Below are positions 1 through 64,000 of a stretch of 64,000 nucleotides of DNA, piece by piece. Source of the stretch: an uncultured Verrucomicrobiae bacterium (GTDB taxonomy: Bacteria > Verrucomicrobiota > Verrucomicrobiia > Limisphaerales > Palsa-1400); the NCBI GenBank assembly GCA_963707025.1, contig CAVPOM010000018.1:320001-384000 (forward strand), read 5' to 3'. The notes under the pieces were generated by a model. It did no database searches, was not told the origin of the DNA, and saw nothing but the letters and a program-made list of their open reading frames with translations. The position numbers were made by a program, and so were the translations under genes. Position 1 is the stretch's first letter. The number at the start of each line of letters is the position of its first letter.

Positions 1-414
1 AATCCAGAGGCCGCCCTCCGCATCGTCCGCCATGCCGCTGGCCCGGGAATCGGGCAGGTCGTCCTTGAAGACCCGGGCCGCGCCCGCTTCCAGGCACACC
101 ACCGGCCCCCGGTCCATCCCCAGCCACAGTTTCCCCTGGCGATCCAGCCACATCACCCGCACCACCCGGTTGGGGACACCCTCCAGATTGACCAGCGGCG
201 CTTCTTGAAAACGCACCCCGTCAAATCGCATCAACCCGCCCGCCGTCGCCACCCAGAGGTAGCCGTCGGACGTTTGCGCCACCCCGGAGACGGTGTTGTC
301 CGGCAGCCCGTCATCGGACTGCCAGGCGCGCGACAACCAGGCTGCGCTGGCGGCGAAAACCGGGGCCGCCGGAACCGGCGTCAGCCAGCATCCGGCCAGC
401 AGACAGAGCCGCAT
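1..414 (-). CDS. N-terminal part of a two-component regulator beta-propeller sensor (likely histidine kinase), truncated by the window edge
   Basis: Not in the ORF track. Manual translation: MRLCLLAGCWLTPVPAAPVFAASAAWLSRAWQSDDGLPDNTVSGVAQTSDGYLWVATAGGLMRFDGVRF...DRQGKLWLG...DAEGGLWI, i.e. a signal peptide plus Reg_prop-like repeats. Alternative GTG start near 438. Confidence 0.75.
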   Translation of the reverse strand, partial: MRLCLLAGCWLTPVPAAPVFAASAAWLSRAWQSDDGLPDNTVSGVAQTSDGYLWVATAGGLMRFDGVRFQEAPLVNLEGVPNRVVRVMWLDRQGKLWLGMDRGPVVCLEAGAARVFKDDLPDSRASGMADDAEGGLWI

Positions 415-569
415 CAGGCAGGGAAGGGCTTTGGGCACGGCAAAAGCATAATGTTTTCCGCCCCGCGCGCAACCCGCAATCCGCGGGCACCCCACCCCGC
501 CATGTTCCAGCATTTGATTTTTTTGGCGGAGTGGTTATTATTGGAAGGAATGAAGATGGAGAACGAGTT

Positions 570-1493
570 ATGAAATTCTTTCAAATCGCAAAGCGAACGG
601 TTCTTTTTCTGGTCGTGAACATCCTGGTGATGCTCACGCTGGGCATCCTTTTGAGTCTTTTCGGCGTGCAACAGCGTTTGGGCAACGCCAATTTCACCAC
701 CCTCCTCATCGTCTGCTGCGTGGTGGGCATGGGCGGCGCGTTTATTTCCCTCCTCCTCTCCCGGTTCCTGGCCAAAATGATGCAGGGCGTGCGGGTGGTG
801 GATCCCAACACGACCGACCGCAACGAGCAATGGCTGGTGCAGACCGTGTACCATCTGGCCCGGGCCGCCCACCTTTCCGCCATGCCGGAAGTCGGCATTT
901 ACCCGTCGCCCGAAATCAACGCCTTTGCCACCGGCCCGTCGGAGTCGCAGGCGCTGGTGACCGTTTCCTCCGGCCTGCTCCACACCATGCAGCCGGCCGA
1001 AATCGAAGGAGTGCTGGGGCACGAGATGACGCACATCGCCAACGGCGACATGGTGACGATGACGTTGATTCAAGGCGTGGTCAACACCATCGCCATGTTC
1101 ATGGGCTGGGTGCTGGCCATCCTGCTTTCCCAAAATTCCCGCGGCAATGACCGCCGCGGCGGGGGCAGTTGGTTCATGCAATACATGTTGCAGCAGCTTT
1201 TCCAGAGTGTGTTCATGGTGTTGGGGTCTTTGGTGGTGGCGAAGTTCTCGCGCTGGCGTGAATTCCGGGCCGACGCCGGCGGGGCGCGTCTGGCCGGCCG
1301 CGACCACATGCTCTCGGCGCTGCGGCGGCTGAAACTCATCCACGAAGAGGGCGCCGATCACGCCGGCCCGCCCAATCCGGCGCTGCAAGCCCTGCAAATC
1401 TCCGGCAAGAGCGGCGGATTGATGGCCCTGCTGGCCGACCATCCCCCCATTGAAGAACGCATCGCCCGGCTGGAGCGGCCGGTCATCGGATAA
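570..1493 (+). CDS. htpX: Protease HtpX (M48 zinc metalloprotease)
   Basis: INAFATG, GHEMTHIANGDMVTMTL (HExxH), FSRWREFRADAG and HPPIEERI motifs; N-terminal TM helices. Confidence 0.93.
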   Translation: MKFFQIAKRTVLFLVVNILVMLTLGILLSLFGVQQRLGNANFTTLLIVCCVVGMGGAFISLLLSRFLAKMMQGVRVVDPNTTDRNEQWLVQTVYHLARAAHLSAMPEVGIYPSPEINAFATGPSESQALVTVSSGLLHTMQPAEIEGVLGHEMTHIANGDMVTMTLIQGVVNTIAMFMGWVLAILLSQNSRGNDRRGGGSWFMQYMLQQLFQSVFMVLGSLVVAKFSRWREFRADAGGARLAGRDHMLSALRRLKLIHEEGADHAGPPNPALQALQISGKSGGLMALLADHPPIEERIARLERPVIG

Positions 1494-1516
1494 GGGATGC
1501 CCGTTCAAAACCGTCG

Positions 1517-1537
1517 CCAGTCCTGCGCCACGCCTTT
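1517..1537 (-). repeat. Degenerate possible third copy of the ftsZ 3' end
   Basis: Minus strand reads AAA GGC GTG GCG CAG GAC TGG (KGVAQDW) versus AAA GGC GTG GCG CTG AAC TGA in the 2165-2209 copy; 18 of 21 nt match. Confidence 0.4.
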
Positions 1538-1644
1538 TGATGTCACGAATGATTCGGGCAGGTTGATGCCATTTAAGGATTTTTAAACGGGAGAAAATGG
1601 CGTTTGCAACTTGCCCGGCGTGGGTTTTTGTGGATAATTATCCC

Positions 1645-1836
1645 ATGAGCACTCAGGAAATGCTGCTGGCGGAAATCAAGAACCAGCCTGAACCGGTGCT
1701 GCGCGAGCTCTGGCACTACTTGAGATATCTCACCCGGCAGCGGGAGGAGGAGAGGTGGGCCGATATGCTGCCAACGCGTGAAGTGGAACAGGAAGTATTG
1801 GACATCCTCGACGGCCATGAATCCGCGCCACGGTGA
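1645..1836 (+). CDS. Putative antitoxin (DUF2281-like) of a MazF-type TA pair
   Basis: 63-aa ORF MSTQEMLLAEIKNQPEPVLRELWHYLRYL overlapping the toxin start; GATAAT 6 nt before the ATG suggests a leaderless transcript. Confidence 0.7.
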   Translation: MSTQEMLLAEIKNQPEPVLRELWHYLRYLTRQREEERWADMLPTREVEQEVLDILDGHESAPR

Positions 1837-2134
1837 AGTCTGGTTGGTGGACATGGGACTGGCGGGGAAGACCCGCCCTGCGGTAGTGCTGCTAGCTGAC
1901 CACCTGAACACCCCGCGCTCGCTTATTATTCATATTCCAATCACGCGGCAGAATCGTGGCAGCGAACTGGAAGTGCCGCTGGGCCATTTGCCTTTTCTCG
2001 ACCCTGAGTCTGTGGCCAACACCCAGGGCGTTGGGGCTCTTCCTTCGATTCGATTTGAAAAACGCCTCGGCGTCTTGCCGGCGGCGGACTTAAAAGCCAT
2101 AAAAACCGCGCTCATCAAAGCCTGCGCATTATAG
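1817..2134 (+). CDS. PemK/MazF-family endoribonuclease toxin
   Basis: MNPRHGEVWLVDMGLAGKTRPAVVL...IPIT...KRLGVL: RG(E/D)VW, K.RP.VV and P(I/L)T signatures. Confidence 0.88.
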   Translation: MNPRHGEVWLVDMGLAGKTRPAVVLLADHLNTPRSLIIHIPITRQNRGSELEVPLGHLPFLDPESVANTQGVGALPSIRFEKRLGVLPAADLKAIKTALIKACAL

Positions 2135-2164
2135 AATTCCTGGATCGGCCTCCTGGAATCCCGG

Positions 2165-2209
2165 TCAGTTCAGCGCCACGCCTTTGCGGAGGCTGGTCGG
2201 CTGATCAAG
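2165..2209 (-). repeat. Displaced, recoded copy of the last 14 codons plus stop of ftsZ
   Basis: Encodes LDQPTSLRKGVALN* versus the current FtsZ end LDLPTYIRKGVALN*; ungapped, 11 of 14 aa identical, many with different synonymous codons. Confidence 0.82.
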
Positions 2210-2248
2210 TAGCTTGCGTTTGCGGCAGATTCAAGGTAGAGGATAACC

Positions 2249-2470
2249 ATGAGCGTAACCGGAAAAGTCAAGAATGGCGTGGTCGTGCTCCCGGCGGGAA
2301 CCAAGTTGCCGGAAGGCGCGGATGTAAAGATAGAAACGCTTGACCTTGCTCCCAAGGATGATCCATTCCTTGCTGCCGTGCTCAAAACGTCCAAACCGCG
2401 TCCCCACTGGCCCAAGGACTACGTGCTCAACCACGGCCACCACGTCAGCGGAGAACCCAAGAAACCGTGA
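2249..2470 (+). CDS. Antitoxin-like protein (AF2212/DUF104-like, usually partnered with a PIN toxin)
   Basis: MSVTGKVKNGVVVLPAGTKLPEGADVKI...PKDYVLNHGHHVSGEPKK; G.V.NGV.V...LPEG N-terminus and a D...NH.H..G.PK-type C-terminus. Confidence 0.68.
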   Translation: MSVTGKVKNGVVVLPAGTKLPEGADVKIETLDLAPKDDPFLAAVLKTSKPRPHWPKDYVLNHGHHVSGEPKKP

Positions 2471-2514
2471 GTTTCGAGCAGGAGGGCTTCACCGCTTTGC
2501 GAAAATCAGTTTAA
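2467..2514 (+). pseudogene. Internally deleted PIN/VapC toxin remnant
   Basis: GTG overlapping the antitoxin stop (GTGA), followed by FEQEGFTALRK, resembling the HFEQAGF.AL C-terminus of this PIN toxin type. Confidence 0.55.
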
Positions 2515-3846
2515 AGCGACGCCCTTGCGAATGTAGGTGGGCAGATCCAAATCCTCGCCGTGGCGGATGGTCGGCTCGCTTTTGTCGAAACGGCCTTTGA
2601 AAACTATTTCCAACGGCAGTTCCTTCTGCATGCGGGAGTTTTTGCGGCGGGCCTGCCCGGTTTGACGGGTGTAAAGCTGCTCCTTCTTTTCGTTGGACAA
2701 CTCCGGCGGAGGCGCGACGCAACGGGACGCAGGACGCGCCGTGGCCGACGGGTCGAGGAATTGCAGAGCGGCGGCGTCGGCCTTGCCCGGGGCTTCCGCC
2801 GGCGCGCCCGCCGGGGCGGAGGCGCGGGCGGACCAGGGCGCCGGTTCGGCGGGGCGGCGCCTGGAGGCAATGAGCATCACCGAGAGACGCCCGGTGAACG
2901 CCTCGTCAATGGCGGCCCCGAAAATCAGATGGGCGTTTTCACACTGGCGCTGGAGCGGCTCCATAATCTTGTTGACTTCGCTCATGGTCAAATCCGGGCC
3001 GCCCGCCAGGCTGACCAGGACGGCGTCGGATTCATTGAGGACCTGGCCGCCGTCCAGGAGGGGATGGGCCAGGAGCTTTTCCAGGATTTGTTCGCTGCGT
3101 TTCTCGCCGCCGGCCTCGGCCGTGGCAAAGGAACTGGCGACATGACGGCCGCGGGTGACCGAACACAGATCGGCGAAATCCACATTGATCAACCCGGTCT
3201 GGGTGAGCAGACGCCAGATGCCCCGCAGACCCTCGGCCATGAGGGTGTGGCCGATTTTAAAGGTCTCCAGGACGCTGGTTTTTTCATCCAGCAGCTTGAA
3301 TAGTTTCTGGTTGGGCAGGCAGATGACGGCGTCGGCGGCCGCTTTGAGCTGCTCCAACCCGGCCTCCGCCTGGCCCTGGCGGCGGCCGCCTTCGAAGTCG
3401 AAGGGGAGGATGGCCAGGGCCAGAACCAGCGCGCCGCCTTCGCGGGCCACGCGGGCCAGGACCGGAGCGGCGCCCGTGCCGGTGCCGCCCCCCAGGCCGG
3501 CGAGGATGAAAATAATGTCCGCCCCCGCGCAGAAGGAAGCCAGCCGCGCCGCATCGTCCTCGGCGGCGGCGCGGCCCTGTTCGGGATCCCCGCCGGTGCC
3601 CAGTCCGCGGGTGCGCTGCTGGCCGAGCACCCATTTGTCCGGCAGGGGCGAAGCGGCCAGGGCCTGGGCATCGGTGTTGAAGAGCAGAAAATCAACGCAG
3701 TCCAACTTGCTTTGGGCGATGAAGCCGGCGGCGTTGCAACCCGCGCCGCCGACGCCGCACACTTTGATGCAGATTTTCTTCTTGAGGGCGGCCTGGTCCG
3801 CTTTTTCCACGGACGCGCCGGGGGTGCTGGCAAAGGGGGTGGTCAT
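2506..3846 (-). CDS. ftsZ: Cell division protein FtsZ
   Basis: GVGGAGCNA, NTDAQAL, GLGGGTGTG, INVDFADL; C-terminal LDLPTYIR peptide. Confidence 0.97.
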   Translation of the reverse strand: MTTPFASTPGASVEKADQAALKKKICIKVCGVGGAGCNAAGFIAQSKLDCVDFLLFNTDAQALAASPLPDKWVLGQQRTRGLGTGGDPEQGRAAAEDDAARLASFCAGADIIFILAGLGGGTGTGAAPVLARVAREGGALVLALAILPFDFEGGRRQGQAEAGLEQLKAAADAVICLPNQKLFKLLDEKTSVLETFKIGHTLMAEGLRGIWRLLTQTGLINVDFADLCSVTRGRHVASSFATAEAGGEKRSEQILEKLLAHPLLDGGQVLNESDAVLVSLAGGPDLTMSEVNKIMEPLQRQCENAHLIFGAAIDEAFTGRLSVMLIASRRRPAEPAPWSARASAPAGAPAEAPGKADAAALQFLDPSATARPASRCVAPPPELSNEKKEQLYTRQTGQARRKNSRMQKELPLEIVFKGRFDKSEPTIRHGEDLDLPTYIRKGVALN

Positions 3847-3848
3847 GG

Positions 3849-5066
3849 TTACCTTTTAAACATTTCGGCCAGGGTCCGCTTGAAGCCGCCGGCCAGGCCG
3901 CCGTTGTTTTTGCGTTTTTGCTGGAGCGAGCCAAATCGGACCAGGCCGATGGCGGTGGCAAACTCCGGCTGGTCCAGGGCGGACTTCAACCCGCTGATGG
4001 AATTGGTCTTGCCGGGAAAAGCCGGCAACTGGAAAACACTTTCGGCCAGGGTTTGGATCTGCGGGATGCGCGCGCCGCCGCCGCAGAGAAAGACCCCGGC
4101 GCGCAGGCGCTCCAGCCAGCCCAGATGGGAAATCTCCCGCTCGATCAATTCGAAAATCTCCTCCAGGCGCAAGGAGGTGATGCGGTGGAGGTGCTCCAGA
4201 TTGATGGTTTTGGAGGGCAGCCCCATTTGGCCGGGCAGTTCAATGGTCCGGCCCTTGGCCTCCGCTTGCAGCACGGCGCAGGCGTGGTCCAGTTTCAACT
4301 GTTCCGCCCGGCCCAGCGGCACTTTCAGCCCGTAGGCCAGGTCGTTGGAAACATGGTCGCCCCCCACCGCCAGCACGCCGGTGTGTTTGATGATGCCGTC
4401 GGAATAGACGGCGTAATCGGTCGTGCCGCCGCCCATGTCAATGACCAGGGAGCCCAGTTCCTTCTGTTCGTTGGAGAGCAAGGCCAGGGCGGAAGCCAGC
4501 CCGTTGAACACCACCTCCTCCACGTCCAACTGCAATCCTTTGACCACGGCGATGGAGTTTTTCAAGCGGTTGCCGTGGCCGTGGACGACATGAACATCCA
4601 CCTCGACCTTGGCCCCGAACATGCCGACGGGGTTGAGGATGCCGGTCTGGGCATCCACCTGGAAATGCTGGCGGATGGCGTGGATGATGCTGTTTTCCAC
4701 CGGCAGATTGATCGCCTTGGCGTTTTTGATCGCGTCCTGCACATCCTCTTCCGTGATTTCCCGGTCGGCGGAGACGACGGGATGAACGCCATGATTGCTG
4801 AAGCCGCGGATATGATTGCCGGTGACGCCCAGGTAAACGCTGCGGATTTCGACGTTGGCCATTTGCTCGGCCTCGACGATGGCGTTGCGCACGTCCTCCT
4901 CGGCCAGGGCCGGCTCGGCGATCTCGCCCTTGCGCACGCCGCGGGAGCGGGCCTGGCCCACGCCGATGATGTTCAGGGCGTGGCCGGCGCCGCTTTCCCC
5001 CACCACCGCGCAGATTTTTGAGGTGCCGATTTCCAGGCCGACAATGATGGAGGAGGAATCAAACAT
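3849..5066 (-). CDS. ftsA: Cell division protein FtsA
   Basis: GLEIGTSKI, DMGGGTTD, AEQLK, LCGGGA, FATAIGL. Confidence 0.96.
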   Translation of the reverse strand: MFDSSSIIVGLEIGTSKICAVVGESGAGHALNIIGVGQARSRGVRKGEIAEPALAEEDVRNAIVEAEQMANVEIRSVYLGVTGNHIRGFSNHGVHPVVSADREITEEDVQDAIKNAKAINLPVENSIIHAIRQHFQVDAQTGILNPVGMFGAKVEVDVHVVHGHGNRLKNSIAVVKGLQLDVEEVVFNGLASALALLSNEQKELGSLVIDMGGGTTDYAVYSDGIIKHTGVLAVGGDHVSNDLAYGLKVPLGRAEQLKLDHACAVLQAEAKGRTIELPGQMGLPSKTINLEHLHRITSLRLEEIFELIEREISHLGWLERLRAGVFLCGGGARIPQIQTLAESVFQLPAFPGKTNSISGLKSALDQPEFATAIGLVRFGSLQQKRKNNGGLAGGFKRTLAEMFKR

Positions 5067-6021
5067 TTTTCCTTTTCAGTTTATTAGGTTTGACAAATTG
5101 GTGGAGCAGCGGAGGCAGGCTGTTGCTGGCCACCCAGCGCACCGGCAGGTGGTTGGAGATGGAAATGTCCAGGCTGGCGATGGCTTTGCCCCTGGCCTGG
5201 CCGTAGTTGTAAATTTCCCGCCAGCGCCGCAACTGCACATCGAATTGGTCGAGGGAAAAAGTGATGCGCGCCCCCTGGCTGGTCGTCGCCTCCAGAATTT
5301 CCGGCGAGGCCACATTGATGCTCTGCAACTCCGCCATCCCGGCCATGGGCGAGCGGTCCAGCGCCGTGAGCAGGCGCAGGGCGGCCAGAACCTGGGGTGA
5401 TTCGGCGGCATGGCCGGGGTTCAAATCCTTGGGCGGCACGCCGGTCAGCGTGGGCAGCAGCGTGTTGGTCGGGGCGGGCGTCAGGCGCCAGGCCGCATCC
5501 AGCGGCTGCATCACCACGCCCGTCTCATCAAAATCATTGGTCAGGGCATTGAACCCGCCGCCGCGGCGCGGTTGCAGAGTAATCGCCTGGGCCATCGGCT
5601 GGCGCTCGGCCACCACGATCCGCAGCGTGCCCGGCAGCACACGCTCGACGGAGACGCCGGCGATGGGGGAATACATTTCCAGGTCGCGCTTGACCCGCAT
5701 CAAATCCAGCGACAACAAATTCTGCCCGGGCTGGACGGTGGCCCAGCGCCGGATGACCCCCGGCGCAATCACCCCGTCGGTGCGGACTTCGACCCGCTGG
5801 ATGGCGAAGGCGGGATTGTCGTACACGGCGTCGGCCAGCAACCACTGCCCGCCGCGCCAGAACAGCAGGGCGAACAAGGCCAGGGCGATGACCCCGGCCA
5901 GCCCTGTCCCGGCCGCCCGCCAGCGCGCCACGCGCATCTGCCGCGTGCGCAACTTCACGTCGAGCACGAACTGGCGCTCGCCGGAACGGCGGTTGCGATT
6001 GCGTTGGAGCCAGCGGATCAT
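5059..6021 (-). CDS. ftsQ: Cell division protein FtsQ/DivIB
   Basis: Single TM helix, POTRA-like region, VERVLPGTLRIVVAERQP; lies between ddl and ftsA. Confidence 0.88.
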   Translation of the reverse strand: MIRWLQRNRNRRSGERQFVLDVKLRTRQMRVARWRAAGTGLAGVIALALFALLFWRGGQWLLADAVYDNPAFAIQRVEVRTDGVIAPGVIRRWATVQPGQNLLSLDLMRVKRDLEMYSPIAGVSVERVLPGTLRIVVAERQPMAQAITLQPRRGGGFNALTNDFDETGVVMQPLDAAWRLTPAPTNTLLPTLTGVPPKDLNPGHAAESPQVLAALRLLTALDRSPMAGMAELQSINVASPEILEATTSQGARITFSLDQFDVQLRRWREIYNYGQARGKAIASLDISISNHLPVRWVASNSLPPLLHQFVKPNKLKRKNV

Positions 6022-6022
6022 G

Positions 6023-6994
6023 TTATTTTCGGGCGGATCGTTGCAGCGCCATATCCACCATGCGCTGGCAAAGTTGCGCGTAATTCACCCCGGCGGCGGC
6101 GGCCGCGTCGGGCAGCACGCTTAACTCCGTCAGCCCGGGCAGGGTGTTGACTTCCAGCACCACCGGATTCCCTCCGGCGGCAACCATCACATCCACCCGC
6201 GCGAAATCGCGCCCGCCGATGGCGCGAAAAGCGCCCAGCGCGGCGGCCTGGATTCTGGCAGTGGTGCCCGCGTCAAAATCGGCGGGGCAAATGTGTTCGG
6301 CCGCGCCCGCCGTGTATTTGTTGCGATAATCGAAAACGCCGTTCTTGACGCGAATTTCCACCACCGGCAGGGCGCGGTCACCCAGGATGCCCACCGTGGC
6401 TTCGCGGCCCTGGATTTTTTCCTCCAGCAACACCTCCGTGTCGTAACGCAGCGCCTCCGCCAGCGCCCCGGCCCACTCCCCGGCCCGCTCCACAAACTGC
6501 AGCCCGATGCTGGAGCCTTGCCGCACCGGCTTGAGCACCACCGGCGGAGTCCAGCCGGGCGGCAAATCCGGCTGCGGCCCGTCCAGCACGGCGAAGCGCG
6601 CGGTCGGGATGCCCTCCTGCAGGCAGCGTTTCTTGGTCAACACTTTATCGAAGGCGGTGCGGCTGGCTTCGGGGCCGCAGCCGGTGTAAGGCACGCCCAA
6701 TTCTTCCAGCCGGGTCTGCACCCCGCCGTCTTCCCCATACGTGCCGTGCAAGGCCAGAAAAACCACCTCCGTCTCCGGCGGCAATGTCCACGCGCAATCC
6801 TTCGGATCCAGTTCGGTCACCTTGTGGCCCAGGGCGCGCAAGGCCCTGGCCGCCGCCGCCCCCGAGCGCAGCGACACCTCCCGCTCGGCGGACGGCCCGC
6901 CCAACATCACGCAAATATTCAAAGCTCTGTTTTTGCGCGCTTCCGGCATGGCCAAAAGTTCCGGCTTCCCTGGATTGTCGTTTCGTTTTGCCAC
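6023..6994 (-). CDS. ddl: D-alanine--D-alanine ligase
   Basis: GGPSAEREVSLRSG, LHGTYGEDG, GSSIG, DYRNKY, LEVNTLPG. Confidence 0.96.
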   Translation of the reverse strand: MAKRNDNPGKPELLAMPEARKNRALNICVMLGGPSAEREVSLRSGAAAARALRALGHKVTELDPKDCAWTLPPETEVVFLALHGTYGEDGGVQTRLEELGVPYTGCGPEASRTAFDKVLTKKRCLQEGIPTARFAVLDGPQPDLPPGWTPPVVLKPVRQGSSIGLQFVERAGEWAGALAEALRYDTEVLLEEKIQGREATVGILGDRALPVVEIRVKNGVFDYRNKYTAGAAEHICPADFDAGTTARIQAAALGAFRAIGGRDFARVDVMVAAGGNPVVLEVNTLPGLTELSVLPDAAAAAGVNYAQLCQRMVDMALQRSARK

Positions 6995-7049
6995 AATTCC
7001 GTTTGATTCTTACGATCGAAATCTCATCGCTCTAACTCTTCGTCTTCCA

Positions 7050-7077
7050 ATCCGTGTTCATCCGCGTCCATCTGTGG
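7050..7077. repeat. Short ATCCGTGTTC-type tandem repeat
   Basis: atccgtgttc-atccgcgtcc-atctgtgg between murB and ddl. Confidence 0.55.
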
Positions 7078-7101
7078 TTCAGCCCTTCAAAATATGTTCG
7101 G

Positions 7102-8037
7102 TTAGCAAACATCCTCGCCCACGATTTCCACTTCGGTCTGCAGGTCAATGCCCCGGGCCGCCTTGACCCGCGACCGGATCAGCTCGATCAATTCCAATAC
7201 GTCGCGCGCCGAGGCCGTGCCGTCGTTGATGATAAAATTGGCATGGACGGCGGAAACCGCCGCGCCCCCCACGCGCGCGCCCTTCAGCCCGGCCTGGTCA
7301 ATTAATTGGCCGGCGGAAATCGCCGGGGAAGGATTTTTGAAAATGCAGCCCGCGCTCGGCTCCTTGGGCTGGGAACGCCAGCGCCGTTCGTTGAATTCCC
7401 GGCTCCGGGCGGCAATGATTTCCGGCGCCGCCGCCTCGCCCTGGAAGGCCGCCCCCAGCGCGATGCAGGTCTGGAGCAGCGGGCAGGAGCGATACCCCGG
7501 GCTCATCGCGGCCGCGCTGCGCTCATGGATCTGCCCCTGATCGTCCATGAACCGGACCTGGCTGACCACGTCAAAAATCGCGCCGCCCATCGCGCCGGCG
7601 TTCATGCGCAACGCGCCGCCCACGCTCCCGGGAATGCCCTCCAGAAATTCCAGCCCCGTCAAGCCCGCCCCGCGCGCGCGGGCCGAGACCGCGTTCAATT
7701 TTGCGCCCGCGCCGCAGCGCAATTGCCGTCCCAAAACTTCGATCCCGCAAAAACTCGCATGGGCCAGGCAAACCACCGCGCCGCGAATGCCGCCGTCCCG
7801 AATCAACAAATTGGAGCCGCGCCCCAAAATCAGCACCGGCACGCCCCGCTCCCGGCAAATGCGGACGACGCGCGCCAGGTCACTTTCCGAAGACGGCTCC
7901 ACGTAAAGGTCGGCCCGGCCGCCTACGCGCAAGGTGGTCCGGTCGGCCAAAGGTTTGCCGGCCCGCACGACGGCCCCGGGCAAGGCGGCCCGCAGTTCAT
8001 CGAATATTACTTCTTCCGCAGCCATGATTTCAGACAT
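7102..8037 (-). CDS. murB: UDP-N-acetylmuramate dehydrogenase MurB
   Basis: TTLRVGG, GRGSNLL, GIPGSVGGALRMNAGA, SAGCIFKNP, HANFIIN. Confidence 0.95.
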   Translation of the reverse strand: MSEIMAAEEVIFDELRAALPGAVVRAGKPLADRTTLRVGGRADLYVEPSSESDLARVVRICRERGVPVLILGRGSNLLIRDGGIRGAVVCLAHASFCGIEVLGRQLRCGAGAKLNAVSARARGAGLTGLEFLEGIPGSVGGALRMNAGAMGGAIFDVVSQVRFMDDQGQIHERSAAAMSPGYRSCPLLQTCIALGAAFQGEAAAPEIIAARSREFNERRWRSQPKEPSAGCIFKNPSPAISAGQLIDQAGLKGARVGGAAVSAVHANFIINDGTASARDVLELIELIRSRVKAARGIDLQTEVEIVGEDVC

Positions 8038-9361
8038 TGAGCACCCCCAGTTTAGGCGCGTTTGCGCCGGAGACAACAGAGCCCGTGAGCGGTTGGGCGC
8101 GGGCGGCCTCAGCGGGGGGTTCTGCCGGGGTGCGCCTGTCCCCGGGGGCAGCAACATCCGGATTTCCGCCGCGCCCGCCAAATCCCGGCACGGCCGGAGT
8201 TTTGAGCACGGCGGCGCCCGGGGACGGGCGCGCGCCACACTGCCCGGCTGTGCTCCAGTGGAGCATGCGGTCGGCGATTTGGGCGGCGGCTTGGGGTGAA
8301 TGCCAGGCGCGCAAGGCCTGCCGCATCGCGGTGCGCTGGGCCGCGTTGCCCAGCAAGTCCAGTATTTCCTGCGTCAACAACCCCGGCGCAAGCGCGTCCT
8401 GCTCCAGGGCGCGGGCCGCGCCGCTGCGGGCGAAGGCCAGGGCATTGTGAAATTGATGATTGTCCACCGCCGCGGGATAGGGAATCAACAGCGCCGGGAG
8501 CTGGCAGGCCGCCAATTCGGCCAGGCAGGACGCCCCGGCGCGGCTGACGGCGACATCCGCCGCCGCCAGCGCCAGCGCCATTTCACCCAGAAACGCCCGC
8601 ACCACTGCCGGGCACTGGCGCGCCGCGTAGGCGGCCCGCACCTTTTCCAGATCGTCCGGCCCGGTTAAATGCACAAATTGCAACCGCGGCATGGCCTCCA
8701 GCAATTGGGGCAAAATGCCGGCGATCAATTCATTGATCCGGCGCGCCCCCTGGCTTCCGCCCATGACCAGCAGGACCGGCGCGTCCGCTTTCAACCCCAG
8801 GGCCGCTCGCGCCGCCGCCGCCGGACCCAACTGCAAAAATTCCTCGCGCACCGGCATGCCGGTGACTTCGATCCGGCGCGCGCGCAACCCTTCCCGGGCC
8901 GCGGCAAAATAAATAAACGCCCCGTCCACCATCCGCGCCAGCCAGCGGTTGGCGCGTCCGGGCACGCTGTTGGCTTCGTGCAAAAAGGTGCGCGCGCCCA
9001 GCCCTTTGCCGGCCAGGATGGGCGGCGCGGCGGTGAACCCGCCCATGGCCAGCACCAATTGGGGCGGGCGCTTTTTAAAACACAGGCTTGACAACCTGCG
9101 GGATTGCCAGAAGCGCCAGAAAAACCCCGCCGCGTTGCCCCGCGCCAGCCCCACCGCCGGCAGCCGCACCACTTCCATCTCCCCGGCCGCGGCCGCGGCC
9201 TGGCGGTCAATTTCCTTGCGCGATACCAGCAGGGTGACGGCGCAGCCGCGCCGCTGCAATTCCCGGCCCACCGCCAGCCCCGGAAACAAATGGCCGCCGG
9301 TGCCGCCACAGGCGATGGCGGCCACCTTGGGAAAGCTGGATGTGGCGGCGCAGTTATTCAT
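8030..9361 (-). CDS. murG: MurG N-acetylglucosaminyltransferase with a low-complexity C-terminal extension
   Basis: GGTGGHLFPG, HEANSVPGRAN, GGSQGA, SRAGAS, HQFHNA. Confidence 0.95.
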   Translation of the reverse strand: MNNCAATSSFPKVAAIACGGTGGHLFPGLAVGRELQRRGCAVTLLVSRKEIDRQAAAAAGEMEVVRLPAVGLARGNAAGFFWRFWQSRRLSSLCFKKRPPQLVLAMGGFTAAPPILAGKGLGARTFLHEANSVPGRANRWLARMVDGAFIYFAAAREGLRARRIEVTGMPVREEFLQLGPAAAARAALGLKADAPVLLVMGGSQGARRINELIAGILPQLLEAMPRLQFVHLTGPDDLEKVRAAYAARQCPAVVRAFLGEMALALAAADVAVSRAGASCLAELAACQLPALLIPYPAAVDNHQFHNALAFARSGAARALEQDALAPGLLTQEILDLLGNAAQRTAMRQALRAWHSPQAAAQIADRMLHWSTAGQCGARPSPGAAVLKTPAVPGFGGRGGNPDVAAPGDRRTPAEPPAEAARAQPLTGSVVSGANAPKLGVLNV

Positions 9362-10535
9362 CGCTCAACTTGGGGGACGCATCGAAGGGATTGGATTTTA
9401 CCGCCGCCGGCGCGGTGGCCGACCTGGAAATGCTCAACAAAAGACCCATGCTCACCAGCATCAACAATAAATTCGATCCCCCGTAGCTGATAAAAGGCAG
9501 GGGCATGCCTTTGTTGGGCAGCAGGCTGGTGGCCACACCCATGTTGATGAACGCCTGGAGGCTGACCATGAAGGTGATCCCGGTGGCCAGCAGCCGGCCA
9601 AAGGTGTCGGCCGCCCGGCGCGCGATGTAAATGCCGCAAAACATCAGCGCCACAAAAATCAACACCACCCCCAGCGTCGCCACCAGGCCCAGTTCCTCGC
9701 CGATGATCGCAAAAATAAAATCCGTGTGGTGCTCCGGAATGAAACCCAGTTTCTGCCGGCTGTCGCCCAGGCCCAGGCCCGTCCACCCGCCCGCTCCGAA
9801 GGCGATCATGGCCTGATAAGCCTGGTAGCCCGTCAGGTCCTTGCTCAACTCGGGATGAAGCCAGGCCAGGATCCGCTTCAGACGCATCGGATCATGCAGC
9901 AATGACAACGCCAGCCCGCCCGCCGCCAGTAGGACCGGCGGCGCCAGATAGACTAGCCGAACCCCGGCCACAATGAGCATCGCCCCGGCCACCGCCGCCA
10001 GCAGAATGGTGCAGCCTCGATCCGGTTCCTTGAAAACCAGCGCCAGCGGAACAACGAGGATTGCGATGGGAATGGCCAGACCGAATTTCAAAGTGCCCAT
10101 TTGCCGCTGGTAACGGTCCGCATACGCCGCCAGGAACAAGATCATGGCCAGTTTGGCCAGTTCGGAAGGCTGGAAGTGTGGAAGCTGGGGATGGTAGGGA
10201 ACACCAATCCAACGATGCGCCCCCGACCTGCCGCCGGCACTGCTCCCCGCCTTGGCCGCCCAGCCAATGTGCGGCACAAAAACCAAAATGAGAAGGAGAA
10301 CCGCCAAGAGCAGAATCCAAGGCGCCATTCTTTTCAACCGCCGGTAATCCACCGCCGCCGCCGCCGCGCACCCCGCCAGCCCAAGGGCGCCCCAAACCAT
10401 CTGCGACCGCAGGAAATCAGAGCCGACCGCCGACCGGTTCAACTCTATATTCATGCTCGAACTGTAGAGCGTGATCATTCCCAGCCCCAGCAACACGGCC
10501 ACACAAAAAACCAGGATGCTCGTGGCTCTGTTCAT
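9354..10535 (-). CDS. ftsW: SEDS peptidoglycan polymerase FtsW
   Basis: GAHRWI, FQPSELAK, PEHHTDFIFAIIGEELG, LPFISYGGS. Confidence 0.95.
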   Translation of the reverse strand: MNRATSILVFCVAVLLGLGMITLYSSSMNIELNRSAVGSDFLRSQMVWGALGLAGCAAAAAVDYRRLKRMAPWILLLAVLLLILVFVPHIGWAAKAGSSAGGRSGAHRWIGVPYHPQLPHFQPSELAKLAMILFLAAYADRYQRQMGTLKFGLAIPIAILVVPLALVFKEPDRGCTILLAAVAGAMLIVAGVRLVYLAPPVLLAAGGLALSLLHDPMRLKRILAWLHPELSKDLTGYQAYQAMIAFGAGGWTGLGLGDSRQKLGFIPEHHTDFIFAIIGEELGLVATLGVVLIFVALMFCGIYIARRAADTFGRLLATGITFMVSLQAFINMGVATSLLPNKGMPLPFISYGGSNLLLMLVSMGLLLSISRSATAPAAVKSNPFDASPKLSDE

Positions 10536-10629
10536 AACAGCATTGTCCGCCTCACGAAAATCCAAAATGCAAGGCGGACGTTCCGACTGAGGCCGTCGGA
10601 CGTCCCGCTCAAACCGGTGGGGCGATCCA

Positions 10630-11466
10630 CTAATTCGCCCGGATCATGGGCGCCGGCGCGGCACCGCCGGATACGGGAGCCGGGACCGCCGCCGTTGGGG
10701 CCGCGGCGGGAGCCGCGTCCGCCGAAGCCATTTTCATCACCGGTACTTTCAGTTTTTGACCGGCTTTGATGGCCGAGGTCTTCATGTCGTTGAGCGCCAG
10801 GATGGCTTTGACCGAGGTGTTGTGCGTCTTGGCGATTCTCACCAACACGTCGCCGGATTTGACGACGTAGAGGGTCGCATCGCCGGAAGCGGTCGCGGCA
10901 GCATCGCCGCCGGCCTTGACCGCATCGGTGGCGGCAACCGGGCTGGCCGGGATTTGCAACTTCTGTTTAACTTGCAGCTTCTTCGGATCAACGCCCGGAT
11001 TGGCCTCTTCCAGAGCCTTGAGCGTAACCCCGTTCTTTCTGGCAATGGTGCTGAGCAAGTCACCGGCGGCAACCACATAGACACTGCCTCCCGTGGCCGG
11101 CGCAACCGCTGGTGTATTCAACGGCGGCGTCACGGTCGTGGCCGGCGTTGTCGCCAAGGCGGGCAAAGTGCCGCTGGCGCCGGCGCCCGGCAATGTCGCG
11201 GCGCCCGGCGTCGTGCCAGATGGGGAGGTCATAGGAGCCGGGGTGGAAAGGTCGGTGCCCGGTGCGGTCGTGGGGTTGGCCGGGCCGCCGGCCACATCAT
11301 CCGTTTTGGGTTTCTCCGTGGTGGCCGTGTTTTTGCATCCCACCATCAAGATGCCGCCGAGCACGACGATATGCACGACAAAGATCATCAGGATTTTGAA
11401 ATAGAGGTTGGATCTGGCCGACGGGGGCAAAGTTCCCTGCGGCAGGAGTGGATTGGGAGTATTCAT
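10630..11466 (-). CDS. Membrane-anchored protein with two LysM domains
   Basis: N-terminal TM ending VGC, Pro/Thr/Ala linker, YVVAAGDLLSTIARK and YVVKSGDVLVRIAK LysM repeats. Confidence 0.9.
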   Translation of the reverse strand: MNTPNPLLPQGTLPPSARSNLYFKILMIFVVHIVVLGGILMVGCKNTATTEKPKTDDVAGGPANPTTAPGTDLSTPAPMTSPSGTTPGAATLPGAGASGTLPALATTPATTVTPPLNTPAVAPATGGSVYVVAAGDLLSTIARKNGVTLKALEEANPGVDPKKLQVKQKLQIPASPVAATDAVKAGGDAAATASGDATLYVVKSGDVLVRIAKTHNTSVKAILALNDMKTSAIKAGQKLKVPVMKMASADAAPAAAPTAAVPAPVSGGAAPAPMIRAN

Positions 11467-11878
11467 AGATTTGCGCGCTGCTTTCGTTTTTTTTGAGGTT
11501 TATTTATTTGTTAATTTGCGCCGGGGTTTTTCCTCAAAAAACCCCGGAGCAAAGCATAAATTCATCACTTTTTATTCCAAAAATCTCTAACACATCACTT
11601 TCGCATTCCTTATGCCCGCTGCATCTTGTGGCCCCGGCGCGGCCCACCACCACCAATGGGGCGCCGCCGCCCCCGTTTTAACCCAGGCAACAAAACCCCC
11701 GGCAGTTGAGTTGATTGAATTTTTCAACGCGCCAACGAGCCGGACACGGCCAACACAAGTTCTTTTGAAACGAAAAAATCTCCGTTTCCTGGTTCATTTT
11801 TAGCAACCCTGGCCGCGGCTGGCAAGCAGGAAAAAGCGAATTTTTTTCAGGCCTCATGGTGCTCGCGATCTTCATGGG

Positions 11879-13033
11879 TTACCGGATCTTGAGGGTGGAG
11901 AGGGCCACGACGGCGCAGAGCACGCCCAGGATGTAAAAACGGGTGACAATCTGGGATTCATGCCAGCCTTTTTTCTCGAAATGATGATGGAGCGGCGCCA
12001 TGAGAAAGACCCGCCGCCCCTGGCCATAACGGAGTTTGGTGTACTTGAACCAGCTCCGCTGCACGATGACCGAGCCGGCTTCGGCCACAAAAACCCCGCC
12101 GGCAATGGCCAGAACCAGGGGCTGATGGATCAGCACCGCGATCATGCCCAGCCCGCCCCCCAGCGCCAGCGAACCGGTGTCCCCCATAAAAAGGCAGGCG
12201 GGGTGGCAATTGAACCAGAGGAAACCCAGCCCCGCCCCCAGCATGGCCGCGCAAAAAACCGTCAACTCGCCCGCCCCGGGCACATGCGGGATTTGCAGGT
12301 AGGCCGCGGTCCGGGCGTTGCCCGCCAGATAAGTCAAGACCAAAAAAACGAAGGAAACGATGACGGTGCAGCCGATGGCCAGGCCGTCCAGGCCGTCGGT
12401 CAGATTGACCGCGTTGGAGGCGCCCACAATGGTGCAGCCGGTCAGCACAATCCCCAGCGCCGCGCCGGCCCCGCCCGTCAGCACGGGGTATTTGTAGAAC
12501 GGCACCATCACCTGGCTGATGAGGGTGGTGGTGGCCGGCAGCTTCCACAAGTAGCCCGCCGCAAAGAGGGCCAGGGCGCCCTGCACCCAGAGCTTGATGA
12601 ATTCGCGCAGGCCGCCGCTGTTCTGCCGCGTGATCTTGGCGTAGTCGTCTATGAATCCCAGCCCGCAGAGGACGATGACGGAAAACAGGGCGAGCAGGAT
12701 CTGGGTGTTCCACTGCGCCCAGATCATGGCGGTGACGTCCAGCACCAGGACGATGAGCAGCCCGCCCATGGTGGGAGTGCCCTTCTTGCTGACAAACTGC
12801 GCCGGCAGCCCGCCGCCTTCATGGGCGCGGTCCTCATACTCCTGTCCGAACCTCAACTGCTTGAGCCAGAGAATAAAACGGGGATACAGCCACCAGCTCA
12901 GCAGCAGGGCCGTCACCGCCGCGCCCGCGCTGCGAAAGGTGATGTAGCGGAACAGGCGCAGGGGCGAGGCGAAAGGTTCCAGGAAGGTCCCGGCCGCCAG
13001 CTCCATCGTTTTTTGGCTCAGGTAATAAAACAT
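11879..13033 (-). CDS. mraY: Phospho-N-acetylmuramoyl-pentapeptide transferase MraY
   Basis: KKGTPTMGG, GFIDDYAK, NAVNLTDGLDGLA, FMGDTGS, MAPLHHHFE. The frame is open upstream to an ATG at 13201 overlapping the murF stop. Confidence 0.95.
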   Translation of the reverse strand: MFYYLSQKTMELAAGTFLEPFASPLRLFRYITFRSAGAAVTALLLSWWLYPRFILWLKQLRFGQEYEDRAHEGGGLPAQFVSKKGTPTMGGLLIVLVLDVTAMIWAQWNTQILLALFSVIVLCGLGFIDDYAKITRQNSGGLREFIKLWVQGALALFAAGYLWKLPATTTLISQVMVPFYKYPVLTGGAGAALGIVLTGCTIVGASNAVNLTDGLDGLAIGCTVIVSFVFLVLTYLAGNARTAAYLQIPHVPGAGELTVFCAAMLGAGLGFLWFNCHPACLFMGDTGSLALGGGLGMIAVLIHQPLVLAIAGGVFVAEAGSVIVQRSWFKYTKLRYGQGRRVFLMAPLHHHFEKKGWHESQIVTRFYILGVLCAVVALSTLKIR

Positions 13034-13197
13034 ATCAGTCGTGGCGCCGCGGTTCGGCGGACGCTCCCGCCCAGGCGCGGCGCGCCGCCGCCAGGCGGAA
13101 CAGGAATCTGGGATAGCCGGCCTGCGCCAGCCGGTCTCGCTGCGTCCCCGCAAACCCGGCCCGGCACAGCCAGGCGCGGACCGACCCGCTTTTTCTG

Positions 13198-14595
13198 TCA
13201 TTTTTCATTTTTGCTCCTTAAGTTGCACAAGGTTTCCGTGATCCGTTCCAGCCGCATGATGCGCGAGGCCTTGACCAGCACGGCGTCGCCCGGGCGGGCA
13301 AAGTCGTTCACCGCCTGCGCCGCGTCGTCCAAGTCCAAAAATTCCGCCACGCTGCGCAGGCCGCTGCCGCGGGCCGAGGCGGCCATTTCCGCGGCGCGCG
13401 TCCCGATGGCGAACAAATGATCCAGTCCCAGTTCGGCGGCGCGGCGGCCCACCTCGGCGTGGGCCGGGCCGGAGGATTGGCCCAATTCGGCCATGTCGCC
13501 CAGCACCGCCACCCGCCGGCCCTGGCAGGGAAGGGCCCGCAGCGTTTCCAGCGCAGCCAGCATGGAATCGGCGTTGGCGTTGTAGGCGTCGTCCAGCACC
13601 CGCACCCCGCCGGCCTGGCAGAGTTGCAGGCGCATTTTCGAGGGGGCGCAGGCGGCCAGGCCGCGCGCGATAGGCGCGCGCTCCAGCTCCAATTCGGCCC
13701 CCACGGCCAGGGCCAAAAGCGCGTTGGCCACCTGATGTCGGCCCAGAAGCTGGATCTGATACTGCCCGTCCAGCCGCGGCTGGCGGCAGCGCACCCAAAA
13801 AACCGAGCCGGTGTCGTCGCTGCGAATGTCCACCGCCCTGTAGTCGTTGCCCTCATTGCAGCCGGTGCGGATGACGCGGGCGCAAGAGCGCGGCACCATG
13901 GATTCAGACCAGCCGTCATCGCCGTTGATAAAAAGCGTGCCGGAGGCGGACAAACTTTCCGCCATCGTTCCCTCCTCGCGCGCCACCCCGGCCAGGTCTC
14001 CAAAAAACTCCAGATGCTCGCGGCCGATGTTGGTCACGACCCCGTGGGACGGGGCGATCATTTGCACCAGCGGGGCCAATTCGCCCGGGTGGTTGGAGCC
14101 GGCTTCCAGCACGGCGGCCTGGTGGCAGCGCTCCAGCCGCAACAATGTCAGGGGCACCCCGATTTCATTGTTGAAACTGGCTTCGCTCCAGAGCGCGGCT
14201 TTTTGCTGGCGCAGGACCGAGGCGATCAATTCCTTGGTCGTGGTTTTTCCATTCGATCCGCCGACGGCAATGACGGGCAGATCGAAGTCGCGGCGGTAAC
14301 GGGCCGCCAGTTCACCGAGGGCGCGCCGCGTGTTCTCCACCGCGATGACCGCGCACGGGCAGAAATCGGCGGGCAATTTGTCCCGCTCCGCCACGATGGC
14401 GCCCACCCCGCGCCGCGCCACCTCGGCCAGGAGGCGGTGGGCGTCGAACCGCGCGCCCGCCAGGGCGAAGAACAGATCCTCCGGCTCCGCCAGGCGCGAA
14501 TCGGTGCAGAGGCGCGCCACCATTTTGCCGGGGGAACCGTGGCGCAGTTCACCCGAGACGGCCTGGGCGATATACTGGAGCGGGCGCGGTTCCAT
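13198..14595 (-). CDS. murF: UDP-MurNAc-tripeptide--D-Ala-D-Ala ligase MurF
   Basis: GSNGKTTTKE, NNEIGVPLT, DAYNAN, LGDMAELG, LVKASR. Confidence 0.95.
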   Translation of the reverse strand: MEPRPLQYIAQAVSGELRHGSPGKMVARLCTDSRLAEPEDLFFALAGARFDAHRLLAEVARRGVGAIVAERDKLPADFCPCAVIAVENTRRALGELAARYRRDFDLPVIAVGGSNGKTTTKELIASVLRQQKAALWSEASFNNEIGVPLTLLRLERCHQAAVLEAGSNHPGELAPLVQMIAPSHGVVTNIGREHLEFFGDLAGVAREEGTMAESLSASGTLFINGDDGWSESMVPRSCARVIRTGCNEGNDYRAVDIRSDDTGSVFWVRCRQPRLDGQYQIQLLGRHQVANALLALAVGAELELERAPIARGLAACAPSKMRLQLCQAGGVRVLDDAYNANADSMLAALETLRALPCQGRRVAVLGDMAELGQSSGPAHAEVGRRAAELGLDHLFAIGTRAAEMAASARGSGLRSVAEFLDLDDAAQAVNDFARPGDAVLVKASRIMRLERITETLCNLRSKNEK

Positions 14596-14652
14596 CGGCT
14601 AGGGCAATGAGAAAGGTGGCGGCATGGGGCCTGGATTTTTAGGTTTGACTCA

Positions 14653-16551
14653 CTAATTGCTTTTCACGGGACGGGGCCCGGCCGGAGAAGCGGCGGCGGC
14701 CAGCGCCGGGCTGGCGGGGGCGGCGGGGTCAAGGTCGGGTTTGAGGTTCAAATAATTGGCGGCGCGCTCGGCGATGGCCTTGAAAATCGGGCCCGCCGCC
14801 CCGCCGCCGAAATGGTCGCCCTTGGGCGGTTCATCAATGAACACGGCAATGCACAGCTCCGGGTTGTCCGCCGGGAAAAAGCCGAGGAAGGAACTGAAAT
14901 ACTTGTCGCTCACGTAGTGCCCGTTCTCCACTTTTTCCGCCGTGCCGGTCTTGCCGGCCACCGTGTAGCGCTCCAGGCGGGCCTTGGGCGCGGTGCCCTC
15001 CTTGCCCACCACCGTTTTCAGGGCGGTGACGAGCTGATTCATGGCCTCGGGGCGCGCGACCTGCCGCACCGGCTGCGGGTTATATTTGACAACTACCCGG
15101 CCGTCCGCGTCCACCAGCCGGTCCACGATCATGGGGCGCAGCAACAGGCCCTGGTTGGCGATGGCGCTCATGGCCATGACCATCTGCAACGGGGTCACGG
15201 CGATGCCCTGCCCCATGGGAATCCGGGCCAGGGAGATTTTGGTCCAGCTTTTGACCGGGGGCACGCTGCCATAAACTTCGCCCGGCAGAAAAATGCCGGT
15301 GCGGGAGCCGAAACCAAAGTCGCGCATGTATTGGTAAAGGGCGGCTTCGCCCAGGCGCAGCCCGATCTTGGCGGCGCCAATGTTGGAGGATTTGGTGATG
15401 ATGCTTTGCACCGACAGATCGCCATACGATTCATGATCATGCAGCGTCGCCCCCGCGTAGGCGAAATGCCCGTGCTCGCAATTGAAGATGTCGGTCAGGC
15501 TGACCAGGCGCTCGTCCAGCGCGCCGCTGACCACCACGATTTTAAAGGTGGAACCCGGCTCGTGGTAGTCGGCGATCACCCGGTTGCGCAGCGCCTCCGG
15601 CGGATACGCGCCGGGGTGGTTGGGATCGAAGGTGGGGCAATTGGCCAAAGCCAGAATCTCTCCGGTGCGCGGGCGGATCATGACCGAGGAGATGCTGATG
15701 GGGCAAAGCTGGCGCATGGCGGCGGCCAGCTCCGACTCCACGATGTCCTGCAAGCCGGCGTCCAGGGTCAAAACCACATTGAGTCCGTCGCGCGGCTCGA
15801 TGTCCTCGTCCCGGTAAGCCACCAATTCGCGCTGGCGCTTGTCCAGTTCGGTGTGCCGCCAGCCGGGGATGCCGCTGAGCTTGGAATTGAATTCCAGCTC
15901 GATGCCGTTCATGCCGGTTTGTTCTTCGCCTTCCCCGCTGATATAACCGACCACATGGGCCGCGAGGGTCTGGCCCGGATATACGCGCTTTTGCTCATCG
16001 CTGGCAAAAACCGCCTTGGCGCGCAGCGAGCGGCAGAATAATTGCTCCTCGCTCTTGAGCCTGGATTCGTCCACGCCCAGGGAAAGGGTGGCCATGGCGC
16101 GCCTGACTTTTTCCCAGGTTTCCAGGGAGGCCTGGTGTTGGAGAACCACGTAATGGGAGAGGTTGGTTTTGCCGCCCGCCACGACCAGGCGCGGGGCCAG
16201 GCGATCCAGCAGATAATCCTCGTTGGTTTGCAACAACGGGGCCAAAGCATGGGCCACCGCCGCCCGGCAGTTGACCGCCAGGGACGGCTGGGGGCAGATC
16301 AGCAGGGCCGGATCGGCGCAGATCAGCTTGGCCGGGATGCTGGTGGCCAGCGGATTGCCGCGGATATCCAGAATCTGGCCGCGCATCGGCTCGCGGGCGA
16401 TGGTGCGCACGGTGTTGTTGGCGGCCAGGCCCAGCAATTCTTCGTGCCGGACGACCTGCAGATTGACCAACTGCCCCGCCAGCAAGGCGAAGGCGGCCAA
16501 CAACCCGAAGGCCAGCCCCATCATTTTCCGATACTGCCAGACCACGCTCAT
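14653..16551 (-). CDS. ftsI: Class B penicillin-binding protein FtsI
   Basis: RGQILD, EPGSTFK (SxxK), SSN, GKTGTA. Confidence 0.93.
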   Translation of the reverse strand: MSVVWQYRKMMGLAFGLLAAFALLAGQLVNLQVVRHEELLGLAANNTVRTIAREPMRGQILDIRGNPLATSIPAKLICADPALLICPQPSLAVNCRAAVAHALAPLLQTNEDYLLDRLAPRLVVAGGKTNLSHYVVLQHQASLETWEKVRRAMATLSLGVDESRLKSEEQLFCRSLRAKAVFASDEQKRVYPGQTLAAHVVGYISGEGEEQTGMNGIELEFNSKLSGIPGWRHTELDKRQRELVAYRDEDIEPRDGLNVVLTLDAGLQDIVESELAAAMRQLCPISISSVMIRPRTGEILALANCPTFDPNHPGAYPPEALRNRVIADYHEPGSTFKIVVVSGALDERLVSLTDIFNCEHGHFAYAGATLHDHESYGDLSVQSIITKSSNIGAAKIGLRLGEAALYQYMRDFGFGSRTGIFLPGEVYGSVPPVKSWTKISLARIPMGQGIAVTPLQMVMAMSAIANQGLLLRPMIVDRLVDADGRVVVKYNPQPVRQVARPEAMNQLVTALKTVVGKEGTAPKARLERYTVAGKTGTAEKVENGHYVSDKYFSSFLGFFPADNPELCIAVFIDEPPKGDHFGGGAAGPIFKAIAERAANYLNLKPDLDPAAPASPALAAAASPAGPRPVKSN

Positions 16552-16621
16552 TTTATTAAGATCAGCCGGCCGCCCGCGCTGTCCGGCTCCTCCAACCGAA
16601 CATGCGCGAGCGGCGGCCAAA

Positions 16622-16999
16622 TCATTTCTTGCTTTCTCCTGCCATGCCTTGCGCCCGGCGCGGCTCCGCCGGCGCCACCGGGGCATCCGCCGCCGCTTCC
16701 GTCAGGCGGATGACTTGCGCCTGGGCCGGTGGACCCAGGCCCAGATTCATGCTTCGGACCTGTTTGTCCAGGGCCTCGGGCAGGCACAAGATGGCCAGTT
16801 GATCCCGCCGGGCGCGGTTCTCGCGCTCCAGTTCGGCCAGCGCGATTTCCTTCCTCTTGACTTGATCGCCCAGCACGTCAATCTGGTCCTTGAACCACAC
16901 GTAACCGATGCCCGGCGGCACCAGCAGCGCCAGCAGCACCAGCGCCGTCACCACCGGGCCGGGCCGGAAACCGGATTCATTCTTTTTATTGCGGGCCAT
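16622..16999 (-). CDS. ftsL: FtsL-like cell division protein
   Basis: Short basic N-terminus, one TM helix, coiled coil; lies between rsmH and ftsI. Confidence 0.7.
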   Translation of the reverse strand: MARNKKNESGFRPGPVVTALVLLALLVPPGIGYVWFKDQIDVLGDQVKRKEIALAELERENRARRDQLAILCLPEALDKQVRSMNLGLGPPAQAQVIRLTEAAADAPVAPAEPRRAQGMAGESKK

Positions 17000-17011
17000 G
17001 GCGTTCGGGAA

Positions 17012-17081
17012 TGGAGTGTTGGAGGGTTGGAGTATTGGAGCGTTGGAGGGTTGCATCACTCCATTACTCCATCACTCCATC
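17012..17081. repeat. TGGAGNNT x5 array followed by complementary ACTCCA units (hairpin-forming)
   Basis: tggagtgt-tggagggt-tggagtat-tggagcgt-tggagggt ... cactccattactccatcactccatc. Confidence 0.7.
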
Positions 17082-17139
17082 AGTCCGTTTGTTTTTGCTT
17101 GTTCGTCTTCATCGGTCTTCCGGCGGTCCGGGACCGCCG

Positions 17140-18066
17140 CTACAATTTTTCCATCACCCGGCATTGCGCGCTGCGGCTGCGCGGGTTCTCGCCCAATTCC
17201 GCCGCGCCGGGCCGAATCGCCTTGCGCTGCACCCACCGCAAAATCGCCGGGCGGGGCCGCCGCAACTCCGGCACATCCGGTTCGCCGGCTTCGTAACCCC
17301 GCGCCAGCCGGCCGCCAAATTTCTTCACCACGCGGTCCTCCAATCCGTGGAACGAAATTACGGCCAGCCGGCCGCCCGGTTTTAAAATCTTCACCGCCGC
17401 TTCCAGTCCCCGTTGCAGATGCCCGCTCTCGTCGTTCACCACCGTGCGCAGGGCCAGAAAGACCTTCGTGGCGGGATGGCCTTTTCTGCCGCCGCGGGGC
17501 GAAACTCTCTCAATCAATTCCGCCAATTGCCCCGTCCGCTGCAAAGGCCCCGTCTCCCGCTCCCGCGCGATGGCCCGCGCAATCCGCCGCGCCTTCGCCT
17601 CGCCCCCGTATTCCCAAAAAATCTCCGCCAGCTCTTCGGCCCCGGTCTGATTGACCAGCGCCGCCGCCGTCAGTTCCTGTGCCGGGTCCATTCTCATGTC
17701 CAGGGGGCCGTCGCTCTGAAAGCTGAAGCCCCGCTCCGGCCGATCCACCTGGACCGAGCTAAGCCCCAGGTCCAAAATCACCCCCTCGCAGCTCCCGGCC
17801 TCGATCCACTGGTCCAGGTCGGCGAAACTGCCGTGCCGGATTTCAAACCGTCCCGCGAACTCCGCCAGCCGCGCTCTGGCCGCTTGCACCGCCGCTCCAT
17901 CCCGGTCGCATCCAAACAGTTTTCCAGTCGGCCCGCTGGCCCGCAGCAGCGCCGCCGCGTGCCCGCCGCCGCCGACGGTCCCGTCCGCGTAGCAGCCCCC
18001 CGGCCTGGGCCGGAGCGCCGCCAGGACCTCCGTTGTCAAGACTGATTTGTGAAAATACTCGGGCAC
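17140..18066 (-). CDS. rsmH: 16S rRNA m4C1402 methyltransferase RsmH
   Basis: DGTVGGGGH, DLGLSS, RGFSF..DGPLDMRMD, ISFHGLEDR, NPRSRSA. Confidence 0.96.
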   Translation of the reverse strand: MPEYFHKSVLTTEVLAALRPRPGGCYADGTVGGGGHAAALLRASGPTGKLFGCDRDGAAVQAARARLAEFAGRFEIRHGSFADLDQWIEAGSCEGVILDLGLSSVQVDRPERGFSFQSDGPLDMRMDPAQELTAAALVNQTGAEELAEIFWEYGGEAKARRIARAIARERETGPLQRTGQLAELIERVSPRGGRKGHPATKVFLALRTVVNDESGHLQRGLEAAVKILKPGGRLAVISFHGLEDRVVKKFGGRLARGYEAGEPDVPELRRPRPAILRWVQRKAIRPGAAELGENPRSRSAQCRVMEKL

Positions 18067-18756
18067 TTAACATGGCTTCCAGGGCGGTGTCTGCGCCAGT
18101 TCCGCCGGAGACGCGGCGGGCGCGCGCGGCGCCACGGACTCCAGGCTTTCGTCCTGCCCCGGGCTTTTCAGTTTGATCCAGCGTGCCGTCACGCGCGTCC
18201 AGGGATTTCCGGCCGCCCCGCCCCCTTCGGCCTTGGCGGCGCGGGAGTCCTCCGGCCTGGCTTGCACCGCCACCACCACCACGTCGGCGTCGCTCAAATC
18301 GTTTCTAATCACCCTCACTTTCTCCAATGCCAGCTCGGCCTGGGCGCGCGGGCCGGCGTCGGCCGACGGGGCGCCCAGCCGATCCCGGAGATGCGCGACG
18401 GTCTTTGGGACAAAAGCCACCACCGCTGCAAGGAACGCTCCTAATTTTGCGCACCGGCGAAAAAAGACTTTGGGCGCCTGAGGCGGAGGGACCCGATCTG
18501 TCCGATCCGCCGGGTCCGCCCGCTCCGCCCTGTTTTCAGGCAGCGCCGCCGCCGGCGCCTTTGCCGCCGCGAACAGCACCGGCTGGGCGGAGGGCGCGGC
18601 CTGGCTGGCGGGAAGCGGCCCCGCCGCCGCCGCGCGCGCGGCCGGTCCGAATTTTGGAAACTTGTTCACGTTGCGCAAGCTGTAGGCCCCGGTCCGGTCT
18701 TTCGCCCGATCCAGCGTATGGCCCATCGTCAGTAAGGTGATGAGGCGTTTTTTCAT
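18067..18756 (-). CDS. Hypothetical protein embedded in the dcw operon
   Basis: ATGA overlap with the mraZ stop; its stop abuts the rsmH start; contains RAQAELALEKVRVIRNDLSDAD. Confidence 0.75.
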   Translation of the reverse strand: MKKRLITLLTMGHTLDRAKDRTGAYSLRNVNKFPKFGPAARAAAAGPLPASQAAPSAQPVLFAAAKAPAAALPENRAERADPADRTDRVPPPQAPKVFFRRCAKLGAFLAAVVAFVPKTVAHLRDRLGAPSADAGPRAQAELALEKVRVIRNDLSDADVVVVAVQARPEDSRAAKAEGGGAAGNPWTRVTARWIKLKSPGQDESLESVAPRAPAASPAELAQTPPWKPC

Positions 18757-19181
18757 TCGAGGGATTTGAGCGCGCTCGCCACCACTCGTTTTTCCTGCGA
18801 GTGCATGTCCGCGTAGCGCGCGGTGCTCCATATTTCAAAGTAGTCCAGCATTCCGGCAAAAACCGCCTCGTCGCCGATGCCCACCGTCTCGGCCATTTCG
18901 GCGGGGATGACGATCCGCCTGGCGCTGTCCAGTTCCACCTTGACCGAGGAACTGCCGATGTGGCGTTTGAGCGAGGTCTTTTCGGGGGCGGCCATGTTCT
19001 CAATCTTTTCCCGGAGCTTGTCCAATTGGTCCGGCGGCAAAACCCGCAGGCAGGGGCCGCAATCGTGCTGCGGCCAGACGATCATGGTCAACTCCACCGG
19101 TTTGGCGGTCCGCCACGCCAGCGGCATCTGCACCCGCCGGTTCGCATCCACCGTGTAACGGTAGAGCGATTGATACGTCAC
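18753..19181 (-). CDS. mraZ: Transcriptional regulator MraZ
   Basis: VDANRRVQMP, LDSARRIVIP, GMLDYFEIW. Start uncertain: in-frame GTG at 19181; an out-of-frame ATG at 19203 could be the true start if there is a 1-nt indel. Confidence 0.9.
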   Translation of the reverse strand: MTYQSLYRYTVDANRRVQMPLAWRTAKPVELTMIVWPQHDCGPCLRVLPPDQLDKLREKIENMAAPEKTSLKRHIGSSSVKVELDSARRIVIPAEMAETVGIGDEAVFAGMLDYFEIWSTARYADMHSQEKRVVASALKSLE

Positions 19182-19225
19182 TTTCTGGGGGCCGGGCCGG
19201 CATAACACATTTCTTGGTTTAAGTT

Positions 19226-19308
19226 GCCAATACCACACTAGCACAATGAAACACATTTCTCCACATATTTCTCCGAATTTCCCCGATAATAAACACTTTT
19301 TCCCATAT
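19226..19308 (-). promoter_or_regulatory. MraZ-binding repeat array upstream of the dcw operon
   Basis: Minus strand ATGGGAAAAA GTGTTTATTA TCGGGGAAAT TCGGAGAAAT ATGTGGAGAA ATGTGTTTCA TTGTG: roughly 10-bp-periodic TGGG/GTGG-like units. Confidence 0.65.
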
Positions 19309-19333
19309 TCGTCAATGGAAATTTTAGGAAAAG

Positions 19334-19354
19334 TTATTCACAAAGTTATTCACA
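19334..19354 (+). promoter_or_regulatory. Two tandem DnaA-box-like sites
   Basis: TTATTCACA at 19334-19342 and 19346-19354; both match TT(A/T)TNCACA. Confidence 0.6.
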
Positions 19355-19374
19355 ACGTGCTATGCTCGATTCTA

Positions 19375-20457
19375 ATGCCGTCCGGATTGCGCACCGCCGA
19401 TTTCGAAATGGACATCCCGCCCGGATTGATCGCCGCCCGGCCCGCCGCCGCCCGCGACCAATCGCGCCTGCTGGTGGCGCACCGCGACTCCCAAGTTATT
19501 GAACATCAACAGTTTCCATTCCTGCTGGAACATCTGCGCAGCGGGGATGTGCTGGTCTTGAACGATTCGCGCGTCATCCCCGCCCGCCTGCGCGGACGCA
19601 ATCCTCAGACCGGCGGCCACTTTGAAATCCTGCTGCTGGAAGAAACCGGGACCAACGTCTGGTGGGCCATGCTGCGCCCGGGCCGCCGCGCGCGGCTCGG
19701 CACGCGCATCGAGATTCTCGACCATCGCCAGTGGCCAGCCGGCATCGCCGCCACGGTCGAGGAAATCAACCTCGCCGGCCACCGCCGCCTGCGCTTCTCC
19801 GAAGTCAATAATATATTTACCGAACTGGACGCGCTGGGCGAAGTCCCGCTGCCGCCTTACATCGGCCGGGACGGCACGGAGCCGGAGGACCGCGCACGGT
19901 ATCAGACGGTTTATGCCCGCGCGCCCGGCAGCGTGGCGGCCCCCACGGCGGGTTTGCATTTCACGGAGGCGCTGCTGGAAAAGATCCGCGCGCGCGGCGT
20001 GAAAATTGGTTTCGTGACCCTGCATGTGGGCGCGGGAACTTTTGCGCCGGTCAAGGCGGAATTCCTGGCGGAGCACCGCATGCACCGGGAGCGGTTTGAA
20101 ATCCCTCCCGAAACCGCGCGCCTCATCGCCGAAGGCAAGGCGGCCGGGGCGCGCCTGGTGGCGGCGGGCACGACCACGCTGCGCGTTTTGGAAAGCGTGG
20201 CGGCGGCGAACGCCGGGCAGATCGTCCCCGGGCGCGGCGCGACGGATATTTTCATTTACCCGCCGTTTGAGTTTAAAATTGTTGACTCGCTCCTCACTAA
20301 TTTCCACTTGACACGCTCCACCCTGCTCATGCTGGTCTGCGCCTTTGCCGCGCCGGGGGGGACGGGCGGGCGGGCATTCATTTTCCGGGCCTACCGCGAG
20401 GCGGTGGAGCGGCGCTACCGCTTTTTCAGCTACGGCGACGCCATGCTGCTGCTGTAG
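19375..20457 (+). CDS. queA: tRNA preQ1 S-adenosylmethionine ribosyltransferase-isomerase QueA
   Basis: NDSRVIPARL, PLPPYI, GSVAAPTAGLHFT, LHVGAGTF, TNFH, RFFSYGDAML. Confidence 0.96.
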   Translation: MPSGLRTADFEMDIPPGLIAARPAAARDQSRLLVAHRDSQVIEHQQFPFLLEHLRSGDVLVLNDSRVIPARLRGRNPQTGGHFEILLLEETGTNVWWAMLRPGRRARLGTRIEILDHRQWPAGIAATVEEINLAGHRRLRFSEVNNIFTELDALGEVPLPPYIGRDGTEPEDRARYQTVYARAPGSVAAPTAGLHFTEALLEKIRARGVKIGFVTLHVGAGTFAPVKAEFLAEHRMHRERFEIPPETARLIAEGKAAGARLVAAGTTTLRVLESVAAANAGQIVPGRGATDIFIYPPFEFKIVDSLLTNFHLTRSTLLMLVCAFAAPGGTGGRAFIFRAYREAVERRYRFFSYGDAMLLL

Positions 20458-20458
20458 G

Positions 20459-20490
20459 AAATGCTAAATGCTAAATGCTAAATGCTAAAT
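20459..20490. repeat. (AATGCTA)n heptamer tandem repeat
   Basis: About four units after the queA stop; a related inverted array lies at 23992-24016. Confidence 0.75.
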
Positions 20491-20506
20491 TTCAGAAAAC
20501 GGCCGT

Positions 20507-23066
20507 TCAGTTTGCATCCAGAATGTTTATGCTGGCCAGGGGGCGGCGGCTCGGCCTGAGCTGGAAAAAATGGGATTTCCCGTCCTTATAACCGTCGCTG
20601 TAAGCGTCCGGAAACATGCGGAATACGGGCGCCCAGCAAGTGAGCGTGCCGTCCTTCGCCAAGGCCCAGGTCTCGAAGTCGTCCGCCGAGGCGGTCAGCC
20701 AGTCGTGGTATCGGCTCGGGCGCTTGGTTTGAAACGAGGTGCGGTCAATCGCCCAAAATGTGCCATCCGCCTCGAGAGCAATGAATTGAAAAGCACCGTA
20801 AGACACGCCCAACCAATCTGATTTGGTTCCGATGCGACCAAGCTCCAACACGCCGCCTTTGGGGATTTGAGAGCCGAAAAGGGTGGTCGCCGCCCACGGG
20901 TTTACATAGGCTTGACGAAGACCGCCGGCCCACAGGGTGCCATCGGTGCGAACGGCCATTGTCATCCAATCATAGCCCGCCAGGGACGACCAATTGGTCC
21001 CTTCCAAGTCCGTGCGGACCAATCGGTAATAGACAGAGTAGTTGGTGATGCCTCCCTTCACGGGCGTGCCGTCGTAGCCCCAGGTCCAGATGCTCCCGTC
21101 GCGCTTGACGGCCCTGGCCTGCCCCGTCGCAAAGACATCCACCCAATCCGATTCCGGCCAAAGCTGAACAGGATCAGAAATGGCCATCGGGCGCCCATTT
21201 GTGCCGAGTCGGGTGGGGAGGGCCCCAAATTGATCGTATCCCCATCCCCAGATCGTGCCATTCTCTTTGAGAGCCAGGAACAAACTTTGTCCCGCAACCA
21301 CCTTCTTCCAATCCGAATCAGATCCAATTTGGCCGGAAGCCCCCTTGCGGGTAAACTTCCAGAGCGTGCCGTCTGATTTGAGGACGGCCGCGCCTTCGGA
21401 GCGGCTGGCGGCCAGGTCCACCCAGTTGGAGCCGCCGACCCAATGGCCGGAAAGATTTTTGAACGCGCGATCCGGCCGGGTTCGATCCGTTTGGCCAGCC
21501 CAGAGCCGTCCATCGGGCAGCATGGCATAAAAATATCCATCCGACCATGCCTCGGCAATCATGGCCCGCCCCGGGCCGCTCAAGCGGGCCGGGCCGTGGC
21601 GCGGTTCCAGCGGCAGGACATATTCCCAAGCGCGGGCGTAAATCGCGCTGGCCGCCAGCAACGCGGAGAGGAACACGGCGGTGAGCCAGATGAAATTCCC
21701 CGTCCAGAGGCGCCAGCCGGTTTGCAAAACTTTGTAATTGCGGAAGGCCAGCCAGAAATAGGCGATGAGCATGGCCGGCCCGGCAAGAGCAGGAGAAAGC
21801 CAGCCGCCAAAACTAATCACGCCCGAGCCAAGGCCGGTTTTCGGCAATACAATTCCAACGGCTGTCAAGAATAGGATTGGAAAGAGCAAGCCCACCGTGA
21901 AGGCTTGCAACATGCCGCGGCTCATGGTGGAGGCGAAAAAGGAAACCGCGGCGGTGATGGCGGCGGCTGCGACAAGTTTTTGCAACGGGTCGAATCCGAT
22001 CCATTGCCCGGCTGGCGCCGCCCACATTTTCCAACACCCAGGGAACCACCCCGCCCAGCACAATTCCCAGCGCCATCACCACCGCGAATTTGACCAGGAA
22101 TGGACTCCTCTGGCGCGCCGGCAGGCAGAGAAGACCTTCCAGGGTGTTGTAGCGCCGCTCCTCCGCCACCGCCACGCATCCCACCACAAAAGGCGCCGCC
22201 AGCCAGAGAAGCCCCGCGAACTCAAGAACCCCCGTGTTCGCCGCCCACGCCGGCGCAAAATGCCGCACGGCCAGCGCCGCCAGATGCAGGAGCAGGAGCA
22301 AGGGAACGATCATCATCGTCAACTCCTGCAATTGCAGTTCCTTGAAAATCAGCGCGAGCCACGGGCCGCGCCGTTCCTGGAATCCGAAGCCGAGCCAGCG
22401 CAACGGCAACCCTCGCATCTTCGGCAGGGAAACCTGCCGGCCCGTCCAGGCCAAAGGCACATCCTCCGCGCCCAGGAAGAGCTTGCGCGCCGCAAAAAAT
22501 CCCAGCGCCGAATAGGCCGTCATGACGCAAAAGACGGCCCGTTCCATCAAGGCACCGTTGTCAATCCAATGCAACAAAGCGAGGACCGTGGCCATGAGTA
22601 ATGCGGCTGGGGCGATGACGGCGGCAAAGAAAGCCGTGGTGACATCCCGCAACAACAGCGTGCTCCAGAGCCCGCTGGAAAAGGCCACGAGCGCCGCCAC
22701 CCCGCTGCCCACGGCCATGTCCGTAAAAGAATCGAAATAAAAATCATAAGAGAAAAATTGAAGGCTCAACCACCCGCACAAGACAAACACGGCCCAGGCG
22801 CTCAGCATCGCCAGAGCGAGCAGCCCGGCCTTGATCCTCCAAAAACGCTCGCGCTTTTCCGGCTGGCTCAAGAGGAGGCCGAACGTCCCGCAACTCATTT
22901 CCTGTCCAAATGGAGTCAAACCTAAGAATAATATCGCCAGGTCAAAACACGGCATGGTCGCGCCTTGATAATTCCGCCCCGCCCAAAGCGGCAGCGTGGC
23001 CGCCGCCAGCGCCGCCACCCAGGCCGGCCGCAGCAACCGCAATTCCTTGCGCAGCAGGGCATTCAT
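20507..23066 (-). CDS. ABC transporter permease with a C-terminal RCC1-like repeat domain (frameshift near 22010)
   Basis: MNALLRKELR start, two permease-like halves (LIFKELQ, AEERRYNTLE); continues in another frame (GQWIGFDPL...) into ALKENGTIWGWG, AVKRDGSIWTWG and AVRTDGTLWAGG repeats. Confidence 0.75.
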
Positions 23067-23969
23067 AATTTCGCCGGGCTGAGGATTTTGGAGGAGACAA
23101 AAATCTCCTCCAGCGACAACGCTTCGCAGCGCACTTCCTCCGGGTCGGCAGGCCCGCAGGATTTCCAGCAGCGGCCCGCTCGACCCGTTGCAGAGCAATT
23201 CCAGCTCGCGCCCGTTGCGCCGCACCTCCAGCGCGCCGGGCAGCTTCACGGAGAGCGGCAGCGGTTCGGCAAAACGGGCGCGGATCTTTTGGAATCGCTC
23301 GCGCGCGCTGTCCGCCTCCATCGTCAAAATCCCCCGCCCCTGCTCGATGATGGTGAATTCGTCAATCAATCCCTCAAACTCCGCGATCAGGTGCGTGGAG
23401 ACAAAAACCGTGCGGTTCTCCGGGTCGCCCGACTGGTAGGCGCCGATGACCGTCTCGATGAATTCGCGGCGCACGATCGGGTCCAGCCCCGAAGTCGGCT
23501 CGTCCAGCACGAGCAATTCCGGCTCCGGCGCAATGGCGCTGATCAAGGCCAGTTGCGTTCTCTGGCCTTTGGACAAGTGGGACGTTTTTTGGCCGGGGTC
23601 CAAATGGAAGCGTTGCAGCAGGCCCGCCTCGACCCCGCTGTTCCAGCGCGGCCGGAAGGACGCCAGATAATCCAGCGTCTCCCGCACGGTCATCCACGGA
23701 TAAAACGCCACGGCATCCGGCACGTAGCAAAGGCGGGACTTGACGGCCACTTCCTCCTTCCCCGGGTCCAGGCCAAAGACGCGCACCGTCCCCGCCGTGG
23801 GCTGAAGCAGGTTGAGCAGGCATTTGATCGTGGTGGTCTTGCCCGCGCCGTTGCGGCCGAAAAAGCCGTAGCAGCGCCCCGGCCGCACGCTCAGGTTCAG
23901 GCCGTTGACCGCGTCCAATTTCCCATAGCGCCGCGTCAAATCCTTGATTTCGATAATCGGAGAATTCAT
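23063..23969 (-). CDS. ABC transporter ATP-binding protein (frameshift near 23145)
   Basis: GRNGAGKTT, LSKGQ, LVLDEPTSGLD, STH. The natural end PEEVRCEALSLEEIFVSS...KL* is in another frame and overlaps the permease ATG. Confidence 0.88.
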
Positions 23970-24004
23970 GGCGATCGTTTAGTTTTTTTATCATTTAGCA
24001 TTTA

Positions 24005-24403
24005 TCATTTAGCATTCGCTTTTTTGTCCTCAAAAAAGCCCAGCCGCTCGCGGACGAGGGTCAAAAAAGTCTCCGCATCCACCTGCAGGTGGTGCGAGGC
24101 GACCACCGCCTCGTCAATTTCCTTGATCAACAGCTTGTGCCGGACTTGTTTGGTGAACGGCGAATGGTTTTCCTTGAGAAAGCAGCCCTTGCCCGCGATG
24201 GTTTCAATCACGCCCTGGCTCTCCAACTCCGTGTAAGCCTTGGCCACCGTGTTCCGGTTCACGCGCAACTCCTCGGCCAGCGGGCGGATGGAGGGCAGCG
24301 GCTCGCCGGGCCGGACCGCCCCCGAAGCCGCCGCGTAGCGGATCTGGTCCACCACTTGCAGGTAAACCGGCTTGCCCGATTTAAAATCAATCTGAATCAG
24401 CAT
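24005..24403 (-). CDS. GntR-family (YtrA-type) transcriptional regulator
   Basis: PVYLQVVDQI, LPSIRPLAEELRVNRNTVAKAY, GKGCF; precedes ABC genes. Confidence 0.92.
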   Translation of the reverse strand: MLIQIDFKSGKPVYLQVVDQIRYAAASGAVRPGEPLPSIRPLAEELRVNRNTVAKAYTELESQGVIETIAGKGCFLKENHSPFTKQVRHKLLIKEIDEAVVASHHLQVDAETFLTLVRERLGFFEDKKANAK

Positions 24404-24507
24404 AAAAATCTCACTGTCATAGGACAGTATGACAGTTTGGCCGGAATGTCAATGGGAAAAATGAAAAAATTGCAAAAAAAGAAAACCAGCCGGTTTTGGC
24501 CGGGCCG

Positions 24508-24620
24508 GGAAAGGCGGATGGCCCTTGGCCGAGCCGTGACTTCTTCCGGGGATATCGAGTTGCGGCTCGGCGGAGCCTCGCCCTGCCATTTTGAAATCAA
24601 TTCACGGCTCGGCGGAGTCC
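24508..24620. repeat. REP-like palindromic element (GAGCCG...CGGCTCGGCGGAGCCTCGCCCT family)
   Basis: Related to the copies at 27196-27276 and 63463-63544. Confidence 0.6.
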
Positions 24621-24783
24621 CGTGCTGGCGGCGTGCCGTTGCATCCCGCCCTGGTTGTGCCGGCGCCCGGCGCGTCGCGGCACGCGCCGGCCTTGGCCGC
24701 ACAGAAGTGAGGGCGCACCGCCGCCAGATTGGTCATCTTTTGCGAGCTTGCGCCGCACAAAATCCATCCGTAAGATTCGGCCC

Positions 24784-27165
24784 ATGAAAGCATCCATGAA
24801 AAAAGCAAACTTCCTCTGCGCGCTGATGGCCGGGCTGCTCTTGCTGCCGGCGGGCCGGGCGGCGGCGCAGAACTTTACCAACCTGTATAGTTTTACCAAC
24901 GGCAGCGACGGAGCTTTCCCCAACGATAGCGTAGTCGTATCGGGCAGCACCCTTTATGGGACCGCGGAGCAAGGAGGCCGCCCCGGCTATGGCACGGTGT
25001 TCGCCTTCGACAACAATGACTTGATCTTCACGACTTTGCACAGCTTTACCAACGGCCACGACGGCGCTTATCCGGTGGCCGGTTTGCTTTTATCGGGCAA
25101 CATTCTCTACGGGACTTGCGTGGAGGGCGGCGATGAGGGTTTTGGCAGCGTGTTTTCCGTCAGCACCGACGGCCTGCATTTTAAGACCTTGCACAGCTTT
25201 ACCAACGGCGGCGACGGAGCTTACCCGTATGCCGGCCTGATTTTATCCGGCGACACCCTGTACGGGACGACCTATGCGGGCGGCACCAACGACACCGGCG
25301 TGGTGTTCGCGCTCAACACTAATGGCACGGTTTTTAGCAGCCTTCATAATTTTGCGGCGGGTCAGAGCATTGGTGCGTATGGATATACCACCAACAGCGA
25401 CGGAGCCTATATGTTCGACAATCTGGTTCTTTCCCTTGGCACGCTCTATGGGACGACGCTGGAAGGCGGAGGTTTGGGTTTTGGCACCGTCTTCGCCCTC
25501 GGCACCAATGGCTTGGGATTCACCAACCTCTATTTCTTTACCAACGGCAACGACGGAGCGTATCCCGAGGATGACTTGCTTTTATCCGGGCAAACTCTGT
25601 ATGGGACGGCAAATTCAGGCGGCAGCAATGGCTATGGCACGGTCTTCGCTCTGGGCACCAACGGCGCGAATTTTACGACCCTTTATCTTTTCACCAACGG
25701 CAGCGACGGTTCTGTTCCGATAGGCGGATTGATTTTATCGGGCAACACCCTGTATGGCACGGCGGAGGAGGGCGGCACCAATGGCAATGGCACGGTCTTC
25801 GCCCTCCTGACCAATGGCACGGGTTTTACACCCCTTTATAATTTAACTTACGGCAGCGACGGAGCTTACCCGCTGGATGAATTGTCGCTGTCCGGCAACA
25901 CCCTGTATGGGACCGCGCACCAAGGCGGCAGCAGCGGCGTTGGCACCCTCTTCGGCATGGGTGTGAACATCCTCCAGTTCCTGGCCGACCCAAGCGCCGG
26001 CGCGGCAGCGCTCACGGTTAATTTCAGTTCGCCGGGGGTTGACGATTACAGCAATGCCATCACCAGTTGGAACTGGACTTTTGGCGATGGCGCCGCCAGC
26101 ACGGAGCAGAATCCATCGCACATTTATACCGCCGCGGGCACTTTCTTTCCCAGCCTCCTGGCTACCAACAGCAACGGCCTCCTCATTTCCGAAACCGGGC
26201 CGTCCATCGCCGTGTCCCCGCCCACCACCGTTTTGTTCACCGCCAATCCAACCAGCGGCCTGGTGCCGCTCACGGTCAGCTTCGCCGCGGCAGGCGTTGA
26301 CAACGCCGGCAATCCCATCAGCAATTGGAACTGGACCTTTGGCGATGGCGCCGCCAGCACCTCGCAGAACCCCTCCCACACCTACACCACCTCCGGCGCC
26401 TATTTCCCCGCTCTCCTTGCCACCAACAACCTGGGCAACACGCTGGCCGGGTCCGGCCCCGCCTTGATTACAGTCACCAATACGGCCGGCTATTCAGGTT
26501 TGATTCTCAACGGCGGCTTTGAAACGGGGGATTTCACCGGCTGGGCTGTTGCCGGCGCCGTTTCCAACGTTCTGGATACATTTGTTGACAGTGGTTCCGG
26601 ATCCGGAATCAAGCCCTACTCCGGCGGTTATCTGGCGGCTTTGGGCCCGGTGGGTTCGCTCAGTTATCTTTCCCAAGCACTGTCCACCAGCCCCGGAACG
26701 TCCTATTTCCTTTCGCTGTGGCTGGACAGCCCCGATGGCCAGACTCCCAATGAGTTTCTCGTCTCCTGGGCTGGCAGCACCCTCTGGGATGAAACGAATA
26801 TCCCCGCCATCGGCTGGACCAACCTGCAGTTCCTGGTCACGGCCTCCGGCACCAACTCCGTTCTGCAATTCGGATTCCGCGATGACCCGGGCTATCTCGG
26901 ACTCGATGCCATCAACCTCGGGCTGGCGCAGCCCGGCATTGCCAGCTTCACCCTGTCCGCCAACAATCTGGTGCTCAACGCGACCAATGGCCAGTCCGGC
27001 GGGACCTATTATGTGCTGGCCAGCACCAACCTCACCCTGCCGTTGAGCCAGTGGACGCGCCTGGCGACCAACGTTTTGAGCACGAGCGGTAATTTCACCA
27101 CCCTGGTCACCAACAGCGTCACTCCCGGCGCCGGCCAGCAATTTTACATCCTCCAGTTGCAATAA
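24784..27165 (+). CDS. Secreted GloVer-type repeat protein with two PKD domains and a C-terminal sorting-like domain
   Basis: Signal peptide; about 7 LYGT..GG..G.GTVF repeats; two WNWTFGDG...QNPSH.Y PKD motifs; LNGGFETGDFTGW domain; ASTNL...W...QQFYILQ terminus. Confidence 0.88.
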   Translation: MKASMKKANFLCALMAGLLLLPAGRAAAQNFTNLYSFTNGSDGAFPNDSVVVSGSTLYGTAEQGGRPGYGTVFAFDNNDLIFTTLHSFTNGHDGAYPVAGLLLSGNILYGTCVEGGDEGFGSVFSVSTDGLHFKTLHSFTNGGDGAYPYAGLILSGDTLYGTTYAGGTNDTGVVFALNTNGTVFSSLHNFAAGQSIGAYGYTTNSDGAYMFDNLVLSLGTLYGTTLEGGGLGFGTVFALGTNGLGFTNLYFFTNGNDGAYPEDDLLLSGQTLYGTANSGGSNGYGTVFALGTNGANFTTLYLFTNGSDGSVPIGGLILSGNTLYGTAEEGGTNGNGTVFALLTNGTGFTPLYNLTYGSDGAYPLDELSLSGNTLYGTAHQGGSSGVGTLFGMGVNILQFLADPSAGAAALTVNFSSPGVDDYSNAITSWNWTFGDGAASTEQNPSHIYTAAGTFFPSLLATNSNGLLISETGPSIAVSPPTTVLFTANPTSGLVPLTVSFAAAGVDNAGNPISNWNWTFGDGAASTSQNPSHTYTTSGAYFPALLATNNLGNTLAGSGPALITVTNTAGYSGLILNGGFETGDFTGWAVAGAVSNVLDTFVDSGSGSGIKPYSGGYLAALGPVGSLSYLSQALSTSPGTSYFLSLWLDSPDGQTPNEFLVSWAGSTLWDETNIPAIGWTNLQFLVTASGTNSVLQFGFRDDPGYLGLDAINLGLAQPGIASFTLSANNLVLNATNGQSGGTYYVLASTNLTLPLSQWTRLATNVLSTSGNFTTLVTNSVTPGAGQQFYILQLQ

Positions 27166-27195
27166 CCAAGACCCGGCGATTCAATTCCCCCCCCC

Positions 27196-27276
27196 GGCAG
27201 GGTCCCGATTCATCGGGATCGAGCCGTGACTCGATTCCCTCGAAAAAATCACGGCTCGACAGGGTCTCGTCCTCCC
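27196..27276. repeat. REP-like palindromic element between convergent genes
   Basis: ggcagggtcccgattcatcgggatcgagccg...cggctcgacagggtctcgtcctccc; the first 31 nt recur inverted at 63514-63544. Confidence 0.72.
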
Positions 27277-27297
27277 GTCTTGGAATCCAATCCCCCC

Positions 27298-30200
27298 TCA
27301 CTGCGCCGGCGCCAGGCTGGCGGCCAGCCGGTAGAACACGCTGGCTCCCGGCGTCTGGCCGACCGTGAAGAAACCGCTGCCGTCATTGGTGTTGAGCGCG
27401 GGCCTGTTGGTCAGCGTGACCCAGGCGGGATTGACCAGGGTGGCGGAGGACTGGAGTTGGTAAACGCGCCCGGCCTGGTCAGGCGCAAAGGTGACCGTCA
27501 CATTAGTGGAGGGTCCGGGCGTGACCAGGAATTGCAGTTGACTCGAACTGGAGGTGGGGTCGGTGCCCAGCACATATTCCGCGTAATTGGAATAGCCGTC
27601 GCCATCAGGGTCGGCGGAAGCCCCGGCGATGGCGGCGTTGGTGGCGTTCGCGCCGAAATAGAAATTAGCCCACCAGGCCGGCACGGCGCCGCTGGCCGGA
27701 ACGTCCTGGGACAGCTCGTAAGCCCAGCGCACGCCATTGGCCACCACGCTGGTCGTGGGGTCGCCGGAGTCGTTGCGGATGGTGAGGTTGCCCTTGGTGC
27801 CGGTGGCAAAATATATTCCCGTGACCAGCGGCTGCCAACCGCCGCCGTTGATGGTTTGATTGACATAGGCCAGGACCACGTTCGTCCCGCCGTTGGCAAC
27901 CATTGGCGTATTGCTGGAGAATGCCCCGGGCTTGGTGGGATACCAGATGGATACATCGTAAAGGCCCGCCACCATAATGTTCGGCGAATAAGCGGCCGAG
28001 GCCGTCGGGCTCCCGGCGACACCCTGGACATATTCGTAGTTGGCCGACCCGAAAATGCCCTGCGCCACCGAGCCGATGGTCCATCCGCTGCCCGAATAGT
28101 CCGCGTCCATTGTGCCGAGCGTCAGCGAAGAGGTCGTGGAGAACGTTCCGTTGGTCGTGTATAAAACCGACGGAAACGCGTTCTCGATGGTGACCACCGA
28201 CCCGTTGGTCACGTCCACCGCCGCCAACGCCGGCGTCATGGATCGGGCTTGGAAGACGTAGTTGGTATCCGGGATAAGCCCCGTCAACAGGACCACGTGG
28301 CGGTTGGTGGGCGTCAGATTCAAGTACGACACGTTGCTGGTGGTGGTCAATCCGTAATCCACCTGGGACGTGGTGTTGGAGACCGTGTTCCAAGTGATGA
28401 AGACGCCGGTAACTCCCGCCACCACCGTCAGGTTGGCAAACGGCGTCAGCGCGCTCACGGTCGTTACCACCTTGGCGCTGTTGTTGCCGAAACTGCTGTC
28501 CGCCAGGCTGTCCCCCGCCACCGCCGTATTGGTCGCCTTGCCGGCGGTGAGCGCCGTGGCCAGGACGGTCACGCTGGCCCCCTGGCCGTTGGACAGGGTG
28601 CCGATGTTGAAGATGATCGTGTTCTGGTTGGCGCTGTAAGTCAGGCCCAGCGGCAGCGACACCCCCGCAAAGGCCAGGGCCGCCGGCAGCGTATTGGTCA
28701 GCGCCACACTCGTCGCCCGCACCGGCCCCTGGTTCACCACGTTCAGGGTATAGGCCACCGTTTGGCCCACCATGATCGCAGCGGGACTGCCGGTCATGGT
28801 CAAAGACACGTCGGGCGCGTCCACCGCCGTCGGCTCCGTCGCCATGTTATTCGCCGGATTGGCATCCGGCACCAAGTTGCCCACCACCGCCACATTGGGA
28901 ACCCGCCCAACGGACAGACCCGTGGCGGTGATGACCACCAACCCGCTCTCGCCGGGGAGCAACGGCTCATCCAACGTGGCGATAATATCCGTCTGGCCAT
29001 TGGTGCCGGGGTCCGGACCGGCCGTGTAAGCTCCTTTGCGCACGCTGACGCTGGCCAATTGCAGGCTGGGCGGCAGGAAATTCGTCACCGCCACCCCAAA
29101 AGCCGGCACCGGCCCCAAATTGGTGAAGTTGAGCGTGTAAGTCACCACATCCCCCACCGTCATGAACGCGGGCGAGCCGGTCATGCCAATCGCCAGGTCG
29201 GCCGGCACGACAAAATTGGTCGCCACACCGAAGTTATTGGTGATGGTGGGATCAACTATCCCCAGCGCAATCGAACTGCACGTGACCGGGCCGAATCCCG
29301 AGAAAGGCGGCGGCAGCGCCGCCACCGCCGTCAGCCCAAAGACCACGGTCTGCCCGTTGGTCATCGTTCCTATACTCACCACCACGTCATTCTGGCCGGC
29401 ATTGGTAAAGTAGCTTCCTCCAGGCGGCAGCGTCACGCCTGTCAAGGCAAGGCTCCCCGAAAACAGGTTCGACACATAAACCCCCAGCGCCGTCACCGGC
29501 CCCTGGTTGCTCACCGTCACCGTGTAAGTTACCGGTGGCGCCCCATAGCCGATCTGGGCGGGCGAGCCGGTGATCGCCAAATTCAAATCAGCCCCAAGGA
29601 TCGTCGCCGCCAGGCCGGTGAAGTTGTTGTTGGTAAACAGATCCAACACTCCCGGGCCGGGTGTGATCGCGGCAAAGTTGGTCGCGTTGCCAATCCCCAC
29701 CGCCGTCGTCCGCACCAGGATGGTGGCGGTGCCCTTGAGCGGCAGCGCCCCCACCTGCCAGGTCAGGGTATTGCCGTTCAGCACATAGTTCTGCTTGACT
29801 CCGTTGTTCGTCGGGAAGGCCAGGACCACGCTCACCTCGGACGGAAAAACATCCGTCACGCTGGCCGCCGTAACCGCGCTCGGGCCGGCATTGCTCACCG
29901 TCAGGAAGTAATTGATCACCGACCCAATCTGCAAAATGTTGGTCGTATTGATCAGGACCGAGGTGATGGACACGTCGGCCAGTCCTTTGAGCACCACCGG
30001 CGCCACCGTGATATCCAACTTGTTGGTCTTGCCGTCGGGATTCCCGCCGCCGCTTCCAGAATTATCCGCCCAGACCGGGTAGAAAGTCCCCCCGTAAAAC
30101 GCCAGGCCGGTATCATCCCCAAAATCCGTCGGACTGATGGCGTAAGGCGCATAGTAACCGTTGGTGGTGAACTTGGAACTGGTGACGTTGACATTCTTCT

Positions 30201-31646
30201 GGAAAGACGCCCCCCCATCCAGGCTCACCGTGGCGTACATCATCGCCGATTGGTTGGCGATCCCGGTCACCGTCCCGGAGAGGTTGGTGCTGAAATTAGT
30301 GCTGAGGGCATTGGCGGTGAGGGTGTTGGCGGCGGCGTTGGTCACGTAAGTGGGGTTGCCGTTGGTTATTACATAGTTTGTATTGCCGTTGTTGAGGATC
30401 GGGTTCCCATTGGTGTCCACGTCAATGGCATTCATTAACGTCGTAGAGGTCACGATGGCCCCCATGTCGTTGCGGCAGTCATACCAACTCAGCGCCAGCA
30501 CCCCATCGGTTGGGTCCACCGCCACCCGCGGCAAAAACCGGCTGTTCGTGCCCACGTCATTGGCCGCCAACTGCATGCTCCAGGTCTGCCCGTTATCCAT
30601 CGAGGAATTCAGATAAATCGCCGTGTTGGTGAAGTCTCCGCCGGCTCCCGGCCCCGCGCACACCAGGTAAACCCGGCCATAATTTGGACTCAGCGGACTG
30701 GTGTCCCACGCCAGTCCCGACGCCGCGTTAATCCCCTGTCCATCCGGCGTCGCCGGAAGCAGCGTGTTGCCGCCCAGCGCATTTTCCGCCGCCGCCACCG
30801 CCGGATTAAACGGGTCAGGTCCCAAACCGTCCGGGTCCACGCTCACGTAATTGGTCGCCGTGCCGGCCGCGTCGAACAGGTTTTGATAGACCGCCATCAC
30901 CTGCCCCTGCGGGCCCACCGCGATGTCCCCAAAACCGCAGTTATTGGTCGAACCCGGCACAATCTCCGCCGGTCCGAAGGTCCCAAAGGCATTGGTTCCC
31001 GTCACCGCCGCCCCTTGCGCCACCAGCGGACTGAAAGCCAGGCTGAAATCCTTGTACAGCACCCAAACGCTGCCCATGTTCGTCCCGCCGGCCGCGATCC
31101 TGGCTCCAAGACAAAATCCCCCGTCGCCAGGTTGGTCAAGCCGCTGGCATAATTGGTCAGCACGCTAAAATTGGTCCCGCCGTTGGTGCTCACCGCCACA
31201 TCAATCCCCGACCCTTGCGCCGCGCCATCCACGTAGGCCAGGAACAAATTCCCCAAACCGTCCCACGCCACCGCCGGATACGCCCCCGCCGGCAGATTGC
31301 CCAGCGAAACCGCCGTCCAATTGCTCCCGCCGTTAATACTCAGAGCGCCGAAAAGCCCGGCCTCCACGTTCGTGTTCGCCGCGATAAACATTTGCGCCGG
31401 ATTCTGCGGATTGTAGGCAATGACTCCGTCCGATTCGTTCCCCTTCACCTTGGTCACATCAAAGTTCCCCGCCGCAGTGTTCAACGTCAACTGCCCTTGC
31501 GCCGCCCCGCTCCAGAGCACCGCCAAAACCGCGGCCAGCCCCGCCAGCCGCCGCGCCCCGCCGCCGCCTCCCCGCTCCCGCCAAAAGAACCCGGTGCAAG
31601 TGCTGGCAACCGGAACCGCAATCCAACGATGGTCAAAAGTTTTCAT
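27298..31646 (-). CDS. Large secreted protein: BNR/sialidase-like propeller, DUF11 repeats, FN3-like and C-terminal domains (frameshift near 31100)
   Basis: S.NGG..W/F Asp-boxes; about four (Y/F)T.TV.N.GP...NN DUF11 units; DPDGDGYSNYAEYVLGTDP; VFYRL terminus. ORFs 31002-31718 and 27298-31077 join as LEP-RIAAGGTNMGS if one base is added. Confidence 0.8.
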
Positions 31647-31754
31647 AGATTTCCAATAATCTCCTTCCAGCGCAACGGCGGCCTGCCGCGCCTCTCGCAG
31701 GCTCACGGTCATTGGCAACGCCGGTTTGCAACATATTGCGACCGATCCATCCGT

Positions 31755-33419
31755 TCATCCACACTCCGGGCAATATGCCGCCACCATCGGCTGAACGGCC
31801 ACTCCGCGCCCCGCCCCCGCTTCCGCCCCCGCCGCGGCATTCCGGGCCAGGCACGCCAACAACCCGTCCAACTTCTCCCGCGAATACTCGCCCATCAGGC
31901 AAATCTGAATCCAATTCCGCTGCCGCAGATAATCGCTGTTGCAACTCAGCAGAAAACCGGCCTGTTCCAACCGCTGCGCCAACTCCAGGCCGCTCTGACC
32001 CGGCGCCGCCGCCAGCGTGATCACCCCGGCCATCGCTTCGGTGTCCGGCGTGATCAGGTTCAAGCCCAGCCCGCGCAACCGCCCCCGCAGCCAGGCCGAA
32101 TCCTCCGCCAGTTGCGCGTACTTCTTGGGCCAATCCACCCGCCGCAACGCCGCATCCAGCGCCTGCACCAAGTTGGACGAATGCGTAAAGGCGATCCCCT
32201 GGTGCTCGGCGTACCAACCCAAATCCAAATACCGCGGCAAGCGCGTCGAATGGCTGATGGTGTGATTGTAAAAAACCATGCACAAGCCCGGATAGGCCGC
32301 CAATCCCTTCCCGCTCGCCGCCGCGGCCATATACACCCCGGCTAAATTCACCGGACCCATTCCCACCGAACTGATGCAATCCGCGCACAGTTTGATCCGC
32401 CGCTTGCCACAGAGCGACTGCAGCGGGGAAAGCGGATTCAACATCCCCGTCGAAGTCTCCCCGTGCGCAAACCAGAGCCATCCCACCGCCGGCGAACGGG
32501 ACAAAAACTGCTGGATCGCCGGCATGTCAAACGCCTCCCCCCAGGGAAATTTCAACGTGTCGAACGTCAGCCCAAACCGCCGCGCGTGGTCCACCAGCCG
32601 CTCGCCAAACTCCCCGTTGCTCAAGACCAGTCCCGGCTTCTCCTGCAACGACAACTGCGCCGCCACCGTGTCATTGGCCAGCGTCCCGGAACCCAGCAGG
32701 ATTTGCGCCTGGCGCGCCCCGGTCAACTGGCAGAGCCGCTGGCGGATCCTTTGAAACTCCGCCACAAAACGATCCGAGCGGTGCGACTCCGCCTGCCGCT
32801 CAAAGGCCTTGCGCACCTCCCGGTGGATGCTGACCGGTCCCGGTAAAAAACTGGCCGGCCCGGGCAAATTGACCGGCATGCTGAAGAACTCCTCCGCCTT
32901 CTTCTCAAATCCCTCCAGCGTCAAATACATCGGCTGAAACATCGCCTCGCCCTTGCCCACCAGCGGTCCAAAGGGCACAAAGCCCAAATGCCGGTAAAGC
33001 TTCTGCTGGCGCGTCGTGCCCGAAATGATCGCCATGTTAAAGCCCCGCTCCGTCCCATACTGCCACATCAGCGAGATGATGCCACGGAAGACCTGGCTGT
33101 TGCGAAAATCCTTCTCCACCGCCAGCAAGCGCACCTCGCAAGGCCTCCGCCCGGGCGGCAAAAACGAATCCAAATTCGCCAGCTTTTGATCCAGAGAAAA
33201 GGGCCGCCGCCCCCGCGCCGCCAGCATGCCCACCACCCGGTTTCCGGCCACGCAGATCAGGTAAGTGTTCTCCTCGTGGAACTTGTCCACCAGACGCGGC
33301 TGCTCCGCCGGTTGATGCTGCGGAATCTCCTCCACAAATGTCCGGTAATTCAACTCGTGAATCTGCTCAAATTCCCAATCCTCTGTGGCTATCTTGAACT
33401 GTAAAGCGCTCGTGCTCAT
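31755..33419 (-). CDS. Fusion of a GNAT-fold acyltransferase and a class V PLP-dependent enzyme
   Basis: N-terminal EQIHELNYRTFVEE...EVRLLAVEKDFR; C-terminal FLPGPV, GSGTLAN, NGEFGERL, HGETSTGMLN, DCISS, SGKGL (PLP lysine). Confidence 0.85.
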   Translation of the reverse strand: MSTSALQFKIATEDWEFEQIHELNYRTFVEEIPQHQPAEQPRLVDKFHEENTYLICVAGNRVVGMLAARGRRPFSLDQKLANLDSFLPPGRRPCEVRLLAVEKDFRNSQVFRGIISLMWQYGTERGFNMAIISGTTRQQKLYRHLGFVPFGPLVGKGEAMFQPMYLTLEGFEKKAEEFFSMPVNLPGPASFLPGPVSIHREVRKAFERQAESHRSDRFVAEFQRIRQRLCQLTGARQAQILLGSGTLANDTVAAQLSLQEKPGLVLSNGEFGERLVDHARRFGLTFDTLKFPWGEAFDMPAIQQFLSRSPAVGWLWFAHGETSTGMLNPLSPLQSLCGKRRIKLCADCISSVGMGPVNLAGVYMAAAASGKGLAAYPGLCMVFYNHTISHSTRLPRYLDLGWYAEHQGIAFTHSSNLVQALDAALRRVDWPKKYAQLAEDSAWLRGRLRGLGLNLITPDTEAMAGVITLAAAPGQSGLELAQRLEQAGFLLSCNSDYLRQRNWIQICLMGEYSREKLDGLLACLARNAAAGAEAGAGRGVAVQPMVAAYCPECG

Positions 33420-34096
33420 AATTCTTTGACAGATTGATCTGATTGCGGCCCCACACCCCGCCGGGTCCATAGCTCGGCGATTCCGTCCACCACATTGCGA
33501 TGATGCGCCAGGATGATCAATCCGGCAAGAACGGAAATGCCCCAGATTTGCGCCTCGTCCCGGCCCAGCCACCAACCGGCGGCCGGCAACAACGCAAACG
33601 CCCCCAGGCTCGCCGCCACCGGCCGGCGCGTCCCCGCCAGTCCCCCGGCAAAAACAACGCCATAAATCAACGCCAGCCGCCAGTCGTAAATCAACAAACC
33701 CGCCAACGAAGTCGAAACCCCCTTGCCGCCGCGCAACCCCAATTGCGCCGGCCAGATATGTCCGGCCACCACGGCCAGCCAGGCCAGCAACACCAGCCGC
33801 TCGTTGCCCGTCCAGGCCAGCGCCGCCCACACCGCCAGCACGCCCTTGGCCAGATCCCCCGCCAGCGTCCACATAAACCCCCTCCGCCCCAGCACCCGCC
33901 CCGCGTTGCGCGCCCCCGTGCTCCCGCTCCCCAGTTCCCGGATATCCTGGCCCGTCCGCTGGCGCACCACATAATAGCCCGTCGAAAAACACCCCAATGC
34001 ATAACTGCCCCCCGCCACTCCCAGCACCACCAGGGGCGACACTCCTGCGCCGAAAAATGTTTCCATCAATGACATTTGCAGTTGTTCCGCCATCAT
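33416..34096 (-). CDS. PlsY-like acyltransferase (divergent)
   Basis: DIRELGSGSTGARNAGR, DLAKG, GHIWP, GGKGVST, HHRN; its stop overlaps the next ATG. Start uncertain (34096 or 34066). Confidence 0.85.
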   Translation of the reverse strand: MMAEQLQMSLMETFFGAGVSPLVVLGVAGGSYALGCFSTGYYVVRQRTGQDIRELGSGSTGARNAGRVLGRRGFMWTLAGDLAKGVLAVWAALAWTGNERLVLLAWLAVVAGHIWPAQLGLRGGKGVSTSLAGLLIYDWRLALIYGVVFAGGLAGTRRPVAASLGAFALLPAAGWWLGRDEAQIWGISVLAGLIILAHHRNVVDGIAELWTRRGVGPQSDQSVKEL

Positions 34097-34346
34097 GCTG
34101 TCAAATCCCAGTGTATGCTTCCTGGCCAAAGTTGAAAGAATATAATTTACCCTCACCATCATCTTTTCTAAAACCTGCCCGCCCCTGGCAAAACCGCCCC
34201 ATCTCGCATCGCCACAGGCCATGGCTTGGCGGGCGCCGGCAGCCCCGCCCGCCCTGCCCCGCCTCACGCCGGGCGGCCGCTCTTTAATCTCCCCGGCCGC
34301 GGCGCCTGGGCTTGATCCTGCGCCTTATTCTGATACGGTTTTTTCC

Positions 34347-36131
34347 ATGAGCGCCCCCGAAGATTCCAAAGATCATCGTCTCCTTGACACCATTCCGCCG
34401 GGAACCCGCCGCCGGACCGGTTCTCTCTCTTTCTTTTTGCTGTCCGGCATTCTCGTGGCGGCGGCCAATGCCAGGGAGCCGGTTTATGCCACCAATGGGA
34501 TGGTGGTCGCCCAGGAGCCGCTCGCCGCCGAGGCCGGCTTGAAGGTGTTGCAAGACGGCGGCAATGCCATTGACGCCGCCGTGGCCACCGCCTTCGCCCT
34601 GGCCGTGACTTATCCGGCGGCCGGCAACATCGGCGGCGGCGGATTCATGACCCTCCGCATGGCCGATGGACGCACCGCCTTCCTGGATTTCCGCGAGAAA
34701 GCTCCGGGCAAGGCCAGCCATGATATGTACCTGGACCCCGCCGCCGCCACCCAAAGCACCCAGGGTTGGCGCGCCGCCGGCGTTCCGGGCACAGTCCGCG
34801 GACTCCAATTGGCCTGGACCCGCTACGGGAGCAGGACCAAGTCCTGGGCCGCCCTCATCCAGCCTGCCATAAATCTCGCCACCGACGGTTACAAGCTCTC
34901 CGCCGCCAACGCCGCCTCTCTGGCCGCCGGCGCAGCCAGGCTGAAAATGGATCCCGAATCGGAAAAAATCTTCCTGGCCGGCGGCCCTGGTTTTGCCGCC
35001 GGCGCCCTCCTGCGCCAGCCGGACTTGGGACGCACCCTGGCCCGCATCGCGGCCGGCCCCGATGATTTCTACACCGGCCAAACGGCGCGGCTTCTGGCCG
35101 CGGCCATGGCCGCCCACGGCGGCCTCATCACGCTGGATGACCTGCGCGCCTACCAGGCCGTCGAGCGCAAACCTCTGGAAGGCGATTACCACGGCTGCCA
35201 CCTCATTACCGCGCCGCCCCCCAGCTCCGGCGGCGTCTGTCTCCTGCAAATGCTCGGCATGCTCGACGCCACCGCCTACACCAATGCGGGCCAGGGTTCA
35301 GCCCGCAGTTATCACTTCCTGGCCGAAGTCATGCGCCGGGCCTTCGCCGATCGGATGGAATACCTGGGCGACCCCGAATTCATGATGCCCCCCATGGCCA
35401 AACTGCTCAATCCCGCTTACCTGAAAAATCGCGCGGCCAGCATCTCGCCGGACAGCGCCACCCCCACCGCAGCCGTCAAGCCGGGCCTGTTCACAGCCAC
35501 CGAAGGCACCGACACCACCCACTTCGATATCTTTGACAAGGACGGCAATGCCGTCGCCGTCACTTACACCTTGAATCTGGGATTCGGCAGCGGCGTCACC
35601 GTGCCCGGCGCCGGCTTCCTCCTCAACGACGAGATGGACGACTTCGCCACCCGGCCCGGCTTCCCGGATTCCTTCGGCATTATCCAGGGCGAGAAAAATG
35701 CCGTTGCCCCCAACAAACGACCGCTTTCCTCCATGTCCCCGACCATCGTTTTGAAGGACAACAAGCCATTCCTCATCCTCGGCGCTCCCGGCGGCGGCAG
35801 GATCATCACCGCGGTGCTCCAAGTCATTCTCAACGTTATTGACCACGGCATGTCCGCCCAGCAGGCCGTGGATTTTCCGAGAATTCATCACCTGTGGAAC
35901 CCCGTCCCCCAGGACGACTGGCTCCAAGTCGAGGCTTCCCTGCCGCCGGAGACGATCACCCAACTGAAAAACATGGGCTACAAAATCAAGGACCGCTCGC
36001 CGATCGTCGCCGCCCGTGTTGAGGCCATCCTGATCAACCCCAATTTCTGGAAGGAGCGCCCTCCCGTCCAGGCCTGGATTGAAGGCGCGCACGACGCCAC
36101 CCGCGGCGACGGCAAAGCCGCCGGTTACTGA
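34347..36131 (+). CDS. ggt: Gamma-glutamyltransferase
   Basis: GGNAIDAAVA, GNIGGGGFM, DFREKAP, TTHF nucleophile, LNDEMDDF, RPLSSMSP, GAPGG. Confidence 0.95.
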   Translation: MSAPEDSKDHRLLDTIPPGTRRRTGSLSFFLLSGILVAAANAREPVYATNGMVVAQEPLAAEAGLKVLQDGGNAIDAAVATAFALAVTYPAAGNIGGGGFMTLRMADGRTAFLDFREKAPGKASHDMYLDPAAATQSTQGWRAAGVPGTVRGLQLAWTRYGSRTKSWAALIQPAINLATDGYKLSAANAASLAAGAARLKMDPESEKIFLAGGPGFAAGALLRQPDLGRTLARIAAGPDDFYTGQTARLLAAAMAAHGGLITLDDLRAYQAVERKPLEGDYHGCHLITAPPPSSGGVCLLQMLGMLDATAYTNAGQGSARSYHFLAEVMRRAFADRMEYLGDPEFMMPPMAKLLNPAYLKNRAASISPDSATPTAAVKPGLFTATEGTDTTHFDIFDKDGNAVAVTYTLNLGFGSGVTVPGAGFLLNDEMDDFATRPGFPDSFGIIQGEKNAVAPNKRPLSSMSPTIVLKDNKPFLILGAPGGGRIITAVLQVILNVIDHGMSAQQAVDFPRIHHLWNPVPQDDWLQVEASLPPETITQLKNMGYKIKDRSPIVAARVEAILINPNFWKERPPVQAWIEGAHDATRGDGKAAGY

Positions 36132-36135
36132 CCGC

Positions 36136-36160
36136 TGTAGCGGCGGTCTATGACCGTCGC
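36136..36160. repeat. REP-like hairpin after ggt
   Basis: tgtagcggcggtctatgaccgtcgc: GTAG tetranucleotide followed by a palindrome. Confidence 0.55.
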
Positions 36161-36218
36161 ATTCCTTTTCATGCGCCTTTGATAAGCAACACGGATTGCC
36201 GCGGTCTGCGCCGTCTGC

Positions 36219-36387
36219 GAGAAGTACCGGAGCGGAAAAAAAAGCCGAAATCACCAGCCGCGTCGCCGCCGACTTCACCGGCTGGGACAAAGACAAGGCC
36301 AAATTTGAGGCGCAGCTTGAAAAGGTCATCCAAGCCCTCCGCGCCTACGCCACCGGCCGCGAACTCCCTCCCAAGCCGCGACTCTGG
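36219..36387 (+). pseudogene. C-terminal fragment resembling pentapeptide-repeat/TIR-domain proteins
   Basis: [42 protein letters not shown]...RELPPKPRL with no start codon or N-terminal part; family recognised from memory. Confidence 0.5.
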
Positions 36388-36484
36388 CGCGGTTTAAAGA
36401 AAACTGTGGCCAGACAAGGCAAACCAGCTCATCGCGTCCTGGCGAGGTGTTATGGCTGCAGTTTTATTGAAAATGCTCTAATCT
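36385..36484. mobile_element. About 100-bp palindromic MITE-like element, copy 1
   Basis: gcggtttaaagaaaactgtggcca...tggctgcagttttattgaaaatgctctaa; imperfect inverted repeat; direct repeat of 36599-36697. Confidence 0.65.
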
Positions 36485-36495
36485 GAACAGTCTAA

Positions 36496-36542
36496 AATTT
36501 ATTCTGCCCACATTGAAAGCTGCAATGTGGGCAGAATAAATT
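36496..36542. repeat. Perfect 20-bp inverted repeat
   Basis: aatttattctgcccacattg-aaagctg-caatgtgggcagaataaatt. Confidence 0.8.
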
Positions 36543-36598
36543 CAATCTCGTCATTTGTCGAGAAAAATATGGAGTTGGAGGTCATGCGCCCGAATCAT

Positions 36599-36697
36599 TA
36601 AAGCGGTTTCAAGAAAACTGTAGCCACACGAGGTAAACCAGTTCATCGCCTTCTGGCGACGTGTTATGGCTACAGTTCTGTTGAAAATGCTCTAATC
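36599..36697. mobile_element. About 100-bp palindromic MITE-like element, copy 2
   Basis: taaagcggtttcaagaaaactgtagcca...tggctacagttctgttgaaaatgctctaa. Confidence 0.65.
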
Positions 36698-36763
36698 GTT
36701 TTCTCATTTATGATTCTGTCCCGCCATGGTTTCCTGTCCTCCGACTTGTCCTCCGTAAGCCCC

Positions 36764-36945
36764 GTGGAGGAGGAAGGCCATGCGAAGGAGGAAGGCCCGG
36801 CGAAGGAGAATGCCAAAAAGCTCGCATTTGCCGTTGACAATATCTATATAGCCCGTATTGTTGCATAGTGGAGATGGGCCAGGACAGAAAAGTAGGACGG
36901 CGGCGGGACCAGGACGGGTTTCCCGGCGCTCCATGCGACATGCTC
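36764..36945 (+). repeat. Promoter-hairpin element copy A (5' part only)
   Basis: TTGACA(36834)-N16-TATTGT, then catagtggagatgggccaggacagaaaagtaggacggcggcgggaccaggacgggtttcccggcgct; near-identical to 40091-40270. Confidence 0.85.
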
Positions 36946-37258
36946 AAAGCCAACCCCATTTCTGGCTGAGGGCCCTACTCCTAAAATTCAAGTTTTCATT
37001 TCGCTTTGTCGGGTGCTCCAAACATCCTTGCCGGATCATAATCGGTGTCTTGGCTCATCAGAAAACCATAGCTGAAGCTGAAGGGCCGGGTAACCGTCGT
37101 CTGAACCACCTCGGGATCAGGCGCACCGTTGATGATTTGAAGCGTTGTGCTGGAGGTTTGAGCGCAGAGTGGATTTGACGATGCGTCTGACACCTGCTCC
37201 GCAGGCAGTGTTCGCCCGTTCTTTGCTCGACTCGACTGGTTCGCTCTGGCTCTTCAGT

Positions 37259-38368
37259 TCACGGAACTTGGGCCAGCACAACCCGGAACCCAATGGAGTC
37301 AAGCGCTGAGCTTGGGTCTATTCCGCCCCAGCGAGCGGCTGCCCGTTCTCCCACGGCGCCGACGTACCACCAACCGCCGCGGAGGGTGCGGGTCGAGCCC
37401 GTCGCAGACCCCTGCGGGTCGACGACAGTCCCAGTGGGATAAGGCCCGTACCAGTCCTGACACCACTCCAAAACGTTCCCGATCATGTCATACAATCCCC
37501 AGCCGTTCGGGGCATAGCTTCCTACCGCGGTCGTTATCCCAAGGTAGATTCCGCTCGGATCATAGATGTCGCCCACCGAGGCATCGTATCCGTATGTGCC
37601 ATAGAAATTTGCCTGGCCCGAGTATAACCCGCTCCCCAAATAAAACGCCGTCGTCGTGCCGGCGCGAGCCGCATACTCCCACTCCGATTCGGTCGGCAAC
37701 CGATACACATAGTTGGTGGGAATTAAACCTTCCGCTCGCTCCAGTTGCGTCCGCAGCGCGCAATAGTTGGATGCATCATACCAACTCGTTTGCTCTACCG
37801 GTTGAAGTAGTTCGTTGGCAATCGCGCTCCCACTGCCGCCGTTAATTGCGCCGGTTACGCCGTTAAGCATATCGCTCGGGTTGCTTCCCACCACTGCGAG
37901 ATAATCCCCTTCCGTCACCAAAAACTTCTCCATCCAAAAACCCCGGCTGATAATCACGGTGTGCTGAACTTCGTCCGAAGACCGCTCCGCCTCGTTCGTC
38001 GGGCTGCCCATCGTGAACGTCCCCGGCTGGATGAATACCAAGTTGGTGTCCGCTGGTGTAGGAACTGATACGGCACGATAAAACCGCTGGGCCGGCGCGG
38101 GTTGCGATGGGTCAATCCAAACATCGCTGACGCCAGTTATTTGCAGCAGCGTCCGAGCCACCCAAACATTTGTGGAGGAAAGGTCAGAGGCGTATTGGAT
38201 GGAGTAAACACCGCCCACCGTTCCTTTCAGGCTCAGCGTCGGCTGACCGGAGGACAATTCAAGACCAAGATTGGGTCGAGTTTGAGCAGAGACCGGTGGC
38301 GCCACGGCCCAAACGACAAAGAACACGAAAGAGTGGAATCGAACAAGTTTTAAGCATGCCGTCTTCAT
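37259..38368 (-). CDS. Secreted FGE-sulfatase (SUMF1/CLec-fold) domain protein
   Basis: IQPGTFTMGSP, PVEQTSWYDA, YRLPTESEWEYAARAG, PNGWGLYDMIGNVLEWCQD, RGG.W, IGFRVV; signal peptide. Confidence 0.92.
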   Translation of the reverse strand: MKTACLKLVRFHSFVFFVVWAVAPPVSAQTRPNLGLELSSGQPTLSLKGTVGGVYSIQYASDLSSTNVWVARTLLQITGVSDVWIDPSQPAPAQRFYRAVSVPTPADTNLVFIQPGTFTMGSPTNEAERSSDEVQHTVIISRGFWMEKFLVTEGDYLAVVGSNPSDMLNGVTGAINGGSGSAIANELLQPVEQTSWYDASNYCALRTQLERAEGLIPTNYVYRLPTESEWEYAARAGTTTAFYLGSGLYSGQANFYGTYGYDASVGDIYDPSGIYLGITTAVGSYAPNGWGLYDMIGNVLEWCQDWYGPYPTGTVVDPQGSATGSTRTLRGGWWYVGAVGERAAARWGGIDPSSALDSIGFRVVLAQVP

Positions 38369-38376
38369 AAAAACTT

Positions 38377-39826
38377 CACACCCGTCTCATAAGGGGAAAA
38401 GTCTGGTGCTGACCTGTTCATTTGCAAGGGTTTAATTGGTCTTCGGGGTAAAATGAGATTTTGATTTTTCCGAGTTTGGCTTTTGGGTTTGGTATGCGCC
38501 TGTTTGGGCGCGTGTGCTGTCCCATAGCTTTATTGGAAGCCGGGGAAATACGCCTCCTCGGGCCGCGCCAAGTGGCGAAAGCTGCCGCCTGCTGTCCCAT
38601 AGCACGCCAGCAAATTGAGCAGATCATATTTCTCCCAGAGCGCCGCCCGCAAAATCGTGAACAGCCGGGTGAAGCTGTGCGCCCAGTTGGAGAGGTGACT
38701 GAGGTAGCGCAACAGCACGTAGGTCAACAGCGCCGTCCACACCTGCCAGCGCACGGCGTTGGCGTTGTGGCCCAGAAAATCCGCCAACTGCAAGGTCTGC
38801 TTGATTTGTTTGAAGAAGACTTCGATCTGCCAGCGGCAGCGGTAAAGGTCGGCCACGCTGCGCGGACTCCACTCCAGGTTGTTGGTCAGGAAGGTCATTT
38901 CCCGTTCCTCTCCATCAATCTCGACCAGCGCCACCACCCGGCGCATCAACTCCGGCGCGGGTTTGTTCTCGTTGCTCAGGACGATCACTTCGTCGCGCAA
39001 AATCTTCGGGTCTCTGGAGGCGGGCATTTTCCGCACCACCTCATAGCCCATGTTCTCCTTGGCCCGCGTCACCCAAAAGACCCCGCGCCCGTCCAAATCC
39101 CGCAAGTGGCCGAAGTCCACATAACCCTTGTCGAACAAGGCGATTTCGCCGCTCTTCAAGTCGGCGCACAGTTCCCGCGCCCGTCGGTTGTCGTGCTCGG
39201 CGGCAGTGTCCACAATGACAAAACCGGGCAAAAGATTCTGCAGATTCAACCGCATATGGGTTTTGGCGGCGGCCTTGCGCCGGCGGTGCTTGGCCCAGTC
39301 CAGGCAGTTGGCCACCAGTTCCATGGTCGTGCTATCAATCACATGGATGGGCATCTTGAAACGGAAGGCGGGGCCACGGCGCTGGCCCGCGGCAAAGCCG
39401 GGCGTCTGTGCTTTCAAATGCTCCAGGACCCGCCAGAAGAGTTGTTCGGCCATCTGGGCCGGACGCTCCCGGTTGGCGTGGGAGAGGCCGTTGCGGCTGG
39501 GGGCGCTGGCGCCGCGCAAAGTGGACAGCGGCCCGGAATGCAATTGCAGCGAGTCGCACAGATCGTTGAGTCCGATGCAATGGGTGAGTTGCGCGTCCAG
39601 CAAACTGACCGTGTGACTCCACGGACTGAAGGTGCGCGACTTATCCAGAGCCCGGTCTCCCGCGCTATTTTGGAGACTTCATGCGCAGGAATGAGATTGC
39701 AAATCTGGCGCAAAACGTTAAACCGGGACCGTGTCGGTTTGATTTTTTTGTTTTTCATGCCTGCCTTGTGGCAGGTTCAAATGGTCAAGCCAACACTTTT
39801 TTCCAATTTCCTGTGGGATGGCTGTG
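38377..39826 (-). mobile_element. IS4-family insertion sequence (1450 bp) with 9-bp target-site duplication
   Basis: Terminal inverted repeats CACACCCGTCTCATA / CACAGCCATCCCACA; TAAAAACTT duplicated at 38368-38376 and 39827-39835. Confidence 0.9.
38530..39758 (-). pseudogene. IS4-family DDE transposase (frameshift near 39650)
   Basis: IDSTT, FDKGYVDF, YRCRWQIEVFFKQIKQ (YREK). The N-terminus MKNKKIKPTRSRF...ARETG is in another frame; may be an assembly indel. Confidence 0.85.
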
Positions 39827-40090
39827 TAAAAACTTTAAGGCTTGATGGTGTTCATCTGCCCGGCCTTGGCCGGAATCTACGCACGCTGTGCGTTAGTCAA
39901 GTCAGCATCGGATCGGGCACACATTTTCCTTTCTGCTCTGACCGGACCAAATTATCAAGCGGAAAAGGGACGGTCGGTGGGACGGTCGAATCGGGGCGAA
40001 CAATCCAAAAGTTGAAAGTGGCGAATGCACACAGCAAACGGCCGCTTTACCCAGCCGCCGCCTGCTCTTGACTTATTAACGAGGACACCT

Positions 40091-40686
40091 GTGGAGGAGG
40101 AAGGCCCGGCCAAGGAGCAAGGCCCGGCCAAGGAGAATGCCAAAAAAATATTGCATTTGCCGTTGACAATATCTATGTAACCGTTATTGTTGCATAGTGG
40201 AGATGGGCCAGGACAGAAAAGTAAGACGGCGGCGGGACCAGGACGGGTTTCCCGGCGCTGCTTTCGACATCCTCCAGCGTCCATCCCCTTCGTTCCCTTC
40301 TTTTGCCCCACAGCCGGTCAAACTCGGTCAAACCATTTCTTGGACCTTGACCTATGCCATAACTTCATCACTCCACCACTCCATCGCTCCAATTCCGTCA
40401 CACCGATACCTTGCCAAATCACCAAACTTTACCATTCATGTACGGCAACAGCATCTTACACTGCGCGTTTTTAGCCATTTGGTGGAAAACAAACGGAAGT
40501 GCCTTTCCTTAAACAATTTACATCTCAAATCGAGCGTCATCCAGGCAGGAGCAATTAAGCCCAATCAAGCCAAATCAAGGTGTTTTTTTCCGGGAACGAT
40601 GGCCAAATGGCAGAACTTTCACCCCACCCGGTCATACCCGGTCATACCCGGTCAAACCGGTCAAACCGGTCAAACCAGTCAAACCA
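40091..40686 (+). repeat. Promoter-hairpin-tandem-repeat element copy B (long form), candidate ncRNA
   Basis: TTGACA(40163)-N16-TATTGT; GGCGGCG...CGCTGCT stem; CCGGTCAAAC units; conserved 38-nt block 40484-40521; AATCAAG units and T-run near 40583. Confidence 0.7.
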
Positions 40687-40762
40687 TAAAAGGGGTGACC
40701 CTATCAACCCCATGAACAGGCGCCTGGCAACCAACGATTTGAAGCTTTTCCCGGAATTCGCG

Positions 40763-42001
40763 TCACTTCGCCACAATTGGCGGATCACCCCCGCCGGATT
40801 TGGGCAGGGACAAATATCGGGTGGTGATGCAGGCCGTCGCGAAACAGAGCGCGGCGCAACAGAGATAAGGAATGGGGAGATGATCCTTGCCGAAGATGCC
40901 AATGGTAAAAAAAGGCCCGGCGATCCGGGCCAGACTGCCGATGCCTTGCGCCACCCCGATCGTGCTGCCTTGTTCATGGGCGGGCGTGAGCATCGAAATC
41001 ATCCCGAAGACCGGCGGGCGGGTCAGGCTGGAGCCGGTGGAAAAGACGGCCAGGGCCACAAGGAGCGCGGCCCACGTCGTCAGATATGGCAAAACCGCGA
41101 TGCCAACCGCGGCCAGAAACAAACTGACGGCAATGACTTTGGGTTCGCCCATTTTTTCAACCATCCGCCGCAGCACCCCGCGCTGGGTTATCGCCCCGAT
41201 CAGCCCGCAATAGGCGATCAGCCAGGCAACCTTGCCCAGCACCGAATCCAGCCCCTTTTCCTCCGCCAGGTGGAAATTCTTCTCCACCAGCAACCCGATG
41301 CTCGTTTCAAAACTGCTGAAACAAAAGGTCGCCAGGAAAAAGATGCCGACCAGCAGGTTCAGGCGCGGCATCCGCAAAACGTGCTGCCATTGCTCCAGGT
41401 GCGGCCGCTGGGTTTGGGAGTGCGCGGCCGGCTGCCAGCTTTCCGCCAGCATGAGCGAGGCCCAGATAAAATTAATCGCGCACAGCGCGCCGGCCGTCCA
41501 GCCCGGACCGGTCAGACCGAAACTTATTGTGCTCAAAGCGCCCAGCACCGGCCCAAAAATGAAGCCCAGGCCGAAAGCCATTCCCACCAGTCCCATTTTG
41601 GCCGAACGTTCCTCCGGCGGGGTGATGTCGGCGATGTAGGCCTGGGCCACCGTGATGTTGGCGCCGCAGATTCCGGCGAAGATGCGCGAGCCCAGCATGA
41701 ACCAGAGGGCCAGCCCCCGGCTTTCCATGCCGGAGCCAAGGGCAAAAATCACGTAGGACACGCAGGCGCACCCCGTGCTGGCCAACAAAACCGGCCGCCG
41801 CCCGATGCGGTCGGACAGCCGCCCCCAGAGCGGGGCAAAGAGGAATTGCATCAGCGAATACGATGTAAAGATGGCGGCGATGAAAAAACCGCCGGCCTTG
41901 AAGTGGTCGGCATAAATGGGGATGAGCGGCAGGATCAACCCGAATCCAACCAGGTCAATCAGCACCGTGAAAAATACGATTCCAAGCGATTTCTTTTTCA
42001 T
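40763..42001 (-). CDS. MFS transporter (TetA/DHA1-like)
   Basis: LIDLVGFGLILP, GRLSDRIGRRPV (motif A), AYIADIT, GLGFIFGPVLG. Confidence 0.92.
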   Translation of the reverse strand: MKKKSLGIVFFTVLIDLVGFGLILPLIPIYADHFKAGGFFIAAIFTSYSLMQFLFAPLWGRLSDRIGRRPVLLASTGCACVSYVIFALGSGMESRGLALWFMLGSRIFAGICGANITVAQAYIADITPPEERSAKMGLVGMAFGLGFIFGPVLGALSTISFGLTGPGWTAGALCAINFIWASLMLAESWQPAAHSQTQRPHLEQWQHVLRMPRLNLLVGIFFLATFCFSSFETSIGLLVEKNFHLAEEKGLDSVLGKVAWLIAYCGLIGAITQRGVLRRMVEKMGEPKVIAVSLFLAAVGIAVLPYLTTWAALLVALAVFSTGSSLTRPPVFGMISMLTPAHEQGSTIGVAQGIGSLARIAGPFFTIGIFGKDHLPIPYLCCAALCFATACITTRYLSLPKSGGGDPPIVAK

Positions 42002-42100
42002 GCACAGGCGCCGCGTGCAAACGGCCGCCGCCGCATCCTGCCAAAGTTTTTTAAACATGAAACATCAAACATCAGGGCCGGCGCACTTATTATGTCTCAG

Positions 42101-42150
42101 GGGGAGCGCACGCGCCCCGCGTGCGGCGGGCCGCGCCCTCGCGACCCGCA
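42101..42150. repeat. REP-like GC-rich double hairpin
   Basis: ggggagcgcacgcgccccgcgtgc-ggcgggccgcgccctcgcgacccgc. Confidence 0.5.
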
Positions 42151-42232
42151 TCAGAGCACCGTCAATTTGGAGGCGCCCTCCAACATCAACCACCCAACCT
42201 TTGCCCTGGCCCCATCCGCGTCGGTACCGTCC

Positions 42233-42940
42233 TCAGGGATTCACCCGCGGCGCCGGCGCTTTTTTGAAGGCGGTCTCGCGCAGGTAAATCGGCTCCAGGG
42301 TTTCGCCCGGCGCAAAATCGCCCCGCCCGCAGGCCAGCCGGCCCAGCATGGCGGCCTCGGGATACAGATCCTTCCCGCCGCCAAACCAGCGGCTGATCTC
42401 CGGCCCGAGCAAAGCCTGGCCCGACCCGGCCAGCGCCTGGATCTCCGCCATCGCCGCCAGGCGCAGCGCTTCCGCTTCGCGCCACCCGCCTTCCTCGATT
42501 TGATAACGCGCCAGGTAAAACTCATTCCGCTGTGCGTCAACAATAATATTCACCCGGCCGCGCCGGCCCTCCGCCCGGGCCTGGCCCGCCAGGCATTCCA
42601 CGCTGCTCACCCCCAGCAGCTTGATGCCCCGGCCCAACTGCCAGCCTTGGGCCAGCGCGATGGCCCCGCGGATTCCCGTGTAGGAACCCGGCCCCAGCCC
42701 CACCGCCAGCGCGCCGATCTCCTCCCGCCCGCACTGCGCCTCCGCCAGCGCCTGCTCCACCAGTCCAAGGCTGCGGCGGGATGGAATTGGAGAAGGTTGA
42801 CCGGGGCCTGGCGCCTGATCCGCCCGGGGCTGCGGCGGCTCCAGCGCGCTGCCCAGCAAGGCGGGGGCGGTGTCGCCGCCGCCTTCCCACACCGCCACGC
42901 TGCGTTGCGCCGAGGAAAACTCAACCGCCAAAATCTTCAT
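42233..42940 (-). CDS. tsaB: t6A biosynthesis protein TsaB
   Basis: MKILAVEFS, GPGSYTGIR, DAQRNEFY, LEPIYLR. Confidence 0.92.
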   Translation of the reverse strand: MKILAVEFSSAQRSVAVWEGGGDTAPALLGSALEPPQPRADQAPGPGQPSPIPSRRSLGLVEQALAEAQCGREEIGALAVGLGPGSYTGIRGAIALAQGWQLGRGIKLLGVSSVECLAGQARAEGRRGRVNIIVDAQRNEFYLARYQIEEGGWREAEALRLAAMAEIQALAGSGQALLGPEISRWFGGGKDLYPEAAMLGRLACGRGDFAPGETLEPIYLRETAFKKAPAPRVNP

Positions 42941-43367
42941 AGCAAATCTCGCGGTCCGTTTCGCCCAGGATGTTGAGTTGCGCGCGGCGAAACCGGCCCG
43001 GCCCAAGCCAGGGCGCGCCGGCGCCGTCGTGCCATCGTTCCACCCATTCCACCACCGTGACACCGTGGGGCCGGACCAGATACGGCTCCAGGCCGGCGGC
43101 GATGATTTGTTCGCGCGTGTCCAGGCGGAAGAGGTCCACATGGAACAGCGGCAGGCGGCCGCCGGGATATTCATGCACCAGCGCATAAGTGGGCGAGATG
43201 ACGCGCGCGCCCGCCTGCAAGCCGCGGGCCAGCCCCTTGACCAACTGCGTTTTGCCCGCGCCCAAGCCGCCGCTCAGGCCGATCATCCAGCCGCGGCCGC
43301 ACTCGCGGCCCCAGCCTTCGCCCAGCGCTTCGGTCTGGGACGGGCTATGTGAAATGAACGTAACCAT
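42921..43367 (-). CDS. tsaE: t6A biosynthesis ATPase TsaE
   Basis: GLGAGKT, SPTYALVHEY, HVDLFRL, VEW. Confidence 0.93.
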   Translation of the reverse strand: MVTFISHSPSQTEALGEGWGRECGRGWMIGLSGGLGAGKTQLVKGLARGLQAGARVISPTYALVHEYPGGRLPLFHVDLFRLDTREQIIAAGLEPYLVRPHGVTVVEWVERWHDGAGAPWLGPGRFRRAQLNILGETDREICYEDFGG

Positions 43368-44277
43368 GAGCTTCGAGGGCGCGAAGGCCATTTTCGTCGC
43401 GCAATTTCACGCCGGGCGCGGCCGTCATTTTGCCGATGCAACTGAGGCGGACTTTGGGAAACTGTTGGCGCCAGGCGTCCGCCAGCGGCACGGCGTCGCG
43501 GCCGGCCACGGTGAAGAGCAGTTCATAATCTTCTCCGTCGGTCAGGGCGGCGGCCAGGGGCGGCTTGGCCGGCGCGCCCGTTCTGGCCCGCTGGCGCGCG
43601 GCGCGGCTGATGGGGATGCTGCGCGCGAGCAGCTCCGCTCCCACCTGGCTGCGCTCCATCAGATGGCGCAAGTCCCCCGCCAGGCCGTCGCTCAGATCAA
43701 TCATGGCATGAATGGAAAAATGCTCCGCCAGCCAGCGCCCTTCCGCCAGGCGCGGCTCGAATTCCAAATGCTTTCCCCCCAGTGCGCCGCCCAGTTCCCC
43801 GGTGACAAAGAGCGCGTCCCCGTCCTTGGCCCCGGAACGCAGCACGCATTTGTCGCGCGCCACCTCGCCCAGCAGCGCGACGGAGATGAGCAGCCGCTCC
43901 GGATTGGAGGTGGTTTCCCCGCCGACGATGGCCACGCCGTGGCGGCGGGCCAGCGCGTTCATGCCGGCGTAAATTCTTTGGATGAATCCCGGATCAAAGC
44001 CCTTGGGCAGGGCCAGCGTCACCAGCGCCGCCAGGGGTCGGCCCGCCATCGCCGCAATATCGCTCAGGGGCCGTCCCAGCGCCTTGTGGCCGATGCTCTC
44101 CGGTTCCGCCGCGGGCAAAAAATGGATCCCTTCGACCACGGCGTCCGTCTTGAACAGCAGGGCGTGTCCCGCCCGGCCGCCATCCAGCACGGCGCAATCG
44201 TCCCCCGGTCCCGCGATCACCCCGGCATGGGAGGGCAGCGAGGCGCTCAGGCTGGCGATGAGTTCAAATTCATTCAT
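43345..44277 (-). CDS. thiL: Thiamine-monophosphate kinase
   Basis: MNEFELI, GDDCAV, SDIAAMAG, VGGET, DLSDGL, GEDYELLFT. Confidence 0.94.
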   Translation of the reverse strand: MNEFELIASLSASLPSHAGVIAGPGDDCAVLDGGRAGHALLFKTDAVVEGIHFLPAAEPESIGHKALGRPLSDIAAMAGRPLAALVTLALPKGFDPGFIQRIYAGMNALARRHGVAIVGGETTSNPERLLISVALLGEVARDKCVLRSGAKDGDALFVTGELGGALGGKHLEFEPRLAEGRWLAEHFSIHAMIDLSDGLAGDLRHLMERSQVGAELLARSIPISRAARQRARTGAPAKPPLAAALTDGEDYELLFTVAGRDAVPLADAWRQQFPKVRLSCIGKMTAAPGVKLRDENGLRALEAHGYVHFT

Positions 44278-45005
44278 TTGACAAGATTTGCGCCGGGCAG
44301 GATCGGCGTCATCATGAGCATGGTAAAACTGGTCAAGTTGAAGAAGCTGTGGGCGGTAATGGACGCCCATAAACTGCCGGTCTTTTCATAGACATAAATC
44401 AGGAGAAGCGACAAAACGGTCAGAGGCACGAAGGCGATCAGGTTGAAGTGGACTGCGCCAAAGAACAACGACGTGGCCCACCAGGCGGTCCGCGGCCAGC
44501 CCGCCTGTTTGATGGTTGGATAAAGTATCCCGCGGAAGATCATTTCCTCCGCCAAGGGCGCGATGAACACAGCCAGCACCCCTGCAACCGCCTTTTCCAC
44601 CAGAGGCATATCAGTCTTCTGCAACTCCTCCACCAGCGGCTGGGCTTGGGGATTTTCCAGCAGGAGTTGCGACAATTCCATCCACACGACCTCCCACGGG
44701 ATGAACATCAACCCCGCCAGCATTCCCAACACAACCGCCCCGGGTTGCCGCGCCTTCGCCAGGCCGAACGCGTCGCTCCAAGACAGGCGGCTCGCGCGCA
44801 GAAAAAATCCGACAAAGACGAGGATTGCGCCATCGAGAAAAACCGAACCCAGCGCCATCTTGGCGAATTGCCGATGTTCGGCAGACAGCTTGATCTTTTC
44901 ACTGTCCAGCACGATGCCCAAAAATTGCGCGAAACAGATGGCCGCCAGGATGCCCAGGCCCAGGCAGGCGACCATTTCAATTCTCCACGGCTTCTCAGAA
45001 ATCAC
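44274..45005 (-). CDS. CPBP (CAAX/Abi) intramembrane protease
   Basis: APLAEEMIFRG, FFGAVH, AHSFFN. Confidence 0.9.
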   Translation of the reverse strand: MISEKPWRIEMVACLGLGILAAICFAQFLGIVLDSEKIKLSAEHRQFAKMALGSVFLDGAILVFVGFFLRASRLSWSDAFGLAKARQPGAVVLGMLAGLMFIPWEVVWMELSQLLLENPQAQPLVEELQKTDMPLVEKAVAGVLAVFIAPLAEEMIFRGILYPTIKQAGWPRTAWWATSLFFGAVHFNLIAFVPLTVLSLLLIYVYEKTGSLWASITAHSFFNLTSFTMLMMTPILPGANLVK

Positions 45006-45359
45006 CGGCCAAGGCTAAAGTTCCGGCGGCAAAGTTCAAGGTTCAAAGTGGGCGCCCATGGCAGCGGGCGCGTTGCACTTGTTTTGGCGCTTCTCTGACT
45101 CGGTCAGGGTTGAAGCGATTCAAACGATTGAAAACTGGTCATTGGGAATTGCCCACTCATTGAGAATGAGCCGTTTGCCGGGGGCAGGAGAGCGCCGGGC
45201 GATGGCGGGCCAATCTCGGCGACGCCAAAGGATGGGGACAAAATTATTGTGAAATGATTCTCTGCGGCCCGCCTTTGCGCCGCAACCGCCGCCGCATCCA
45301 GAGGAAAACCCGCCTTCGCGGGGAACGGTCCCGACTCCATGCTGGCGGCTGCGGGCGGG

Positions 45360-45524
45360 TTAAAATTCCGGTTCCGTGGTCCAGTCGTTCAGCCGGATGA
45401 TTTCCTTCACCTTGCGGCGTTCGTAGCGGTGTTTTTGGGCCTTGGCCGGCCGTTGCTCGGTCTGGCGGAAGGCGTGTTTCGTGTTGCGGATGGCTTCGTG
45501 AATCAAGTCCAGCGTTTTAGTCAT
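45360..45524 (-). CDS. Small basic hypothetical protein
   Basis: MTKTLDLIHEAIRNTKHAFRQTEQRPAKAQKHRYERRKVKEIIRLNDW; host-like codon usage. Confidence 0.6.
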   Translation of the reverse strand: MTKTLDLIHEAIRNTKHAFRQTEQRPAKAQKHRYERRKVKEIIRLNDWTTEPEF

Positions 45525-46518
45525 ACAGCGTTTTTTTTTTGACCACATCGCTATTGACAACAACAGGCGATGCTCTTCTCAATCTGGCCAAAATAAAACA
45601 GCACTCTGCCCTTTCCCCGCGCCGCTTCACTGCGTATCTGCTCAAACAAACAGGACATTCAAATCGTCCTGAATGCCACTCTTCTTTTACTTCATTTCCA
45701 GCCAATGTCAACCCGAAATTTACAAATTTGTTTTGAATTTGGCAAAATTCGGTTCGGAGAATGCCCGCCACGATGAGTTGCCCGCCCGGTTTGAGGCGGG
45801 CGCAGATCTTCTCCGCCTGGCTGGCCAGCACATCGGCCGTCAGATTGGCGCAAATCACATCCCAGCGCCGCCGGCTGCGCGCGGGCAGCCGGGTCAGATC
45901 CTGCCGGCGGGGCCGGACGCGGTCTTGCACGCGGTTGCGGCGGGCATTGGCGCGGCTGACCCGGATGGCTTCGGGATCGAAATCAAAGGCCCGGATGGGC
46001 GCGTAGCCCAGTTTGGCGGCGGCGATGGCGAGGATGCCGCTTCCGGCGCCGATGTCCAAAAAGGACTGGCCGAGGCCGTGGCGGCGGCAGGCGGCCAATT
46101 GTTCGAGGCAAAAGGCAGTGGTGGCGTGATGGCCGGTGCCAAAACTCAGCCCGGGGTCCAGCCGCACCACCCGCTGGCCCGGACGCGGACGGCGCCGGCT
46201 CCAGCCCGGTTTGATGAGCAAGGCATGGCCAATTTCCATCGGCTTGAAATGGCGCTTCCAGGACTCCGCCCAATTCTGGCGCGGCAATTTCCGGATGAGG
46301 AGACCGGCCCGGCCCGGCCACAGCCGGCGCAACGCGCGCCTCAGCCCGGCCCGCGCCTGGGGGGGCGTCGGCCGCAAGGAGGATGGGTAGATGGTGACGG
46401 TCTGCCTGCCGGTGCGGGCGTCGTGATAAACCGCGGCGGAGACGTGAAAGGTTTCCTCCAACCAGCCGACGACCGCCTCTTCCCGTGCGGCGGAGGTGGT
46501 GATGGAGACTTGCCACAT
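45517..46518 (-). CDS. prmA: Ribosomal protein L11 methyltransferase
   Basis: NWAESWKRHF, DPGLSFGTGHHATT, LDIGAGSGILA, ANL, AGIL. Confidence 0.92.
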   Translation of the reverse strand: MWQVSITTSAAREEAVVGWLEETFHVSAAVYHDARTGRQTVTIYPSSLRPTPPQARAGLRRALRRLWPGRAGLLIRKLPRQNWAESWKRHFKPMEIGHALLIKPGWSRRRPRPGQRVVRLDPGLSFGTGHHATTAFCLEQLAACRRHGLGQSFLDIGAGSGILAIAAAKLGYAPIRAFDFDPEAIRVSRANARRNRVQDRVRPRRQDLTRLPARSRRRWDVICANLTADVLASQAEKICARLKPGGQLIVAGILRTEFCQIQNKFVNFGLTLAGNEVKEEWHSGRFECPVCLSRYAVKRRGERAECCFILARLRRASPVVVNSDVVKKKTLYD

Positions 46519-46560
46519 GGGTTCGCCCTCCGGCGGCGCGCCACGGCCCGGCCGCGCCGC

Positions 46561-47040
46561 CTAACCAAGCTTGGTCAGCGTTTGCCGGACCGCGTCAAAA
46601 TTCGGCAATTCCTTGGGCGAGGCCGTTTGCTCGGCGTATTGCACGACGCCATGCTTGTCAATTACAAAAGCGGCGCGGGCGGCGGTGTCCCCGATCCCGG
46701 CCAGGTTGGGGAAAACCACGTCGTAATCCTTGATCGTCTTCTTGTTCAAATCGCTGGCCAGCGGGATGCCGATTTTTTCCTGTTTGGCCCAGACTTCCTG
46801 GGCGAAGGGGGTGTCAATGCTGATGCCGATGACGGCGGCATTGAGCCGGGCATACTGGCCCAGACCGGCGCTGATCTCGCACATTTCCTGCGTGCAAACC
46901 CCGGTGAAGGCCGCCGGGAAAAAAAGCAGGACGGTGTTCTTCTTGCCGAAATTGTTGCTCAGTTTGACATCCACCAGTCCGGTGGCGGTTTTGGATTTAA
47001 GCGTGAAGTCCGGGGCTTTGGAACCGACTTTGATAGGCAT
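46561..47040 (-). CDS. Peroxiredoxin (AhpE/BCP-like)
   Basis: APDFTL, FFPAAFTGVCTQEMC, RAAFVID. Confidence 0.92.
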   Translation of the reverse strand: MPIKVGSKAPDFTLKSKTATGLVDVKLSNNFGKKNTVLLFFPAAFTGVCTQEMCEISAGLGQYARLNAAVIGISIDTPFAQEVWAKQEKIGIPLASDLNKKTIKDYDVVFPNLAGIGDTAARAAFVIDKHGVVQYAEQTASPKELPNFDAVRQTLTKLG

Positions 47041-47230
47041 ACAATTATTGTTTGAGTTTACTGGTTACCCTTTCAAAGGTCTTATACGTCGCGCCTCGGG
47101 ACGTGTCAAACAGGATTTTCCGCTCCATCCCGGGCCGCTTTTTTTTCTTGTTTCCCCAGGGTCGCCGCCTACGATGGCAGGGAAAGTTTGCGGAAAATGT
47201 TTTTCACAGCAGCCAGGTTGCAACAATTCT

Positions 47231-48520
47231 ATGGATTTGAAACTGCCTCCGCTCGGAGAAGGTGCTGACTCAGGCAATGTCGTGAGCATCCTGGTCAAAG
47301 AGGGCGATGCCATCGCCAAAGGCCAGGGCCTCATTGAACTGGAAACCGGCAAGGCCGTCGCCCCGGTGCCCGCCTCCGCCTCCGGCATGGTGACAAAGAT
47401 CATCGTGGCGGTGGGCGACAAAATCTCCGTCGGCCAGCCGATTCTTTCCATTGACGCCACCGCCACCGCCACCGCGCCAGGAACCGCGCCCGCCGCCAAA
47501 CCGGCCCCGGCCAGAGCGCCCCACCCCGGGCGCCACCCCGCCGCCGCCCCGCCTCCGCCCGCGGACCAGGACGCCGAACCGCCGCCGGCAGGCCCGGAAA
47601 CGTCCGCCGGCCCGCCGCCGGCCGCTTCGCCATCCCTCCGCCGCATGGCGCGCGAATTGGGCATTGATCTGAGGAAGATTCGCGGCAGCCAATCGGGCGG
47701 ACGAATTGTCCTTGGGGATGTGCGGGCTTACATTGAGCGGCTGCAACGGCTCGCCGCCCAACCCCGCACCGCTGCCGGCGCGCCCGTCCAACCGGCCCCT
47801 GAACCCATTGATTTTTCCAAATGGGGACCCATCGCCAAGCGTCCCCTCACCCCATTGCGCAAGGTGATTGCCGGGCGGCTGGCGCAAAGCTGGCACACCG
47901 TTCCGCGCGTCACCCAGTTTGACCAGGCCGACATCACCGCCCTGAACGAATTGCGCAAAAATCACTCCCAGGCCTACGAACAACAGGGGGCGCGCCTGAC
48001 CCTGACCTCCTTCGCCCTGAAAATTGTGGCCGGGGCGCTGAAAAAGCATCCCATTTTCAACAGCAGCCTGGATGAAGCCGCCGGCGAACTGGTCTGGAAG
48101 GAATACTTTCACATCGGCCTGGCGGTGGACACCGATCAGGGCCTGATCGTCCCGGTGCTGCGCGACGTGGACAAGAAGAACCTGCTCTCGCTCTCCAGGG
48201 AATTGAATGACTTGGCGGCGAAAACCCGCGACCGCAAAGTGTCGTTGGAAGAATTGCAGGGCGGTTCCTTCACCATTTCCAATCAGGGCGGCATTGGCGG
48301 CGGCCATTTCACACCGATTATCAACCACCCGGAAGTCGCCATTCTCGGCCTGGGCCGCGCCGCCCTGCAACCGGTCGTGCGCGCGGGCAAAATCGAGCCG
48401 CGCCTCATGCTGCCCCTGACCCTGGCCTACGATCATCGGGTGATTGACGGCGGCGCGGCCGTCCGCTTCCTGCTCGAGATTGTGCAAGGCTTTGAAGAAT
48501 TTGACGAGAAGGGAATTTAA
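47231..48520 (+). CDS. aceF: Pyruvate dehydrogenase E2, dihydrolipoamide acetyltransferase
   Basis: Lipoyl domain ETGKA, ASPSLRRMARELG, FTISN.G, YDHRVIDG. Confidence 0.88.
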   Translation: MDLKLPPLGEGADSGNVVSILVKEGDAIAKGQGLIELETGKAVAPVPASASGMVTKIIVAVGDKISVGQPILSIDATATATAPGTAPAAKPAPARAPHPGRHPAAAPPPPADQDAEPPPAGPETSAGPPPAASPSLRRMARELGIDLRKIRGSQSGGRIVLGDVRAYIERLQRLAAQPRTAAGAPVQPAPEPIDFSKWGPIAKRPLTPLRKVIAGRLAQSWHTVPRVTQFDQADITALNELRKNHSQAYEQQGARLTLTSFALKIVAGALKKHPIFNSSLDEAAGELVWKEYFHIGLAVDTDQGLIVPVLRDVDKKNLLSLSRELNDLAAKTRDRKVSLEELQGGSFTISNQGGIGGGHFTPIINHPEVAILGLGRAALQPVVRAGKIEPRLMLPLTLAYDHRVIDGGAAVRFLLEIVQGFEEFDEKGI

Positions 48521-48549
48521 TCCCATCACTCCACCACCCCACCACTCCC

Positions 48550-49992
48550 ATGGAACCGATCAACACGGAAATTGTCGTGCTGGGCGCCGGCCCCGGCGGT
48601 TATGCCGCGGCCTTTTACGCCGCCGACCTTGGCAAAAAAGTGCTGCTCGTCGAGCAGGATAAAAAACTGGGCGGCGTCTGCCTCAACCGCGGTTGCATTC
48701 CGTCCAAAGCCCTGCTCCACGCCGCCAAGATGATTGTCGAGGCGCGCGAATCCGCCCATCGCGGCATCACCTTCGGCCCGCCCCAGATTGAACTGGACAA
48801 ATTGCGCGCCTGGAAAAACGCCGTCGTCGAAAAACTGGCCGGCGGCGTTTCCTTCCTCGCCCGCAAGCGCGGCGTCCAGGTCGTGACCGGGCGCGGCTAT
48901 TTTGAAAACTCGCAAACCCTCCGCATCGAAACAGCCGAAGGCCAGCAATTCGTCAATTTTGAAAAAGCCATCGTGGCCGTCGGCTCCAACGCCGCCCTGC
49001 CCAAGGCCTTCGACCTGGGCAATCCGCGCGTCATGACTTCCACCGAGGCCCTGGAAGTCGAGGAAGTCCCGGAGGATTTGCTCGTGGTGGGCGGCGGCTA
49101 CATCGGCATGGAATTGGGCAGCGTCTATGCCAACCTCGGCAGCAAAGTCGTGGTCGTCGAACTGCTCGACACCATCCTCAGCGGCGCCGACCCCGACCTG
49201 GTGCGGCCCGTTTTGAAATGCGCCCAGGCCAGTTTCCGCGAACTGCGCTTTAAAACCAAGGTCACGAAAATGGCGACCAAAGGCAAAAAAATCCTCGCCG
49301 TCACCGAAGGCCCGGACAAAACGCCCCGGGAGGAACTCTACGACCGCGTGCTCGTCTCCGTCGGGCGCGTGCCCCGCTGCCGCGACCTGGGTTTGGAAAA
49401 CACCAAAGTGGAGCAGGACGACCGCGGCTTCATCAAAGTCAACGACCGCCAGGAAACCGCCGACCCCGCCATTCTGGCCATCGGCGACATCGCCGGCGGC
49501 GTCCTGCTGGCCCACAAGGCGACCAAGGAAGGCCGCATCGCCGTCGAAACCATCGCGGGCGAAGCCAGCACCTCCGCCGGCGTCATCATCCCCGCCGTGG
49601 TCTTCACCGATCCCGAAGTGGCCTGGTGCGGCTTGACCGAGGCCGAAGCCAAGGACCGGGGCATCGCCGTCGAAGTCGCCAAATTCCCCTGGACCGCCTC
49701 CGGTCGCGCCCTGACTTTTGACCACCCCGGCGGCCTGACCAAATTAATTATTGACGCGGAGACCGAGCGCGTGCTGGGCGTCGGCATTGTCGGTTATGGC
49801 GCGGGCGAATTGATTGCCGAAGGCGTCGTCATCGTGGAAATGGGCGGCAGCGCGCGCGACCTGGCCGAATGCGTCCATCCCCATCCCACTTTGTCCGAGA
49901 CGATCATGGAAGCCGCCGAAGCCTTCTACGGCTACGCCACCCACACCTTTTCCCCAAAAAAACCGGAAGAGCAGGGCCATCACGGGTCATAA
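48550..49992 (+). CDS. lpdA: Dihydrolipoyl dehydrogenase
   Basis: GAGPGGY, GGVCLNRGCIPSK, GGGYIG.E, HPHPTLSE. Confidence 0.96.
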   Translation: MEPINTEIVVLGAGPGGYAAAFYAADLGKKVLLVEQDKKLGGVCLNRGCIPSKALLHAAKMIVEARESAHRGITFGPPQIELDKLRAWKNAVVEKLAGGVSFLARKRGVQVVTGRGYFENSQTLRIETAEGQQFVNFEKAIVAVGSNAALPKAFDLGNPRVMTSTEALEVEEVPEDLLVVGGGYIGMELGSVYANLGSKVVVVELLDTILSGADPDLVRPVLKCAQASFRELRFKTKVTKMATKGKKILAVTEGPDKTPREELYDRVLVSVGRVPRCRDLGLENTKVEQDDRGFIKVNDRQETADPAILAIGDIAGGVLLAHKATKEGRIAVETIAGEASTSAGVIIPAVVFTDPEVAWCGLTEAEAKDRGIAVEVAKFPWTASGRALTFDHPGGLTKLIIDAETERVLGVGIVGYGAGELIAEGVVIVEMGGSARDLAECVHPHPTLSETIMEAAEAFYGYATHTFSPKKPEEQGHHGS

Positions 49993-50129
49993 TCCAACTG
50001 GCGCGCCTTGAATCATGACCCCAAGCGGTGGAGGAGGACCGTGCCAATTTGGCCGGCGTTTGTAATTGACATGAAAGTGTTTTGCTTTAAGCTCGCCCCA
50101 AACAGCCCAATCGGCCAACTATCTATTAT

Positions 50130-50972
50130 ATGCGCGCCAAATCCCTGGCCACTCTCATCGGGGTCGCCATCATTATTTTCGTGGTGGTTATCCTGGCCTC
50201 CACCGGAACCTATGTCGTCGATCCCGGCAGCCGCGGGGTGGAGGTGACCCTGGGCAAGGTCTCGCCCGTCTTTAAGCCGGAAGGCTTCGGCTACAAAACG
50301 CCGTTGATCACCAGCATCGTTCCCGTCACTGTCCGCCAGCAAACCAAGGAACTCCAGGCCGAGTGTTACTCCTCCGATTTGCAGCAGGTCAAGACCGAAT
50401 TGCGCGTGCTCTATCGCGTCCCGGAAAGCTCGGTGGTCAAGATTTACCAGGATTTCGCGGGCGACCCCTTCGACAGCCTGATCGCCCCCCGGGTGCAGGA
50501 GGCCTTGAAGGAGGTCACGGCCATGCAAACCGCCGAGCAAATTGTCAAAAACCGCGAGGAGGTCAAATCCAAAACCCTGGCCGCGGTGCGGACCAAGGTG
50601 GGCACGCTCCTGGTGGTCGAAGACGTCGTCATACAGAACATAGACTTGACGAAGGAATTGGAGGCCGCCATCGAAGCCAAGATGGTGCAGGAACAGGAGG
50701 CGGCCAAGGCCAAGTTCACGCAGCAGAAGGCGGAAATCGAAGCGGCCACCGTCATCATCAAGGCCAAGGGCGATGCCGAATCCATTCGCATCCGCGGCGA
50801 GGCGCTCAAGGCCGACCCCACCTTCATTGATCTGCAGATTGTCGAAAAATGGGACGGCAAGGCCCCGCTGGTCATCGGCAGCGGGGGCGAGGGCGCCAAC
50901 ATGCTCCTGCCGCTGACCGATTTGCAAAAGTTGCGCAGCACGGCCACGGCGCCGGCGCCGGCGCCGCGCTGA
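50130..50972 (+). CDS. SPFH/prohibitin-family protein
   Basis: N-terminal TM helix, SSDLQ, AIEAKMVQEQ coiled coil, EKWDGKAP. Confidence 0.9.
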   Translation: MRAKSLATLIGVAIIIFVVVILASTGTYVVDPGSRGVEVTLGKVSPVFKPEGFGYKTPLITSIVPVTVRQQTKELQAECYSSDLQQVKTELRVLYRVPESSVVKIYQDFAGDPFDSLIAPRVQEALKEVTAMQTAEQIVKNREEVKSKTLAAVRTKVGTLLVVEDVVIQNIDLTKELEAAIEAKMVQEQEAAKAKFTQQKAEIEAATVIIKAKGDAESIRIRGEALKADPTFIDLQIVEKWDGKAPLVIGSGGEGANMLLPLTDLQKLRSTATAPAPAPR

Positions 50973-50981
50973 TTTGCCGCC

Positions 50982-51179
50982 ATGAAACGCTGGCTCATCG
51001 TGCTGCTGAAAATGGCTGTGTTGCTGGGCGTGCTGGCCGGGTTGGTCCTCCTTTTTCCCGGGGCGATGAAATTTGTCGAAATGGCGGCGCGCGAACTGCG
51101 CTATTTTTGGTGGGTGATTTTTCTGCTGGCCCTGGCCGCCTGGCTGATCTGGGGGTTGGGCGGGAAAAAAAAGGAATAA
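50982..51179 (+). CDS. Small two-TM membrane protein
   Basis: Two hydrophobic helices; starts 9 bp after the SPFH gene. Confidence 0.7.
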   Translation: MKRWLIVLLKMAVLLGVLAGLVLLFPGAMKFVEMAARELRYFWWVIFLLALAAWLIWGLGGKKKE

Positions 51180-51268
51180 GCCCGCAGGAAAATGCTGGCG
51201 CAAAACCGGCCGCCCTGTTACCCTTGCCGCAATCAATTCATCCATGAATTGAGGCAGCCGATCTGTTT

Positions 51269-51742
51269 ATGCCAAAAGTCAAAGAACTTTATGTGAACGG
51301 CAAAACCGTTCCGGTGAATGTGGACGGCGAACGCTCCCTGTTGAGCGTCCTGCGCGACGATCTCGACCTAACCGGCAGCAAATACGGCTGCGGCGAAGGC
51401 CAATGCGGCGCCTGCACCGTGCTGCTCGACGGCAACCCCGTCCGCTCCTGCCGCACCACCGCCGCCGAAGCCGGCAAACGCAAAATCACCACCATCGAAA
51501 GCCTGGAAAAGGACGGCCAGTTGCACCCGTTGCAGGAGGCTTTTCTCAAACACGACGCCATGCAGTGCGGCTATTGCACCTCCGGCATGATCATGTCCGG
51601 CTACGCCTTGCTCCAGAAAAGCCGCGATCCCTCGGAAGCTGAAATCATCCGTTCCATGACCGGCAACATCTGCCGCTGCGGCGTTTACCAACGCATCATG
51701 GCGGCCATCAAGGACGGCGCCAAAGCGCTGCAAAACAAATGA
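51269..51742 (+). CDS. [2Fe-2S] small subunit of a molybdenum hydroxylase (IorA/CoxS-like)
   Basis: KYGCGEGQCGACTV, QCGYCTSG, NICRCG. Confidence 0.94.
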   Translation: MPKVKELYVNGKTVPVNVDGERSLLSVLRDDLDLTGSKYGCGEGQCGACTVLLDGNPVRSCRTTAAEAGKRKITTIESLEKDGQLHPLQEAFLKHDAMQCGYCTSGMIMSGYALLQKSRDPSEAEIIRSMTGNICRCGVYQRIMAAIKDGAKALQNK

Positions 51743-53949
51743 ACCCAGACGACACGCAAATTTTAGAGCCGGAACAATACGGGCTGGAAAGGCCCGCCCC
51801 GGCGCATTTGGAGGTCAGCCGCCGCGACTTTTTCAAGACTCTCGGCTGCGGAGTGATGGTGCTCTTTGTCGTTCCCGCCGCGCTGGCGCGCGGCGGCGGA
51901 GGCGCCGGCCGGGGCGGACGCGGCGGAGCAGCCCCACCGGCCGAAATCAGCGCCTGGATCCATATCGGCGAGGACGGCACGGTGACGGTTTACACGGGCA
52001 AAGCGGAAGTCGGCCAGAACATCCGCACCTCCCTGACCCAGGCGGTGGCCGAGGAACTGCCCGTGCCCGTTTCCTCCATCAAGATTTTGATGGCCGACAC
52101 GGACCTGGTTCCCTACGACGCGGGCACTTTCGGCAGCATGACCACGCCGCGGATGGCGCCGACCTTGCATCGCGCGGCGGCGGCGGCGCGCGGCGTGTTG
52201 CTCGACATGGCCGCGGAACATTTCCAGGTGGATCGCGCTGCTCTCACCGTGGCCGACGGCAAGATTTCCAAAACGGGCGGCACTGAATCCGTCACCTTCG
52301 GCCAGTTGACCAAGGGCCAGAAATTCACCAAGACGATTGACAATGCCACGCCCATTACGCCCGCCAGCGAATGGAAAATCGCCGGCACCTCCCTCCCCAA
52401 AGTGGACGGACGGGACTTTGTCACCGGCCAACACAAGTACTCGTCCGACCTGAAATTGCCCGGCATGTTGTTTGGCCGGGTCCTGCGCGGCCCGACGCTG
52501 GATGCGAAGATTGTTTCCGTTGACACCACGGCGGCCGAAGCGATGGAAGGAGTGAAAGTGGTGCGCGAAGAGACGCGCAATGGGACTTTTGTCGGGGTGG
52601 TGGCGCCGGACTCCCTGCTGGCCGAGTATGCGCTCAACGCCATCACCGCCCAATGGTCCGCTCCCACCGAGCAGCCCACGGACAAGACGATTTTCGAGTA
52701 TTTGAAAAACAACGTGGCCGCGGGCGGCGGACGCGGCGGCGGTGGCGGACGGGGTGGCGAAGGCGCCCCATTCGTCGAGGAGGCCGTCGCACAGGAGGCG
52801 CCTGCCGCGGGTGCGACCGCGGCGGCCGATCACACGCTCCAGCAAACCTACCACATCGCCTACATTGCCCACACCGCGCTGGAACCGCGCGCCGCCGTGG
52901 CGGATTGGAAGGAAGACAAACTGACCGTTTGGGCGGGATCGCAAAGCCCCTTTGGCGTGCGCGGTGGCGTGGCCCAAGCCTTGGGCATCCCGCAGGAGCG
53001 CGTGCGCGTCATCGTGCCGGACACAGGCTCCGGCTACGGCGGAAAACACAACAGCGAAGCAGCCCCTGAAGCCGCGCGTTTATCCAGGGCGGTCGGCAAA
53101 CCGGTCAAGCTGGTCTGGACGCGCGAGGAGGAATTTGCCTGGGCGGCCTTCCGTCCGGCGGGCGTCATTGAAGTGACCAGCGGCGTGCGCAACGACGGCA
53201 CCCTGGTCTCCTGGGACTTTACCAATTACAATTCAGGCAATGCCGGTCTGAGCAGCCCTTACCTGCAAAATCAAACCTCCGTCTTTCGTTCCACCCGTCT
53301 GGTGCTCCGGCAGACTTCCTATCGCGCGCTGGCGGCCACCGCCAACAACTTTGCCCGTGAAGTCCACATGGACGAACTGGCGCGGCTCTTGAAGATGGAC
53401 CCGCTGGAGTTTCGCCTCAAGAACTTGACCAACTCCCGCCTCCGCGCCGTCTTTGAAGCCGCCGCCAAAGCCTTCGGCTGGGGCACGGTCAAGGCCTCGG
53501 GCGGACGCGGCTTCGGGATTGCGGGCGGGACGGAAAAGGGTTCCTACATCGCGACTTGCGCCGAAGTTTTGGCCGACACCGCCAGCGGAACGGTCAAAGT
53601 GGTGCGGGCCGTGACCGCGTTTGATTGCGGCGCGGTCGTCAACCCCAACCATCTCAAAAACCAGATCGAAGGCGCCATGGTGATGGGCCTGGGCGGCGCT
53701 CTTTTTGAGGCCGTGGAATTTGAGAAGGGGATGATCACCAATCCGCATCTGGCCGATTACCGCGTGCCCCGCTTCACCGACGCTCCCAAAATTGAAATCG
53801 TTCTTATTGACAGAAAGGACATGGCTTCCGCCGGCGCGGGCGAAACCCCCATCATCAGCATCGGCCCCGCCGTGGGCAACGCGATTTTTGACGCCACCAA
53901 CATCCGCCTGCGCAACATGCCCATGATTCCCGACGGCCTGAAGGCGTAG
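51739..53949 (+). CDS. Molybdopterin-binding large subunit (isoquinoline 1-oxidoreductase beta-like), Tat-type signal
   Basis: SRRDFFK, GKAEVGQ, AHTALEP, GSGYGGK, NQIEGA, GAGETP. Confidence 0.9.
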   Translation: MNPDDTQILEPEQYGLERPAPAHLEVSRRDFFKTLGCGVMVLFVVPAALARGGGGAGRGGRGGAAPPAEISAWIHIGEDGTVTVYTGKAEVGQNIRTSLTQAVAEELPVPVSSIKILMADTDLVPYDAGTFGSMTTPRMAPTLHRAAAAARGVLLDMAAEHFQVDRAALTVADGKISKTGGTESVTFGQLTKGQKFTKTIDNATPITPASEWKIAGTSLPKVDGRDFVTGQHKYSSDLKLPGMLFGRVLRGPTLDAKIVSVDTTAAEAMEGVKVVREETRNGTFVGVVAPDSLLAEYALNAITAQWSAPTEQPTDKTIFEYLKNNVAAGGGRGGGGGRGGEGAPFVEEAVAQEAPAAGATAAADHTLQQTYHIAYIAHTALEPRAAVADWKEDKLTVWAGSQSPFGVRGGVAQALGIPQERVRVIVPDTGSGYGGKHNSEAAPEAARLSRAVGKPVKLVWTREEEFAWAAFRPAGVIEVTSGVRNDGTLVSWDFTNYNSGNAGLSSPYLQNQTSVFRSTRLVLRQTSYRALAATANNFAREVHMDELARLLKMDPLEFRLKNLTNSRLRAVFEAAAKAFGWGTVKASGGRGFGIAGGTEKGSYIATCAEVLADTASGTVKVVRAVTAFDCGAVVNPNHLKNQIEGAMVMGLGGALFEAVEFEKGMITNPHLADYRVPRFTDAPKIEIVLIDRKDMASAGAGETPIISIGPAVGNAIFDATNIRLRNMPMIPDGLKA

Positions 53950-53967
53950 CTTGTTCTTTTTCTTCAT

Positions 53968-54017
53968 GGGTGGCACGGGCGACTCGCCCGTCCCGCCGGG
54001 CCACTGGCCCGGCGGAA
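53968..54017. repeat. REP-like double hairpin
   Basis: gggtggcacgggcgactcgcccgt-cccgccgggccactggcccggcggaa. Confidence 0.55.
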
Positions 54018-54213
54018 GCTCGACTGGGACTCTTGGCAAAAGCATCGAAATCAAGCCCGGAACAACTTAATCTATGACATACGGGGCGACGGAGTAATCC
54101 TCGCTTTGCTTGCAAGTCCGCCACTCCACCACTCCACCACTCCGGCCCTCCATTCCAATGCAGGTTCATTTTGCATTTTTCATTTTGCATTTTTCATTTC
54201 ATAATCTCCGCCC

Positions 54214-55335
54214 GTGAAAGAACTCGCCGCCATCCTCAGCGCCCAGGCCCGCCAGGCGGATAAAACCGCCGCCCTGGCCACGCTGGTGCAGGCTTCCGGC
54301 TCGACTTACCGCCGCCCCGGCGCCCGCATGTGGATTTCCGCGGACGGCGAATCGGTGGGTTCCATCAGCGGCGGTTGTCTGGAGCGCGACGTCATCGAAA
54401 AGGCGCAGGGCGTCATGCAACAAGGCCAAACCCTCCTGCTGACCTATGACACCACGGCGGAAGAGGACCTGGTTTTTGGCGCGGGACTGGGCTGCCAGGG
54501 CGCGGTCCATATTCTGGTCGAACCGGTCCGGCCCGGATCCCCCGCGGCCGGGTTGATCCAGTTTGTCAACCATCTTTTCCAACTGCGGCAAAGCGGCGTG
54601 GCCGCCACGGTTTTTCGATTGCAGGGCCTCATCCAGGCGCGGCTGGGCGACCGCCTGATGCTGGACCCCGGCGGCACCGTGGCCGGGGAAGTCCAGGACC
54701 CGGCGCTCAAAAGCAAAATGCTCCTGGCCGCCCGCGAAACCCTCCCGGCCAACCGTTCCAAGACCGTGGAATTCGAGCTGGCCGCCGGCACGGCCGAAGT
54801 CTTCGTGGAGGTGATCCAGGCGCCCGTGCCCCTGGTGATTTTCGGGGCCGGCTACGACGCCGCCCCCATGGTGCGCCTGGCCAAGGAGCTGGGTTTTCAT
54901 GTCACCGTGGCCGATGTGCGCCCGGCTTACGCCCGGCCAGACCGCTTTCCCGAGGCCGATGCCGTCGTGGTGGTGCGCCCGGAGGAGGCCACCCGCCTGG
55001 CGCTCAACGAAAAAACCGCGGCGGTCATCATGTCGCACAATTATTTGACAGACCGCGCCTTCCTCAAGGCGCTGCTGCCGCTCCCCTTGCGCTACCTCGG
55101 TTTGATGGGGCCAAAAGCCCGCGCCCAGAAAATGCTCCAGGAATTGCGCCAGGATGACGGGGGGCCCAGCGAGGCCATGCTCCGCCAAATTCATAATCCC
55201 GTGGGGCTGGACATTGGCGCGGAGAATCCGGAACAAATCGCCCTGGCCATCCTGGCCGAAATCCAGGCCGTCCTCTCCGGCCATGCCGGCGGCTTGCTCC
55301 GCGAAAAGACCAGCTCCATCCATGCCCCTGCCTGA
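54214..55335 (+). CDS. xdhC: XdhC/CoxI-family Moco chaperone
   Basis: GSTYRRPGARM, GSISGGCLE, GLGCQG, FGAGYD, PVGLDIGAENPEQIAL. Confidence 0.9.
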   Translation: MKELAAILSAQARQADKTAALATLVQASGSTYRRPGARMWISADGESVGSISGGCLERDVIEKAQGVMQQGQTLLLTYDTTAEEDLVFGAGLGCQGAVHILVEPVRPGSPAAGLIQFVNHLFQLRQSGVAATVFRLQGLIQARLGDRLMLDPGGTVAGEVQDPALKSKMLLAARETLPANRSKTVEFELAAGTAEVFVEVIQAPVPLVIFGAGYDAAPMVRLAKELGFHVTVADVRPAYARPDRFPEADAVVVVRPEEATRLALNEKTAAVIMSHNYLTDRAFLKALLPLPLRYLGLMGPKARAQKMLQELRQDDGGPSEAMLRQIHNPVGLDIGAENPEQIALAILAEIQAVLSGHAGGLLREKTSSIHAPA

Positions 55336-55340
55336 GGCTT

Positions 55341-56015
55341 ATGAACAGCGTGGCGCCAAACCTCTTCACCTCCCGCGGCGGCGCGGCCAGCGCCTTGATG
55401 ATTTTGGCCGCCGGCGCCTCCACCCGCCTGGGCCGTCCCAAGCAGTTGCTGCCGTTCCGGGGGCGCAGTCTCCTGCGACACGCCGCCGAAACCGCCCTGG
55501 CTTCCTCTTGCCGCCCGGTCGTCGTCGTGCTCGGCGCCTTGGCCGACAGGCTGAAGGGCGAATTGCGCGGCTTGCCCGTCACCGTGGCCATCAATCCCCA
55601 ATGGAATGAGGGCATCAGTTCGTCCATTCGCGCCGGCCTCAAGGCCCTGGCGCCGGAGGGGGCGGGGCCGAACGCCGTCCTCATTATGTTGTGCGACCAG
55701 CCTCTCATTTCAGCCCAATTCCTGGACCGCCTGGTCGCCGTCCACCAGTCCAGCGGCAGCGGCATCGTCGCGGCCGAATATGAGGGAGGAGCCGGTGTGC
55801 CGGCGCTGTTCAGCCGGGCCTATTATTCGGAGTTGGCGGCGTTGAGCGGCAACCGGGGCGCCAAACCAGTCATTGTCAAACATGCGAAACACGCGGAGCG
55901 AATTCCCTTGCCGGAGGCCGCCATGGACATTGACCGGCCGGAAGATATCCAACGGCTCGGTCGTCTGGCTGGGGCCTCATTGCCGGACGCAGTTGCCAAC
56001 GGCCAGGGCGGCTGA
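55341..56015 (+). CDS. mocA: Molybdenum cofactor cytidylyltransferase
   Basis: ILAAGASTRLGRPKQLL, LCDQP, GVPALF, DID..ED. Confidence 0.85.
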   Translation: MNSVAPNLFTSRGGAASALMILAAGASTRLGRPKQLLPFRGRSLLRHAAETALASSCRPVVVVLGALADRLKGELRGLPVTVAINPQWNEGISSSIRAGLKALAPEGAGPNAVLIMLCDQPLISAQFLDRLVAVHQSSGSGIVAAEYEGGAGVPALFSRAYYSELAALSGNRGAKPVIVKHAKHAERIPLPEAAMDIDRPEDIQRLGRLAGASLPDAVANGQGG

Positions 56016-56087
56016 AAACAGGAGGTATCATTGGACAAAACGGTTCTGATTTGATATCTTGGCAATGGAGGAGGTTGTCCCAATTGC

Positions 56088-57098
56088 ATGAATTTGAATC
56101 GCCTGAGAAGTATTGTTGCTTTGCTGATAGCGGCCCAGGGTTTGGCGGCCAAAGCGGATGTCACCCTGGCTTGGAACCCCGTGCCAGGGGCCGCCATCAC
56201 CAATTATACCTTGCTCTGGGGCACCAACAGCGGAGTTTACATTTTCGAAGCCTATACCGGCACTCAAACCAGCCTGACAGTGACCAGTTTGTCGCCCAAC
56301 ACAGTCTATTATTTCGCGGTCACGGCCACCGCGCAAGATGGCACCCAAAGCCTCGATTCCGGCGAAATTTGTTTCACCAACGCCCCGGAAATCCTGTCCA
56401 CCGGTCCTCCCGGGACCGGCGGCGGGATCGGTTTCACGAGTGAGGTTTCTGTTCCGGGGGTGCCGCCGGTGCTGACTTTGAGCTTTACCAACCATCACCC
56501 ATTATTGGCCATTTCCGGCACGCTGGCATCCACTCTGATGATCCAAAGCACCACCAACCCCGCCAATCTGAACAGTTGGACCACGATCACCAACCTGACC
56601 ATGACCAACCCGGCCGCGGCTGCCCCAACCAATCAAGGGTCGCCATCCGCCATCAACCTCGCCTTCGTTCCGGCCGCGCAAAACTACGAGGTGATTGACA
56701 GGACGCCCCCCACCTGCGAATTCTACCAGGTGGTGATGCCCTACGATTACATGGTGCTGGCCGATTATGTCTTGGCCCGCCAGGGATACACCAACCGCCT
56801 CCTGCTCGTGCGTATGCCGGGCATCTCCTCCGACGACGTTTGCTATGTCACCAACCAGAACAGCTTTCTTTTCTATGACGGGGCCAACCGCGCCTTCGCC
56901 CTGGCGCCTGCCGGTTCGACCATCCGCCAAATCGCCACCGCCTTGTCCACCTCGCTCGGCCAAAACTGGACCTCCGCCTCCGAGTTTACCTATTCCAACG
57001 GCGTCACCACCATCCTGGCTACCGTGGTTGAAACCGAGCCGGCCAGCTCGGACCCGGTGGCCGGCGCCGCCACCCCCAGCATCCAGATTGATTTTTAA
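56088..57098 (+). CDS. Secreted fibronectin type III domain protein
   Basis: Signal peptide; VTLAWNP...YTLLWGTNSG...LSPNTVYYFAVTA. Confidence 0.8.
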   Translation: MNLNRLRSIVALLIAAQGLAAKADVTLAWNPVPGAAITNYTLLWGTNSGVYIFEAYTGTQTSLTVTSLSPNTVYYFAVTATAQDGTQSLDSGEICFTNAPEILSTGPPGTGGGIGFTSEVSVPGVPPVLTLSFTNHHPLLAISGTLASTLMIQSTTNPANLNSWTTITNLTMTNPAAAAPTNQGSPSAINLAFVPAAQNYEVIDRTPPTCEFYQVVMPYDYMVLADYVLARQGYTNRLLLVRMPGISSDDVCYVTNQNSFLFYDGANRAFALAPAGSTIRQIATALSTSLGQNWTSASEFTYSNGVTTILATVVETEPASSDPVAGAATPSIQIDF

Positions 57099-57116
57099 AA
57101 AATCCATATCCGGATA

Positions 57117-58256
57117 ATGAAAGACCATGTTGAAAAACGGGTCGCCGCCCTCTTTTTTTTGATGCTGGTGATCCTGGCCGCCGTCGCCTGGGCTGCTGTC
57201 AACAATATCCAGAACTCCAAGGACAAGTCCGACTGGGTCAACCACACCCACGCCGTCCTGCAGCGTGCCACCGACATCTCCGGCTACCTTCACGCCGGCG
57301 ATGCTTTTATGAACGCCTACCTCCTGAGCGGCGCCCAACGCGATCAGGACAATTATCGCCGCGATGGCTACTACGCCATGCTCGAGGCTCTGACAGATGC
57401 CAAGGCCCTGACCCGCCGCGACCGCACCGAGGAAGCCCAGCACGGCGAGTTTTTGCAATTGGAAAAGCTCCTCCTCCAGCACTTGGCCGCTTGCAAAGCC
57501 CTGGTCCTGGCTCGTGAACAAGGAGGAGTGGACGGCGCCCGCCAAGCCGCCCTGGCCCATCCGGAGGCGGAGTCCACCGACGAGATTGACCGCCTGATTG
57601 CAAACCTCAAGCAGTTGGAAAACAGGCTCCTCAGCCAGCGCGACCAAGAGGCCAAAAAACAGGCCGACGATACCACCCATCTCATTTATGCCGGTGTCGT
57701 GGTCAACTTCGCCCTGCTCCTCTTCGCCAGTATGCTCATTCGCGACGACCTCCATGCCCGGCGCCTGGCCGCCACCGCCATGGCGCAAGCCAATGCCCAA
57801 CTCGAGGCCAAAGTCCAAGAACGCACCGCCCAACTCGTCCAGAGCAACCAAGCCCTCAAAAAGGAGAACCTGGAACGCCGCTGGTCCTACCAGGCGCTCG
57901 ATCACCAATTCCGTTACAATCAACTCATCGTCAATGCCATCAGCGAAATGGTCTTTGTCGTCAGCAAAGCTCTCAATGTCAGCCGCGTCAACCCCTCCGT
58001 CACCCATCTCACCCAATGGGAGGAGCAGGACCTCATTTCCCAATCCATCGGGCGCGTGCTGCAACTGCCGCCCGACGGCCCGGCCAACCCCATTCTCGCC
58101 GCCTTGAACGAAGGCCGCGAACTCCAGGAACGCCCGGCCGTGGTGCTCACCAAATCCGGTGCCACCATCCCGGTTCGCTTCAACCTCGTCCCGTTGCGCG
58201 ATGACAACAAAGTCGTGGGCGGCGTCCTGACCGTCAGGCCCACCGCACATCCATGA
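57117..58256 (+). CDS. CHASE3 plus PAS membrane sensor lacking a kinase or output domain
   Basis: TM, WVNHT CHASE3, TM, LEAKVQERTAQL coiled coil, PAS (VNP...LTKSGATIPV...VVGGVLT), then stop. Confidence 0.82.
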   Translation: MKDHVEKRVAALFFLMLVILAAVAWAAVNNIQNSKDKSDWVNHTHAVLQRATDISGYLHAGDAFMNAYLLSGAQRDQDNYRRDGYYAMLEALTDAKALTRRDRTEEAQHGEFLQLEKLLLQHLAACKALVLAREQGGVDGARQAALAHPEAESTDEIDRLIANLKQLENRLLSQRDQEAKKQADDTTHLIYAGVVVNFALLLFASMLIRDDLHARRLAATAMAQANAQLEAKVQERTAQLVQSNQALKKENLERRWSYQALDHQFRYNQLIVNAISEMVFVVSKALNVSRVNPSVTHLTQWEEQDLISQSIGRVLQLPPDGPANPILAALNEGRELQERPAVVLTKSGATIPVRFNLVPLRDDNKVVGGVLTVRPTAHP

Positions 58257-58642
58257 AAAAGCACATTCTTTCAGTTGATGACGAAAAGGACATCCGCGAA
58301 CTGCTCCAGGAAAGCCTGGGCATGCAGGGCTACCGCGTCTCCACCGCCGCCACCCCCGGCGAAGCCCGCACAATCGCCAAGGCCGACCGCCCTGACTTGA
58401 TCATCCTTGACTTTCAAATCGAGGAAGGCGACGGCTTTGTCTTGATTGACGAATTCCGCAACCTCTATCCCGGCATCCCGCTCATGCTCCTGACCGGCGC
58501 TGTCTTCGCCAAGGGCGCCGTCCGCGAAGTCATCGAGAAGAAAGTCGCCAGCTACCTGGACAAAACCGCTTCCCTCTCCCAGATCACTGCCGAAATCCAT
58601 CGTCTCATCGGCGATCCCGAAGCCGGGGGGGCGAAGGAATAA
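58253..58642 (+). CDS. Single-domain response regulator
   Basis: ILSVDDE, PDLIILD, LLTG, YLDK; ATGA overlap with the sensor. Confidence 0.9.
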   Translation: MKKHILSVDDEKDIRELLQESLGMQGYRVSTAATPGEARTIAKADRPDLIILDFQIEEGDGFVLIDEFRNLYPGIPLMLLTGAVFAKGAVREVIEKKVASYLDKTASLSQITAEIHRLIGDPEAGGAKE

Positions 58643-58697
58643 TCCCCGCCCTGCTCTCCCCAGCCGCAGGGAATGGAGAGAACCGGGGTTGGAATGG

Positions 58698-59678
58698 CTA
58701 CAAACCCCGCGGCTTCAAGCCCGCCCTCGCATAAACCGCGTCAATCACCCGCAGATTCGCCACCGCGTCCGCCGCCGTGGTCAGGATGGGCCCCTCGCCT
58801 CGCACCGCCGCGGCGAAGGCCCGCAACTGCCAGGCATAACTTCGCTCCGGCGAAAACCGTTCCACCCGTGTCCCGCCCTCACTCCGCACCTTCAGCCGGT
58901 GGAAAAGATGCGGCTGGAACGGAAACCAGACCCGCAATTCCCCCTTCGTTCCCCGGACCAGCGCCCAGGTCCGCAGCAAAACCCGCGACCACAAGGAGCA
59001 GGTCATGCGGGCTGTTGCGCCCGCCGGGAACCGGAAATCCGCCTCCATAAAGCGGTCAATTTGCGGCGAAGCCAGCAGCGCCCGCGCCCCGGTCACCTCC
59101 GGCTCCGCCCCCGCCAGGAAGCGAATCACATTAATGCAATAACAGCCCACGTCCATCGTCGCTCCGCCACCCAACTCATACCGGTAGCGGATGTCGGAAC
59201 GATTCCAGAGCGGCGCGCAAAAATGCGCTTCCATCCGCTGCAACCCGCCCAATTCCCCGCCCGCCACAATCTCCTTCATCCGCAACACCAGCGGATGACA
59301 GCGGTAATGAAATGCCTCCGCCAAAATCCGCCCGGCCCTGGCCGCCGCCTCCTGCATCCGTTGCGCTTCCGGCGCATTGCAGCCCAGGGGCTTCTCGCAA
59401 AGCACATGTTTGCCCGCCTGCAGGGCGCGGATGCTCCACTCCGCGTGCAAACTATTGGGCAGCGCATTGTAAACCGCGTCAATCCCCGCATCCTCCGTCA
59501 ACTCCTGGTAACTTCCCAGCGCCCTCGGTATCCCGAACCGCCGGGCAAATTCGCCCGCCCGCGCCGGGTCCCGCGCGGCCACCGCCTCGACCCGCACCTG
59601 CCCGGCCAGCGCTTGGGCGGGTCGGACCATGGCCGCCGGTCCAATCCGCCCCGCCCCCAACATGCCGATTCTGATCAT
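58698..59678 (-). CDS. Gfo/Idh/MocA-family oxidoreductase
   Basis: GMLGAGRI, DAVYNALPNSLH, GKHVLCEKP, GGGATMDVGCY. Confidence 0.93.
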   Translation of the reverse strand: MIRIGMLGAGRIGPAAMVRPAQALAGQVRVEAVAARDPARAGEFARRFGIPRALGSYQELTEDAGIDAVYNALPNSLHAEWSIRALQAGKHVLCEKPLGCNAPEAQRMQEAAARAGRILAEAFHYRCHPLVLRMKEIVAGGELGGLQRMEAHFCAPLWNRSDIRYRYELGGGATMDVGCYCINVIRFLAGAEPEVTGARALLASPQIDRFMEADFRFPAGATARMTCSLWSRVLLRTWALVRGTKGELRVWFPFQPHLFHRLKVRSEGGTRVERFSPERSYAWQLRAFAAAVRGEGPILTTAADAVANLRVIDAVYARAGLKPRGL

Positions 59679-59938
59679 CTCGCCAATTTATTATCGTCTT
59701 GGGCCATGCCAAACAACTGCATCGGCCGCGTGAGGCGCCAAGGAAATCTGCCCATCTTCATAAGGTGACCGCAGCCGGCGACGGGCCGGATCGCCTGCTC
59801 CCGGCGGAACGCGCTCCGCCATGAGTATCGCCTTGTCAACATAATAAAAAATCACATGGCCCTGGCAGGGACGCTCGACGCGCCCGGAACGCAGTCCGGT
59901 CAATTCCCTGCCATTGGCCGAACATTGGGCAAACCTGT

Positions 59939-62677
59939 TTAGAACGCCACGATCTTGGGGAAGTTTTTTTCGGGGTCAATGTTCATGTCCCGCATGGCCT
60001 GGGCGACGATCTCGGGGCGGATGGCGCCGCGTTGGGCCAGGGCGTGCAGCGTCGCCAGCACGGTGCTTTCGGCGTCGATTTCGAAAAAGCGGCGCAAGTG
60101 TTCGCGGGTTTCGCTGCGGCCAAAACCATCGGTGCCCAGGGTGGTCAAACCGCCCGGAACCCATCGGGCGATCTGGTCGGGAACGATTTTCATGTAGTCG
60201 GAAACGGCGATGAAAGGACCGGTTTCTCTTTCGAGCAGTTGCTGGAGGTAGGGCTTGCGGGCGGGCTGGGTCGGGTGCAGCATGTTCCAGCGCGCGGCCA
60301 GCAGGGCTTCGTTGCGCAGATTCTTGTAGGAGGTGGCGCTCCAAACGTCGGCCGAGACTTCGTAGCGCGCCGCCAGAATTTCCTGGGCGCGCAGGGCGGA
60401 ATGGATGAGGCTGCCGCTGCCGAGGAGGTGGGCCCGGTGTGGCTGGCCCTGCGGGCCGGGCTTGAATTTGTAGAGGCCCTTGATGATCCCCTCGGCGCAA
60501 TCCGGCGGCATGGCCGGCTGGGGATAGGCTTCGTTGTAAAGGCAAAGGTAATACATGATTTCCTCGCCGTCCTCGAACATCCGTTTCATGCCCTCGCAGA
60601 TAATGGCCGCCACTTCGTAGGCGAAGGCCGGATCATACACGTAAAGAGTCGGAATGGTGGAGGCGCTGAGCGGGGAATGGCCGTCCTGGTGTTGCAGCCC
60701 CTCGCCGTTGAGGGTGGTCCGGCCGGAAGTGGCGCCGAGCAAAAAACCCTTGGCCCGGCTGTCGCCCGCCAGCCAGAATTCATCGCCCACCCGCTGCGGG
60801 CCGAACATGGAGTAGTAAATATAGAAGGGAATCAGGTTGACGGCGTGGTTGGCGTAGGCCGTGCCCGCCGCGACAAAGGAGGCCATCGCGCCGGCTTCGG
60901 TGATGCCTTCTTCCAGAATCTGCCCGTCCTTGGCTTCGTGGTAGTAGCTGAAGCCGGCCTCCTTGTCCACCGGCTCGTAAAGCTGTCCCTTGGAGGAGTA
61001 GATGCCGATCTGGCTGAAGAGCGGATCCATGCCGAAGGTGCGCGCTTCGTCGGGTATGATCGGCACGACCCGCCGGCCCACCTGCGGGTCCCGCGCCAGA
61101 ATGGTGAGGAGGCGGACAAAACTCTTGGTGGTGGAGGCCTCCCTCGCGCCGGAACCCTCGAGCAATTCCGGGAACGCCTCCAGACGCGGCGTTTTGAGCG
61201 GCGCGGCCTTGACCTCGCGCTTGGGGACGAATCCGCCCAGCTTCCGGCGCCGTTCCAACAAGTACTTCGTTTCGGCCGAATCCCGGGCCGGGCGAAAGAA
61301 GGGCGTGTCAACAATATCTTCATCGCCAATCGGCACGTCGAAGCGCGCCCGGAACTCGCGCAGCTCCTTTTCGTTCATTTTCTTCTGCTGGTGGGAAATA
61401 TTGCGGCCTTCGCCCGCTTCCCCCAGGCCGTAGCCCTTGACCGTCTTGGCCAGAATGGCGGTGGGGCCGCCCGGGTGTTCCACGGCGGCCTTGTAGGCGG
61501 CATAAACTTTGACCGGATCGTGGCCGCCGCGCACCAGGCGGGTCAGGTCGTCGTCGCTCAGATGGTCCACCAGCCGGAGGAGCTGGGGATATTTGCCGAA
61601 GAAATGGCGGCGGATGTAGCTGCCGGGGGCGACGGTGTATTTTTGGAAATCTCCGTCCACCGCCTCATCCATGCGCTTGAGCAACTGGCCCGATTCGTCC
61701 CGGGCGAAGAGGTCATCCCAGGCCGAGCCCCAGATGACTTTGATGACATGCCAGCCCGCGCCGCGAAAAACGCCCTCCAGTTCCTGGATGATCTTGCCGT
61801 TGCCGCGCACCGGGCCGTCCAGGCGCTGTAAATTGCAGTTGACAACCCAGGTGAGGTTGTCCAGCCCCTCCCGCGCCGCCAGGCTCAGGGCCCCGAGGGT
61901 TTCCGGCTCATCGGCTTCGCCATCGCCCACGAAGGCCCAAACCCGCGGTTCCTGCTCCGTTTGCAGCAGGCCGCGCGCCTTGAGGTAGCGGACAAAGCGC
62001 GCCTGGTAGATGGACATGATGGGGCCCAGACCCATGGAGACGGTGGGAAATTGCCAGAAATCAGGCATCAAATAGGGATGCGGGTAGGAAGACAGCCCGC
62101 CGCCCTCGCCCAGTTCGCGCCGGAAATTGTGCAGTTGGCGCTCGTCCAGGCGGTACTCCAAATAGGCGCGGGCGTAATTGCCCGGCGAGGTGTGCCCCTG
62201 AAAATAAACAAGGTCGGCGGGCCATTTATGATGGTCGCCGCCGCGGAAGAAATGGTTGTAGGCCACTTCGTAAAGCGTGGCCATGGAGGCATAGCTGGAA
62301 ATATGGCCGCCCACCTCGGCTCCCTCCCGCTGGGCGTTGACCACCATGGCCATGGCGTTCCAGCGGGCCAGGCTCTTGATGCGCCGCTCCACTTCCCGGT
62401 TGCCGGGATAATGCGGCTCGGCTCCGGGCGGGATGGTGTTGATGTAGGGCGTCCTGACCGGCTGCGCCGCCGCCGACCCCGCCGAGCGCAGGCGCAGAAT
62501 CAGGTCGTTGCGCAACAAACGGGCCACTTCCGCGTCCAGGTTTCCAAGCCCCGCCTCAATGGTCCCCTCCAGCGCGCTGACCAAACTGTGATCGGACGGG
62601 CCGGGCGCCCTGGGCGGCGGGGCCGGCCGGACCGCGGCGGCGGGCCGGCGGGATTTAGGTCTGCTTTGCAAGTTCAA
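59939..62677 (-). CDS. aceE: Pyruvate dehydrogenase E1, homodimeric type
   Basis: GGHISSYAS, YFQGH, PTVSMGLG, GDGEADEPE...NCNLQRLDG, IIPDEARTFG, EGLQHQDG; start uncertain. Confidence 0.95.
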   Translation of the reverse strand: MNLQSRPKSRRPAAAVRPAPPPRAPGPSDHSLVSALEGTIEAGLGNLDAEVARLLRNDLILRLRSAGSAAAQPVRTPYINTIPPGAEPHYPGNREVERRIKSLARWNAMAMVVNAQREGAEVGGHISSYASMATLYEVAYNHFFRGGDHHKWPADLVYFQGHTSPGNYARAYLEYRLDERQLHNFRRELGEGGGLSSYPHPYLMPDFWQFPTVSMGLGPIMSIYQARFVRYLKARGLLQTEQEPRVWAFVGDGEADEPETLGALSLAAREGLDNLTWVVNCNLQRLDGPVRGNGKIIQELEGVFRGAGWHVIKVIWGSAWDDLFARDESGQLLKRMDEAVDGDFQKYTVAPGSYIRRHFFGKYPQLLRLVDHLSDDDLTRLVRGGHDPVKVYAAYKAAVEHPGGPTAILAKTVKGYGLGEAGEGRNISHQQKKMNEKELREFRARFDVPIGDEDIVDTPFFRPARDSAETKYLLERRRKLGGFVPKREVKAAPLKTPRLEAFPELLEGSGAREASTTKSFVRLLTILARDPQVGRRVVPIIPDEARTFGMDPLFSQIGIYSSKGQLYEPVDKEAGFSYYHEAKDGQILEEGITEAGAMASFVAAGTAYANHAVNLIPFYIYYSMFGPQRVGDEFWLAGDSRAKGFLLGATSGRTTLNGEGLQHQDGHSPLSASTIPTLYVYDPAFAYEVAAIICEGMKRMFEDGEEIMYYLCLYNEAYPQPAMPPDCAEGIIKGLYKFKPGPQGQPHRAHLLGSGSLIHSALRAQEILAARYEVSADVWSATSYKNLRNEALLAARWNMLHPTQPARKPYLQQLLERETGPFIAVSDYMKIVPDQIARWVPGGLTTLGTDGFGRSETREHLRRFFEIDAESTVLATLHALAQRGAIRPEIVAQAMRDMNIDPEKNFPKIVAF

Positions 62678-62805
62678 TGTTTACGGTTTAAAGTCCGGGC
62701 ATGCGCTGCGCTCATACCCTGGTTGGATTCTAAAGTTCCTTGTTCAAAGTTCAAAGTTTTTTTTGACAAGTTTCTTTTGGCGGTCGTAACACGACACCTG
62801 CGCCT

Positions 62806-62854
62806 TCGGGCCGGCTTCCAGCCTGCCGGTTCCGGGGGCATCCCTGCCCCCGGT
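62806..62854. repeat. REP-like double hairpin
   Basis: ggcttccagcc-tgccggttccgggggcatccctgcccccgg. Confidence 0.5.
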
Positions 62855-63103
62855 GCGATTAAGATTAGGAAGAGTGTTCAAGATTGGATGCACGGCAGGC
62901 CCCCCTGGGGTCGGGAAGTGAAATTAGGTGAAATTGAGTGAAAACAAGCGGCATGGTTTGAACCGCCAAATACTGCAAATACGCGAACCCCGAACTCCAG
63001 TGGTTCCGCCGTCGCCCGGCGTGGCCGAGCTTCCGCCGTCGTTAAAACTTTGGCGCACGAGATGGCGGACAACGGAGTGATGGAGTGATGGGTGCGGTGG
63101 TTC

Positions 63104-63395
63104 AAAAAAAAGGTGCTTTGATTTACCTTGATTAGCTTTGTGGGTCTTAATTTTGAAAACTCATTTCGCAGCGTAAATTGTTCATGCACAGGCACTTGGC
63201 TTTGTTTTCCGACAATGGTTTGACGGGGTTTGACCGGGGTTTGACCGGGGTTTGACCGGCTGGGGGTCGCAGGCAGAAGGCAGCGTGCCAGGAATCCTGG
63301 TCCCGCCGCCGTCCCATGCCGCTGTGGCCGTTCCCCTTTTCACTATGCAAATTTTAGCATATAAATCAGGGCCGTCAACGGAAATATGTGGATTT
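63104..63395 (-). repeat. Promoter-hairpin-tandem-repeat element copy C (diverged, inverted)
   Basis: TTGACG-N16-TAAAAT, ttgcatagtg, GGCGGCGGGACCAGGATTCCTGGCACGCTGCC hairpin, (CCGGTCAAACC)n, 38-nt block matching copy B at 31/38, T-run. Confidence 0.75.
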
Positions 63396-63462
63396 TCGCA
63401 AGGCGCTGAGCATTAGATACTGAGGCCTGGAAATTATGGAGGATAAACTATCCATGGAAGAC

Positions 63463-63544
63463 GGCAGGGCGAGACTCGTTCGAGCCGTGGCTTTCTCTTA
63501 AGAAATCGAATATCGGCTCGATCCCGATGAATCGGGACCCTGCC
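63463..63544. repeat. REP-like palindromic element
   Basis: ggcagggcgagactcgttcgagccg...cggctcgatcccgatgaatcgggaccctgcc. Confidence 0.72.
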
Positions 63545-63681
63545 ACCCAGGACGGACGCATTGCACTGCACGGGGGATGGAGGATGGCGGCTGAGTTGGG
63601 GCGGCCGGCCGCAAGGCTCCGAGCGGCGAATTGCTTCCCAATAGGTCGGTGTCCTCTGCGCCTAATCTCCTTGCGGCCGCC

Positions 63682-64000
63682 TCATTGGGAGCTGATGCGG
63701 TAAAAGCGAGGCGCAGTGCCCGGCTGAAAGGGTTCGCTGAAATAATACGCGCCGTTGGTCAGGGCGAGGCTTTGCAGTGGCGTCCAAACGGGGCCGGCGA
63801 GATTGGTGCAGGCTTGCACCACGATGGGGATATTGGTGGTGCCGGTGATGTTGAACCCAAATAGACCGTTCCGCACGCCAAAGCTGCCGTCGCCGGTTTG
63901 AATCAGCGGGTTCCAGAGCACGGCCGGCCAACCGTCGAAGGAATTGCTCCAACCAGTGGTGCCTGGCAGATAATAGAACGTTACGGGGCCAGGCACGAAC
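63682..64000 (-). CDS. C-terminal part of a surface protein (probably BspA-like leucine-rich repeat type), truncated by the window edge
   Basis: YYLPGTTGW...LWNP...FGFNITGT...ACTNL...W..L...RFYRI. Confidence 0.75.
   Translation of the reverse strand, partial: FVPGPVTFYYLPGTTGWSNSFDGWPAVLWNPLIQTGDGSFGVRNGLFGFNITGTTNIPIVVQACTNLAGPVWTPLQSLALTNGAYYFSEPFQPGTAPRFYRISSQ

Follow-up and report, generated by a model that had tools for sequence, protein, structure and literature searches.

Two Toxin-Antitoxin Units Stacked behind ftsZ in a Verrucomicrobial Genome Best Fit Insertion with Long Target Duplication

INTRODUCTION

Toxin-antitoxin (TA) cassettes are common in chromosomal integrons, and the movement of chromosomal TA systems has so far been explained largely by their transport on other mobile elements. 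Some mobile elements enter at the ends of genes. In Escherichia coli, e14 and phage 21 insert at the 3' end of icd and supply a substitute gene end, and ICE/CIME elements accrete at fda of Streptococcus thermophilus. These elements encode or need a site-specific integrase and use fixed att cores. They leave an intact gene, then the insert, and then a displaced pseudo-tail, and tandem accretion multiplies the tail copies.

Insertion with long target duplication was reportedly described for restriction-modification (RM) gene units by Nobusato and coworkers in 2000. A later study (Furuta, Abe, and Kobayashi 2010; PMC2853133) describes RM units with long target duplication, in which direct repeats of >30 bp copy the local target; some of these repeats reach into gene 3' ends, as in H. 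influenzae, where repeats of 46 bp share 15 and 2 bp with genes. The first criterion used there is a direct repeat of >30 bp and an insert of <20 kb with a complete system and no other mobility gene; the second is an empty site in a related genome to which one repeat copy can be aligned. In full-text literature searches, we found no paper describing such insertion for TA operons, a result that does not prove that none exists.

Here, we describe a locus that shares features with each of these systems. Like the icd and fda elements, it has an intact gene followed by an insert and a displaced pseudo-tail, but there is no integrase nearby, the insert amounts to one operon, and nothing in the live tail looks foreign. 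Like integron arrays, it consists of small, mostly single-operon cassettes that are stacked with the newest nearest the entry point. Unlike integrons, it has no IntI, attI, or attC and no shared cassette-end structure, and its borders are direct copies of the coding end of the host gene. The likeness to the RM units of PMC2853133 lies in a small addiction-type unit, the lack of a transposase or integrase, variable repeat lengths, and repeats that in some cases lie over gene 3' ends. However, the cargo here consists of type II TA operons (MazF and PIN RNases), the target is the codons of an essential C-terminal peptide, two events are stacked, and most of the tail repeats that we examined end at the stop codon.

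RESULTS

Displaced copies of the ftsZ tail lie downstream of ftsZ

The window, which is the whole 64,000-nt stretch of DNA that we analyzed, lies on a 753-kb contig (C18) of a 7-Mb metagenome-assembled genome (G000). The features of the locus are given in Table 1.

Table 1. Features of the ftsZ-htpX interval, with positions in the window
Feature	Position	Strand	Evidence
htpX (M48 protease gene), convergent with ftsZ; marks the outer end of the insertion zone	570..1493	plus	Peptidase_M48 1.9e-34
Copy 3: probable decayed ftsZ tail end (KGVAQDW), apparently the oldest	1537-1517	minus	18/21 nt to copy 2
Antitoxin of the outer unit, DUF2281-like	1645..1836	plus	Pfam DUF2281, weak (E 0.012, under the cut-off)
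Intact toxin (MazF/PemK) of the outer unit	1817..2134	plus	Pfam PemK_toxin 2.9e-12, above cut-off
30-nt spacer with imperfect 9-bp hairpin, from mazF stop to copy 2	2135..2164		read from sequence
Copy 2: displaced last 14 codons and stop of ftsZ, LDQPTSLRKGVALN then stop	2209-2165	minus	tblastn, shuffles
Conserved promoter/operator region of the 73-aa antitoxin gene	2213..2248	plus	CTTGCnTTTGCGG..GATTCAnGGTA
Orphan 73-aa antitoxin (small73), from the inner TA unit	2249-2470	plus	329 related protein clusters
VapC (PIN) toxin stump, 48 nt, 16 codons	2467-2514	plus	28/33 nt to the 3' end of vapC of locus L032
Live ftsZ tail: last 14 codons and stop, ending LDLPTYIRKGVALN then stop	2506..2550	minus	sequence; tail conserved
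ftsZ	3846-2506	minus	Pfam Tubulin 1.1e-37, FtsZ_C 5e-15

The original prediction described recoded copies of the ftsZ tail downstream of the gene, and every sequence that it quoted is present where it placed it. The displaced tail that we call copy 2 is real. When the tail was used as a tblastn query against the 7-Mb genome, copy 2 was the first match after ftsZ itself (E = 0.003; next best, 0.27). Its BLOSUM62 score of 55 compares with a maximum of 35 among 2,000 dinucleotide shuffles of the 2.5 kb downstream, so that the 14-codon match passed the shuffle check proposed for it, with 0 of 2,000 shuffles near the observed score. Copy 2 and the live tail are unlike at 13 of their 45 nt. Its last 27 nt are identical at 26 positions to the live ftsZ tail of a genus relative, G001, and its 5' part matches that tail at about 12 of 19 nt.

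The decayed third copy is probably a genuine ftsZ tail as well, judging from its match to copy 2, and an independent repeat search of the locus also returned the pair. The two share an exact core of 13 nt, a 13-mer found nowhere else in the 7-Mb genome. Among 1,000 shuffles, 2 reached 18 of 21 nt and 4 reached a 13-nt exact match, and these counts apply to a short match picked after looking; the case for copy 3 is thus weaker than that for copy 2. The genus-typical RKGVALN is common to all tail copies.

Such copies could in principle be fortuitous or a product of faulty assembly, the genome being metagenome assembled. No public run covers the stretch of the window well (at best, a 0.21 share of sampled words). 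However, the score of copy 2 is beyond the shuffles, and its 13 differences from the live tail show that it is not a collapsed or chimeric repeat. The adjacency of antitoxin, VapC stump, and ftsZ recurs in two separate assemblies, G003 and L112. In addition, a 151-nt contig from a public run, which may be the source sample of the window itself, equals positions 2409-2559 with zero differences. We regard this reading as close to refuted.

Each displaced tail bounds a TA unit

Two TA units are stacked behind ftsZ, each bounded by a displaced tail copy, and the unit nearest ftsZ appears to be the younger, as had been proposed. The further claim that each interval holds one antitoxin-toxin module is correct for the outer interval, with its antitoxin and its MazF, but the inner interval holds an antitoxin and only a stump of the toxin gene.

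By its PemK-fold toxin and small overlapping antitoxin gene (the overlap with mazF is 20 nt), the outer unit is, on sequence grounds, a type II TA system of the MazEF/PemIK type; the toxin gene is intact, and its activity is predicted. Of 80 loci fetched with MazF, 36 have a DUF2281-like antitoxin upstream of the MazF relative. An earlier start of this antitoxin gene, at 1597, is possible.

The antitoxin of the inner unit, small73, has no Pfam or NCBIfam family match. In 37 of 64 other loci, a full PIN gene (PIN, 2.5e-8) comes directly after it, and 7 of the 64 have only a partial VapC match. Intact small73-VapC operons measure about 650 nt from promoter to vapC stop. In the window, where a VapBC system would have an intact PIN toxin gene, we found only the 16-codon stump, in which codons 1 and 2 are joined to the last 11 codons, followed by SV and a stop codon. 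This TAA is antisense inside the ftsZ codons GCT TTA. The promoter/operator motif is common to most other loci of the small73 family and is separated from copy 2 by 3 nt. Copy 2 lies 296 nt downstream of ftsZ, and the inner insert, now 296 nt, runs from the conserved promoter of the family to the last VapC sense codon with no other content. The insert is exactly one operon, so that its origin by trimming of some larger element is improbable. None of 12 other small73 loci carried an ftsZ-like tail.

A probable single ancestral insertion and three toxin deletions in the clade of the window

The ftsZ tail is conserved in all loci of 30 relatives. In a tree of FtsZ nucleotide sequences, G000, G003, and the metagenome relative L112 group together as a clade (support, 86/93). 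G001 and G002 fall outside it and have no insert, a single ftsZ tail, and unrelated downstream DNA. Tail copies within 1.5 kb behind ftsZ were found in 0 of 29 other relatives (two of the flanks were shorter). Thus, the variable, tail-bounded cassettes that were expected in relatives do not occur at ftsZ outside the clade. We found no clean empty site for the ftsZ insertions among the relatives; the only junction of the htpX stop with tail-like sequence is in a 239-nt metagenome contig of low depth, on which one side is represented by 30 nt.

The VapC stumps of the clade members share one position but differ from each other. In G000, the stump reads VS, then FEQEGFTALRK, and then SV and a stop. 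G003 keeps the last 15 VapC codons, ADRHFEQAAFTALLK followed by SV and a stop, which match the vapC gene of L032 at 41 of 45 nt. In L112, the first ~26 codons are joined to RLIRKSV and a stop; its contig ends before the place where copy 2 would lie. Different stumps at one place argue for one ancestral insertion followed by three independent toxin deletions.

G003 is otherwise close to the window (identity, 95% for htpX and 94% for MazF). Its antitoxin of the inner unit and its copy 2 are gone, and copy 3 is absent, with 103 nt replaced by 7. G003 thus carries the MazF pair without tail copies, which had been named as evidence against tail-bounded insertion. However, because the last 15 VapC codons remain, we rejected G003 as an empty site, and its state is a secondary deletion.

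Chromosomal type II TA systems are known to decay to orphan antitoxins, and here too the toxin was lost first while the antitoxin and promoter were kept. Here there were three independent toxin losses. Unlike in the usual decay, no lineage has lost the final codons of the toxin gene; the apparent reason is that these codons adjoin or run into the stop region of ftsZ, which is essential.

The live ftsZ tail shows no sign of foreign origin

According to the original prediction, the atypical GCT and TTA codons of the live tail marked a replacement gene end from another lineage. We found the GCT codon in G000 and G003 only; the Leu codon is TTA in these two genomes and CTA in L112. Read antisense, TTA and CTA are TAA and TAG, which close the VapC frame. 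From the sequence, the odd TTA codon is the mark of the VapC frame end and no sign of foreign origin, and the RKGVALN end is typical of the genus in every copy. In addition, the inferred ancestral live tail differs from that of the outgroup G001 at ~4 of 45 nt, compared with ~14% over the last 140 nt of the gene. A substitute gene end should show excess divergence confined to the replaced segment; we observed none, in a comparison whose 45 nt give low power. We also considered whether TAAAGC in the live tail came from the stop region of the VapC unit (TAAAGCGG follows vapC in L032 and L072). Since L112 has TAGCGC at this place, we judged the match to be near chance and rejected this origin.

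Related TA units elsewhere are flanked by long direct repeats

Antitoxin-MazF loci in other genomes were flanked by direct repeats in 11 of 35 cases. The repeats are 26 to 363 nt long, 88 to 100% identical, and all different, so that new targets are duplicated de novo in any event. In three sets of controls, such repeats were found at 3 of 87 (all ≤30 bits), 1 of 35, and 1 of 35 loci. None of the 35 MazF loci had flanking inverted repeats. The repeat-flanked MazF inserts measure 534 to 714 nt, and we found no conserved termini among them. For small73-VapC, direct repeats of 69 nt and at least 118 nt flank 2 of 31 loci.

Taken on sequence, the observed pattern best fits insertion with long target duplication and not an integron-like system. 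The explanation that we favor, with some reserve, is that two TA operons were inserted in turn behind ftsZ, that each insertion duplicated the end of the gene, and that host functions drove both, with no recombinase of the units' own. Neither insert contains more than a bare operon, the insert ends vary, and no recombinase gene lies near them. The inner unit also agrees with the first criterion of Furuta et al. (2010), with a 45-nt repeat, an insert of <20 kb, and no mobility gene, while the detectable repeat of the outer unit is just 21 nt and so falls short of the 30-bp rule.

We infer the following order of events. Both insertions would have fallen immediately after the ftsZ stop codon, in the interval that separates the convergent ftsZ and htpX genes. 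The first insert, the DUF2281-like antitoxin and MazF pair, would have left copy 3 beside htpX, with at least 21 nt duplicated. The second insert, a 73-aa antitoxin and PIN/VapC pair, would have left copy 2 beside mazF, with 45 nt duplicated, in a common ancestor of G000, G003, and L112. Because the ftsZ end is duplicated at each insertion, a complete ftsZ stays by the insert and the dead tail copy is pushed outward. VapC would then have been convergent into the ftsZ stop, and a synonymous change in the penultimate ftsZ Leu codon (CTG to CTA or TTA) may have supplied its antisense stop. Later, vapC would have been deleted independently in three lineages, leaving the antitoxin alone in the window. 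The agent was most likely host recombination or replication, through illegitimate joining or template switching, and the survivors would be only those events that rebuilt the essential ftsZ. The double-strand-break rationale of the RM units does not carry over, since MazF and VapC are RNases.

The alternative first put forward was an integron- or CIME-like system, with a recombinase encoded elsewhere, a core site in the ftsZ tail, and cassettes that supply replacement 3' ends. The stacking of cassettes with tail copies as borders would suit such a system, as would the shared core CGCAAAGGCGTGGC and repeats that end at the stop codon, and the genome has 22 tyrosine recombinase genes elsewhere. 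However, 0 of these 22 genomic PF00589 matches lie on the contig, so that the lack of an integrase noted near the TA array extends over all 753 kb. No attC-like structures or conserved cassette ends are present: a repeat search of positions 1480 to 2560, made without a dedicated attC model, gave four short inverted-repeat pairs (10 to 12 nt), none at both borders. The borders are instead direct repeats of the ftsZ tail. Each repeat-flanked locus of these TA families uses its own sequence, which would require many specificities, and tail-bounded cassettes at ftsZ occur in 0 of 29 relatives. We consider a site-specific system of this kind improbable.

Tail duplications flank small units at other genes of the same genome

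In the genome of the window, tail duplications flank small units at further genes. Tail-only duplications flank VapBC behind a gcvP-like gene ending YGDRNLVCSCQA, an ending that we take to be typical of glycine dehydrogenase, and duplications of this kind also flank methylase-bearing units at two more genes, one of these units being paired with an XcyI-type endonuclease gene. In the case of thiD, three relatives have clean empty sites. Behind an LPG-synthase-family gene, G000 carries MNT-HepT with such a duplication, in the form of tail repeats of 110 nt. In G003, this stop codon is occupied by another two-gene unit, with repeats of 259 nt; the PemK match of its second gene is only weak (E = 0.012) and lies under the cut-off. 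Of the 10 tail duplications that we examined, 8 have repeats whose end is no more than 2 nt from the stop codon.

Two observations sit poorly with the favored explanation. Repeats that end at stop codons are unexplained by random staggered breaks, and the decay of copy 2 is uneven, with 8 of its 9 changes from a G001-like tail in the first 19 nt (P of about 0.006, computed by hand). A single in situ duplication followed by neutral decay does not predict the latter. Both would be explained if the cassette itself carried a tail. Without an integrase, a unit would loop out between tail copies as a circle of cargo plus one hybrid tail and reenter through the conserved ftsZ codons by homologous recombination; in a variant, linear DNA from a relative would be anchored in ftsZ and its other end joined illegitimately. 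Host RecA would act, and the live tail would come partly from incoming DNA, as was originally proposed. The repeats would stop at the stop codon because donor-recipient homology ends there, and the pristine 3' 26 nt and decayed 5' 19 nt of copy 2 would be accounted for, as would the identical 13-nt core kept in copies 2 and 3. Exchange of cargo at a shared site, as between G000 and G003 at the LPG-synthase-family gene, would be expected. A similar life cycle is hypothesized for RM units by Furuta et al. (PMC2853133). However, the ftsZ-linked unit is found in one clade only, consistent with vertical descent, the live tail has no excess divergence, and a core of 26 to 45 nt is about as short as RecA-driven recombination allows. 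We consider a cassette-borne tail unlikely at ftsZ, though less so than a site-specific system.

Under insertion with long target duplication, the C-terminal codons of the essential ftsZ can be an insertion target without loss of the gene, since a second copy of the tail is made. The locus would then be a dated series of an insertion, a synonymous change that created an antisense stop, and three independent toxin losses. Two TA families bear a repeat signature until now documented for RM units, and its presence at about one-third of the sampled loci of one family suggests a general, enzyme-independent invasion of genomes by addiction modules. We tentatively suggest that in Verrucomicrobiota, bare type II TA operons, along with RM units, might be autonomous minimal mobile units that enter at gene boundaries without a recombinase of their own and can be stacked or exchanged. 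If so, entry would often be exactly at the stop codon, with tens to hundreds of target bases copied, so that even an essential ftsZ survives. Stacking and exchange at one gene end would yield integron-like arrays without an integron, and a repeat-bounded unit may cycle by looping out and reentering through a conserved gene end. For annotation, short displaced gene tails beside small operons could be used as scars that mark and order insertions. The gcvP-like case and one methylase case (C7) were rejected as clean insertions, since their sites are rearranged and the outer flanks in G003 lie on other contigs; downstream of the gcvP-like gene, G003 carries different genes.

Duplicates of the ftsZ tail between ftsZ and htpX

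The original prediction described copies of the ftsZ tail, the last 14 codons and stop, between ftsZ and htpX, and the sequences that it quoted are correct. In a tblastn search of the complete genome (6.96 Mb) with the FtsZ tail, the copy at 2209-2168 ranked directly after ftsZ itself (E 0.003; next match, 0.27). This copy 2 lies on the same strand as ftsZ with its stop codon in register, and it scores 55, compared with a maximum of 35 in 2,000 dinucleotide-preserving shuffles of the 2.5 kb downstream. When set against the live tail of ftsZ in a genus relative, G001, its final 27 nt agree at 26/27 positions. On this evidence, we firmly consider copy 2 to be a genuine duplicate of the ftsZ tail. 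Copy 3 is probably another: 18/21 nt are identical to copy 2, including a 13-mer absent elsewhere in the genome, and among 1,000 shuffles 18/21 was attained in 2 and a 13-nt exact match in 4. The copy 2/copy 3 pair was also recovered independently by a repeat search. Between them lies the outer antitoxin-MazF unit.

Features of the ftsZ locus, repeat-flanked units and dispersed repeats
Feature	Location	Strand	Details
htpX	570-1493	+	
Copy 3 of ftsZ tail	1537-1517		
Small DUF2281-like antitoxin gene	1645-1836	+	weak Pfam match, E 0.012
MazF/PemK toxin gene	1817-2134	+	overlaps antitoxin gene; PemK 2.9e-12
Spacer	between MazF/PemK gene and copy 2		30 nt
Copy 2 of ftsZ tail	2209-2165	-	
small73, 73-aa gene	2249-2470	+	no Pfam or NCBIfam family
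Interval	small73 to ftsZ end		34 nt
ftsZ	3846-2506	-	then ftsA, ftsQ
VapB-VapC behind gene ending ...YGDRNLVCSCQA	C11 52212-55000 (L044)		repeat 49 nt, 92%
MNT-HepT behind LPG-synthase-family gene	C6 150487-151609 (L047)		repeat 110 nt, 85%
N6_N4 methylase + 201-aa gene of no family	C7 287281-290500 (L045)		repeat 75 nt, 95%
XcyI-type endonuclease + methylase	C6 354300-359552 (L049)		repeat 53 nt, 83%
Peptidase_U49 gene behind Eco57I-type gene			repeat 56 nt, 84%
2.2-kb insert behind thiD	repeats at C12 360-445 and 2619-2704 (L046)		repeat 86 nt, 88%
small73-VapC	L100		flanking repeat 69 nt, 90%
small73-VapC	L105		flanking repeat at least 118 nt, 91%; spans 5' part of a gene
Dispersed repeats	L045:600-682; L046:3398-3513; L046:122-320; L049:106-320 and 5151-5254		

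An orphan antitoxin and a deleted VapC toxin

The 73-aa antitoxin family of small73 has no Pfam or NCBIfam model. For small73 there are 329 related protein clusters (40-95% identity), none with a name, and it is present in 13/31 genomes of the family with identities out of step with kinship. We compared 64 other loci (within L032-L122), 12 from genomes and 52 of 54 metagenome loci. In 37 of them, the small73 relative is directly followed by a complete PIN-domain gene (PIN 2.5e-8), whose start usually overlaps the preceding stop; 7 gave a partial match, 13 gave none with the query used, and 7 end too early. Small73 is therefore an antitoxin whose partner is a VapC-type toxin.

In the window, only 48 nt from 2467 correspond to vapC: codons 1-2 (GTG AGT), the last 11 codons (TTC GAG CAG GAG GGC TTC ACC GCT TTG CGA AAA; 28/33 nt identical to vapC of L032, a small73 locus), and two more codons and a stop (TCA GTT TAA), which are the antisense of ftsZ ...TTA AAC TGA. 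The toxin gene has undergone an in-frame deletion. The anatomy that had been proposed is real as described, except that the inner interval, said to hold an antitoxin-toxin module, holds an orphan antitoxin and a toxin cut to a remnant.

Copy 2 adjoins, with 3 nt in between, a promoter region common to most small73 loci, and at the other end the ftsZ stop borders directly on the final sense codon of VapC. With both borders at the edges of the operon, the inner insert is one bare operon that has a copy of the final 45 nt of ftsZ on each side. The retained vapC 3' end, CACCGCTTTGCG (2490-2501), is similar to the ftsZ tail core read antisense, CACGCCTTTGCG (2177-2188, 2518-2529). Either chance or microhomology where the insertion took place may account for this.

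The ftsZ locus in relatives

FtsZ was detected in 39/41 genomes searched. The tail ...PTYIRRGV.LN and its stop are kept in all 30 fetched ftsZ loci, and a second tail within 1.5 kb was found only in the window's own. The sequence downstream of ftsZ is unlike in nearly every genome (48 of 59 downstream ORFs scanned, from 28 loci; the shortest ORFs and those of G003 were omitted).

In the relative G003, whose FtsZ is 91% identical, the live tail (GCT TTA AAC TGA) and the next 34 nt agree with those of the window. After them come 9 nt, mazF and its antitoxin, 7 nt, and htpX, without counterparts of window 2150-2471 and 1494-1597. We considered whether G003 was an empty site. It is not, because its 34 + 9 nt consist of the final 15 VapC codons (ADRHFEQAAFTALLK; 41/45 nt to L032) plus SV and a stop. 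A single deletion in G003 removed copy 2 and small73 together with most of vapC. In L112, a metagenome contig with FtsZ 84% identical, small73 is cut by the contig end, and the first ~26 VapC codons are joined to RLIRKSV and a stop, then to an ftsZ tail with the Leu codon CTA. These junctions represent three distinct deletions of a single toxin gene at the same position. A tree of ftsZ nucleotide sequences unites the three carriers (the window's genome, G003, and L112) in a clade (support 86/93) separate from G001 and another relative, G002, and the simplest reading is one insertion in the ancestor of the three.

A public peat run yielded contigs with exactly both G003 joints. It also yielded one low-depth 239-nt contig in which the htpX stop is followed by 5 nt and ftsZ-tail-like sequence (window 1493/2161), one side being only 30 nt. 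This contig is a candidate for the empty htpX-ftsZ site of the ancestor.

Codons of the live tail

The penultimate Leu codon of ftsZ is TTA or CTA in all three carriers, CTG in copy 2, G001, and G002, and TTA or CTA in 3/27 other relatives. On the VapC strand, TTA/CTA reads as TAA/TAG, two codons past the last VapC residue. We infer that the abutting vapC gained its stop through a synonymous codon change in ftsZ. The original prediction had taken the GCT/TTA codons as atypical and the live tail as coming from another lineage. Instead, TTA reads as this stop, the live tail inferred for the ancestor and that of G001 differ at about 4/45 positions, which is not above the rest of the gene, and RKGVALN is genus-typical and common to all tail copies. 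The data give no support to a tail of foreign origin. GCT is restricted to G000, the window's genome, and G003.

Probable insertion with long target duplication

An integron-like mechanism had been proposed. However, there is no tyrosine recombinase on the 753-kb contig holding the window, no attC-like structure at the insert borders, and no common insertion site across loci. Judged by these features, the array fails the defining tests of an integron-like system. Furuta, Abe and Kobayashi (PMC2853133) defined "insertion with long target duplication" for restriction-modification units, with repeats of >30 bp, inserts of <20 kb, and other mobility genes absent. Their examples include 46-bp repeats overlapping gene 3' ends, and they suggest a connection with DNA breakage and a life cycle via the repeats. 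In the text available, a review (PMC3874152) restates this for restriction-modification only, and our literature search on such insertion in toxin-antitoxin systems returned nothing pertinent, the accessible part of PMC2654758 included. Our best reading of the ftsZ locus is two successive recombinase-independent toxin-antitoxin insertions with long target duplication, which would mean that a process known from restriction-modification units also acts on toxin-antitoxin operons and, here, at the end of an essential gene.

Other duplicated gene tails and repeat-flanked operons

We compared the last 15 codons of 5,082 crude ORFs of G000 with their own 3 kb downstream, removing tandem paralogues and naming the cargo by Pfam. 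What then remained were duplications of the tail alone, at the G000 loci in the table (C6 to C12 are contigs of G000). Behind the gene ending in YGDRNLVCSCQA, which we take to be glycine dehydrogenase (gcvP-like), lie an HTH antitoxin gene remnant, VapB-VapC, and the tail copy. In G003 (L053) the HTH gene is intact, there is no tail copy, and different genes come next; the outer flank sits on another contig. At the same LPG-synthase-family stop codon, G003 carries another two-gene unit (L123:3051-4224) between tail repeats of 259 nt; the second gene of this unit matches PemK only weakly (E 0.012, below cut-off). This gene end looks like a site with exchangeable cargo. Both methylase-bearing units are placed between a gene's end and a duplicate of that end. 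Besides three small ORFs, the thiD insert contains a gene of a phosphoesterase family; three relatives (G003, G004, and G002) have a clean empty site with a tRNA gene downstream, and the outer tail copy retains native downstream DNA. Separately, the clpP-clpX junction is duplicated in tandem at C6 91478-92800, where a 115-aa ORF has two ClpX-like zinc-finger N-termini and ends in a ClpP tail copy (EIPGLTDGKTNAIMS and stop).

We also surveyed MazF relatives in species-representative genomes, at 80 loci; 36 had an antitoxin-MazF pair, 35 with sufficient flank. Direct repeats lie on both sides of the operon in 11/35 (26-363 nt, 88-100% identical, at least 44 bits), around inserts of 534-714 nt with no conserved ends. 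Inverted repeats of at least 28 bits were found in 0/35. Repeats occurred in 3/87 random 600-nt windows in ftsZ loci (all at most 30 bits), 1/35 mismatched flanks, and 1/35 random windows within the same MazF loci.

The decay of copy 2 is uneven, with the last 26 nt nearly unchanged and 8 changes in the first 19 (hand-computed p about 0.006). Moreover, in 8/10 tail duplications examined, no more than 2 nt separate the end of the repeat from the stop codon (ftsZ twice, thiD, the LPG-synthase-family gene in two genomes, the gcvP-like gene, the Eco57I-type gene, and a gene at L160 with a presumably MoxR-like tail); the G000 scan demanded tail presence, not a repeat end at the stop codon. Both observations would follow if incoming DNA bearing its own tail copy had recombined in the conserved codons, and for this reason we retain that explanation, as an unlikely one if no integrase took part and a still less probable one with an integrase. 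However, the repeats at the 11 MazF loci differ in sequence at each, so new targets would need de novo duplication in any case.

Long target duplication stays our preferred reading. Flanking repeats were found at 2/31 small73-VapC loci, L100 and L105. Three MazF loci (L166, L174, and L184) have one motif in common among their repeats, and some MazF-flanking repeats may belong to dispersed repeat families. G000 and its genus relatives contain dozens of copies of several short dispersed families (50-200 nt), which showed up as many small BLAST matches.

Follow-up and report, generated by a model that had tools for sequence, protein, structure and literature searches.

A disordered protein encoded between mraZ and rsmH in an order of Verrucomicrobiota shares a short conserved motif with the FtsZ tail

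In roughly four out of five genomes from a large and for the most part uncultured order of Verrucomicrobiota, the division operon is headed by an unstudied gene whose product shares a short linear motif with the tail of FtsZ. The gene is undescribed and belongs to an unnamed, order-wide family of the dcw cluster. Its 229-residue product is predicted to be disordered and is conserved in separate modules, one of which resembles the FtsZ motif above controls and agrees with three of the four consensus positions of the β-clamp-binding motif. We tentatively propose, with less than even confidence, that the protein is a membrane-surface adaptor whose docking site would be common to FtsZ and FtsK, most likely the pocket of the sliding clamp DnaN; that it acts in division and shares a partner with them is suggested by gene position and motif. 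The gene was studied in a stretch of 64,000 nucleotides from one genome (the window, from whose first letter all coordinates are counted) together with relatives from the order and beyond. Its immediate surroundings are as follows.

18067..18756, minus strand: gene for the disordered protein of 229 residues, between mraZ and rsmH, with orthologues and synteny across the order and no folded domain
18753..19181, minus strand: mraZ (PF02381), its start taken from the gene model
17140..18066, minus strand: rsmH (mraW; PF01795), immediately 3' of the stop of the 229-residue gene
19286..19315, minus strand: sigma-70-like promoter match 5' of mraZ, a pattern match only (10/12 consensus)

The start of the 229-residue open reading frame overlaps the stop of mraZ (ATGA at 18756-18753), and its stop abuts the GTG of rsmH at 18066. 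This placement between mraZ and rsmH, with translational coupling to both, is unusual. The coupling had been described in an earlier note on this DNA for the single locus, and it extends to the whole order: rsmH follows in all of the first 31 loci and mraZ precedes in 30 of them, while the corresponding counts are 77 and 76 among 78 more diverse loci. The region upstream of mraZ has two sigma-70-like sites, compared to 0.3 in shuffles; queA (window 19246-20457, plus strand) is divergent from mraZ, and sigma-70-like matches are found on both strands of the gap.

A profile search detected the family in 164 of 201 genomes of the order, and the first profile detected it in none of 300 genomes drawn from the wider phylum (with at most 10 candidates scored per genome), so the earlier suggestion of a lineage-specific factor holds across the order. 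At E ≤ 0.001, the family profile matches 2270 representatives. The order is probably the Pedosphaera/Limisphaera group. Among the matches listed, most of the in-order genomes missed by the profile hold a diverged reading frame at the same place. A deeper profile gave five weak matches outside the order, of which four are frames of ~100 residues directly 5' of rsmH; this short form, from one family, keeps the N-terminal module and a C-terminal amphipathic helix, lacks the Q motif and RNDL, and also has an acidic EPDILDD block. The fifth match looks spurious, with no rsmH beside it. Searches with the 229-residue protein gave no Pfam match at E-values up to 1, no NCBIfam match for the query (with six single-member stray matches among 147 sequences), and no match among PDB sequences, and the ESM Atlas held no usable match for two family members. 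No publication on this gene appeared in the accessible portions of the literature searched, which covers few subscription papers, and the available part of PMC8871954 does not mention it.

The wider dcw cluster (window 7102-14653) contains murF, mraY, murG, murB, ddl, ftsW, and ftsI and lacks murC, murD, and murE, none of which was found elsewhere in this 88%-complete genome. The tripeptide-recycling ligase Mpl is present above cut-off (the site given with the mur finding is C17:95.6-97.0 kb of G000). Mur_ligase_M matches number three each in G000, G015 (97% complete, 5 contigs), G452, and G034 and five in G059, and the cluster shape without the three genes is seen in 7 of 20 clusters compared. 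This gene content suggests that several families do without the usual de novo stem-tripeptide route and may use salvage or an unknown enzyme instead, a point that may surprise more than the FtsZ motif and on which the accessible portions of the literature searched hold nothing. A double-LysM protein with an N-terminal hydrophobic stretch is encoded between mraY/murD and ftsW (window 10630-11466); its gene is at that place in 19 of 20 clusters compared, the remaining locus being incomplete. A PemK/MazF-like toxin gene (window 1645-2134, plus strand) is convergent with the end of ftsZ, and an overlapping frame of 63 residues upstream of it is probably its antitoxin. The window also encodes an M48 (HtpX-like) membrane peptidase (531-1493, plus strand) and, at 21813-23969 on the minus strand, an ABC ATPase and a permease-like protein as one 718-residue frame whose junction looks odd and may reflect a frameshift or an error of assembly.

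Alanine and proline make up 21.8% and 10.9% of the 229-residue protein, in agreement with the earlier description of its bulk as Ala/Pro-rich. A Pro/Ala-rich linker, which varies in length, separates four conserved islands: an N-terminal helix with Y-x-[LM]...LPxF, the motif Q-x-E-L-x-L-[ED], the block V-x-V-x-RNDL-x-x-x-D-x-x-VV, and a W/R-rich C-terminal helix. An AlphaFold2 model based on 147 sequences has a mean pLDDT of 59.7 and a pTM of 0.18 and contains three isolated helices (residues 5-10, 106-126, and 185-195), with no strands and no predicted transmembrane helix. In order along the protein, the features are:

18649..18750, minus strand: N-terminal module, residues 3-36, a short helix (predicted at 5-10) followed by Y-x-[LM]...L-P-x-F
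18571..18585, minus strand: second clamp-like motif, pentameric Q-x-x-L-F, Q58-F62, in the Pro/Ala linker
18379..18441, minus strand: predicted helix 106-126, a basic and aromatic stretch, candidate membrane-binding segment
18316..18342, minus strand: motif shared with FtsZ, Q-x-E-L-x-L-[ED]-x-[VI], Q139-V147, from profile comparisons
18271..18315, minus strand: family-specific module V-x-R-N-D-L-x-x-x-D-x-x-V-V, residues 148-162, absent from FtsZ
18172..18204, minus strand: W/R-rich C-terminal amphipathic helix 185-195, candidate membrane-targeting sequence

The N-terminal module, with L8, L9, Y25, P34, and F36 each in at least 90% of 147 sequences, is the most widespread part of the family, retained even in the short form outside the order, and the RNDL module is the best-modelled stretch of the protein (pLDDT 73). 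These two modules are more family-specific features than the Q module, and MraZ, RsmH, and self-association are candidates for what they bind. The hydrophobic moment is 0.61 at residues 96-106 and 0.70 in helix 185-195, which is missing in some family-level orthologues; from these predictions, the amphipathic helices would bind the membrane. A QxxLF-type motif occurs in 31 of 134 representative linkers, compared to 4.7 in shuffles, in a set where kin are not independent.

The resemblance to FtsZ was originally noted as an ungapped alignment of residues 137-156 (window 18348-18289, minus strand) with residues 405-424 of the 446-residue FtsZ (window 2634-2575, minus strand). The alignment stands, with 10 of 20 identities plus a terminal D/E pair, and the FtsZ segment does lie just before LDLPTY, ending 8 residues ahead of it. 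When the FtsZ 20-mer was used as the query against 61,200 six-frame reading frames of one genome (8.96 million residues), the 229-residue protein was the only non-self match with at least 10/20 identities; in the reverse scan, FtsZ ties with two unrelated frames at 10/20. Alignments of both families, built from 133 segments of 137 representative proteins and from 43 in-order FtsZ sequences, show that the shared positions are the conserved ones: in the 229-residue family and FtsZ, respectively, the frequencies are Q 100 and 91%, E 99 and 47%, L 84 and 100%, L 100 and 100%, E or D 95 and 91%, V or I 99 and 82%, R 100 and 95%, and S 68 and 74%, where the former values are biased upward because the segments are top profile matches anchored on RND.

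Profile-profile alignment with hhalign pairs the same columns (P=0.021, probability 2.2%), and the profiles of the full proteins align in the same register (P=0.03). The profile score also exceeds that of shuffled controls, and neither of the refuting outcomes named in the earlier note was therefore obtained. None of 250 column-shuffled decoys reaches the score: the two blocks score 21.5 against each other (0/150 shuffles, maximum 14.0), and the whole 229-residue protein scores 23.4 against the FtsZ tail (0/100 shuffles, maximum 14.4). When 18 real families of division and replication proteins are compared, the score is 27.3 for FtsZ and no higher than 17.0 for any of the remaining 17. Over 4911 predicted genes, the PSSM of the 229-residue family places FtsZ at rank 6 (8.3 bits, compared to 51.5 for itself), and the FtsZ PSSM places the 229-residue protein at rank 3 (13.8 compared to 62.3); the absolute signal is small, and each partner scores with the best of the background without standing apart from it. 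Since the pair was picked after the fact, the statistical match is suggestive and not decisive.

What remains of the proposed resemblance to the C-terminal region of FtsZ is a linear motif of nine residues, not twenty. The first nine columns cross-rank at 17 and 9 of 4911, the last nine at 2862 and 2033, and decoys reach the observed score in 0/80 cases for the first halves and in 23/80 for the second halves. Moreover, the invariants of the second halves are mutually exclusive (N100/F100, L99/K81, V92/K72, and V60/G98, as percentages in the 229-residue family and FtsZ). Homology over 20 residues was accordingly dropped, the similarity stopping after the first module. Nothing in the 229-residue protein is similar to the anchor peptide LDLPTY, and, when aligned with the D-[IVL]-P-x-[FY]-[LI]-R core, the RNDL half and the N-terminal LPxF block both fail to outscore decoys; the idea that LPxF mimics the anchor peptide was abandoned on that ground. 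Among 78 genome orthologues, 65 have both modules, 2 the Q module only, and 11 RNDL only (one orthologue being classified by eye), and one family has five residues inserted between the two. The modules are thus separable in both proteins, which identifies the shared piece as a short linear motif.

The C-terminal peptide of FtsZ is the anchor for FtsA, ZipA, and SepF. The 229-residue family draws attention to a second motif that is conserved in the FtsZ tail of Verrucomicrobiota and precedes this anchor peptide:

2602..2628, minus strand: FtsZ tail motif QKELPLEIV, Q407-V415, in a disordered stretch
2509..2595, minus strand: FtsZ extended C-terminal peptide GRF[DE]KSEPT...GEDLD[VL]PTY, a separate module absent from the 229-residue protein

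Q407, L410, and L412 are each found in at least 90% of 51 FtsZ sequences, and residues 397-420 are modelled with pLDDT below 50. FtsZ from other orders reads Q-x-x-[LF]-x-[LF] in seven of nine cases, 10-14 residues from an RG-x-F block. The FtsZ of the window (2506-3846) falls just below the TIGR00065 cut-off (281.9 compared to 295.2), in-order orthologues go down to about 30% identity, and one genome, G010, has a second, unrelated-looking FtsZ with an ordinary tail. On this evidence, the Q motif is older in FtsZ than in the 229-residue protein, to whose core it is accessory. Strict co-loss of the two motifs was considered and dropped, as the FtsZ motif is kept without the Q module in some genomes (G055, G421, G376, and G428). 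Only one possible case of co-change was seen: in four genomes of two families, the FtsZ Q is replaced by H and the Q module is absent, which may be a single event. Such loose co-occurrence fits a third-party hub better than mutual binding.

A third carrier, of a similar motif, is FtsK. A loop inserted in its motor domain reads [EQ]-x-E-L-[PA]-L in 19 of the 21 in-order sequences listed (24 of 30 loci were parsed), with E at the first position in 15/19 and Q in 4/19; the loop of this genome reads QPVLPL, and two of three FtsK sequences from outside the order have Q-x-E-L-D. Starting from either profile, hhalign reaches the loop unprompted, though weakly (P=0.33 and 0.21). The insertion is itself conserved, with ~45 residues comprising an ELPL motif and then an acidic GFAVE...EEI block (C18:617950-618645 of G000).

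To our knowledge, DnaN is the only receptor of this motif pattern, and it is for this reason that we favor it. According to the available part of a clamp review (PMC11139829), clamp motifs are pentameric, Q-φ-x-[LM]-[FL], or hexameric, Q-φ-x-[LM]-x-[FL], with a tolerant position 2, L or M as the only residues listed at position 4 of natural motifs, and acidic flanks that help; E. coli Pol III α ends in the motif QVELEFD, and a Q-to-E change at position 1 strongly reduces affinity. That part of the review mentions neither FtsZ nor FtsK, and the accessible portions of the literature searched, which covers few subscription papers, contain no report of a clamp motif in FtsZ. A QxxLxL clamp-like motif in both proteins had been offered as an alternative in the earlier note; it accounts for the data better than a mimic of the FtsA or anchor type does, and the shared motif agrees with the hexameric consensus at positions 1, 4, and 6 and departs from it at position 2. 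Position 1 is Gln in all 133 segments and in 91% of 43 FtsZ, FtsK departing from it, and position 6 is Leu throughout the 229-residue family and FtsZ. At position 4, the 229-residue family has L in 84%, M in 2%, and W in 14%, and in-order FtsZ has L in 100%, while F occupies it in five of seven out-of-order FtsZ motifs. Both motifs lie in predicted disorder and are followed by E or D (95% in the 229-residue family, 91% in FtsZ). Position 2 is not aliphatic, being G, T, A, or S in 48 of 55 orthologues and K, G, or P in FtsZ. With this one defining position unmatched, the shared motif is a putative clamp motif, which would work like the known ones.

Comparison with other proteins of the lineage gives a divided picture. 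In this genome, DnaE has QDTLF, DNA ligase QPNLF, and RNase HII QTELF, none with an aliphatic position 2, and one MutS of the lineage has QPELNLF; by contrast, position 2 is aliphatic in 27 of 29 lineage MutS and in all 13 of the DinB-type polymerases listed, and alignment with the 229-residue profile did not pick up the motifs of MutS or DinB. Divergent orthologues of the 229-residue protein swap between clamp-type forms (QMELPL with a 5-residue insert, QGELF in place, QGEFGF, QQDLF, and QPTLF). In 28 DnaN sequences, TDGRRL, GNYPNY, and MPMR, which we take to be the residues around the clamp pocket, show little or no variation. E at position 3 is conserved in 99% of the 229-residue segments, whereas clamp motifs vary there, and the hydrophobic alternation, which continues into the RNDL block, suggests one long extended binding strand. 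Hexamers of this kind are common in the genome and not enriched (Qxx[LF]x[LF], 1244 observed compared to 1431 in shuffles; QxELxL, 33 compared to 38), and the Q motif is dispensable for the family, given that 11 of 78 orthologues do without it, as does the short form from outside the order. A single co-folding job of two DnaN chains with FtsZ 392-446 and residues 128-198 of the protein, run without controls, gave scores of 0.02 and 0.21 against a mark of 0.32 and is counted neither for nor against the clamp. We count in favor of the clamp the conserved shared columns, the free-standing module, the form swaps, the second QxxLF copy, the FtsK loop, the published consensus, the motifs of this genome's DnaE, ligase, and RNase HII, the conserved DnaN pocket region, and the predicted disorder. 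We count against it the non-aliphatic position 2 when set beside MutS and DinB, the failure to align onto their motifs, E at position 1 in FtsK, W or F at position 4, the near-invariant E3, the strand-like run into RNDL, the lack of genome-wide enrichment, the dispensability of the motif, the loose co-presence, and the upward-biased frequencies.

Several other explanations have to be weighed, two of which, coincidence and a hub other than the clamp, come close to the preferred reading in likelihood. The similarity could be a coincidence in which unrelated constraints preserve the two motifs: the one might, for example, be the first strand of a 25-residue Q..RNDL..VV unit with MraZ, RsmH, or another molecule of the same protein as its binding partner, and the other might be part of the extended FtsZ tail. 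We consider this somewhat less likely than the preferred reading. The reciprocal top-0.1% ranks fall where each of the two disordered regions, encoded in one operon, is best conserved, 0/250 shuffled and 0/17 natural decoys reach the score, and a third division protein, FtsK, has a similar conserved loop; the two families (four genomes) with the FtsZ Q-to-H change and no module add to this, even if they may reflect one event. On the other hand, the hhalign probability is just 2-6% at the whole-protein level, the PSSM scores are not separated from background, the pattern consists of common residues without enrichment, the pair was chosen post hoc from a 64-kb window, and co-occurrence is loose. 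Even if the match is a coincidence, an unnamed order-wide dcw family remains. A copied piece of the ftsZ 3' end, that is, true homology acting as a decoy tail, is largely refuted and very improbable: the ungapped register over 20-25 columns, the further alignment of R, D/E, S, and D/E in the second half, and the location of both genes in one operon would suit it, but the second-half invariants exclude one another and these halves score like decoys (23/80), no anchor peptide is present, and the oldest form of the family is without the segment.

The motif might also serve a hub other than the clamp. In that case [QEH]-x-[EQ]-L-x-L would be a shared docking motif by which the adaptor shields or competes with FtsZ and FtsK, and candidate hubs are an AAA+ protease or adaptor domain, such as the N-domain of ClpX, which binds short hydrophobic tethers, as well as FtsA and some lineage protein. 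No such hub was found in this analysis, and the Q frequencies of 100% and 91% in two of three carriers, together with QxxLF swaps typical of clamp motifs, make it somewhat less likely than the clamp in our judgment. It would nonetheless account for a common core E-L-x-L in a motif that tolerates residues other than Q at its first position, such as E in FtsK and H in some FtsZ sequences, for the departure of this core from the Q-φ pattern of lineage MutS and DinB, and for the fact that all three carriers are division proteins; ClpXP sites are also described in the E. coli FtsZ linker in the available part of PMC3983244. A direct interaction, in which like strands pair and the 229-residue protein, bound to the tail of FtsZ, serves as its membrane anchor in a SepF- or ZipA-like manner, draws on the dcw position, the amphipathic helices, the long linker, and the finding of no SepF in this 88%-complete genome. 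We regard it as highly unlikely, because some orders and genomes in which we did not find the protein, or did not find its motif, nevertheless retain the motif of FtsZ, no folded FtsZ-binding domain is predicted (pTM 0.18), and FtsA is present.

Our preferred reading, a membrane-surface adaptor docking on DnaN, can be put as a tentative mechanism. The first transcript of the division operon would yield a soluble, intrinsically disordered adaptor that displays a number of short linear motifs and is probably held on the inner membrane surface by two or three amphipathic helices. Its Q-x-E-L-x-L-[ED] would have arisen convergently with the motifs of the FtsZ tail and the FtsK loop, because, as we propose, all three dock on one hub, most likely the hydrophobic pocket of DnaN. 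With a non-aliphatic position 2, binding of the motif would be weak, and avidity could be supplied by the additional QxxLF copy that some orthologues have and by the many FtsZ tails of a filament. The adaptor may then either hold the hub close to the membrane or act as a competitor of FtsZ for it, and Z-ring assembly would in this way be linked to replication or termination; the common partner, its identity as DnaN, and the effect on division are all points that we infer from sequence. In the broadest form, which we hold to be doubtful, FtsZ throughout the Verrucomicrobiota, and in this order also FtsK and the adaptor, would carry functional clamp motifs that wire the divisome directly to the replication clamp, with the adaptor setting the clamp engagement of FtsZ. 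Should the FtsZ motif bind DnaN, it would constitute a direct physical link between the Z-ring and the replisome, of which the accessible portions of the literature searched, covering few subscription papers, hold no example of this kind.

SepF, ZipA, and SepH are membrane-tethered accessories of division. The 229-residue protein is like them in being lineage-restricted, linked to division by its position, and equipped with a predicted amphipathic segment and a long Pro-rich linker, whereas it differs from them in having no folded domain, transmembrane helix, or family match. Membership of SepF or ZipA was ruled out, as there is no folded FtsZ-binding domain, no strand, and no Pfam, NCBIfam, or PDB match. 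The shared motif recalls the FtsZ C-terminal peptide as a short conserved motif in the disordered tail of a dcw product; however, it lies about 25 residues upstream of the anchor, of which the 229-residue protein has no copy. In comparison with clamp motifs, the shared motif has a non-aliphatic position 2, a near-invariant E3, and sometimes W or F at position 4, and its carriers here are division proteins, whereas the partners covered in the available part of PMC11139829 are replication and repair enzymes. Yet, like clamp motifs, it lies in disorder and interchanges with pentameric QxxLF, and it has the Q1, the L4, the L/F6, and the acidic residue next to them that characterize the hexameric motif of Hda, Pol IV, and Pol III α in that part of the review (PMC11139829).
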